Below, piece after piece: positions 1 to 54,167 of a DNA stretch of 54,167 nucleotides. The notes beneath the pieces were generated by a model. The model was given only the letters and a program-made list of their open reading frames with translations, had not been told where the DNA came from and did not search any database. Made by a program: the position numbers and the translations under genes. Origin of the DNA: Octopus sinensis. Lineage: Eukaryota. The DNA is taken from the NCBI RefSeq assembly GCF_006345805.1, contig NW_021833811.1, positions 1 through 54,167 of the forward strand, written 5' to 3'. The first letter of the stretch is position 1, and every line of letters starts with the position of its first letter.

Positions 1-136
1 GCGAAACAATGTAACACAACACATTCTCCAGACATTAACTGATCCAATAAAATATTCATATACATATAAGAAATTAAAATTTAAATGCAAACCTCTCAAA
101 TGAAATGCATCCAAAGATATTTTTATTCATGCATAA

Positions 137-172
137 ATAATATATATATATATACATATCTATATATATCTA

Positions 173-226
<54 letters not shown>

Positions 227-265
227 TGCATGTATATATATATATATACATATATATGTATGTAT

Positions 266-296
<31 letters not shown>

Positions 297-393
297 TACA
301 TATGCACATGTATATATATACATACATACATATATATATTTTTTCTAGTTTCAGCTCAGAGCTGCGGCCATGCTGATGCACCGCCGTTTTGTG

Positions 394-457
<64 letters not shown>

Positions 458-572
458 CATATATATATGTGTGTTTGTGTGTGTGTGTATGTGTGTGTAT
501 GTGTATGTATGTATATATGTATGTATGTATGTATGTATGCATGTATGTGTTTGTATATGTATATATATGTAT

Positions 573-668
<96 letters not shown>
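137..668. repeat. Compound (TA)n/(TG)n/(TATG)n microsatellite
   Basis: Directly visible low-complexity repeat. The overlapping YIYI/CVCV ORFs are artefacts. Confidence 0.97.
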
Positions 669-669
<1 letters not shown>

Positions 670-689
670 AAGAAAAAGTCAGAATTTTG

Positions 690-1990
690 GAAAAAAAATT
701 CTTTTATTTCGTTCCTCTCTCTCTCGAACTTGTCAAATACAATTTTGTGAATGTCCAAACAGCTTGTTCATTTATATAAAACAGATATTTTGGGGGTTTT
801 GTTTAGAAGAGAATAGTGTTTTTGTTTTTTGGGGGGGATAGGTGAGGTTCTTTGATGATTGCTTCCTCTTCTGGGACAAATCGAATGAAGATCTGACTAT
901 ATTTAACTATATACTGAACACACTTCACCCATCCATCAAATTCACGACAGAATCCAGTTGCAATGAACTACCATTCCTGGATATCCACATAAAAATACAG
1001 AACTTCACAGTCACAGCAGATATATATTTTAGAAAAAATCTGACACACACCAATATTTAATTTCTACTCTTGCCATCCTTCGCACATCAAAAGGAACATC
1101 CCATAGAGCATGGCATCCCATAGAGCATCTGTGCTATAGTATCTGGCCCCAAAATACGTGAAATCCGACTCAACGAACTCAAAATCTTCCTCACAATGCA
1201 TAAATACCTCTTAGGATTATTAATGAGGCAATTAAAAAGGCGATGAAACTGAACATCACCCAACTACGGAAACCTAAGGAAAAAGTTAATGAAAACACGA
1301 TTCCGTTCATTAACACTCACATTCCTGGAATAACTAACATCTTTTACACCATAAAATCGAACTTACCTATACTCCTACAAAGCCCCAAAATGAAAACTCT
1401 GATTGAAAAAACACCTTACGGAATAGCAGACGCCAACCAAAAAATCTTAAAACACACCTCACAAGGGCAAAATTCAAATCAGAGAATGAATCAGAATTCT
1501 TAGTAAAAGAATGTGGAGATAGGAGATGTGGAGATAGGAGATGTGGAACATGCAACAACATCAACAACTTCTAATACTTGGAAGGTGGTTCCCACATAAA
1601 ATTCGAGAGTGGATTTCTTTTCAAAATAAATGCAGATATGAACTGCAAAGCACAAAACTTCATATACTGCATAACCTGTTCAAACTGCAAGGAAAATTAC
1701 ATTGGCGAAACAAATAATTTCCTCTGCCAACGTGCAAGAATCCACAGGCAACATATCCGACAAGAGGAATTACGCAAGATTCCATTGAGTAAGCATCTGG
1801 AAATATGCGGCGACGGAAAATTCAAAATTTTTCCCTTTTACAAATGTTCACGGAACGATCCGCAATACCGAAAAGCAATGGAAGTACATTTCATCAAAAC
1901 ATTCTCTCCAAAGTTGAATGTTTGAAAGAAAAGCAGAGACAGTAGGTTTCGTAAATGTTTTACTAATATTCTCTAACGCAAAATTATGAG
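690..1990 (+). mobile_element. Degraded Penelope-like element, 3' part (RT C-terminus + GIY-YIG endonuclease)
   Basis: RFFDDCF..LNTLHPSIKFTTE..LPFLDI (PLE RT motif C and thumb) at 842-1060. NFIYCITCSNCKENYIGET..RARIH..E.HFIKTFSPKLN (GIY-YIG) at 1578-1925. Frameshifts lie between them. Confidence 0.9.
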
Positions 1991-2187
1991 GCATGATTGG
2001 AGTTACACAGGATAAACATGGACATGTTCCCAAACATACGCACACACACTCACACACGCACACAGAAACATGCACACACACACGCACGTACACACACACA
2101 CACTTCATCAAGGAATCATATCTATGTGTAGCATTGGGATGTTCTAGCTTTACGTATATATAAGTATGTGTGTATGTGTGTATATAT

Positions 2188-4375
2188 ACTTTGATACTTT
2201 GATAGGTTTCGGCCATTATTGGCCCAGGCCATGTCTAACTTAATAGCACCACCTGGTGAAGTCTTTCAAGTCAGAATTTGGGCAGTATGGCCCACTCAAG
2301 TAGAGAGTTATTGTTTACAGAGACATATCCGGTGTAGGGGGTTTATCCGGGATTTCTTGAAGGAATCTGTCCAAAGACTTCTTGAACCCTATAGGGTCAG
2401 TTTCTGTTTTAATGTGTTTTGGTGTAATGTTAAAGAGAGCGGGGCCAATTGAGGTGAAATAATTGTGCCGTATTGTTGTTATGAGATGAGAGTGCGATTT
2501 TTGTTTTGGGCGGATGGCACGGGGCCCAAGCCTTGGATGTACCTTAAAGGTGATGCCAACATCATTTGGGCAATGCTGATGGAATATTTTCCACATCATT
2601 CAGATGATGTAGCGCTCACGACGACGTTGGAGAGAATAGAGTTTTAGCTTTTCTAGTCGACCCCAATAGTCGAGGCCTGTCATGCCATCTATCTTTTTTG
2701 TGATTGCCCTTTGAGGTGCTTCAAATTTTATGGTACTTTGTTTTGTGTGGGGAGACCACAGTGGACAACAGTATTCAAGGTGGGGTCGGGCAAAAGTGGA
2801 GAAGAGAAGGATAATGGTGTGGATATCTCTCGACTGGAAAGTTCTGAGAATCCAGGAACACATTCTGCGGGCCATGTCAACTTTGGTGTTTATATGAGTG
2901 GCCCAGCTTATGTTGTCCACAATTACTCCCAAGTCTCTGATGTTGTTGGATGCCACGAGAGTTTCACCTGAAGGAAGGGAGTATGGGAGTTTCAGGGCAT
3001 CCTCTTTTCCAAAGTGGATTAACTCAAATTTATCCTCGTTCAGCAGCATATTGTTTTTTTTCTGCCCATTGGATAACAGCCAGTAGATCTGACTGAAGGC
3101 ATGTCCGGTCACTCGCCTCATTTATGACCTTCTGTAGCTTGGAATCATCTGCAAAGATTTTTATGTTGCTGTGCTTGATGATGTCATTAATGTCATTAAT
3201 GTAGATGATGAAAAGAAGTGGGCCCAGCACAGTGCCTTGCGGAACGCCACTACTGACTTTGGCTGGGCTTGATTTTACCCCTTCAACTACAACATGTTGA
3301 GATCTGTCTGTCAGGAAACACTTGATCCATTTCAGTAACTTTCCAGAGACACCAATGCTGGATAGTTTTTTCAATAGGATCTTGTGATCAATCCTGTCGA
3401 AGGCCTTACTGAAATCAAGGTAGATGACATCGGTGTTGGAGCCCTCTCCCAAAGCTCTCAAAATGTCATCAAAGTGATGCAGGAGCTGCGTTAGGCAGTC
3501 CCTTCCATTACGGAACCCATGTTGGTTAGAGATCAGCCGTCTGTTGCTTTCCAGAAATTGGGTTATTCGAGATCTCACCACCCTCTCAAATACCTTGATG
3601 ATATGAGAGGTGAGTGAGATCGGACGGTAGTTCACTGCAAGGGACTTGTTTCCTTTTTGAAAACTGGGACAACAGACTGGGACAGAAGGTTTTTGGAATA
3701 TAGCCAGCATCCAGTGAGTTTCTCCACAGATTAGCAAGGGGAGATGCAAGTTGGTGTCGACACACCTTCAGGACACAAGCAGGGAACCTATCGGGGCCTA
3801 CTGCTGAATTGTGTTTTATTTCGTTTATCGCCGCTAAGACATCAGGGGCACTAAACGTTATGTCCGATATAGTGTGTTGGGGGGTGACATCACTGATACA
3901 GCCCAGATCGGCCATATCAGGATTGCTGAAAACAGAGCAGTATTGTTTCTGCAGTATCTCGGCCATGGATTTGGCATTATCTTGGAGAGTGCCAGTTTCA
4001 TCAATTAGAGGGCCAACAATGGAGACAGTGACCCTGCGTTTCCTCGCAAATGAAAAGAACACTTTGGGGTTGAGTTTGATTTTTTCAATGGCCCACTTCT
4101 CCTCAGCTGATCTTTGGTTATTGATGAGGGTCTTCATGCATTGTTGGAGGTTATATTTTTTGGATTCAAGCAGTGCGATAGCCGTCGAATGTGTGTGTTG
4201 CTGTTGGCAGTACTTTAGTTTGTTAATTTTTTTGTTTGTTCTTTTTATTTTTCTGATAATAGTTTTTTCTGTTTTGGGGGATTCTGCACTTTTTGTTCAC
4301 AGGTCTTGGTGGGGAGTGTTTTGCACATATATATTCGTTTTATTTTATTTACTGATTGATTTTTCAAATTGTTAA
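2188..4375 (-). mobile_element. CR1-like non-LTR retrotransposon (family CR1-A), 5'-truncated, with internal deletions and frameshifts
   Basis: RT motifs NYRPISLTSH, QHGFR, YLDFSKAFD, GVPQGTVLGPLLF, IFADDSK. C-terminal RPHLEYCCPLWSP and YSLQRRRERY. The 3' end is a GGCC hairpin plus (ATCAAAGT)x2 abutting (TA)n. Confidence 0.9.
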
Positions 4376-5029
4376 TTTGCAAATATTATACTAATGTATT
4401 TTCATGCAGAACTAAGCCTTATCAAAACATTCCCTCCAAAAATGAATGTTTGGAATGGGTATATTCTAAATATAACACAAAGAGGAGAAAAAGAAAGAAA
4501 GGAGGAATAAAGAAGAGGATAAGAAAGAAAGCAAAAAAGACTTTCAGTGATGACCAAACCACACCTGTTTTTATTTTAAATTTTTATTTATTTTTTTAAG
4601 ACGTCACCATCCTTAAATTCTTTCCAATACAATGGTAAAAGGAAAACTAATTAAATAAATGAATGAATGGTGAATAGGAAGGTGGATACCCCTTCTCTCT
4701 CTCTTACCTTCTACTCATCTATCTATCTATCTATCTATCTATCTGACTATCTATATAACTAACTATATATCTATATATCTATCAATCTATCTATCAGCCT
4801 ATCTACCTACCTATATTTCTATCTATCCATCTCCATTGTCTTGGAACCTCACCCAAAAACAAAAACAATGTTCTCTTCTAAACAAAACCCAAAAAAACAT
4901 CTGTTTTATATAAATGAACAAGCTGTTTGTACATTCACAAAATTGTATTTGACAAGTTCTAGAGAAGAACGAAAGCGTTAATAATAATGAAGAAATAAAA
5001 GGATCTTTTTCCAAAATTCTGGCGATTTT

Positions 5030-5275
5030 TTTTCTCGATATTCAATTCAGTACATCACACCTGACACTCTATACATGTCCGGCATTCGCCATGATAGATC
5101 TCTAGCCACTACACATTCTATATTTTCTCTCCCTGTTCATTTCTGTGTTCCTTTCTGTCGAAGAGCGTAGGCTCGAAACGTTAAAGACTTTTTCACTTCC
5201 AGACCGTTATACTAATACATCTGTTTTTTGTCTACACCACCTGTCTTCGTCTTTTGTTTTTTTGTGAACTCTCCC
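5030..5275 (+). mobile_element. Probable Penelope-like element terminal segment carrying a minimal hammerhead-like motif
   Basis: Contains ctgtcgaagagcgtaggctcgaaacgttaaag. It lies next to an inverted copy (4860-5015) of the PLE-associated sequence at 690-830. Confidence 0.5.
5151..5186 (+). ncRNA. Minimal type-I hammerhead-like motif with a variant core
   Basis: CTTT-CTGTCGA-A-GAGC[GTAG]GCTC-GAAA-CG-TT-AAAG. Stem I CUUU/AAAG, perfect stem II, palindromic ACGU in place of stem III. A6 of the core is replaced by U. Confidence 0.45.
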
Positions 5276-5295
5276 TCATATATATATATATATAG

Positions 5296-5345
<50 letters not shown>

Positions 5346-5361
5346 AGAGAGAGAGATAGAG

Positions 5362-5412
<51 letters not shown>

Positions 5413-5487
5413 CAGATAAATGTAGTTTAACGCAGGTATAATTCAAATACTTTTACTTCCGACACATGTTAACAAGGAAATACACAC

Positions 5488-5567
<80 letters not shown>

Positions 5568-5569
5568 CA

Positions 5570-6155
5570 ATTAAGGACAACTTCTTAATAAGGAAAACTT
5601 AACAAGAAATTATCGGGTAGATAGCGTGAAAGACCTCATAAGAGAAAAAATTTCGAAAATAATTATTTCTTATTGAACATATTAATTTATATATAGAGGG
5701 CATTATTATACATACATGCCACACGCTAAGAGGGACAAAATTAGTCATTTCTACCAAAAATTTTACTAATCCCACCGAATGCAATTTTCAAAGTAAGACA
5801 TTTAAAAATATGGACTTGTATCACCTGTGATTTCATACCTCTGTATTCATCAGCAAGCCTGGACGTATCATAAATAAACGACCCTACCTCGTCTAAGCCG
5901 AGCAGCTAACTGATCAACATCAACGAAGCACATGGGTGAGTTTACATATATTACATCCGGTAAATGGCAGACTTTTACGAATTGCATTTTGTCCCTCTTA
6001 GCGTGTGGCATGTATGTATAATAATGCCTCTATATATAAATAATATGTTCAATAAGAAAGAATTATTTTCGAAATTTTTTCTCTTATGAGGTCTTTCACG
6101 CTATCTACCCGATAATTTCTTGTTAAGTTTTCCTTATTAAGAAGTTGTCCTTAAT
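5570..6155. repeat. Foldback element: ~170-bp near-perfect inverted arms (5570-5741 / 5986-6155) around a ~245-bp spacer
   Basis: The reverse complement of 5986-6155 matches 5570-5741 with only a few substitutions or indels. Flanked by (TA)n. Confidence 0.93.
5813..5859 (-). ncRNA. Type-I hammerhead ribozyme
   Basis: Minus strand: GGCUUG-CUGAUGA-AUAC[AGAG]GUAU-GAAA-UCA[CAGG]UGA-UA-CAAGUC. All core nucleotides are present and three stems pair (stem I 6 bp with one GU). Predicted cleavage after AUA, between 5819 and 5818. Confidence 0.85.
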
Positions 6156-6169
6156 ATAATAATGCCCTC

Positions 6170-6208
<39 letters not shown>

Positions 6209-6229
6209 ATAATGTTAATGTGATGCCGT

Positions 6230-8612
6230 CAATGATCTCGGATCACAACATAATAGACCTGTCTATGTATGGACCAAAAGCCCCCGTAGACACACAGCCT
6301 ATACGAAGCATCCACCATATCTCGCCAACTTTCATAAAGCAAACTAGAAGTTGATTGAGAAAGAGATCCTCAAACAGGATTGGCCTAAATGTCTCTCCAC
6401 ACCGGACATTAACATGAAACACAAACACTTCATGTCCATAATACAACCCATATGTGACAAATATGTCCCAGTGTGCAGGGCCAGCACACACAAAAACAAA
6501 AACAAAAACAGGATCCCTAGAGAAAGGAAGATTCTTATGAGACGACGGACAAGGATTGCGAACCGCCTGAGCAAGCACACCAAATGTGGTGAGAAGTCTC
6601 GGCTTGAGAGAATGCTAATGGAAATTGAGAAAAGTCTGCATCAGTCCCATGAAAAGGAGAGAGCAGATAAAGAAGCTTGGGTAATAGAAAATATAAAATC
6701 AAACCCTAAAGCTTTCTTTAAGTTTGCCAAAGAAACAGCCACAGTGCACCAGAGAATAGGACCTCTCTTCCAAAAAGATGGCTCTCTCACAGGAAATCCC
6801 ACGAGGATAAGTGAAATACTGAACGAACAATTCCAAAGTGTGTTCACTACACCTCTAGGACACAGGCAAGTAAACAACCCAGAAGAATTCTTTGCCACTT
6901 TACCTGCGGCCAAAGAGGCAAAAATTGAGTACATCAACATCGAAGATGATGATATCACACTAGCCATAGATGAGATTGACACAAACTCAGCTGCTGGACC
7001 TGATGGATTCCCAGCGATCCTTCTCAAATCGTGCAAACGAGCCCTTGCAAAACCGCTACAGCTTCTTTTTCAGAGCTTTCTTGCAAGTGGTAAGCTCCCA
7101 GTCAAATTGAAAGAGGGGGTAATATGCCCTATCCATAAGGGAGGTAGCAGAGCAGATGCTAAAAATTATAGGCCTATCTCTCTGACCTCACACATCAGCA
7201 AAGTCATGGAACGAATAGTCCGTAAGTAACTAATCATGTTCCTTGAAAAAAATGACTTGCTGTCTGACACCCAGCATGGATTTCGACCAGGTAGAAGCTG
7301 CTATGACTGGGTGTTGAAACAGCTACTAAATAGCTCAAATGTGGATGTAATATATCTCGACTTTGCAAAAGCCTTTGATAAAGGAGACCATGGTATGATC
7401 TGTCACAAACTGCGTGGTCTCGGCATAGGCGGAAAACTTGGAGAGTGGCTGCACAACTTCCTAAAAGACAGAAAACAGGCAGTTGTGAGCAATGGAGCTA
7501 CTCCAAGGAAACGCAAATAACAAGCAGTGTCCCACAGGGCACTGTCTTGGGGCTACTGATGTTCATAGTGGCCCTTTCAGACATGCCTTCAGTTGCTACG
7601 ATGGCCACCCTTGCTAGCTATGCAGATGACACAAAAGTCTCCCACACAATACAAAGCCCTGACAATATTGCGCATCTGCAACAGGAGTTGGACACAATAT
7701 ACAGGTGGGCTGAGGACAACAACATGCAGTTTAATGCAGGTAAGTTCCAGGCCCTGCGCTACCGGCACACAAAGGTAAACGATGTGCAGACTGGATACAC
7801 TGGTCCAGGAAGAATTGCAATCCCTGAGTCAAAATCAGTGCGTGACCTGGGCATTGACATGAGCAATGATGCATCTTTCCAAGTGCATATTACTAATCTG
7901 GTGATAAAATGCAGACGGCTAGCTGGATGGATTCTCCGAACTTTCAGAACAAGAGAGAAGGAGACACTGATGGTCCTATGGAAAACATTCGTCCTCATCC
8001 GCTTGGACTACTGCTCCCAACTATGGTCGCCACACAATATAAAACTAACAGCAGAACTCGAGGCAGTTCAGAGAAGCTACACAAAGAAAATCTTCTCAGT
8101 GCAAAATATCAGCTACTGGGAAAGACTGAAAGTATTAAACCTCTTCTCCCTAGAGCGGAGGCGGTAGAGATATGCGGTGATATACATCTGGAAAATCCTG
8201 GAGGGTCTTGTCCCAAACTTTGGCATTCAAAGTTACCCCAACCGCAGTACGGGGCGCCACTGCATGGTGCCAAGGATTCCAACATCACCATCAAAATACA
8301 GGTCCAGATACTGCAACAGCTTGGGTTTCATCGGACCACAGCTCTTTAACATCCTCCCTAAATGCCTGAGAGACTTACATGGTGTGGATATGGGTTTCTT
8401 TAAAACTACACTGGATCTCTTCTTGTCGGGAGTCCCAGATGAACCTACCTCACGACAGGAGACGCAGATGCGGGCAGCAGCATCGAACTCCATTGTTGAT
8501 CAAGTGCTACGTATCAGAGGTGGATTCACATATTAGTGTAGCTCATTCAGCGGTGATGCCCCAGCATGGCCGCGGCCTTCGGGCTAAAACATTTTTAAGG
8601 ATTTAAGGATTT
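6230..8612 (+). mobile_element. CR1-like non-LTR retrotransposon (family CR1-B), 5'-truncated, with stops and frameshifts
   Basis: SAAGPDGF, KNYRPISLTSHISKVMER, QHGFRPGRSC, YLDFAKAFD, VPQGTVLG, YADDTK, LDYCSQLWSP. The 3' end is a hairpin (gccttcgggc) plus (TTTAAGGA)x2 running into (TA)n. Confidence 0.92.
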
Positions 8613-8628
8613 ATATATATATATATAT

Positions 8629-9218
8629 TGAATACTGTTGTCCACTGTGGTCTCCCCACACAATACAAGGTATCATAAAAGTTGAAGCACCTCAAAGGGC
8701 AATCACAAAAAAGATAGATGGCATGACAGGCCTCGACTATTGGGGTCGACTGGAAAGGCTAAAACTCTATTCTCTCCAACGTCGTCGTGAGCGCTACATC
8801 ATCTGCATGATGTGGAAAATATTCCATCAGCATTGCCCAAATGATGTTGGCATCACCTTTAAGGTACATCCAAGGCTTGGGCCCCGTGCCATCCGCCCAA
8901 AACAAAAATCGCACTCTCATCTCATAACAACAATACGGCACAATTATTTCACCTCAATTGGCCCCGCTCTCTTTAACATTACACCAAAACACATTAAAAC
9001 AGAAACTGACCCTATAGGGTTCAAGAAGTCTTTGGACAGATTCCTTCAAGAAATCCCGGGTAAACCCCCTACACCCGGATATGTCTCTGTAAACAATAAC
9101 TCTCTACTTGAGTGGGCCATACTGCCCAAATTCTGACTTGAAAGACTTCACCAGGTGGTGCTATTAAGTTAGACATGGCCTGGGCCAATAATGGCCGAAA
9201 CCTATCAAAGTATCAAAG

Positions 9219-9219
<1 letters not shown>
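8629..9219 (+). mobile_element. CR1-A 3' fragment (~590 bp)
   Basis: Near-identical to the reverse complement of 2188-2780. Same (ATCAAAGT)x2 tail; TA repeats on both sides. Confidence 0.93.
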
Positions 9220-9249
<30 letters not shown>

Positions 9250-9252
9250 CAT

Positions 9253-9460
9253 AAAAGACCCCCTTCGGTCATGAATGACCATGGGATTGCACCTAGAAAG
9301 TTACCCTCCTAGACACAAGTCCGGGCAAGGTTGTTTATGGAAGACCAGCAGTCGCCCATGCATACCAGCCTCCCCTCTCCACGCCACCAGTGTTATCCAA
9401 GGGAAAGACAAAGTCGATACAGCTTGGCACCAGTGACGTCGCAACTCATTTCTACAGCTG
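9253..9460 (-). mobile_element. 5'-truncated copy of the SINE at 13985-14322
   Basis: Near-identical to 13990-14200 (agacccccttcggtcatg..gattgcacctagaaagttaccctcc..tcatttctacagctg). Confidence 0.85.
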
Positions 9461-9629
9461 CGTACATATATATGAATGTATGTATATATAATATGTATAT
9501 ATATATTAGGGAATAATAAATATTATTCCAAATATATTTTTTTAATATTTAATTTTTTTCTATATGGTATAATTTAATTATATCATTGTTATTTCATTGT
9601 TGAATTGATAAAAGGTGGTGTTTCTCAAA

Positions 9630-9636
9630 TTTATTT

Positions 9637-9702
<66 letters not shown>

Positions 9703-9835
9703 TATATATATATGTATATATATATATATATGTAATATATATATGTATATATATATGTATATATATATAATATGTATATATATATATACATATACATATA
9801 CATATACATGCATACATACATACATATATAATATA

Positions 9836-9871
<36 letters not shown>

Positions 9872-10155
9872 TGTATGTATGTATGTATGTATGTATGCAT
9901 GTATGTATGTATGTGTGTGTGTAATATATTTATATGCATATATAAGGATAAAATCTGTATAAGATTTATCAAGTAGCCAGCGTGAAAAACAAATTTAGGA
10001 AAAAATTAATATAAAGTATATAATTTTTCTTAAATATAAATACCTTAATAAATTAAAGGCTATTACTATGAGTAACGCCTTGCATTACTTATACTAACAG
10101 CGTTTAAAATAATAATAGATAGATAAATAGATATATACATACATACATACATACA

Positions 10156-10188
<33 letters not shown>

Positions 10189-10305
10189 GCATATGTATGC
10201 ACATATATATTCATATTTAATCTATATATACACACATAAATACACAGACACACAAACACACACACAACACACACACACACACATACATACATACATATAT
10301 ATATA

Positions 10306-10372
<67 letters not shown>

Positions 10373-10390
10373 ATATACATATATATATCT
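9630..10390. repeat. Two compound TA/TATG/CA microsatellite blocks
   Basis: Directly visible. Confidence 0.95.
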
Positions 10391-10457
10391 TTTAAATTAT
10401 TTATGGTAACGTTAATGGTATGCAAATATAACTCCTTTTACCTTATGGCGGCTAACG

Positions 10458-10789
10458 TCTAATGATACTGACTTGTGATTCAGTTTTTCGAGGTTGCACC
10501 ATGGTTATACCGATTAAATGTGGGATAAATATAATAATAAGAAGGATGAAATTCAAGGATGGAATTTATAAATAGTTAATACACCGCTACGCGCGTTTCC
10601 ACAAATCACACGATTTAAACATCGGACTCCGTATCCTTGAGATTGGTACAGTATAGTCCGTATTATCCATGGGCATCCGATTGATCATCATCATTCATTC
10701 ATTTAATCAGGTGATACTACATTAGTGGATGAATTACAGAGGAACTCTGACTAAATTGGCCTTTATACTGGCAAGACAGGATGAACATA
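10458..10789. repeat. Duplicated block, paralogous to 46144-46477
   Basis: By-eye alignment shows a single substitution (caggtgatac vs caggcgatac) over ~330 bp. Confidence 0.95.
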
Positions 10790-11329
10790 ACTCTGTTTAT
10801 TCTATGCTAGAATTATTGTTGTTGTTGTTGTTGTGGTTGTTGTTGTTATTTACAATCAAATGAATAAATACAGACGTTGGATAATTTTGTTGGTCATTCT
10901 CTCATTTGATAGTTAGCCCCAACAGCCATTTCCCTGCCGTATTCTGGAGATATTCTATTGTTTGTAAAATTATGTTTCATCTGATAATTACGGTTTTTTT
11001 AAAATCATTGCTTAAAATATGCGTAAGAAGCAGCTGTAATGAGCTGACAATTATTCATCATCTCTTATTATTCATTTGATTATAATATACCAAGGGGATT
11101 TACGACTTGTCGGACATCCTAAAGTAAAACAACGATGTTCACTCAACGTAACACATGCTTTGAAGCAGCTCCTAGGCGCTAAATAGTCATAGGGGTGATT
11201 TCCATAGGGAGTATCAAATCGCCTATTTGATACTTATCAAACATAGGCCGGAACAACAGCTTTATCCAACCCTGCCTAATGGTTATCTTTTCAAGTACCT
11301 GATGCTATCTGAATCATTATTTTACTATT

Positions 11330-11429
<100 letters not shown>

Positions 11430-11510
11430 TATATTATACATACATACATACATGCATGCATACATACATATGTGTGTATATACATATGTATATATATATA
11501 TGTATGTGTG

Positions 11511-11545
<35 letters not shown>

Positions 11546-11585
11546 CACACACACACACACACACCACACACACACATATATATAT

Positions 11586-11663
11586 ACTTTGATACTTTGA
11601 TACTTTGATAGGTTTCGGCCATTATTGGCCCAGGCCATGTCTAACTTAATAGCACCACCTGGT
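11586..11663 (-). mobile_element. CR1-A 3' tail only (~80 bp) with (ATCAAAGT)x3
   Basis: Identical to the terminal sequence at 2188-2265 apart from one extra octamer. Embedded in TA/CA repeats. Confidence 0.9.
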
Positions 11664-11667
11664 GTAT

Positions 11668-11710
<43 letters not shown>

Positions 11711-11749
11711 TATATTAATATATATATATATAATATATATATATACTAG

Positions 11750-12085
11750 ATGTGTTTTTGCGTGCTCTCCGTGGTGATGGCTAAATTCTTAAACAATTTA
11801 AAATATAATATATAAAATATATAATAAAACTTTTACATACAAATAACTTGAAGACAATTCCTCTGCAACATCTTGTCTGTTTTCTAAGTAGAAATGCTTG
11901 TCAAGAACGATATGTTACTTGCTTAAATCTATCTTCTTTATGAAGGAAAATCATTGTATGAACTTTTCATCGATTTATCAATATCAGATGCCCTGAATTA
12001 TTTACATTAATTATGAATATGATCTGCATTTAAATGCATTAATATATTGACGTACAACTCACTTATGATGGTATATCATTAAATG

Positions 12086-12090
<5 letters not shown>
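11750..12090. repeat. Duplicated block, paralogous to ~46630-46975
   Basis: Colinear alignment. The first half is clearly diverged; the second half (from aaggaaaatcattg) is nearly identical. Confidence 0.9.
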
Positions 12091-12153
<63 letters not shown>

Positions 12154-12250
12154 TAATACATATATATATATATCCATATATATATATATATTATATTATA
12201 TATATATATATTATATCAATACACATCCATATATATATACATATATATAT

Positions 12251-12288
<38 letters not shown>

Positions 12289-12309
12289 TATTTAACTATA
12301 TATATATAT

Positions 12310-13812
12310 ATATAAAGTTGTAGCCTCTGTCTGTCTGTTAGTTATCGAACTCCTTCGGTTTTGGAGAAAGACCCCACCCATAACCTTATATATTCTGAAA
12401 CAACATTACCCAGGTTACTTGGATAAGTATATTTCATTTTCATTGAAGGGATCTTCGGGGTGCACAAACCCACCACTGAAAAAGTTTTTCCAATTAATTT
12501 AAATGAAAATTTAAGCCATAGGTAAATGAACAGAAATTATGCCTATTCCCAAAATATCAGGGAATTTCTATAATATTAAGACGCCCTAATGGGACTAAAC
12601 CCCCTTATATAGCAAATTCTGGAAGCCCATAACTTGAGTATTTGAACCTTTATTATCACGGGGCTTTTCTATTAATTAAACATAAAACAATAAAATTGCC
12701 TCTCTTTTATAGAATTCTGCAAATTTACATATTTTATCCATGACAAATCATCACTAGAATTATGGCAAGAAAAAGTATTAGTGAATGCCTCTACTCTTTT
12801 AACATTTTCTTTTTATTAATTTTTCTTCAGACACCCATTATACCACGGAAAAGGAAGTCTCCTTATGCAAATACTCTACATGCACAAATGATAAAGCTTC
12901 GTCGTCAATCTGAAAGCTGTAATGTAAAGGAAGAACAACTTTCTAGGCAAAGCCAAAGACAAAGAGAGTCTCGCCAATCTGAAAGCGGTGCTGCAAAGGA
13001 CGAACGACTTTCTCGACAAAGACAGAGGCAAACAGAGTCTCGACAAAATGGAAACTTTGGTGAGCATCAAGAAAGACAGAAGCAAGATATATTTCGCTAT
13101 ATATTTGCAAAAAGAAATGAGTCTGAAGAAGAGACACAACAGCATTTGATTTTTCATAGAAATAGGTATCAAAATTTAAGACAACGTGAGATTCAAAATG
13201 CTAAACATTCTGCATTGCTGTATGATAGAATGACCCACATAACAAGGCTGCAATTGGAGAGATGACCAAACTTTGTGGCGCTATGAAATTTACTGGAGAA
13301 TCTCCAGGAATGTGCAGTGGAAATGGAAAAGTTACAGGTGAAAATTAATTCAGCAATCACTTTTTGTCAAAGAGAGTATCTCTCTTTGCCTTGAACAGCT
13401 TTGATCACAAAGGTGCACCTGTCCAAGGTTTGAATCCATCTGTGAGAATCCAAGGTCAAATCTACCATCATTTCGGGGAAATAAACGTGACAAGGAAGAT
13501 CATGCGGGAACATGTTTGGTGTTTTAATGCACCAACAGGGGTTGAAGTTGCAATTTTAATATGAAATTAACCTACATAAAATAGAGATATTGTTCTTCAT
13601 TTGAAAAAAGGTGGATTGAGAATTTCAGAGTTACGTCGATCCTGTGATGTTTTGATGTATCCAATGTCTTTTTCCATATGGAACAGACGGCTACCACATA
13701 TATTTCCAAGGGAGAAATTACCACCAAGGAATAGTGAAATAACACGATTGGAGGATTTTGCGACTCCCCAATTTTACTATTTAATCCCGAGCGACGCCGG
13801 GTATGCCTGCTA

Positions 13813-13813
<1 letters not shown>
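12310..13813 (+). mobile_element. Internally deleted Helitron
   Basis: RQ/E-rich repeats, then IGEMTKLCGAMKFTGESPGMCSGNGKV, NPSVRIQGQIYH, FNAPTGVEVAILI and DIVLH..LRISE.RS.D.LMYP (Rep-helicase N-terminal motifs). The 3' end is a cccg-N8-cggg hairpin (13786-13801) followed by CTAG|T (13810-13813). A (TCTG)n tract lies near the 5' end. Confidence 0.85.
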
Positions 13814-13865
<52 letters not shown>

Positions 13866-13878
13866 TATACATATATAT

Positions 13879-13960
<82 letters not shown>

Positions 13961-13984
13961 TTATAATAATAATAATAATAATAA

Positions 13985-14322
13985 AGGGGGTAAAGACCCC
14001 CTTCGGTCATGGATGACCATGGGATTGCACCTAGAAAGTTACCCTCCTGGACACAAGTCGGGCAAGGTTGTTTATGGAAGACCAGCAGTCGCCCATGCAT
14101 ACCAGCCTCCCCTCTCCACGCCACCAGTGTTATCCAAGGGTAAGACAAAGGTCGATACAGCTTGGCACCTGTGACGTCGCAACTCATTTCTACAGCTGAG
14201 TGAACTGGAGCAACGTGAAATAAAGTGCTTTGCTCAAGAACACAACACGCAGCCCGGTCAGGGATTCGAGCTCACAACCTCACGATCATAAGCTCGACGC
14301 TCTAACCACTGAGCCATGCGCC
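13985..14322 (-). mobile_element. tRNA-derived SINE
   Basis: The minus strand begins ggcgcaTGGCTCAGTGGttagagc..gaGCTCGAATCCc (A and B boxes), followed by gtgttgtgttcttgagcaaagcact. Confidence 0.88.
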
Positions 14323-14344
14323 AATAATAATAATAATAATAATA

Positions 14345-15017
14345 AGTGGAGTATAAATTAAGACATGACAGAGTTGGCCAATATCTCCACTGGCTAATAA
14401 GTCGGCATTACAATATCAAAACTGCCGACAAGTGGTATAATCACCACCCTGAGGCTGTAACTGAAGGAGAAAATGTAACTATTCTGTGGGACTTTCCAGT
14501 ACATACAGACCGAACCATCAAGGCCAATAAACCAGATGTTGTTGTGAAAGACCAAAACAATAAAGTTTGCTTATTGATCGACATGAGCATCCCCTGTGAT
14601 CATAATATCTCAGCGAAAGAGTTTGACAAGCTCAGAAAATATAAAGACCTACCCATTGAAATTGAGAAAATGTGGCATCTCAAGGCAGTTACAATACCAG
14701 TGATCGTAGGAGCACTAGGAATGATCAAGAAGGGAACCGAAAATTATATGAGAATGATCCCTGGCTTACCATCCCTGCAAGAAGTGCAAAAGATTGTCTT
14801 AACTGGTACATCACACGTATTGAGAAGAGCATTGTTGATGTGAGAACTGTTGCTGCTCATGTATTTTAATTTAACTTAAAAAAAAAAAAAACAAAATGAA
14901 CGAACTACTGAGTTTGGTTTAATGGCCTACCAATGTATACTATGAGTTTCTTTGCCCTAGGAGTCGGGAAGACACTCGGCAAGAAATGGAAGCAAATTTG
15001 AAAGAAGAAAAAAAAAA
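14345..15017 (+). mobile_element. R4/Dong-clade LINE (family R4-C), 3' fragment with REL endonuclease
   Basis: RHDRVG..LWDFPV.TD..KPDVVV..LIDMSIP..K..KY. The 3' UTR is shared with the copies at 31.3-34.8 kb. Ends in poly-A then (TAA)n, with (TAA)n also at the 5' junction. Confidence 0.92.
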
Positions 15018-15034
15018 TAATAATAATAATAATG

Positions 15035-15094
<60 letters not shown>

Positions 15095-15100
<6 letters not shown>

Positions 15101-15320
15101 CACTTTGCATTGTTGTAGCTTTTGAATGATGCCATCCCACTGGCTAAGTGAGGTGGCCAACATTCCCTTTGATTGGAAGGTTGTTCTGTCACAGGGTTAT
15201 TCATTTACAGCTGAATGCACGAGGACAGTGTGAAATTAAATGTTCTGCTCAAGGACACAACGCGTCGCTTGGCCATGAACTAGCCATCTTGAGTGCAAAG
15301 ACCCTATGTCACGCGCCTCC
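15095..15320 (-). mobile_element. SINE fragment, homologous to ~47236-47345
   Basis: Shares cattgttgtagcttttgaatgatgccatc..cacagggttattcatttacag; tRNA-like remnant near 15270-15320. Confidence 0.6.
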
Positions 15321-15361
15321 AGGCACAACTGCACTCACACACACACACAAACACATATATA

Positions 15362-15598
15362 TTGGGTTGGTGCATAAATATTGCAGCTTTTACTCAACAA
15401 AAACAATAACAAAATTTAACAAAAACATCTTTAAATGATTTTTCTGGAGCATATTCACCATCTACTTCAATTACTGCTTCCCATTTGCTTGGCAGCCGGT
15501 CAGACCATCATTTAAAGTTGTTTTTGTTAAATATTGTTATTGTTTTTGTTGAATAAAATTTGTTGAAAAACAACCGCAATAATTATGCACCAACCCAA
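15362..15598 (-). mobile_element. Mariner-derived MITE (237 bp)
   Basis: Perfect 16-bp TIR TTGGGTTGGTGCATAA with TA on both sides and further inverted similarity inward. The minus strand retains the transposase tail DRLPSKWEAVIEVDGEY. Confidence 0.9.
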
Positions 15599-16009
15599 TA
15601 TATACATGTACATGTCTGTAGGCTGACCAAAATATTTTCGTGGGATGTGACCAAATGAGATTTATTTTTCAACATGCACCCTCCCCCACCCTAGTTTAGT
15701 ATTCAGAATATTCTCAAAACTTCTGAAAGGCACAATAGCAACACCTATACACAAAAGGAGGGCTGAAGCTAAAAATTACAGATTTTACAGTTCTATATTT
15801 AAGTGATGAGGAATTATGTACACTATTTACATTATTTACATTTGACGGATATTTGTCCTCATCTTGTTTGTTGTTAACATTTCGGCTGATATACCTTCCA
15901 GCCTTCATCAAGTGTCTTGGGGAAATTGCGAACCTGGGATCTCATTGCTAAGGTATTTTTTGATGTTATTATCATTAATATTGCTATTATTAGTGTTAAT
16001 ATTATTATT

Positions 16010-16410
16010 ATTGAGTGAGAGAGCGGTGCATGCCATCAAAGTGACACTGGGGTAAAATATACGAAGCCCAGTATACCCATCAGGACTAACCGTCTGATAA
16101 GGGTACACCAGGAACACGCATCACAACCATATGTGTGTGACATGGTGATCTCATATCACGATAAACAGCACATGACCTTGCAGGCGGGGCCCAATTAGAA
16201 TTGAGTAACCCATCCCGCTCAAAAGGTCCCTGAATAAGGATTTGTTTAAGGATGTTGACCGAACCACCCATGTTTCCAAAGGTGAATTATCCAAACCTCT
16301 TAGAATTATTTTCAACACATGGCTATGATGTTCCCCCACGACTTCTACTCGTGATCAGAGATGCACATATCGTCAGCCACTAAGGGACATGGTCAACTGG
16401 TTAAGGTCAA
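16010..16410 (-). mobile_element. Non-autonomous (AAT)n-tailed interspersed repeat (SINE-like)
   Basis: A second, truncated copy lies at ~46515-46630. Both abut (TTA)n on the + strand at the same end. Confidence 0.65.
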
Positions 16411-16602
16411 ACAACTGACAATTTTAGGACACTAACACTATGAAAAACGTGGAAATTTTACCGGTGAGTGTGTTACATAATAAGGCACAAAAAGAAAATG
16501 ACTCTCCCCAGACACAATAGAATATACTTCAACACACGAACTCATATAAAGAATCTTGCAAACCAAATCCAAAAGCGAAACATTATTTGTATTATTATTA
16601 TT

Positions 16603-19600
16603 CAGTAGTTTTATTTTATAGCGTGCTTTCACATCACTACCGAGCGCAGCTCTGTGTGCCTTGGGTATGTGCTGTGATTTGTTGTGATGCTCTGATGGTT
16701 ATTGTATGGAAAGTGTTCTGCGTAGGATGTGTGCAGTGCCTTGTAGTGCAATTTTCTGTATGTTATATGTGTTTGTAAGTCCTGGCGTTTTTGTTATGTA
16801 TTTGTCTGAATATTTTTTTATCATGCCTAATGCACCTACTATGATAGGAATCGTTTCTGTTTTCAGATTCCACATTCTAGTTACCTCTATTTCCAGGTCT
16901 TTGTATTTTGAGAGTTTCTCCATTTCTTTTAGAGACACGTTGACATCTGCCGGTATTGATACATCAATTAGAAAGTATTTTTTTTCTTCATGATCTCTGA
17001 CAACTATATCTGGCCTGTTGGCCTTAATTTCTCTATCTGTGTGTATCAGCATATCCCAGAGTATGGTTGCTTTCTCGTATTCTGTGACCTTTTCTGGTGT
17101 GTGCCTATACCATCTTTTTTCTGTTGTTATTCCATAATGTTGGCATAGCTTCCAGTGTATGTAGGTTCCAACTCTGTCATGTCTGTGATATATTCCTTCT
17201 TAGCCAGGACTGGGCAGCTAGAGATAATATGATTTATTGTTTCTTGTCCATCTCCACATATTCTGCAGTTACTTGTTATATTTCTTTTCATTACATGTTT
17301 TTGGTAATTTCTGGTGGGGAGGCTTTGGTCTTGTGCTGCAATTAAAAATCCCTCTGTTTCTGCTTTGAGTCCTGAGCTTCTCAACCATTGCTGGGATTTT
17401 TCTTTGTCTATTTCTTTTGCGTTTAGTTTAGTCCAGTATTTACCATGAAGGGGCTTTTCTTGCCATCGTTTTATCATGGTTCGTTGCTGTTCTATTTTTA
17501 GTTTGGATTTCATTTGTTTTATAGCTTTTGTTGTTTCTTCATCTTCTTCTTCTTCTTCATGTTTATTAGGTGGTATGATTTCTTGTTTGTATTCGTCAGC
17601 TTCCTTAAATACTGAGAACAGTGTTTTGTTTTGCTCGTGTTTTGCCGCTATCTGGATCAGTTTTCCTTCCTTCTGAAGTAGATATTTTTGCAGTCCTATG
17701 GTGGTTATTTTATAGTAGTTTTCCAGGTGTATAAGGCCTCTACCACCTTCTATACGTTGTATATATAGTCTTTCTATGTCAAATTTTGGGTGATGCATCG
17801 TCGATCCTGTCATTATTTTTCTTGTTTTCCTATCTATTTTGGTCAGTTCATTTCGTGTCCAGTTAAGGATATTGTAGCTGTAACTTATAACTGGGACAGC
17901 TAAAGTGTTGATACCTATTATCTTGTTTTTAGCATTGAGCTCTGTTTTTAGTATTGATCTAACTCGTCTATAATATTCTTTTTTTATTTTCTCTTTCATT
18001 TGTGTGTGTTGTGTCTTATCTAGTTCATGGATTCCTAAGTATTTGTAAGTTTGGCTTTGGTCTAATTCTTTTATTTCATTAGTTTTATCTAGTGTGATGT
18101 TGCTACTCTTAACTAGTTTTCCTTTTTTCATGGTTACTTTGGCGCATTTTTCTAATCCAAATTTCATATCTATTTCTTTGGTAAATCCATGAACTGTCTT
18201 TAATAGTGTTTCCAGCTGTTTGTCATTTGCAGCGTATAGTTTTAGGTCATCCATATATAAAAGGTGGCTGATCGTTTTGCCGTAACATTTATATCCGCAT
18301 CCAGTTCTATTTAGTATATCAGATAGAGGTGACAGTGCCAAGCAGAAAAGGAGTGGAGAGAGCGTGTCTCCCTGGAATATTCCTCTTCTAATGGGGATGT
18401 CTTTGGTTTTCATGAGTCCCTCTTTTGTTTGGAGGTGTAGGACTGTTTGCCATTTATTCATAGAGTGCTCTATGAATTTTATGATTGTTGGTGCTACTTT
18501 GTTAATGGCTAGTGTTTCGAGGATCCATGTGTGGGGGATGCTATCAAACGCCTTTTTGTAGTCAATCCAGGCCATACTGAGGCCTTTCTTCTTTCTGTGG
18601 TTGTCTTCAGTTATGGCTTTATTAATCATTAGTTGATCTTTACAGCCATATAAGCCTTTGCGGCATCCTTTCTGCTCTTCTGGGAACAGTTTGTCTTCGT
18701 CCAGGTGTTTGTTCAACCTTTGCGATATCACTGCAGTAAACGCCTTGAACATTGTAGGGAGACAGGTTATTGGTCTGTAGTTTTCTGGTTTTGCTGTCTC
18801 ATTTGAATTGGGAATTAAGATGGTTTTCCCCTTCCTGAGCCATTCAGGCATTGCCTCTGGCTCTGCTAGTATGTTGTTAAAGTTTTCAGCCAGCTTTTTG
18901 TGCATTTCTGTTAGATATTTCAACCAGAAGTTGGGGATCTTGTCATGCCCAGGTGCCTTCCACTTGCTTAGTCTTTGCAGTGCCTGGGTGACCTCTTCAG
19001 TTGTTATGGGGGTCCAAAGTTGTTCAGATGCCGAGTTTGTTATTTTGATACTCCTTTTTTTTGGTTGTTCGTTCGCCGACCATATTTCTCTCCAGAATTC
19101 TTCCAATTCTTCTGCCGTTGGTGCTGCAGTTATTTCTATTTTATTTTTGCCAAGTTCTTGGTAGAACTTTTTGGGGTTGGAGTTGAACTTTTTGTTTTGT
19201 TCAAAGAAGCACTGGCGTTTCTCGTACCGGCGGATCCTTTGTGCTTTGGCAAGGATATCTTGCTTCAGCTTTTCTTTTATCTCAGGTAAATCTTTCTCTG
19301 TGATGTTATATTTGCGGAGTATTTTTGTTTTCTTTTTGTTGCTCAGTAGCGTTGATTGTTTGCTGATTTCATTAATAATCGACAGATCTTTTCTCATTTT
19401 TTGTATTTTGTTTTGGATGTTATTTATCCACAGGGTTTGTTTGGGTGGTGGTACTCCTGTTTGGATGGGTTTGAGTGAGTATCCAGCTTCTTTTGTGGCT
19501 GCAGTGGCTGCTGCGTATACTAAGTCATTTAGCTCAGTGATATCGCTTTTTGTTTCAGTGGCTATTAGTTCCGTGACGGTTAGGTTTATGCTGTTTATAA

Positions 19601-19916
19601 TTGGTGTTGTTGTTTCGTCTATTTTGATTCTTGGGAGGTATGGTCGGTGGTCCATTTTGAGCTCTGTGGTTTTCAGTTCTTTGATTATTTTACTTTTTAT
19701 ATTATCATAATCATTAGGCTCCCCTTCGTTGTTTACATCGTGTTTGTTGGGAATGTTACGTTTGTTTTCGTGTTTTAATGTTTCAGTGTTTATATTACTG
19801 GGCATTGTTGTGTGGCTTCTATCTACATTTTCCTGGTATATTTTTTCTTTTAGATGTTCTATTTCTATTTCTGATATTTTTTTTGTGTTGAGAATGTATC
19901 TTCGTACGTTAGCTAA

Positions 19917-19917
<1 letters not shown>
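16603..19917 (-). mobile_element. R4/Dong-clade LINE (family R4-A), 5'-truncated, with a nearly intact ORF
   Basis: The 963-aa ORF has RT motifs (YRPITCLP, EEQKGC, WIDYKKAFDS, GIFQGDTLSPLLF, LLYMDDLK) and the CRICG..ETINHIISSC zinc knuckle. After one 1-nt frameshift come the REL motifs RPDIVV..IDVSIP..EK..KY. Both ends abut (AAT)n. Confidence 0.95.
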
Positions 19918-19989
<72 letters not shown>

Positions 19990-19991
<2 letters not shown>

Positions 19992-20055
19992 ATCACTGGT
20001 TGGAATCAAACTCGGCATCTTGGGTTTAGTAGCCCGCGCTCTTAACCACTACGCC
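19990..20055 (-). mobile_element. Short tRNA-like SINE head followed directly by (AAT)n
   Basis: Minus strand GGCGTAGTGGTTAAGAGCGCGGGCTAC..GAGTTTGATTCC (A/B boxes), then the AAT array holding R4-A. Confidence 0.65.
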
Positions 20056-20689
20056 ATTGTCTCCTCTCCCATCCCCCCACACACACACTCTTGTCTGCAA
20101 AACCTTCTCTATTTCTATCTGCCTCTCTCTCTTTCTCTCACTCTCTCTGCCCATCCGACGCCTTTCTCCTTTTACTATCTCCCTTCCTTCCTATGTCCAT
20201 CTCTATCAACTACCCATTGTCTATACTTATTCCCATTTTTCTTCCCCCTGCACTCCCTCTTTCTTCCTACCTGTTCTTCCCCAACCTTCTCTGCTCCTCT
20301 CTGTTGGTCTTTCTTCCTTCACTTTTTCGTGCCACGTCCAGTGTTTTTATCACCCGTTGGTTTACTACTCAACCAGAGCCCAGGTAGGACGTTACTATGG
20401 AGCCAGGTACCTTTATGTCTGTGGCTTTTCATTAGCTAACATTGCCGAAAATTTGCAAACTTAAAAGCTATAAACTGTTTATTTTCTCAATTTATAAAGA
20501 AAATTAATTTCATATCAATATCTAGCGTACAAAATTACATCAATACACCAAATTTGAACTCAATTAGAACAAAATTGAGGGAGTTGAAAAGCTGAAGACA
20601 AATATAAAAGATCCTTGTTCTCTTTTAGCGTTACTTCTACGCATATCTTAAAGCTGTTTTATGGCCGAAAGCCTTCCATGTGTATGTTT

Positions 20690-21050
20690 ATAACAAATAA
20701 ATGTCGACTTTCATTTTTTATGTCTTGTGCGTGACTGATTATGAACTGGTTGATCACCCTCCCAATTTTAGTGATTTGGCCCCATCTGATTATCATGTGT
20801 TTCCCAACAGGAAGAACAGGAAGAACACATAGCCAGGAAGCAATATAACAGTGATGAAGACGTCTTATCTGTTGCTGATGACTTTTTAGATCAACAGGAT
20901 GGCTTCTTCACCAGTGCGATCCAAACAGTGCAACACTAATGAAAGAAATGTGTGGACCGTAAAGGGGATGTTTTTTTTAAAGGAACTTCATTTCGTCACA
21001 CTCCATAAAAGTATCTTAATCACTTTATGAACTTTTCAGCCGACCCTTAT
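20690..21050 (+). mobile_element. Mariner 3' relic
   Basis: ELVDHPPNFSDLAPSDYHVFP..EDV..DDFLDQQD.FF..KKCVDRKGD, with TIR-like atgaacttttcagccgaccct. Confidence 0.85.
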
Positions 21051-22116
21051 AATAATAATTTTTTTTTATATATCTGTGTTTGTTTTGATATTAACATTGA
21101 AAAAAATCTGCTCGGTTCGTAAAAAAAAATTGGCCCTGGGTTTGCACTGGATCACTGACCCACTGGGCAACGACAGAAATACCTGAAAGACCAACTCCCC
21201 AAAGCATTAGAATTTTTGATCTTGAATTTTGATTAAACAGATGTGGAAATTGAAAGTCTTGGCATTGACAAATATTTGGTGTTGTCATTTGACGTAATGC
21301 ACAGAGAAATAAGGCCGGCATTCAACAGCTTTGAACAATCTAGACCAAGTTCTTAGCTTCTTATTAGAAGTAGAATAATGATCCGAAACAAAAGATTAAT
21401 AGATTGCTCTTCAACATTCATTACATACAACATAAAATATCCGATATCCAACGACCATATATTCAAAAATGAGAGTTTAGTTTAGGAATTTTGATTGTTT
21501 AGGCATTATGTATAAAGGCAGTTGTCAATGTTCCTCCTCAGAAGAGAGCATGCTACATGCCCTTGTGGACTATGATCCTACAAAACGGCAGTAGATCTAT
21601 TATCACGCCAGAGATAAAATAGAAAATAAGATTAGATTAAGAACTATTAAAATCTAAACCTATGACAACAGCAAAACGCAAAGACGACGATTATAGTGAA
21701 CAAGGCACAGATACGCCTTTCTCTCTTTCTTTCTCTCCCCATCTCTCTCTCTCTCTCTCTCTCCCTCTCTCACTGTCCCTCACTCTTTCTCTCTTTATTG
21801 AAAGTTTTATTGAAAGCCTTGTAACCAGCAACACTTTTGTTCATAAAATCGCTATAAAATGAATAATAAATAGCCTTCCAATTGATTAATGTTGTCAATT
21901 AATCAATGATTATTTGTTAATCGCAATTAAATGGAAAAAACAAAACAGAGTCAATCCTTGGTTTATATCATACAATTGTAAATGAATATATTGAACAAAG
22001 GACGTTTAACATTATTAATATCACCTAAGTGCATCTCGGAGTTGTAAACAAGGTAACACCAGAACAGGATACTGTAAAACAGGTCAACACTCTTTAATAT
22101 ACTGTAGTAAAAAGTT

Positions 22117-22335
22117 GACGAGCTGGCAGAGTCGTTGGTGTGATGGACAAATATACTTAGCGGCATTTCGTTCGTCTCTACGTTCTGAGTTCAAATTCCG
22201 CCATGGTCGACTTCACCATTTATCGTTTGTGGGGATGATAGAAATAAGTCCCAGTTGAACACGGGGGTTCATGTAATCGATTTCCATTCTCCTCCTCCGA
22301 AATTGCTGGGCTTGTGCCACAATTTGAAACCAATA
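22117..22335 (+). mobile_element. tRNA-derived SINE (second family)
   Basis: gagctggcagagtcgtt..ctgagttcaaattccgcc (A/B-box-like) plus a conserved body. Confidence 0.75.
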
Positions 22336-22509
22336 TACCTTAGTGACAATGGCAGCGAATTGATAGAAACGATGAGTTAATGCCCGTTATCACATTCCTC
22401 TACGTCTGCTTTTCAAATTTGGTTGAACTCGATTTTATCATTTATCCCAGCAGAGTCGATAATATAAGAATCAGTCATACAATTCAAACGATTGTTGCCA
22501 GTTCACCCA

Positions 22510-22822
22510 TGCTTGCATGCATGCATGTATGTATGTATGTATGTATGTATGTATGTATGTATGTATGTATGTATGTATGCATACATGTATGTATGTATGT
22601 ATGTATGTATGTATGTATGCATGTATGCATGCATGTATGTATGTATGTATGTATGTATGTATGTATGTATGTATGTATGTATGCATGTATGCATGCATGC
22701 ATGTATGTATGTATGTATGTATGTATGTATGTATGCATGTATACATGCATTCATGCATGTATGTATGTATGTATGTATGTATGTATGTATGTATGTATGT
22801 ATGTATGTATGTATGTATGTAT
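22510..22822. repeat. (TATG)n/(CATG) tetranucleotide microsatellite
   Basis: Directly visible. Confidence 0.97.
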
Positions 22823-23149
22823 GCCTCTTCTGTATTTAATCATTTAAATTCATCCTCTGAAGAAGGAGCTTGTTTCTAACAAATATACAAAGCTCCATGG
22901 TGGATAACGAAAACAATGCCACATTTTAAACCTGAGAAAAAATCTTGCATAGTTTTGCTGTTCCGTTTATAGATTATATTTGTACTGTTGATTTCTTTTT
23001 CTGAAAATCTAAGCTTATCCAAACTGACAGATAAGTATTTATTTTCGAAAATCAAGTGCTCCAGTTATTGGGATAAATGTAAATTTGTAATCCGGATATA
23101 CAAGCTGGAGGTTTCGGAGCAGTTGTCCATAGTTATCTTCTTTTTCTTT

Positions 23150-24130
23150 AATTTTCAAAGAGATATTCACATCAGCAGGACAGCTGCCCTCTACCTAACG
23201 GAGACCACCTCTACCTACAATGAAAACAAGGTGGCAGAGACTTAACATCGATCCAGACTGCCTTGAATGTCGTATTAAAATCCTTTCAGCAACATCTTTT
23301 AACCACCATGTGTTGAAGTGCATCACTTGACCAAATTTGCATACACGAGACAGATAACACTCTTTGTCTGATAACCTAGAATACATGTCCAAAGATGTCG
23401 CACGACTCTACCGCAACATATCATCAAATGAAAGGATGCGCGTATATCAGCAGAAGATCATGCATGGATATGTTAGCAGAAAGCTTCGGGATGATAGTAA
23501 CATTGATCATAAAAGCAATCTACCATGGACCAACGACCGGACTGCAAACTCTCACACTGACCGCTATGCTTTTGCAATTCAAGAATAGGAAGTATCAGTC
23601 AAATGCTTGATGCACAAAAGGTTCAAAGACGCTGGTAAAATACCAAAATATGATAAACGATGCAGACTTTCTGGAGTTAACACCATGCTGTCACCCACAT
23701 CATAAGCAGTTGTTCGAAAACGTCATCGCAGTATTATCAACCGATGTGATATGATGTGACTAAGACACTGTATAACAAAATCCGTCGGAAAGATAACTCT
23801 GAGCCCAAAGAAATAAGAATCCACAGTTTGGTAGAGGTGATAGCCACTCATAATAAGAAGGAGTATTGATGGAATGTCCCAGTGAAAAGCCTCAATAAAA
23901 TTTAAGCATAATAGGACTGACATAGTGATTTGGGATGGAAAAGAGAAACTGTGTACAGTTGTGGAAATTAGCTGTTCAGCGGATGTTAACATAAAGATCA
24001 GCGAAAAAGAGAATACCTACGCTGAATTATTGAAAAATTTACTGTTATTCTACCCCGATTAAGTTCAGGTTTATATCTCTAATTATTGCGGTACAGGAAT
24101 ATATACACATTGCCTAAGTACCGAGAAAGT
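23150..24130 (+). mobile_element. Old R4/REL-type LINE 3' relic (third family)
   Basis: MHGYV..IDHK..W..YAFAIQE*E, KRCRL, WNVPVK, NRTDIVIW..LCTVVEISC.ADVNI..EKENTY. Many stops. Confidence 0.75.
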
Positions 24131-24699
24131 TGAAACAGAAAGATGTGGCTTGTGATATGGCTGTTTTGCTACTGACTAGTGTTTGAAGCTTGCCCTATTT
24201 TTATAGACGAGTTCATGGCTCAAAATAGTATACGTTTTGAATCGGATTTGGTTGATAGAGGATAGTCACATGACTGGTCTTAGAAACGGATATATATATA
24301 TATATATATCTTAGAAAAATTTTAGGTACCCTGCTACGTGTGTGTGTGTTGGGATCAAGTGACAATGTTTGGCGCCGTAAGTTAAGGCTGACACGGTTGA
24401 TTGAACATGTCTAAACGATCAATGCTTCGAATGTTTTCTGTCAAGTGTTTGAAGAGAATGAACACGTGATTAAGTTTAGAATATTTTCTACATTCCCTGC
24501 TACGTCCGTGCGTTAGTGTCACGCGACATTATATTTTGTACAAAAGGTTTCTCTATATTATGACATCAGTAATCTAAGAATTACTAGATTAAGACTTGAC
24601 TAATTCGTAAAATTTACATTCATTTTGCATGAAATAATAGTCATTTCGAAAATTAAACTGCTCTAAGGCGTTCTACATCGAGTATTTGACAATATTATC

Positions 24700-25830
24700 T
24701 GTGAAGACTTCTTTGGATATTGAGTAACTTCTGAATTGAATGACCGGTCCAGACGCGTTTTCCACTATTCGAAGCAGTCCTGCAATTCGTGATGTCTTTT
24801 ATCGCCTCCATCGTTTTTTGCTTTTTTTTCTTCAAATCATTCACATTTGCAAAGTGTTTTTCTTTGAGGACTTTTTTCTTTCGGGGTAACAAAAAAATAT
24901 TACAGGGAGCAAGACCGGGGCAACAAGGAGGGTGGGTAATCAGAGTCATGCCATTTTTGGTCAAAAACTGACTCACACTGAAGGCGGTGTCCGAAATTTC
25001 TTTGTCGTGATGAGACCACACCTCTCCACTTCTGCCACGGGTCGGAACGATTTCGTCTCGTCGTGCCTCGCAAACGCTTCAGAACTACCAAGCAAAATGT
25101 CTGGTTAACAGTTTGACTAGGAGGAACAAATACTGTGCGGACAATTCATTTCGCATAAATGAAACAAATCAGCATCGTCTTGAAGTTGGCCTTCACTTGA
25201 CGCACTTTTGTAGGGCGTGGTGATATTTAATGCTTCCATTGACTTGAGTACCCTATCGCTTCCGGGTTGTAGCTATAGCACCAGCTTTCGTCACTAGTGA
25301 TGGCCTTCTTTAAAAAAGTTTCGGATCAACTTCCAACTGTTCTTTCACTTTGCGACACGCATTTAGTCGCGACTGATTTTGATCTTCCGTGAGCAAGTGA
25401 GGCACATATTTTGCTGCAACTCTTTCATTCACAATTCCTCGCTCAAAGCTCATTGGCAGGAGCTCCAAGACACACCAGTTATATCAACACGTTCATCAAT
25501 TGTTCGGCAACGGTCCTCTAAGACCAGTTCATGAATTTTCGTGATGTTTTCATTCGTTCAAGAGGTCGACGGTCGCCACGAACGAGGTTGGTCTTCAAGC
25601 GACAAATGACCGTTCCTAAAGCGTGAAAACCTACTCGCAAAATTGTGTTTTGCTCATGGCAGCGTCCTTGAAAGATGCTTGAAGCATGACAACTGTTTCG
25701 GCCGCCGTTTTCCCCAGCAAAAACCAAAATTTCTCGGAAGCACGATGTCCCTTCGTTTCATCCATCGCAGTCATCGACGAACAAGGGAGAAGTACTGCAA
25801 AATAAAGACGCACCACGTGACAGAACGACT
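24700..25830 (-). mobile_element. Degraded mariner transposase
   Basis: N-terminal HRASEKFWFLLGKTAAETVVMLQ..AMSKTQ and C-terminal HHD..TAFSVSQFLTKN..HPP..LAPC.IFLLP. Confidence 0.88.
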
Positions 25831-27300
25831 TTTGACAACGACGCGAGTCGGCAGGCGGATGCCTGAGGGACGCATCAAGTGGCTTCTAGAGGTAGAAGCT
25901 TAAACTATAGCGGGTGTGTCCCACAGACAACGTTTCCGTTTACCCCTTCGTATTGATGTTCACAAATAGTTATGATGGTGCCACTGTCATGAGCGGAGGA
26001 ATCGCTGGTATTCAAGCGAAATTGCGTAGCTAAGCCCCATTTGCAACTTGTGACAGCTTCCACCAACAGAACCTAGATGTAGATAACTTCATAACAAAAA
26101 TGTAAAGGCTATCGGGGAATTTTTCGTCATACAGCAGCAACTTTACCTGTTTATGGATCGATTCAGAGTGCATCAGTAAAAACAAGTACTTACAGGAAGA
26201 AAAACGAGGATAACCAGCAGAGAAGAAAATCTTCTCCTATATACGATGGGCCAGTCAGCGGGTACTGTGCTATGCTGTTCATTATGAGCTTTCATTTATT
26301 GACATTCTCCCTCATTTCAGTGAGGTTATCAAGTCATGGGAGAGGCAAATTAAAGAGGAATGTTTCTGTAACGTTTGTCTATGAAAGTTTGCGCTCTCGT
26401 CTTCGCTAAACAGGTTTTAATTCAAATCAAGTCTTTAGCAAAAATATTACAAATCTTCACTGCTGTGACTACAGCAACAGAAATGGTATCCAGTTAAACA
26501 TCTTCATGTCAAACGAAACGAAAGTTCTGCAGCCTCCGATTAAGTAATACATCAGTGAAGTTATTAATGTCACCCCCGCTGACTCGGTAGAAACCTAATC
26601 TGCGAGGCAAATCACCACAGCAGGAGGGTCTCATCGGTCAGTGAGAGTGTTGAAAGTCGGCTGAAAATTAATAAAGGAAATGCCATCAATTTTCACAAAT
26701 GAGACCGTCATTCTTATATTGAACCACAATTGCTTAGAGTTCCGACACCAATTTTCGGCATAAAATGGTGATATCATGATAAACCTCTCTTACCTTATTT
26801 CTTTATTGCCCACAAGGGGTCATGATAAACCTCTCTTATCTTACTCGCTAAATTCCCCAGTTTCTGAATATGGTTTGTCTCAAATTCATAGCAAATACAT
26901 TTCAACTGAACTTGGATACCCCTGATATCAGAATGCCACTATGCAAAGCGACTCATCAGGTGGAAGTGACACATTTTGATCTCATTAACCGATTTACTTG
27001 AGATTTTGAATCTCTCTATGGATTCCTCGTTTGAACTGATCGAACTGCTGCAAGAAGATGTAACACTGCCTGTAAGCACACGGCAGGCTATGAATGAATA
27101 CTTTCTCAAGCTGTGGATGATCAAGTCTTATCTGAAAATTTCCGTGGTAGACAATAAACCGGACAATTCATGCCCAAATATAATGAATAAATGGTGTGAT
27201 GAAAACCTGAATCTTGAAGACATCCTCCTTCGTTTTGCGACACAACAACGAAAAGAGAATCACTTTCGAGGAGTTCGTATTTTCATAATTTATAATAGAT
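25830..27300 (+). pseudogene. Degraded hAT transposase (ZMYM1-like type)
   Basis: SYDGATVMSGGIAGIQAKL at ~25968-26027. hAT dimerisation-domain-like TLPVST..FLKL..IKSYL..NLNLEDIL..FATQ in ORF 26976-27302. Many stops in between. Confidence 0.75.
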
Positions 27301-28282
27301 GAGGCTAACTTTTTATCTGTGACATTTCAATCTCATTCAGAAGTTGACTGTAAATAAATTTGATTTATTCAATTAAAATTTTAATTATTATTTATATAAA
27401 ATCTTTGCCCGTAATTTTTTAACTAATACTGACTGTGCGATTGGGTCTCCACTGCCCCAGAACATTAATCCTCTGAAATTCAATCCCTGATACCATTTTC
27501 CCTACAGATATTAACACACAAATCTTCAAACTAAGCATTAACCGTATCGATCTCGCCAATCCATAAAGTCTTGCAAACGCCATGTCTAACGCCATCTCTC
27601 CTCTTCAATAAACTATAAACAAAGAATCCAATATTAATCTAAAGCTAAACAAAAGAAAACAAAAGGAACATTTTTACGACATGTATGGTCAGTATTGCAA
27701 TTTATGTTTTTCACAGCGAAAACTGTTTTAACCTTTCGATAACCTGAAAGAAATCGTGGGTCTACTGAGTTTACGATCAAATTTCTATTAGATTTCGTTT
27801 TCCGTATAATTGATTTCATATTTTGGTTTAACCTATACTTCGTTTAACTTGTACTTCATAAAAGTTTTCGAAGTTACTTTCCTCAATTTGTATTTTTCTT
27901 TTTTTAGTTTGAATAACAAATCCTTTCACTTTTGAAGGGAAATCAATTAAATGCAATTATCTTATCTCATATATTATTTAGATGATGAGTAAGAAGCGTT
28001 ACGTTGAAATCAAATGTTGTCCCGGTTAACTTAGTGTTTCATTCTTTGAAGGTCGATAAAATAACACCCAATTGCTTCATTGGTACTCAGGTAAATCTTA
28101 TAAATCGTCCAATGTGTGAAAGGTTTTCTAAGAGAAGACTAATTTAGAACGAAAAACGTTAGCAATAAAAATAAATTAACAAAAGAATTATCTGAATTAA
28201 ATTGACTTTATTCGCGAAGAAATACACATTTTATCAGATAGAATTATTATTAGCAAACGTGATCCGTTGAAGTCTTGCTCAC

Positions 28283-28518
28283 ATTTCATGGAGAAGTAAA
28301 TAATTTTGGGGTGAATTCCATTAAAGTTCAGATCAGTTTCTTTAGTAGACACTTAGTGTTAGTATATGAAAAGGCGGTACATGTAGAAGATACCATACAT
28401 AAACGTGAACAATCCAAGACCGAGCGGGCATACATTTGAGCCTCGATTACAAGGTTGTGATATGGATTTGGTTTGAAGGAAAAAGTTGAATAAGCTGTCT
28501 GGTCATTAATTTCTTTTT
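28283..28518 (-). CDS. PAN/apple-domain internal exon (phase 1-1), with one apparent 1-nt deletion
   Basis: Acceptor ttttttctattgcAG|AA and donor AAAT|GTGAGC. Translation EKEINDQ..SVLDCSRLCMVSSTCTAFSYTNTKCLL/KETDL..IIYFSMK. Length 236 nt, one short of a multiple of 3. Confidence 0.7.
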
Positions 28519-29055
28519 CTGCAATAGAAAAAATGGAAAGAGGAAACACAATAAATATAAGAGCATAAATGAAATTATTTCTCTTCATTGACAAGGTACA
28601 AGGGAAACGAATAGATAGGGTCTATTAATTCGATAGATCGATGTTATTAATGTTCCGTTTGGACATCTTTAAGTTAGTGTGAACAGGGAGTGAGTTCCTG
28701 AGTGTTGCATAATCTAGAAAGGAAGGATTGGGGATAATAATTGATGGGGGATCTGGCTGGTGAAATAGCATGTATGACAGAAGGAGAAGGGGTATATTGC
28801 TGGTTATCTCAGAGGTAGAGTCGTTCTCGTATTACCAGCGAGATGCATTAAGGTATTTCTGAGCAAGTAAGTAATGAAGCGTGTTGAGATGTTTAATGAC
28901 AGAGATGTTTAATGACAGGATTAATATTAACCCATCTGCCAGATTTTAAATGTACTTGTGTGTTAGTTTTACTACATCTTTTTGCAAGACTATTATTACG
29001 GTGATGAACTTGCATACCAAGTGACCTGATCTGAGATCGTGTGCTAGAACGAAAA

Positions 29056-29245
29056 CAATTGCAGTGTGGAAGGTGTTTATAAGCCATTTAAGAAACACAC
29101 AAAATCCGTTAGATTCACTTCAACATTTAAATTTAATTAGTCAAAATATTTTCGTCGCTTTCCGACCGTGACCTCTTCACTGACAAAATCCCGTGCTGCA
29201 GTGTGTTTCTTAAATGGCTTATAAACACATTCCACGCTGCAATTG
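29056..29245. repeat. Hairpin with 45-bp inverted arms (43/45 identical) and a 100-bp loop
   Basis: 29056-29100 is the reverse complement of 29201-29245 with 2 mismatches. Confidence 0.92.
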
Positions 29246-29529
29246 TATTAATTATTTATTTATTTATTATCTATTTAACTAAAAATTAAGACGCTAAGTA
29301 GAAATAATCATGAAATGAAGAAGAAGAAAGCGATATTTATAAATTTCTTTATTTTTTGCGTTGCGGAAGAAAGAGATATTTAAAATTTTCAGTTTTGTTC
29401 GGCGTGCACTGGAGACAGAAGATCGATGAATTAAAGATCAGGAACAAGACACAGAATCAAAGAACACTAAAAATAAACAACTAAATAAAAATGGTCTTAC
29501 TATTAACGAAATAATAGGAGCCGAAAGCA

Positions 29530-29740
29530 CATCCTACGGAGCTGATGTCCTTCAATGTATATGACTGACTGAAATTATTCCAAAGTTCTGAAATGGAAAA
29601 AGATGATGTAAGAACGCAGAAACTATGATCCACGGATTGTACCGTAATCTTTTCCGGAATACGGACTGTGATCGTAAGAAATACGTGATTTGTGAAAACT
29701 CGCGTAGCGCTGCATTAAAATATTTATAAAGTCCGTCTAT
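29530..29740 (+). pseudogene. Possible degenerate C-type-lectin-domain exon
   Basis: CI*LT (WIGLT-like), DCTVI in a shifted frame, and TDCDRKKYVICE. In-frame stops. Nucleotide homology to minus-strand 10575-10695 and 46260-46380. Confidence 0.4.
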
Positions 29741-29761
29741 GAAATATAATTAGTAATACGA

Positions 29762-29792
<31 letters not shown>

Positions 29793-29805
29793 TGTGTGTG
29801 TGTGT

Positions 29806-29844
<39 letters not shown>

Positions 29845-30662
29845 GTGTGTGTGTGTGTGTGTGTACAACATTTGCCGGCGTTATGGACACACCCTCACAT
29901 AAGACGCAGCCCTATTTTACAAGGATATTTTACGGAAACAGCAAATGCTATACAGGATGTGAAACTCGTATTTCTGGATGTGATGCTTTGTGTTACCGCG
30001 ACAGACCACAAATTGGAAAATAAGGGAAAAAAGACTAAAGAACCAAACACAAATGAATGACCAAGAATGGAACACAACAAGAAGGAGGCGCTGTTGTACA
30101 AGCGATGCCTCCGACATATCATCAGGTCTGATCATTGCAAATGGCTGCCAGGTGGATGAAAGTTTAACATTCCATTCAACTTTCTAGGAGCATTTTTCAT
30201 TTAGATAAAGAAGAAATGTTCATAAAATGTAACCTAGTTCTTTAAATAATGTAATTTATATATCAGATGTTGGGGAACGAGGTAAGTGAGGTGATGACAG
30301 CGTATCGTAATCAATCTTTCGTAAGTTTGTGATAACAGACTGTGATAATTCGGCTTGTGTTCAACATTTTATTATTAGTAACACAATTTACTGTAATGAT
30401 TTGGCTTGTTCTGATTATTCTTTTATGAGCAACAGTTTTTGCGCCAAGAGAACTTCCCAAGTACGCTCGTCCTGCTCCCTAGCCTACGGCGCTCGGCCTC
30501 CCTTCCGTAATGTGGCCACATTAGACGCATTTGATGCATTTAAAAATAAGAAAAGCGCGTCCAATCTGCCGGCAAATACGGTACATACATACATGCATAC
30601 ATACATAATGTTCGTACGTATGCATGCATGTCTTTGAATGTATGTATGTATGTATGTATGTA

Positions 30663-30753
<91 letters not shown>

Positions 30754-30855
30754 CACACACACACACACATACAACAGCTAAAGGTGGTGCCTCAGTATAG
30801 TCTACGTAAACTGTGACTAAAAGTGCAATAAGATGTAAAGCAACTTTGCACTTAC

Positions 30856-31086
30856 CTCTGCTTATTTCAGTGTAAAGTGCACCTGTGCCACACCACACAG
30901 AAGAATCATCATGATTTTTACTTGACAAAATGCATTGTCCGCTACTTATACCGTAGTCAAACGATTGACAATTTGGATTTGCTTCACATCTATAGATACA
31001 CGCCGTGTAACTATGACCAGACGTGTCACTAATATCATTGTTACCAGGGAGAAAAGCGTTGTCAACTACATCCATGGGACATTTTC
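30856..31086 (-). CDS. PAN/apple-domain internal exon (phase 1-1), intact
   Basis: Acceptor ttttcttctttcAG|GA and donor AGAG|GTAAGT. 231 nt, open: [49 protein letters not shown]. Confidence 0.88.
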
Positions 31087-31189
31087 CTGAAAGAAGAAAA
31101 TGGATAAAGGAAGTTTTTCTTATTTTCGTTCTCGTAAGAATGGCGGGTGTGTACGCTTATAGTGGACCATTTTATTATTTTGGATTAAT

Positions 31190-31279
31190 GAATAATAATA
31201 ATAATAATAATAATAAATAGATGAAAAATATATATTAATAATAATATTAATACTAATAATAATAATAATAATAATAATA

Positions 31280-31323
<44 letters not shown>
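31190..31323. repeat. (TAA)n array, left end of the R4 cluster
   Basis: Directly visible. Further (TAA)n tracts at 33401-33462, 34763-34786 and 38617-38688. Confidence 0.95.
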
Positions 31324-31324
<1 letters not shown>

Positions 31325-33399
31325 GATCCTTGAGAACTGTCACAACAAGCGCAGAAATCTCAGCACCGCATGGATTGACTATAAAAAGGCCTTCGACAGT
31401 ATACCGCATCCATGGATCTTGAGATCGCTGGACATCTTCAAAATTTCCCCTGTGATTTCAAACTTCCTGAAGCACAATATGTCTTTGTGGAATACGAATC
31501 TCCACTTATACTACTCTAATGGAGTACTTGCCTCAGAAAATATAAACATCAACTGTGGAATTTTTCAAGGTGACTCACTTTCACCTTTAATATTCTGCAT
31601 AGCCCTAATACCCCTTACAAGTGAATTAAACAGAACAGGGTATGGGTATAAAATTGCCAATAAAAAATTAAGCCATCTATTTTATATGGATGACTTAAAA
31701 CTTTATGGTAAAGACAATAATGAACTTGAAGGCCTATTGCGCACCGTGAAAGCATTCAGCGATGACATCGGGATGGAGTTTGGACTTGAGAAGTGTGCCA
31801 AGGCCACTTTCCAGAAAGGGAAAGTGAAGACCACAAATTCAGTCGTGTTAGATGTTGACACAGTCATAAGAGAGCTTGAGCAAGAACAGACATACAAATA
31901 TTTAGGGATAAATGAAGGCTCTGGTATTCAGCATGCAAGCATGAAAGAGAAAATCAGGAAGGAATGTTATAGGAGAGTTCGTGCAGTCCTGAATTCTGAA
32001 CTAAATGCACGTAACAAGGTGTTAGCTATAAATTCCTTAGCAGTTCCAGTTGTTACTTATAGCTACAATGTGTTGAACTGGAATATGAGTGAAGTAAAGA
32101 ATATAGATAGGAAAATACGCAAGCTGCTGAGTTGTAATAGGATGCACCATCCAAAGGCAGACGTAGATCGCCTTTACCTTCCCAGAGCCAAAGGAGGTCG
32201 AGGCCTGATCCAATTTGAACTAGCTTACAAAACAACCACAATTGGACTGGCCAAATATCTCGAAATATCGAATGACTGGATGCTAAAGCTCGTGGAAAAT
32301 CACGAGAGACGAAAGAAGCTTCATTCTATCATAAAGGAAAACAAAACATTTGCTATTGATCTCGTGCAGGATACCCAAACTGAACAACCCGAGGGAAGTA
32401 CGGCAACTATTGTTGCAAAGAAGGTGAAAATGATGGCAATGAAAAAAGCGCACGAGCAATTGGCTGATAGGTGGGAGGAGAAACCTCTGCACGGCAAATA
32501 TGTGACCCGCAGCAAACAAGCTGATATTGACCAGAAGCAAACCCATCAGTGGCTACGGAGCTCAGGGCTAAAAGCAGAGAGCGAAGGTTTCATCCTGGCT
32601 GCTCAAGATCAAAGCCTATTAACCCGAACTACCAGGCCAATGTGATGAAAAATGGAGCAGACCCAAAATGCCGATTCTGCAACGACATGATTGAAACAGT
32701 GGACCACCTAATCTCTGGATGTAAAGTCTTAGCACCAGTGGAGTATAAATTAAGACATGACAGAGTTGGCCAATATCTCCACTGGCTAATAAGTCGGCAT
32801 TACAATATCAAAACTGCCGACAAGTGGTATAATCACCACCCTGAGGCTGTAACTGAAGGAGAAAATGTAACCATTCTGTGGGACTTTCCAGTACATACAG
32901 ACCGAACCATCAAGGCCAATAAACCAGATATTGTTGTGAAAGACCAAAACAATAAAGTTTGCTTATTGATCGACATGAGCATCCCCTGTGATCATAATAT
33001 CTCAGCGAAAGAGTTTGACAAGCTCAGAAAATATAAGACTTACTCATTGAAATTGAGAAAATGTGGCATCTCAAGGCGGTTACAATACCAGTGATCGTAG
33101 GAGCACTAGGAATGATCAAGAAGGGAACCGAAAATTATATGAGAATGAACCCTGGCTTACCATCCCTGCAAGAAGTGCAAAAGATTGTCTTAACTGGTAC
33201 ATCACACGTATTGAGAAGAGCATTGTCGATGTGAGAACTGTTGCTGCTCATGTATTTTAATTTAACTTTAAAAAAAAATGAACGAACTACTGAGTTTGGT
33301 TTAATGGCCTATCAATATATACTATGAGTTTCTTTGCCCTAGGAGTCGGGAAGACACTCGGCAAGAAATAGAAGCAAGTTTGAAAGAAGAAAAAAAAAA

Positions 33400-33400
<1 letters not shown>
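31324..33400 (+). mobile_element. R4/Dong LINE family R4-C, 5'-truncated copy 1
   Basis: GIFQGDSLSPL, LFYMDDLKLY, CRFC..ETVDHLISGC, RHD, KPDIVV. Same 3' UTR as 14345-15017, ending in poly-A plus (TAA)n. Confidence 0.95.
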
Positions 33401-33463
<63 letters not shown>

Positions 33464-34762
33464 GATAGGAAAATACGCAAGCTGCTGAGTTGTAATAGGA
33501 TGCGCCACCCAAAGCAGACGTAGATCGCCTTTACCTTCCCAGAGACCAAGGAGGTCGAGGCCTGATCCAATTTGAACTAGCTTACAAAACAACCACAATT
33601 GGACTGGCCAAATATCTCGAAATATCGAATGACTGGATGCTAAAGCTCGTGGAAAATCACGAGAGACGAAAGAAGCTTCATTCTATCATAAAGGAAAACA
33701 AAAAATTTGCTATTGATCTCGTGCAGGATACCCAAGATGAACAACTCGAGGGAAGTACGGCAACTATTGTTGCAAAGAAGGTGAAAATGATGGCAGTGAA
33801 AAAGCGCACGAGCAATTGGCTGATAGGTGGGAGGAGAAACCTCTGCACGGCAAATATGTGACCCGCAGCAAACAAGCTGATGTTGACCAGAAGCAAACCA
33901 TCAGTGGCTGCGGAGCTCAGGACTAAAAGCAGAGAGCGAAGGTTTCATCCTGGCTGCTCAAGATCAAAGCCTATTAACCCGGAACTACCAGGCCAATGTG
34001 ATGAAAAATGGAGCAGACCCAAAATGCCGATTCTGCAACGACATGATTGAAACAGTGGACCACCTAATCTCTGGATGTAAAGTCTTAGCACCAGTGGAGT
34101 ATAAATTAAGACATGACAGAGTTGGCCAATATCTCCACTGGCTAATAAGTCGGCATTACAATATCAAAACTGCCGACAAGTGGTATAATCACCACCCTGA
34201 GGCTGTAACTGAAGGAGAAAATGTAACCATTCTGTGGGACTTTCCAGTACATACAGACCGAACCATCACGGCCAATAAACCAGATATTGTTGTGAAAGAC
34301 CAAAACAATAAAGTTTGCTTATTGATCGACATGAGCATCCCCTGTGATCATAATATCTCAGCGAAAGAGTTTGACAAGCTCAGAAAATATAAAGACCTAC
34401 CCATTGAAATTGAGAAAATGTGGCATCTCAAGGCGGTTACAATACCAGTGATCGTAGGAGCACTAGGAATGATCAAGAAGGGAACCGAAAATTATATGAG
34501 AATGATCCCTGGCTTACCATCCCTGCAAGAAGTGCAAAAGATTGTCTTAACTAGTACATCACACGTATTGAGAAGATGTGAGAACTGTTGCTGCTCATGT
34601 ATTTTAATTTAACTTAAAAAAAAAAAAAATTTTTTTAAATGAACGAACTACTGAGTTTGGTTTAATGGCCTACCAATGTATACTATGAGTTTCTTTGCCG
34701 TAGGAGTCGGGAAGACACTCGGCAAGAAATGGAAGCAAATTTGAAAGAAGGAAAAAAAAAAA
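33464..34762 (+). mobile_element. R4/Dong LINE family R4-C, 5'-truncated copy 2
   Basis: Near-identical to 32105-33400, with small indels including a 10-nt deletion at the ORF end. Confidence 0.95.
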
Positions 34763-34786
34763 TAATAATAATAATAATAATAATAA

Positions 34787-37700
34787 GAGAGAACACCGGG
34801 GACGTTTAAGATGTAAGAAGGAAAATACAGAGCTCCGAAATGATGTATTTTGACTCGATATCATCTCCACGCAACACATGTAAACATGCGTAGAACATCA
34901 AGATCATCCCCGACCCTAAACACCATGTACAAAGGAACTACGAAGAAATTAAATGCCACCGATACTATTCAACCCAAGAATAACAATCGAGCGGTACGTA
35001 CATTAAACTTACAACAAAAAATGTACGAAAAACTACACGTGCGAAATAATGTGACAACAGAAATAAACGGACCGGTACCCTACGAAAATGACGACCGTCA
35101 AAATAATGGGCCGGACGTTGTACCTCATGTCCCGCAAATAAAACCCAAAAGACGTAAATGGACACGTGAGGAATACATTTCTATCTTACACGCATACTTC
35201 ACAGCAGTACTCTACCCAAAAAATGAAAATACAACAACACATACATATAAAATATGGAAGGAAAATAATAGAGATATAGACTTGGATACAGCAATGAACC
35301 CTAATAAATTAGCTAACGTACGAAGATACATTCTCAACACAAAAAAAATATCAGAAATAGAAATAGAACACCTAAAAGAAAACATACACCAGGAAAATGT
35401 AGATAGAAGCCACACAACAATGCCCAATAATATAAACACTGAAACTGTAAAACACGAAGACAAACGCAACATTCCCAGAAACACGATGCAAACAACGAAG
35501 GGGAGCCTAATGATTATGATAATATAAAAAATAAAATAATCAAAGAACTGAAAACCACAGAGCTCAAAATGGACCACCGACCATACCTCCCAAGAATCAA
35601 AATAAACAAAATAACAACACCTATTATAAACAGCATAAACCTAGCCGTCACTGAACTGATAGCCACTGAAACAAAAAAAAGTGATATCACTGAGCTAAAT
35701 AACCTAATATACGCAGCAGCCACTGCAGCCACAAAAGAAGCTGGATACTCACCCAAACCCGCCCAAACAGGAGTACCACCACCCAAACAAACCCTGTGGA
35801 TAAATAACATCCAAAGCAAAATAAAAAAAATTAGAAAAGACCTGTCGATTCTTAATGAAATCAGCAAACAATCAACGCTACTGAGCAACAAAAAGAGAAC
35901 AAAAATACTCCGCAAATATAACATCACACAGAAAGATTTGCCTGAAATAAAAGAAAAGCTGAAGCAAGATATCCTTGCCAAAGCACAAAGGATCCGCCGG
36001 TACAAGAAACGCCAACGCTTCTTTGAAGAAAACAAAAAGTTCAACTCCAACCCCCAAAAGTTCTACCAAGAACTGGGCAAAAATAAAATAGAAGTCACTG
36101 CAGCACCAACGGCAGAAGAATTGGAAGAATTCTGGGGAGAAATATGGTCGGCGAACGAACCACCAAAAAAAAGGAGTATCAAAATAACAAACTCGGCATC
36201 TGAACAACTTTGGACCCCCATAACAACTGAAGAGGTCACCCAGGCACTGCAAAGACTAAGCAACTGGAAGTCACCTGGCATGACAAGATCCCCAACTTCT
36301 GGTTGAAATATCTAACAGGAATGCACAAAAAGCTGGCTGAAACTTAAACAACGTACTAGCAGAGCCAGAGACAATGCCTGAATGGCTCACGAAGGGGAAA
36401 ACCATCTTATTCCAAATCAAATGAAACGATAACCAGAAAACTACAGACCAATAACCTGCCTCCCTACTATGTTCAAGGCATTTACTGCAGTGATATCACA
36501 AAGGCTGAACAAGCACCTGGACGAAGACAAACTGTTCCCAGAAGAGCAGAAAGGATGCCGCAAAGGCTTATATGGCTGTAAAGATCAACTAATGATTAAT
36601 AAAGCCATAACTGAAGACAGCCACAGAGAAGAAGAAAGGCCTCAGTATGGCCTGGATTGACTACAAAAAGGCGTTTGATAGCATCCCCCACACATGGATC
36701 CTCGAAACACTAGCCATTACAAAGTAGCACCAACAATCATAAAATTCATAGAGCACTCTATGAATAAATGGCAAACAGTCCTACACCTCCAAACAAAAGA
36801 GGGACTCATGAAAACCAAAGACATCCCCATTAGAAGAGGAATATTCCAGGGAGACACGCTCTCTCCACTCCTTTTCTGCTTGGCACTGTCACCTCTATCT
36901 GATATGCTAAATAGAACTAGATGCGGATATAAATGTTACGGCAAAACGATCAGCCACCTTTTATATATGGATGACCTAAAACTATACGCTGCAAATGACA
37001 AACAGCTGGAACACTATTAAAGACAGTTCATGGATTTACCAAAGAAATAAATATGAAATTTGGATTAGAAAAATGCGCCAAAGTAACCATGAAAAGAGGA
37101 AAACTAGTTAAGAGTAACAACATCACACTAGATAAAACCAATGAAATAAAGAATTAGACCAAAGCCAAACTTACAAATACTTAGGAATCCATGAACTAGA
37201 TAAGACACAACACACACAAAATGAAAGAGAAAATAAAAAAAGAATATTATTAGACGAGTTAGATCAATACTAAACACAGAGCTCAATGCTAAAAACAAGA
37301 TAATAGGTATCAACACTTTAGCTGTCCCGGTTATAAGTTACAGCTACAATATCCTTAACTGGACACGAAATAAACTGACAAAATAGATAGGAAAACAAGA
37401 AAAATAATGACAGGATCTACGATGCCATCACCCAAAATCTGACATAGAAAGACTATATATACAACGTATAGAAGGTGGTAGTAGAGGCCTTATACACCTG
37501 GAAAACTACTATAAAATAACCACCATAGGACTGCAAAAATATCTACTTCAGAAGGAAGGAAAACTGATCCAGATAGCGGCAAAACACGAGCAAAACAAAA
37601 AACTTCTCAGTATTTAAGGAAGCTGACAAATACAAACAAGAAATCATACCACATACATGAAGACAGAAGAAGAAGAAGAAGAAAGAAACAACAAAAGCTA

Positions 37701-38615
37701 TAAAACAAATGAAATCCAAACTAAAAATAGAACAGCAACGAACCATGATAAAACGATGGCAAGAAAAGCCCCTTCATGGTAAATACTGGACTAAACTAAA
37801 CGCAAAAGAAATAGACAAAGAAAATCCCAGCAATGGTTGAGAAGCTCAGGACTCAAAGCAGAAACAGAGGGATTTTTAATTGCAGCACAAGACCAAAGCC
37901 TCCCCACCAGAAATTACCAAAAACATGTAATGAAAAGAAATATTACAAGTAACTGCAGAATATGTGGAGATGGACAAGAAACAATAAATCATATTATCTC
38001 TAGTGCCCAGTCCTGGCTAAGAAGGAATATATTCACAGACATGACAGAGTTGGAACCTACATACATTGGAAGCTATGCCAACATATGGAATAACAACAGA
38101 AAAAAGATGGTATAGGCACACACCAGAAAAGGTCACAGAAAACGAGAAAGCAACCATACTCTGGGATATGCCGATACACACAGATAGAGAAATTAAGGCC
38201 AACAGACCAGATATAGTTGTCAGAGATCATGAAGAAAAGAAATGCTTTCTAATTGATGTATCATACCGGCTGATGACAACGTGTCTCTAAAAGAAATGGA
38301 GAAACTCTCAAAATACAAAGACCTGGAAATAGAGGTAACTAGAATGTGGAATCTGAAAACAGAAACAATTCCTATCATAGTAGGTGCATTAGGCATGATA
38401 AAAAAATATTCAGACAAATACATAACAAAAACACCAGGACTTACAATCACATATAACATACAGAAAATTGCACTACTAGGCACTGCACACATCCTACGCA
38501 GAACACTTTCCATACAATAACCATCAAAGCATCACAACAAATCACAGCACATACCCAAGGCACACAGAGCTGCGCTCGGTAGTGAAGTGAAAGCACGCTA
38601 TAAATTAAAAACTAC

Positions 38616-38616
<1 letters not shown>
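34787..38616 (+). mobile_element. R4/Dong LINE family R4-A, apparently full length (~3.8 kb), with multiple frameshifts
   Basis: Extends ~520 bp 5' of the 16.6-19.9 kb copy and includes N-terminal KRRKWTREEY..YKIWKENN..NKLANVRRYI. RT, zinc knuckle and REL are present. Same 3' UTR, then (AAT)n. Confidence 0.93.
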
Positions 38617-38659
<43 letters not shown>

Positions 38660-39179
38660 TTAATAATAATAATAATGATAATAATAATAGCAAAATAGAA
38701 GCGTGCCATTGTTATCAAGTGAACGATAATTTGTACAGAATGGAGAAAAGAGGGTACTCTTGACGGACTAATAGGGTAATCTGAAACAGATCCGAGAGGT
38801 AGCCTTTAACTTTAGCCATTCAGCAGATATTCAAAAAATTAACTTGTCAATCTACTTCAATCTACTTAATTTTGGTTAATATATATAGAACTGAGGTAAC
38901 TCCCCTTGAAGATATAGATTGACAAGTTTATTTTTTGAACCTGTGGAAAACACACGAGACGTCGAGATAGCGTTCATTTGATAACAATGGCATTCTTCTA
39001 TTTTGGCTTCTATATCTTCTGAAGGAGTTACCTCAGTCCTATATATATTAACCAAAATAATTATAATGATAATAATAACAATCATAATTACTATTTCACT
39101 TATTGATCACTAGGGCCGACATATAGCAATTCAGTAGACGTGGAGAGGGGAGATATTACATAAAACAACGAGTACACAA

Positions 39180-42070
39180 TTAAAACAGTAACAATAATAT
39201 CAAACAAGAAGAATATAACATTGAAAGCTTCCCTGAGTTGGGCTCAGTTACCCCACCAATACTGAACCACTCGACACTTCGAGCGCATCCGGGAAGGGCA
39301 CCCTTCTCCCTCTCAAATCCATCGCCTACAGGCGCATTATTAGAGTAAGTCCACTCACACTGGCCATTTTCGCTACATTCACCCACCTCTTAGCACATTT
39401 CCTTGGAGGCAGCACTCATCTCTCTACCCTAATCTTTCTTTCCAAGTGAAATTTGAAAAAGTTGACATGGGATTGGTCGAAGAGAAAAGTGTCTGTCTTC
39501 AGTTTTATCAACCTGGTCCACCATACAACTCCTTTCGCTACTACGATCAGACAGAGGAAATTTGCCTACCCTCCAGGACCAACGGAAGGCGGCAGACCGA
39601 TCTTCACTGTGGATTCAGCCAATAGCCGTATCCGTTCTACACGTGTTTAATCTAAATCAAAAATAATTTAAATAAAATTATCCTCTCAACGTAAGTGAGA
39701 CACATTACAATTATTCAAGCTGCTCAACATAACTCCGCAAGTCAGTAGTGCACGGACACTGGTCGATTCCTCGCTCTGCGCACATCTCGGTCAGGTCTGT
39801 CTGACAGCGCTTCCGCGCCTGTATAGTTTATCTCGAACCTGCAGTGCCCCCTGATAGCACTGGCAAGCAAGGATTTCTACTAGTTATCCATCGGTCCCAG
39901 CTCGAAAGTCCTCCTGAACAGACTGCTCAGTTGGACATCATCGATGTCTAGTGCCTCTCCAAGGGCGTCATCGCTCTTTCCCTCCATTAAGTTGCTATAG
40001 AAATCGAGAGTGGACGTTCCACACTTGAAGAGGGGGCGCTCCAGTTTGGCGAGGTATGAACGGAGGTAAGACATGGGCGAGATGTATGGATTCGCCACCT
40101 CCCCTCGACCTTTCAGTGATAGCTTCCTCGTAGCCCACTTCTGGGTGAGACTGGCTACCCTACTCGTCACCTCGTCCAAACTCTTATCCACCTGGAGGTC
40201 TGGTCCGAACCAAATCCAAACTTTACTGGTCCGTCCGTCTGGTGCCCAGCGACGCTGTTGGACGGCGTGGACTTGCCTCTCCAAGTGCCGAGTTGCAAGC
40301 CACCGACTTTCCCGGTTTAAGTTTTGCCCCTGTCAGCTTTTGATATTCCTCCAATGATGTGCCGACCACTTCGATTTCTGAGGCGTCCGACACCATCACG
40401 GTGATGTCATCCGCATAAGCCGACACATCCCTTCTGCGTCCCGGTTCGAGCGGGATTCTCTGCAGCAGCTCCAGTTTCCGCGGTAAAGGCTCAATAGTCA
40501 ATACGTACAGAATGAAGAAGAGAGGATACCCTTGAGGGACTAATAGGGAGATCTGAAACAGATCTGAGAAGTGGCCTTTAACTTTGACCATTCAGTTGAT
40601 GCTGCTGTGAATTGCAGCGATCCAGCCTCTGAAGACGAGGCCGAAGTCATCCGCTTTGAGAATAGCCTCCAGATATCGATGGCTGACCCTATCGAATGCT
40701 TCCGATTGATCTAAATTGATCAGCGCCCCCACCGAAGCCAGGTTTACACACTACCCTTCCAATGATGTATCGCATGAGGTGGAGGCTGTTATTTATGGAC
40801 CTGGTCGGGATTGCGCATGTTTGCGCCTCCTCAACCAAATCCTCGATGACAAGCGCTAACCTCTTGGACTAAATCCTAAACTCTGTGTTAAGCAGAGTTA
40901 TGGGCCTGAAGTTATTTAATGTGACCCTCTTGATTTCATCTGTCTTTATCAACGTCACTATGCGTCGGTTCACAGAACTCGGAATACGCCTGTTCTGCTG
41001 CCAGTTGCAGTAGAGCGCTTCGAAGAGATCGGAGAACAAGTCAAGCATATCTACATAAAGCTCATAGGGCAGACCATCTAAACCAGGTGCCTTGCGACTT
41101 CTCCGGCCGACAAGGGCATCCTGAATTTCGGCTGAAGTTATCTGCAACCATGGCACACAGCGTCGACCGTCGAGAGACGTGGCAAGCCGTCGTAGAACAG
41201 CTTTGATCCCCTCGTTTGTTAGAGAACGTGCCTTGGCTCTAACAATGCAACCTTCATATTTTGCATTGAAGAACTGGTCTAATACCAGTCTCGCTGCTAG
41301 CACTTCGGTTGCAATGCCACTACAAATAGCCTCGACTAGTTTTGCTACTAACTCCTCCTTCTTTCTATTTTTTTTCAAACGCTACTTCTTTGCTAAACCT
41401 TAGCGATATTACTCTAATCTTTCTTTTGAGAGCCACTCACCAACAGCTGTTGACGACTCCCTCCCCGGTCAACTTCTGCTTAATTAAATTGTTGACCTGG
41501 TCCCTGTAAGCCTTGAGTATCGGAAATGATATTTTCAACTTCCAGTATCCGGGTCCTAACCTACGCATCTTATCTAGTTCGACCGTACATATTACAAACT
41601 TATGATCTGAATAGGCGACCGTTTAAAAAGTGGACATCCCACACTATTACTATCTATCTTCCCACTGAAATTCCTATCTATATACGATCTAGATGACCCT
41701 AGGCGGTTGGTCCAGGTCCACTCTGGCGCATTAGCGAAATCTCGTCGGTACCTGTTAGATAGTTGGAACTGGTTGATCAGGAACTTGAGGCTTTTGCACC
41801 TGCCTCTTCTATCAGCTACACCCACACAATCCCAGCGTTGGTTTAAGATTCCGTGCCAGTCCCCACTAATAGTAGAGGACGAGACGTACATAGAAAGGCT
41901 TCCAGACGCCTAAACAAATCCAGCCGTTTGGCTCCAGTAGGGGCGTAGACGGCCAGCAGTCTAAAGACACCACCTTCACTATTGCTCACGTCGTGCTTGA
42001 AAAATAGGTCAAGAACCAATCTCGCCACCTTTCCTAAATGCTGCTTATCGCTTCCTAACTGGGTCTCCAC
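39180..42070 (-). mobile_element. Degraded Tx1/L1-clade LINE ORF2
   Basis: APE: FRLLAVYAP..FRRLEAFL, SYIDR, SDHK. RT: KAPGLDGLPYELY, FRPITLLN, PQG.P, AYADDITV. C-terminal WQCYQGAL.VRDKLY..PRC and KIRVER..KRW. Confidence 0.9.
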
Positions 42071-42099
42071 CTACTCTAGATTTGTTTATCACTAATGCT

Positions 42100-42780
42100 C
42101 TACTAGCATCTCTATTGTAGGAGCACTTTTTAGAGTCATCCATCATCAGTTGTTGACGATTGCAGCCGTCAATTTCGGGTGGACTAACTTACTAACACGT
42201 CTCTGAAAGCTTGGCGCACCGTGAAAGATGCGTTCGGCTTCTAGTGTTCAAGCACAGCCAATGGAGCTTATCTACATCCACCGTACAGATCGCAAATTTG
42301 TGTTCTGTGTAGCCGACTACTTTAAATTGTGGACAGCATATGCAATTCCTATCTTCTACAATACAGAAAACTCCATCTAGAATCGACCAGGATGACCTGA
42401 TGCCCATGTCTACATTGGTGCATTCAGGTAATCCAGTTGAAACTTGTCAGTCATATTGAAACGACTGGGCAGGTTTAAGAGGCTTTTTGCATCTTCTCCT
42501 ATCAGCCTCACACAGTTTAGACGTGTAATGAAGATTTTCCGAGGAACACCTCCCGAAGCTCGAAGAAATTTGGCCGCCCTTCTCCCATTGGAAAAACATT
42601 GATTGCCACAGACCTGAAACGACCACTTTTCGCTACCACCAACGGCCAAAACAACCAACTTGCTGACCAAGCCTGGGAAGATTGGCTTCATCTCAAGTTT
42701 CAGTCCTTTCCGAAACAGCACTGCCATTCCGCGTCCCATTACAGGTCAATGGAAAGGGGAATGAAGCGGAGATCTCAAAT
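42100..42780 (-). mobile_element. Second Tx1 endonuclease fragment
   Basis: GRGMAVLFRKGL..LVVLAV and SILDGVF..CPQFKVVGYTEHKF repeat the APE domain in the same orientation. Confidence 0.75.
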
Positions 42781-43306
42781 TCATCAAAAATAGGCGCGAA
42801 ATTTGTTTTTACGCAATGGCTACCACCGGTGCTCCAGCATGGCCGCAGTCAAATGACTGAAACAAGTAAAAGAGTAAAAGAGTATATGTTCACGAAAGAG
42901 TATTTTCGAAGACTATGAAAGTTTATCCTTGCAGGGATAAACTCAAAAACGGATAATTTTCTTTTCTTATTTCGATTGAAAGGTATATGGGTTTCGAACC
43001 AAACTGATGCGATAGACTGAGATGCTGCAATATATGGAGCGACAGAACACAAGAGTTGTATCAGGAAATATTGATGGTTGTTAACATACAGAATGGGACG
43101 ACGTGGCGATTACACAATACCAAACATTTTGCAAGTGAACCTAATTCAATGAAACTTCAATATTCACACACACGCACAAGAATATTTGACTGCAAAATAA
43201 ATGAATACACTTTCGAAATATTAAGTAAGATTTATGCGGAGAATATCACTGCTGAACAGAGCGGTTCTAAAGATATGTTTAACAGATCCCGACCCAAAAA
43301 CTGACA

Positions 43307-43307
<1 letters not shown>

Positions 43308-43351
<44 letters not shown>

Positions 43352-43480
43352 TCTCTCTCTCTCTTTCTCTTTCTCCTTGTCATTCTCTCTCTTTCGTCTC
43401 CTCTCTCTCTCACTCTCACTCTCTCTCTTCTCTCTCTGTCTCTCTCTCTCTCTCTGTCTCTGTCTCTCTGTCTCTCTCTG

Positions 43481-43527
<47 letters not shown>

Positions 43528-43810
43528 TTCTCTCATTGAATCTGACTTGTACACGCATACATGAAGACATTCTGTTTACTTTGGAGTTAGCAATGGAGGC
43601 AACGAACCCAGCTTACAAACGAAAAATATTGTATATGAAGCGTTGGATTAGCAAAGTGTACGGCGTAGAACTACAAAATAATAAATACAACGTGATTGAT
43701 TTTCATCTGAAAAACATAAAGCAAGCGAGAGAAAAGAGATGGAAGGAAGAAAGAAAGAAAGAAAGATAGAAAGAAAGAAAGAAAGAAGAAAGAAAGAAAA
43801 AAGAAAGGTG
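43308..43810. repeat. (CA)n/(CT)n and (GAAA)n microsatellites
   Basis: Directly visible at 43308-43530 and 43740-43810. Confidence 0.9.
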
Positions 43811-44424
43811 ATCAGAATTGTGAACAATTTTGATTTGATCCAGGTTGAGGATTTTCATTCGTTTATGGATGAGTTACCCAATTTGGTTCCAAATTTCTTC
43901 ATTTTATACGTGAAAAAATTAAATCTGTGTTTCACACATTCAGTTAATCTTCTGTAATTATTTTACGCAATTTAAGTAAAACTCGTATCATATCCTCATA
44001 TAGTGTAAGATATCTGTTCGTCTCCCTCACAGACTAATGTCATCTACACACAATTTAGATATTACACCCCAGACATGCATTATTTTCATCATCAAAGATA
44101 TTGAGAATATTCACTGACAGTCACGTGACAAAAACCTAAACACACAACCTTTTGACAAAACGTTGCCTTTTCTCTTTTCTCCTTGGTAATCTTGTGTCTC
44201 AATCCCAAAATCTATGCTAAGCGCATCAATCAAACCTTTATTAGAACTTTCACTCTCTGAAACGAAAACTCTACAAACAATTTTTTATCCACAGACACCA
44301 TTCGACATTGACCAGAGAAATCGTAGAGACTTTTCAAATGCCGACAGTATTGTCTCTCTTTCGATTGAAACATAGAATACAAGTCAAGGAATGAAATAAA
44401 CCCAGAAGATTCAAATTTGTTTAC

Positions 44425-44682
44425 CGTCTCTATACTTGGTCGGCACAGTTCTTCTCAACTGATAAAAATAGGCATTATTTTCCCCTGTTAGAATTTTCTC
44501 TGTTGAGTCATTTTCGTATAAAATACATCTTGGACTTATCGTTCTGCTCACGAAGGATTTACATGCAGAAGTTTCAAAACACCTCTTCGAACAGTCGAAG
44601 GCATCCACATCAAGTGTCATCAATGTTTTAGCATCTTTCAGATCACAGTGTTGTACTTTTATAAAATACGTCAGATATTCAA
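44425..44682 (-). CDS. PAN/apple-domain internal exon (phase 1-1), intact
   Basis: Acceptor ggtttttgttacAG|TT and donor GACG|GTAAAC. 258 nt, open: EYLTYFIKVQHCDL..AFDCSKRCFETSACKSFVS..PRCILY..AYFYQLRR..YRD. Confidence 0.85.
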
Positions 44683-45987
44683 CTGTAACAAAAACCAGGC
44701 AATTAAACAACCCAAATAGGAAGACGTAAATAAAATATTGTGAAAATATATAATATAAAGAAAGAGAATATTAAATGTTTGACGATCAACATTGTATGTT
44801 TACTAGGAAGAAGTGATAAAGTTGTTACTACCATAGTGTAGGTACAAAGCATCTTGGAATATATTATCTGTTTAATAAATATGAGTTTTTAAAGTTGTTT
44901 AATTCTCATATTTAAATGATTCGTATGTTATGTTCTATAATGTTCAACGGTTGTGCATTGTAAAGTTTGCCCCAGTATCAGCACTTTGTCAAATTTAACA
45001 AAATGCTTAGAAACTGACGAAACACTGACGAAATGGAAATTATGTTCAGAATTGAATTCGTCATTATTCGGCGGTTTTATCTTGAACTTAGAATTTTAAA
45101 TTTTCTTTTCAACTAATTTACTATGAGAAGGAAAATATTTTCCTATACTGAACTTATAAATTACAATTTTGCGCTGTGATTTTTATAATGTTTATAGATA
45201 AAGGTCTATATATTGATATAAATCTACTCACGTCCATTTCCAAATGTCAATGAGATGTAGAAGAGAACTGCAACGAAAATTTATTTTGTAAAATATTTTA
45301 TATTCCATGTCCACGTTTAACATTAATTTACAAACATTAAAGACGAAAAGATTAAGAAAGAGAAGTGTTATATGCATAATTCGATAATAAATACGACGAT
45401 GACCACCACCACATCACCATAAAAATATAATGCGAGAGTTGACCACATTCTTTCTGCTGATCCATTCCTTGTCAAACCCAATTATGTTCTTAGAAAGGAA
45501 TCTATGTCCACTGGATCATGTACCATCATTTGGAGACAAGAACGGTTAGGAAGGGATAAAACATCAAAGACGATACATAATAACCACCTGACCACAATCG
45601 GGGAAATGACAGACAAAGATATCAAAAAGAAATCGTACAAGGATAAATTTATCAAAGAATGAAACAATATTTGTACTCAGATTGATATCGCAATTACTTT
45701 TTGCAAAAAAATTTCCTGGTGAGAGATGTGGAAACTGTCAATATTCACGATCCATGAATTTAAAATGAACAAGAATCAGGTATGAATTTGAAAACGATAT
45801 GACTGAAGTACAAGATAAAAGCCATATCAACGATATTCTCAGTTCAAAAGATGATCCAGTTAAACCCGGCCCACATGGTACGCAAGACACTTTCAATTTA
45901 GCCGTACATCTCAAATAGTTCCCTATATAATCACCGACCAATAAAATATTTACATTTTACACACACACATACTGTAAAGAATCACAG

Positions 45988-46975
45988 CGAAACCATGTAA
46001 CACAACACATTCTCCAGACATTAACTGATCCAATAAAAAAGACAGCATATATTAATCTATATTCAAGAAAATAAAATCTGAGTAAAAACCTCCTAAATGA
46101 AATGCATCGAAAGATATATTTACTCATGCATAAATAAGGTTACCGTCTAATGATACTGACTTGTGATTCAGTTTTTCGAGGTTGCACCATGGTTATACCG
46201 ATTAAATGTGGGATAAATATAATAATAAGAAGGATGAAATTCAAGGATGGAATTTATAAATAGTTAATACACCGCTACGCGCGTTTCCACAAATCACACG
46301 ATTTAAACATCGGACTCCGTATCCTTGAGATTGGTACAGTATAGTCCGTATTATCCATGGGCATCCGATTGATCATCATCATTCATTCATTTAATCAGGC
46401 GATACTACATTAGTGGATGAATTACAGAGGAACTCTGACTAAATTGGCCTTTATACTGGCAAGACAGGATGAACATACTAGAATTATTGTTGTTATTGTT
46501 GTTATTATTATTATTGGGTGAGAGGGCAGTGCACGCAATCAAAGTGACACTGGAGTAAAATATACAAGGCCCAATATACTCATGATCATAACTACCCGTC
46601 TGATAAAGGTACACCAGACACATGCATCACAGCCGTATGTGTGTTCTTGCGTGTCTCACTCGTGATGGTTAATTCTTAACAACTTAAAACATAATATATT
46701 AAATATATAATAAAATGTTTACATACAAATAACCTGAAGACACTTCCTCAGCAACATCCTCTCTGTTTTCTGGGTAGAAATGGCTATCAAGAACGAAATG
46801 TTACTAGTTTAAATCTACTTTCTTTATAAAGGAAAATCATTGTATGAACTTTTCATCGATTTATCAATATCAGATGCCCTGAATTATTTACATTAATTAT
46901 GAATATGATCTGCGTTTAAATGTATTAACATATTGACGTACAACTCACTTATGATGGTAAAATCATTAAATGATA
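45988..46975. repeat. Condensed paralogue of 1-140, 10458-10789 and 11750-12090
   Basis: The three blocks occur in the same order and orientation and are nearly contiguous here. Confidence 0.92.
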
Positions 46976-47038
46976 CACACATACACACAGACACACACAC
47001 ACGCATATATATATATATACCTACATACATATATATAC

Positions 47039-47078
<40 letters not shown>

Positions 47079-47127
47079 GTATGTATGTATGTATGTATGT
47101 ATGCATGTATGTATGTAAGTATGTAAG

Positions 47128-47158
<31 letters not shown>

Positions 47159-47347
47159 GTATGTATGTAAGTATGTAAGTATGCATATCACAGTATCAGT
47201 CAGACTATTAGTTGTTATACATCACTGGTCACAATACGCTCCGCATTGTTGTAGCTTTTGAATGATGCCATCGCACTGGCTAAGTGAGATGGCCAACATT
47301 CCCTTTGATCGGAAGGTTGTTGCGTCACAGGGTTATTCATTTACAGT

Positions 47348-47590
47348 GGAGGTGCAATGACCCAGTGGTTAAGGCAGTGGACTCGCGGCAGTAAGATCGC
47401 GGTTTCGATTCCCAGACCGGGCGTTGTAAGTGTTTATTGAACGAAAACACCTAAAGCTCCACGATGCTCCGGCAGAGGGTGGTAGCAGACCCTGCTGTAC
47501 TCTTTCACTACAACTTTCTCTCACTCTTTCTCCCTGCTTCTGGTGTACCTGTATTTTAAAGGGTCAGCCATCCTGAATGCAAACACTCTA
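47348..47590 (+). mobile_element. tRNA-derived SINE (third family)
   Basis: ggtgcaaTGACCCAGTGGttaagg..GGTTTCGATTCCc A/B boxes. Confidence 0.8.
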
Positions 47591-47684
47591 ACCACTATGT
47601 CATGCGCCTCCAAGCACAAATACACTCACACACGCACACACACACATATACAAACACACATACACACACAAACACAAGCACATA

Positions 47685-47771
<87 letters not shown>

Positions 47772-47788
47772 ATAATTATATATATATA

Positions 47789-47879
<91 letters not shown>

Positions 47880-48628
47880 CAAAATGGTACAAGAACGCAA
47901 AACATCCAGACAGTTAGGTGATACAAGAAAGGGACAACAAAACATCCAGATAGACAATACAAAGAAAACAAGTCGGATCATTAGGAGTTTTCTTTCCTCA
48001 GTCGAGTTCCAGATTATCTTTGCAATTTCGGCTGGTTATACTCGAGATTGCTCTAATCTGGTCAGCCCCAAGGGAAAACTAAGCTATGAGCATTATAGTC
48101 CTTGGAAGAAAGCAGCGAATGTATACGAAAACAAAGACGGAAAAAACGGAGAAGGCTACACAAATACAAACAAACAGGACATAACAACAGGTGTCTTTCG
48201 ACTAAGGACGAATTAAATTAAGCTGGCGTGTGTGGAAGTAAAGCCTTACGGCAGGGATACAAGATTTCACAGACACAGGGAAGATTATATATGTTGCACG
48301 GACAGCAGCCGAACCAAGAAAGAAAGGTCAGGCTTGGCCGAACACCGGTCACGTGGGGAGAGAAGAGAAAGATGTAGAGGCAGAGGGACAGAAGAAATAA
48401 GGAGGTGCGAGAAAAAATGCCAGGGACTCAGTGAAGTGAAAAAAGGAGGGAAATGAGCATGAAGAGAAGGCAATGAAATACGAGAGAGGGGGAGCGAAGG
48501 AACGAAAAGTGGAGTTAACGAAGCAAGCGTGAAAGGGCTGATAGAAAAAAGAAAGAATAAAAGTGTAAAAGTCGTACATTTAGATAAATATATGCTTACA
48601 TATAAGAGACCAAAGTGTACGTACGCCG

Positions 48629-48719
<91 letters not shown>

Positions 48720-48862
48720 CATACATATATATACATATATATACATATATATATACATATATATACAAGTACGTATATTTCTATGTATCTATGTATAATT
48801 TGTGCTCCATACACATGTCAAAATACCGACTGTTTTATCAAAATAATGGGACAAACCAATGA

Positions 48863-49330
48863 TACGAGAGTAACTTGAAAAGTTCATAGGCTGACCAAGA
48901 TACTTTCATGGAATGTGACCAATCCTTGAGCTCCATGCACTTCTTTCATTGGTGTTGCACTACTTGGATCCCACGGGAGGAAGAAGCTTTCATCCTGTTG
49001 ATAAAAAAAATACATTGACAGCAGATATGGCGTCATCGTCACAGCGATACCGGCACCGATGAGCAGAAACCTTCGTCATGCCTGTCTCATTGTGCAGAAT
49101 ATTTGCAACTCTCCCACGGGATATGCTAACAGCATTGGATATTTGATTTATAATCAATCGCCTGTCATGTACCAGCATGTGGTGAACACAACCAATGTTT
49201 TCCTCGGTGGTCACAGCTGCAGGTCGTCCAGACCTTGGGCTATCTTCAAGATTCTCTCTTACCCTCCTAAATTCAGCTGTCCATTTTTACACCGAGAATA
49301 AGGCTGTAACGTCAACCCTTTCTCTGTACC
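48863..49330 (-). mobile_element. Internally deleted mariner
   Basis: TIR-like tacgagagtaacttgaaaagttcatagg. HTH region TTEENI..VHHM..DRRL.INQI..ISR.RV.NILHNE.GMTKVSA is joined directly to C-terminal residues. Confidence 0.85.
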
Positions 49331-49369
49331 TCTTCTGTCCATGTCACTAGTTTTGTGGAGATTTCCAGT

Positions 49370-50640
49370 TGTTATTAGAATTTTGGGGTTTTAATGTCTA
49401 TGGAGTGGATGTCTTGCACAGACCAATCCAGTATTCCCAATGTTGCAATCAACACTGGCACTGCAAATGCATTGTGGGATATTGTCTTGTATTTTTCTTA
49501 GTCTGCTGTAATATTCTTGTGTCACTCTATCTTTATTCACAGAACCTTGTTATAATATCTTTTCATCAATGCCAAGATACTTGTAGCATTCTTTGTGTGG
49601 GTACAGGAGAGATGGTGAGACCCACTGATACACAAGTTTTGTGTCGGGTTGGGGCTGATTTTTCCCCGTTCAGCAATTGAGTAAGAGCATTCCTTCTGGT
49701 CAAATTCTTTTCCTGTCAGCTGAGAATGATAATTCCTGTTAGTTTTTGGAATTGCTAACATTTTAGCATAAATATTGAGGTCGTTCTCAAAGAAATTATG
49801 GATTACATTAACATCTCTTGCAGTTTCAAACCCTAGAATGTAGCCTTTTGCTTTTAGTAGCAGGAATGATAATGGATTTAACGCCAAAATGAACAGAAGT
49901 ACAGAGTCTCCCCTTGGAATATCCCCTTTGAAATATTTATGGCATTGGAGACGATCGTTCCTTCCTGTCTCTCCCTCCCTCTCTCCCTCTCTCTGTTTTA
50001 AGTATGAGGACTGTGACCCTCTCAAGGTAGCAGATACTCTTGTCAAATGTAAACACATCAGCAGCCATGGGTGGGGAATAGAGTCAAATGCCTTCCTATA
50101 ATCAAGCTAGACTGTTGTAAGGCTTTTTTTTTTACCTCAGATAGTTACAGCTTTGCTTATCAGAAGTCGTTCAGCACATTCTCACACTTCTTCCACCAGC
50201 CAGATCATCAGCTAATATGTTGTTGGACTCGAGTCAGTGATCCTGGAGGAATTAAAGGCGGTAGCTTGTGTACAATTTGTACATAACATTTAAGCAAGCA
50301 ATTTTCATGCAATTTGGTGGTTTCATTCTTGGTTACTATGGTAAGCCAATATGGTTTGTCAATCTGACAATATACTTATTAGTGGCTTCCTGTAAAATGT
50401 CATCCTCTCGTGCCAGTTTCCAACTATTAAGTCCCCGCCAGGCGCCTTATCATAATGTGGTTTGCCTACAGCTATGGTGAAAATTTCCTGATCAATTGCA
50501 TAAGTTTCACTGTTGATGCTGGTACAGTATTCCCTCTTTACTGCATTTAGTCATGATGCTTTGAGGTTGAGATTCCTCTTTTCGTTCCAGATTTGAGAGA
50601 GGGCTTTCTTAACGGTAATATTTCCGTTCCTCATCTCTCA
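49370..50640 (-). mobile_element. Old R4/REL-type RT relic
   Basis: GD..LLFILALNPLSFLL..HNFFENDLNIYA, YLGIDE and HNAFAVPVLIATLGILDW..DIKT.KIL. Heavily disrupted. Confidence 0.75.
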
Positions 50641-51715
50641 ACATGTATGTATGCATGCATGTATTTATGTATGTACGTATACTTTACATTAAGTTTGAAT
50701 GAAACAAAGGTCATTGCGAAAACTGAACTGCTCTGAGACGTTCTACACCGCGTATTTGACAATATTATTTATGAGACCATTGTTAGGATATTGAATATCT
50801 TCTGAATTTAACATTGAATCACTTTCTGTAGTTTATGTCTTCGGTGCTGAACTTTATGTCCAACGTGTCGATGCTCCTCTCAACAATCCTCTCTCACCTG
50901 TCCCAATTCCACCGTCAGGCATGTCAACTACCAGTCCAATCACACAGCCTGTATTAGTAGACACAACAAGCCCGCTCTTCTATTTGGCGCCGCAGCATCA
51001 TCAGTAGCTAAACCAACAGCCGTAATTTCTGCCATCATTTGTTGTCAAAAGATATCTGAGGCGACAATATTACGACCTCTGGGCCTTATAGTAATAATAA
51101 CAATATAATTACAGTAATAATAGTGAAACTATAGTAGTGAACAAGTAAATAATAAGATAGAGATTATAGTAGTAATAGTGAAATTATAATAGTGAACAAG
51201 TGAATGATTACCCAAGTTGATAATTACCCGAAATGATTAACAAGTGTCGTTGTGAAACAGTCGAGTCGTCGGCGACTAACCGGTAACCTCACTAAGATTA
51301 CTTGGTGGACTTTTGACATCCTGCGAGAGTAAAAGCAAAACCGACAAAGGACAAAAGAACACAGAAGAGTCAATGGCCATCCCGAAAAGGGGTAGACAGA
51401 ACTCGTGAGACTTGGTTGGCAGTCTGTCTAGGAGAAGGAACGCCCTGATTTAAAACTGGGGTAGACAGAACTCCTTCGTCACAATGGTGACAACCCGTCA
51501 GTGTTCAACGGCTTCATATCTGGGATGAAGACGAATGAACCGCGAACTGGGACTTAATTCCGGAGCAACATGAGACCAACTGACGTTCACCTGTCTCCTA
51601 GTGAGAATCATGATCATGGTCCCCAACACACAGAAATGCGAAGGGAACAGGCCCAACGATCTGGTGTTACGATCTGGTAGCCATAGCCCGAACTTACTGA
51701 ATCAATGAGAATAGG

Positions 51716-54167
51716 GTGAACCCAAAACAACAACACATCATGAAATTTTTTGTAAAACTTTTAACAATTGTCAGCACGGAAAAAACAGCCTACATACAAA
51801 AACAAATATATACACAAACAAAAAAGCCAATGCCACCCAGACGTGCACTCAAAATATTCACAAAGGTAAATAGACCCAATACGCAAACACAGAAACACAA
51901 GATAGCACCAAACAGGCAAGAGGAACCAAAAGTGATAAAAACTATCAATGTAACTCACAAAGAACTAACAGAAAACCAAATCAAAATACTCTCCAAAGGG
52001 TTCAAGTTTACACCCACCCCACAACACCACAACTACAATGAAATGAAAGAAAACATCGCGGAATTCTGTAGAAATTTACGACTCGCTGAGGAGCTATACG
52101 ACAAATACAACGAGGACGAATCGTTGGTCCGAAATAAAAGTAACTACACCCCCTCAAAAGGTAAGAACAAAACTCTTGATCATTTCTGTGAACACATCTC
52201 GAATTACCCATATCAACATATGCACAAACAAAAACACAAACTAAAATTCAGCAAAAAAGAATGGGCTGAGCTGAACAAATTAAAAGCTGACAAAACAATA
52301 ACAATCAAAGAGGCTAATAAAGGGAGTGCAGTTGTCTTAATGGACACGGTATTTTATATAACTTTAGTACTATCCATATTGGCAGACACAACACATTATG
52401 AAAAGGTCCAAAAAAACAGTTAGCAAGAAATAATGAGAGAACTAAAATCCATGTTAAACCTATACAAGGAAGTGCTCACCGACAAAGAATATGACTATAT
52501 GACCAATTTCAAAAGTAAATCCAGTCAATTCTACGGTATTCCCAAGATACACAAAGGTGAAAAAATAAGTAACGCATGCAAGATAACCACAGACATAATA
52601 ATCAAAGTCCCTACTCCTAATGATCTCAAATTGAGACCTATAATAGCAGGTCCCGCATGCGAAACCCACTGCCTCATTTACTTTTTAGATATCCTCTTAA
52701 AACCATTCCTCAAGCATGTCAAAAGTTATATAAGGGACGACCTGGATATGCTCAATCACCTTCCTAAAACAATAAACAAAAACACCCTACTAGTATCCTT
52801 CGATGTAGTCAACCTCTATTCCAATATCCCCCACAACCTAGAAATAGAGGCAATTCAATTCAGGCTAGAGAATTACGCCAACGAACTCCCACATCGCATC
52901 GAAAACGAATTCGTGATAGAAGGGCTAAAATTCATCCTGGAAAATAACTACTTCGTCTTCAAAGACAACTTCTACCGACAAAAATCGGGGACTGCGATGA
53001 CCACGAGAATGGCCCCCTCCTTTGCTAACCTAGTCAGGGAATATCTAGAAATTAGTCTTTATCGTAAGGTTCTAGAAAAATAGGGCAGCCCATTCTCCCT
53101 CTACATAGAAAATAACTGGAAAAAATACCTGGATGACTGTTTCATTCATTCTTTGGCATGAAAATATAGAGAAACTTAAAGAATTCCAAGCACTTCTAAA
53201 TGGACTTGACGTAAACATTCAATTTACGATGGAATATAGCCAGCAACAACTTCCCTTCCTAGACATCCTCATTAAGAAATCTAACAACGTAATAGAAACA
53301 GATATATACTGTAAGCCTATGGACTCCAAGCAATAGCTACTGTTCAACTAATGCCACCCCAGACACACCAGAAGGAATATCCCATTCAACCTAGCAAAAA
53401 GGATATGTACTATAGTTTCTAATGCAAACACCAGAGACACACGACTACATGAACTAAAGGATACACTCATCACCAGGAACTACCCACCTTCACTAATTGA
53501 CATATGCTTTCAACTTAACATCCAGAAACTCAGACATCCCAAATTAAAGAAAGATTTACAACCAAAAGCCCTACCATACATCTCCACACACAACCCTCTC
53601 AACAATGAAGCCTTCGACACCATCCTCCAAAACACACCCCTGCTAAAAAGGACTACAGAATGAACTTAATCCTCCAAACACACACCATCATAAAAAGCAA
53701 GAGACAGCCCAAATCTATGAAAAGTCTCCTAACACAAGCCCGAATACGCACAACAACAACACAGAAGCCATCAGTAAAAAAATACGGAAGACCCAACTGT
53801 GGGATATGCGTCAATTTGATTGAGGGATCAGAGTTCACCTTCAAACAAGGACAACGTTTCACAGTGAAAAGCAACTTCACATGTGCTTCGGAGAACCTGA
53901 TATACGCACTAACCTGCTCTAGGTGTCAAGAACAATACATAAGCCAAACAAAAAACAGTCTACGTAAAAGAAAGGCTCTGCACAGATCCCAGATCAAAAT
54001 TCCCCAAAAATTCAAGCTTCAGAATTTTTCCCCTCTACCAATTTAGGGACGATACAACCTGAACCCAACGAATCGGTAAAGAGACTCTCTTTACTACAAA
54101 ATACAGACCCCTTTTGAACGCGTCTGCAACAAACGACATACCCACCACGGCCTTAGAATAACACACA
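51716..54167 (+). mobile_element. Penelope-like element (RT + GIY-YIG), decayed, runs off the window end
   Basis: LSKGFKFTPTP, ITIKEANKGSAVV, FYGIPKIHK, LRPII, LVSFDVVNLYSNIP, YRQKSGTAM, YLDDCF, LPFLDI, then FTC.SENLIYALTCSRCQEQYISQT. Confidence 0.93.

Follow-up and report, generated by a model that had tools for sequence, protein, structure and literature searches.

The three PAN/apple exons on the minus strand of this Octopus sinensis DNA are, very probably, exons 3, 4 and 6 of a single six-exon gene (46757-28328), whose product would be a small, secreted, disulfide-rich protein with three PAN modules. The window, by which we mean the whole stretch of 54,167 nucleotides analysed, comes from scaffold VCDQ01003230.1. 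The spliced coding sequence measures 834 nt and yields 277 amino acids, with a frame open across all 277 codons; each of the five introns is GT-AG and lies in phase 1, and ten of ten splice sites are canonical in the window, every junction being based on gene models and conservation. Membership of the three exons in one gene, as put forward in the original prediction, is borne out by this single coding chain and by the same exon order in P0002 (window scaffold), P0063 (a redundant contig), P0001 (O. bimaculoides) and P0014 (Argonauta). The O. bimaculoides orthologue P0001 (LOC106868906, named 'Apple domain-containing protein' in UniProt) is 70% identical and has an identical exon chain, and P0063, a full-length NCBI model of 277 aa from a contig that shares 99.5% identity with the window, agrees with the six-exon model in 274 of 277 residues. 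Contrary to what had been supposed, the gene is not hidden: RefSeq already annotates it on this scaffold as LOC118761606 (CDS 46757-29481; protein P0002, 220 aa), and because it is in the public annotation our result is a set of corrected exon details, not a discovery. P0002 reads through the exon 5 donor and stops inside intron 5, without exon 6, of which real intron retention could be the cause. The practical gain is thus a corrected gene model, since the RefSeq version is truncated on this scaffold and the true chain has six exons, with the third PAN exon last. Rfam, at gathering thresholds, gave no match in the window.

A core of four to six cysteines is the defining feature of PAN domains (PMC9249922). 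Each of the three exons does encode such a unit, with scores above the curated gathering score of 21.4 bits that served as cut-off for Pfam PAN_1 (PF00024), and the whole protein reaches 68.1 bits over three stretches. Exon 3 (44425-44682, minus strand, 258 nt) encodes PAN-A, with four conserved cysteines (28.0 bits, E 1.9e-6); exon 4 (30856-31086, minus strand, 231 nt) encodes PAN-B, the core of a six-cysteine apple domain (38.0 bits, E 1.5e-9); and PAN-C, in exon 6, scores 23.8 bits. The predicted sizes, AG/GT borders and 1-1 phases of the first two exons stand, as does the acceptor of the third at 28518, but this last exon is not a symmetric one of 236/237 nt. Missing from the predicted set were three further exons, namely two signal-peptide mini-exons and a linker exon, so that the proposed junction 30856>28518 passes over a conserved 87-nt exon. 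This linker, exon 5 (29501-29587, minus strand, phase 1-1, ELWNNFSQSYTLKDISSVGCAFGSYYFVN), is conserved with its AG and A/GTAAGA borders in five loci and holds the invariant Cys205, which completes, with the five cysteines of PAN-B, the six-cysteine apple pattern. Invariant in nine sequences are Cys53/57/63/75, Cys111/138/142/148/160 together with Cys205, and Cys251/255/261, while Cys271 is present in eight of the nine. Architecture and C-terminus are kept in Argonauta and in distant Octopus members, with 14 cysteines counted as invariant, and the conserved cysteines presumably pair in disulfides. Scanning the window with a crude HMM of the three exons gave no further PAN exon.

Upstream, the predicted signal peptide is split over two mini-exons. 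The coding part of exon 1 (46727-46757, minus strand, 31 nt) begins with the ATG, encodes MLLRKCLQVI and ends in phase 1 at a GTATGT donor; it is the CDS start of LOC118761606 and was found by tblastn of P0002/P0003 at 100% identity. Exon 2 (45232-45267, minus strand, 36 nt, phase 1-1, borders AG and GTGAGT) contributes FLFYISLTFGNG, the hydrophobic core and the end of the putative signal peptide. The resulting N-terminus, MLLRKCLQVIFLFYISLTFGNG, starts with basic residues, continues into a hydrophobic core and closes with small residues, and is kept in paralogues. The signal-peptide-like ORF extensions upstream of the PAN acceptors are, as had been argued, intron sequence, for homology to relatives ends at the acceptor. 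A TATAAA box (46823-46828, minus strand) lies 66-71 nt upstream of the ATG, within a proximal promoter block (roughly 46965-46758, about 170 bp). Identity between this block and the 5' end of a paralogue at 11.8-12.1 kb is about 95%, with CATAAA in the paralogue in place of TATAAA.

At the 3' end our model departs from the original one, in which the third PAN exon was complete and symmetric. The coding part of exon 6 (28328-28518, minus strand, 191 nt including TGA) is the terminal coding exon, and its four-cysteine module matches PAN_1 over profile positions 16-53 of 76. The frame closes with an in-frame TGA (28330-28328) six residues after Cys271, the last cysteine, and an AATAAA polyadenylation signal (28207-28212, minus strand) follows 116-121 nt past the stop in all eight aligned copies. 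The stop region is common to eight genomic copies, including the O. bimaculoides orthologue, and relatives at 25-34% identity (distant Octopus, Argonauta) end three to six residues past the same cysteine. Beyond the stop, DLNFNGIHPKIIYFSMK can be read in the -1 frame up to a GTGAGC; when this tail is appended, the PAN_1 score rises from 23.8 to 28.2 bits and the match extends from profile position 53 to 70. No canonical slippery heptamer was seen on reading the sequence, and the -1 frame as a relic or alternative coding continuation was rejected as the leading interpretation, since the stop keeps its position as far as Argonauta and the AATAAA is conserved as well.

The tail bears on two other accounts of the locus. 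Under the first, all three PAN exons would be symmetric cassettes (phase 1-1), with a donor at 28283 closing the third; their skipping or duplication would give alternatively spliced isoforms, and the chain would run into further downstream exons. Exons 3 and 4 are indeed symmetric, as are exons 2 and 5, the DLNFNGIHPKIIYFSMK frame does end at GTGAGC with a gain in score, and the paralogue models P0006 and P0012 omit the symmetric linker exon in frame, though it is intact in L007. Against this, the in-frame TGA is kept in eight copies with AATAAA some 116 nt on, members as distant as Argonauta terminate at the same place, the -1 frame has indels in two copies, and the proposed donor (GT at 28282) reads ATGAGC in one intact paralogue; its use as a donor is not supported. 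In-frame skipping in the gene models involves the linker exon only, no model skips a PAN exon, and the annotated isoforms X1/X2 of a paralogue differ in the first exon alone; cassette splicing of the PAN exons thus finds no support in the sequences compared, and we regard this account as highly improbable. Slightly less remote, though still quite unlikely, is that the third PAN was ancestrally full length until a 1-nt indel removed its last strand, its old coding sequence and donor persisting in the 3' UTR. Such a history would explain why the tail lengthens the PAN_1 alignment and stops precisely at a GT by which phase 1-1 would be restored at 237 nt. However, a stop shared by Argonauta and the distant Octopus members means that the truncation would date far back, and by now a relic free of constraint would be expected to have decayed. 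Among these young paralogues the 3' UTR and the coding exon are conserved to a similar degree, which makes conservation uninformative about coding, and in the AlphaFold model described below the third unit gains an extra N-terminal strand (208-218) and folds compactly without the missing one.

A further question is whether the window carries an intact gene. A non-functional duplicate or pseudogene, with the truncated 220-aa NCBI model reflecting a real defect, might be suspected from the end of that model in intron 5, from a 1-nt frameshift in exon 4 of the sister contig L002 and from high dN/dS. Among the O. sinensis models on redundant contigs, LOC118761468 and LOC118761180, the latter is distorted by a 1-nt frameshift in exon 4. 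Yet six of six exons are open in the window, none of the ten splice sites departs from the canonical form, and the exon 5 donor is the same in other loci. The window, L002 and L008 are moreover 99.5-99.7% identical and colinear over 36-37 kb, many small indels apart, which makes them redundant assemblies of one locus; the frameshift of L002 may have arisen during assembly, and the full-length NCBI model lies on L008. The pseudogene explanation, very unlikely in our view, was rejected because all exons and splice sites are intact.

The fold was examined on an AlphaFold prediction for P0001, the 70%-identical orthologue of the window protein (pLDDT 81, pTM 0.68; residues 1-20 below pLDDT 50). 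The model has a strand-strand-helix-strand-strand order in each of the three units, so that the PAN fold, in which a helix packs against an antiparallel sheet, is present three times in the predicted structure. A PDB sequence search gave a single weak match (2yil, E 0.3), an apicomplexan microneme apple-domain lectin. Foldseek, with probability 1.00, ranked the apple arrays of factor XI and prekallikrein best (E 6e-9), followed by MIC4, the SML-2 lectin and the HGF N domain. With factor XI and plasma prekallikrein the octopus protein shares tandem PAN/apple modules over about 275 aligned columns and the six-cysteine pattern of PAN-B plus linker, but identity is only 14-17%, there are three modules instead of four, two of them with four cysteines only, and no protease domain; the low whole-chain TM-scores (0.26) indicate that the domain arrangement differs. 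The Toxoplasma MIC4 and Sarcocystis SML-2 lectins (Foldseek E 2e-6 to 2e-5) are likewise small, secreted proteins of tandem apple modules alone and are known ligand binders, although they belong to an unrelated lineage and the likeness is at fold level only. The N-terminal PAN (hairpin-loop) domain of HGF and plasminogen has a four-cysteine core like PAN-A and PAN-C (single-domain rmsd 2-3 Å, TMt up to 0.74), but the octopus protein is devoid of kringle or protease modules. The closest relatives outside the family are giant octopus multi-PAN proteins, LOC106869390 (1730 aa, E 6e-33) and LOC118764742 (2643 aa, E 1e-21), in which the pair PAN-A plus PAN-B is repeated many times (14 and 21 PAN_1 stretches, respectively); they differ in also having Sushi domains and in being 6-10 times longer. 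The small three-module layout, in which a linker precedes a short third PAN, is confined to the present family.

The 13.3-kb gap between the first two PAN exons proved to be a real intron, intron 3 (31087-44424, minus strand, phase 1, 13,338 nt), which retrotransposon insertions have lengthened. Retrotransposon DNA that entered at a (TAA)n microsatellite accounts for about 8 kb of this intron, and the orthologous O. bimaculoides intron, of about 5.5 kb, lacks the array block and has an uninterrupted site with only (TTA)8; the length of intron 3 is thus of retrotransposon origin. The main insertion is a head-to-tail array of three non-LTR retrotransposon copies (31325-38689, plus strand), antisense to the gene and each with a (TAA)n end, in which the RVT_1 matches are clear and those to zf-RVT weak. 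The (TAA)n runs lie at 31186-31324, 33401-33463, 34761-34786 and 38617-38689; the segments 32097-33427 and 33456-34786 are 95.8% identical, and 35302-38637 is 96% identical to 19923-16582. Elements of the R4/Dong type encode a reverse transcriptase followed by a zinc-finger/restriction-like endonuclease, and their insertion into (TAA)n gives tandem copies. A (TAA)n-bounded, reverse transcriptase-carrying array would fit the 'R4' label of the original prediction. A second, degraded non-LTR element (39880-42739, minus strand, RVT_1 at 40223-40591) is in sense orientation with a broken frame. Tx1-type elements, the other insertions named in the original prediction, combine an apurinic-type endonuclease with a Tx1-clade reverse transcriptase; by Pfam, the broken frames of this minus-strand element gave no endonuclease domain. 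The (TAA)n-targeted array is a clean example of intron growth in octopus.

The gene belongs to a family that has expanded in tandem and has been seen in octopods only, with many paralogues on one chromosome. The window itself holds the 5' end of a tandem paralogue (10450-12305, minus strand), comprising promoter block, exon 1 (ATG 11871, MLQRNCLQVI, donor GTATGT) and part of intron 1, 81-93% identical to 46138-47188; its remainder runs off the left end of the scaffold, and positions 1-140 match 45987-46137. P0001 and P0063 served as queries for the exhaustive search and the contig look-up. The exhaustive search gave only 40 clusters at E<=1e-3, and the named matches with E <1e-9 are all from Octopus or Argonauta except one multi-PAN protein of the oomycete Aphanomyces, whose best match is a 32-residue stretch. 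A literature search on octopus and cephalopod apple/PAN proteins and on the LOC identifiers found no paper on the family. PAN-B is the most variable module, with a mean identity among paralogues of 47% vs 70-74% for PAN-A and PAN-C. Values of dN/dS are about 0.4-1 or higher, and about 0.6-1 in PAN-B, used as a pattern only since the per-exon estimates come from 40-200 sites each and are individually not significant; relaxed constraint also fits them. Between exons of the same gene pair, dS varies up to ninefold.

That all introns are in phase 1 suggests that the gene was probably built by module duplication; the giant relatives, with 14-21 PAN_1 stretches, would fit such a process. The expected protein would comprise the split signal peptide, a four-cysteine PAN-A, a six-cysteine PAN-B with its linker, and a third PAN ending soon after its fourth cysteine. 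Elsewhere, PAN/apple modules act by binding extracellular ligands. The gene is a real multi-PAN gene, as proposed, and by analogy we infer that its product is extracellular, being secreted and binding a carbohydrate or protein ligand there; the fast-diverging central apple module (PAN-B) probably sets the ligand specificity of each paralogue. More tentatively, and at well below an even chance, we may be dealing with an undescribed, octopod-restricted tandem family of small secreted three-PAN proteins with a hypervariable central apple, the flanking modules being homogenised by exon-wise gene conversion. This reading draws on the low PAN-B identity (47% vs 70-74%), the ninefold dS spread, the PAN-B dN/dS of about 0.6-1 and the many paralogues on one chromosome. 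If true, a hypervariable PAN-B would be the pattern expected of a diversified recognition repertoire, such as lectin-like immune, mucus/sucker-surface or reproductive proteins. The family represents a lineage-restricted octopod expansion of a classic extracellular binding module, apparently unstudied, and if its variable central domain is the specificity determinant it would add to the octopus-specific gene expansions and offer a tractable set of secreted binding proteins.

When the peptides of the three exons were joined and used in a protein search, they retrieved the O. sinensis model P0002 (LOC118761606), located on scaffold VCDQ01003230.1 of assembly GCA_006345805.1, and its annotated coding region lies on the minus strand of the window at 46757-29481; the gene is therefore not hidden, contrary to the original prediction, and both it and its O. 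bimaculoides orthologue (P0001) are already annotated. The three proposed PAN exons do belong to it, but three other coding pieces had been missed, which were located by tblastn with relatives and had their borders read directly. The resulting minus-strand model begins with exon 1 (46757-46727, 31 nt), carrying the ATG (MLLRKCLQVI) and the donor GTATGT, and exon 2 (45267-45232, 36 nt), which holds the remainder of the putative signal peptide, followed by exon 3 (44682-44425, 258 nt) for the first PAN module (PAN-A), exon 4 (31086-30856, 231 nt) for PAN-B, the linker exon 5 (29587-29501, 87 nt, donor A/GTAAGA) and the terminal exon 6 (28518-28328, 191 nt including the TGA) for PAN-C. The spliced coding sequence has 834 nt, encoding 277 aa, and all five introns (1459, 549, 13338, 1268 and 982 nt) are GT-AG and phase 1. 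Exons 3 and 4 are phase 1-1 units as first described, each with a single open frame, bordered by acag and gtaaac and by tcag and gtaagt, respectively, while the direct junction 30856>28518 fails, given that the linker exon sits between these two sites. In the 220-aa P0002 of NCBI, the exon 5 donor is read through into the intron (ending in SKTIFI and a stop), and exon 6 is missing.

The third PAN exon has the acceptor proposed for it, at 28518, but not the end at 28283, because an in-frame TGA occurs at 28330-28328 (after CLLKKLI), and the 236-nt version would require a frameshift. In an alignment of eight genomic copies (the window, the sister contig, the O. bimaculoides orthologue and five paralogous copies), the stop region is kept and an AATAAA lies 116-121 nt downstream of the stop in every copy (28212-28207 in the window); one intact paralogue carries ATGAGC where the proposed donor GTGAGC would be, and in two copies the -1 frame beyond the stop shows indels. 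Distant members, namely P0014 of Argonauta hians (34% identity) and P0022 and P0016 of O. bimaculoides (25%), stop 3-6 residues past the same cysteine, and because they share this C-terminus position the short third PAN module is ancestral for the family. Past the stop, the -1 frame of 28327-28283 (minus strand) reads DLNFNGIHPKIIYFSMK and ends at GTGAGC, and appending this tail raises the PAN_1 score from 23.8 to 28.2 bits, extending the reach of the profile from position 53 to 70 of 76. The family-wide stop speaks against a coding role for the tail, which is probably a chance match or an old relic, and we regard the extended match as a curiosity rather than as coding evidence.

The PAN identity of the exons is upheld by Pfam PAN_1, with 28.0, 38.0 and 23.8 bits for the three peptides in order, all above the gathering score of 21.4; the match to PAN_2 is borderline, and those to PAN_3 and PAN_4, also suggested at the outset, do not reach threshold. 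A scan of both strands of the window with a crude HMM made from these three units yielded no additional PAN exon. Fourteen cysteines are conserved among nine aligned members (13 in all nine, Cys271 in eight), four of them in PAN-A, five in PAN-B, one in the linker exon (Cys205) and four in PAN-C, and those of PAN-B together with Cys205 form the six-cysteine apple pattern, with a putative disulfide pairing of C111-C205, C138-C160 and C142-C148. The window protein also has two N-glycosylation sequons, N80 and N190. The AlphaFold2 model, which is that of the orthologue P0001 and was built from an 11-sequence alignment (pLDDT 81.2, pTM 0.68), contains three strand-strand-helix-strand-strand units, and its N-terminal 20 residues are of low confidence, as a signal peptide would give. 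When this model was compared with the PDB by Foldseek, the apple arrays of factor XI and prekallikrein came top (E 6e-9, approximately 275 aligned columns), followed by Toxoplasma MIC4, the Sarcocystis galactose lectin SML-2 and the N domains of HGF and plasminogen; SML-2 was also the sole PDB match at the sequence level, a weak one. The proposed reading as a modular PAN protein, presumably secreted, holds, and by analogy with other PAN/apple modules its function would be extracellular ligand binding.

The same gene appears on two other contigs of the assembly, VCDQ01003107.1 and VCDQ01003282.1, which match the window colinearly over 36-37 kb (99.5-99.7% identical, dozens of small indels), and all three appear to be a single locus assembled redundantly. 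NCBI has given them three gene names and three protein models (220, 254 and 277 aa), complete in only one of three: P0063 (277 aa, LOC118761468), on the third contig, is identical to our window model at 274/277 residues and its gene spans 18.44 kb, versus 18.43 kb in the window, while a frameshift of 1 nt in exon 4 of the second contig distorts the model there, P0003. The suggestion of alternatively spliced cassettes finds no support in the annotation, since the third exon is terminal, PAN-exon skipping is absent from all gene models examined, and isoforms X1 and X2 of the paralogue LOC118766713 differ in the first exon only. The symmetric linker exon is skipped in frame in the models of two paralogues, P0006 and P0012, although exon and splice sites are intact at the P0006 locus, and the differing cryptic donors within exon 6 in P0003, P0006 and P0008 may be artefacts.

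The length of intron 3 is explained in large part by retroelements. Three head-to-tail non-LTR copies, antisense to the gene (31325-38689), each end in (TAA)n and have RVT_1 and weak zf-RVT matches, for which the R4 label of the original prediction is plausible; two are 95.8% identical to one another, and the third is 96% identical to a minus-strand element at 16582-20018 with an intact 963-aa ORF (17127-20018; RVT_1 E 5e-31, plus zf-RVT). Because of this identity, the latter may be a recently active, (TAA)n-targeting element. The orthologous intron of O. bimaculoides has 5.5 kb, with both flanks kept and only (TTA)8 at the matching site, so approximately 8 kb were inserted at a microsatellite in the O. 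sinensis lineage. Intron 3 also holds a degraded reverse-transcriptase element in sense orientation (39880-42739). Microsatellites in or near the gene are (CA)20 followed by (TC)92 at 43311-43534, (TG)52 at 29762-29864, (TATA)27 at 30641-30750 and (TATG)36 at 47040-47183; the (TC)n run gives rise, on either strand, to spurious ORFs longer than 100 aa.

The roughly 170 bp preceding the ATG, with a TATAAA at 46828-46823, recur at about 95% identity at 11.8-12.1 kb, and an intact exon 1 of a paralogue (ATG at 11871, MLQRNCLQVI, intact donor) comes after this second copy. A second family member, in tandem on the minus strand (10450-12305 and 1-140), is represented here by its 5' end, comprising a conserved promoter block, exon 1 and an intron 1 split by approximately 10 kb with reverse-transcriptase fragments at 3030-3749 (minus) and 7445-8167 (plus); since homology resumes at 1-140, past the insertion, the remainder of this paralogue continues past the left edge of the scaffold. 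The linker and terminal exons recur next to annotated paralogues at other loci (L005/L006, approximately 39.4-39.6 kb, and L007, the P0006 locus, approximately 2.0-2.8 kb). An inverted copy of these exons (L006b) carries frameshifts, and the paralogue cluster therefore also holds pseudogene fragments.

The family has a narrow range. An exhaustive HMMER search with P0001 against 1.84 billion representatives returned only 40 clusters at E<=1e-3, and all named matches below 1e-9 were from Octopus or Argonauta, except for one multi-PAN protein of the oomycete Aphanomyces, whose best match spans only 32 residues; the weaker ones were generic PAN proteins of a nematode and an annelid. We found no paper on this PAN family. 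Each Octopus species has many members on one chromosome, and two giant relatives, in which Sushi domains accompany 14 and 21 PAN_1 stretches, are consistent with phase-1 modules having been duplicated. Mean identity across seven close members is 74% for PAN-A, 47% for PAN-B and 70% for PAN-C. Nei-Gojobori estimates per exon (3, 4 and 6) across the window and four loci of relatives (L001, L004, L006 and L007), which rest on few sites, gave dS values of 0.08, 0.76 and 0.27 for the three modules between the window and L007, differences of up to ninefold between exons of one gene pair (from small counts), and dN/dS of approximately 0.4-1.9. This uneven dS, few as the sites are, may point to gene conversion acting exon by exon around a middle module that diverges freely, or to mosaic paralogues. 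Conceivably, the family represents a diversified recognition repertoire.
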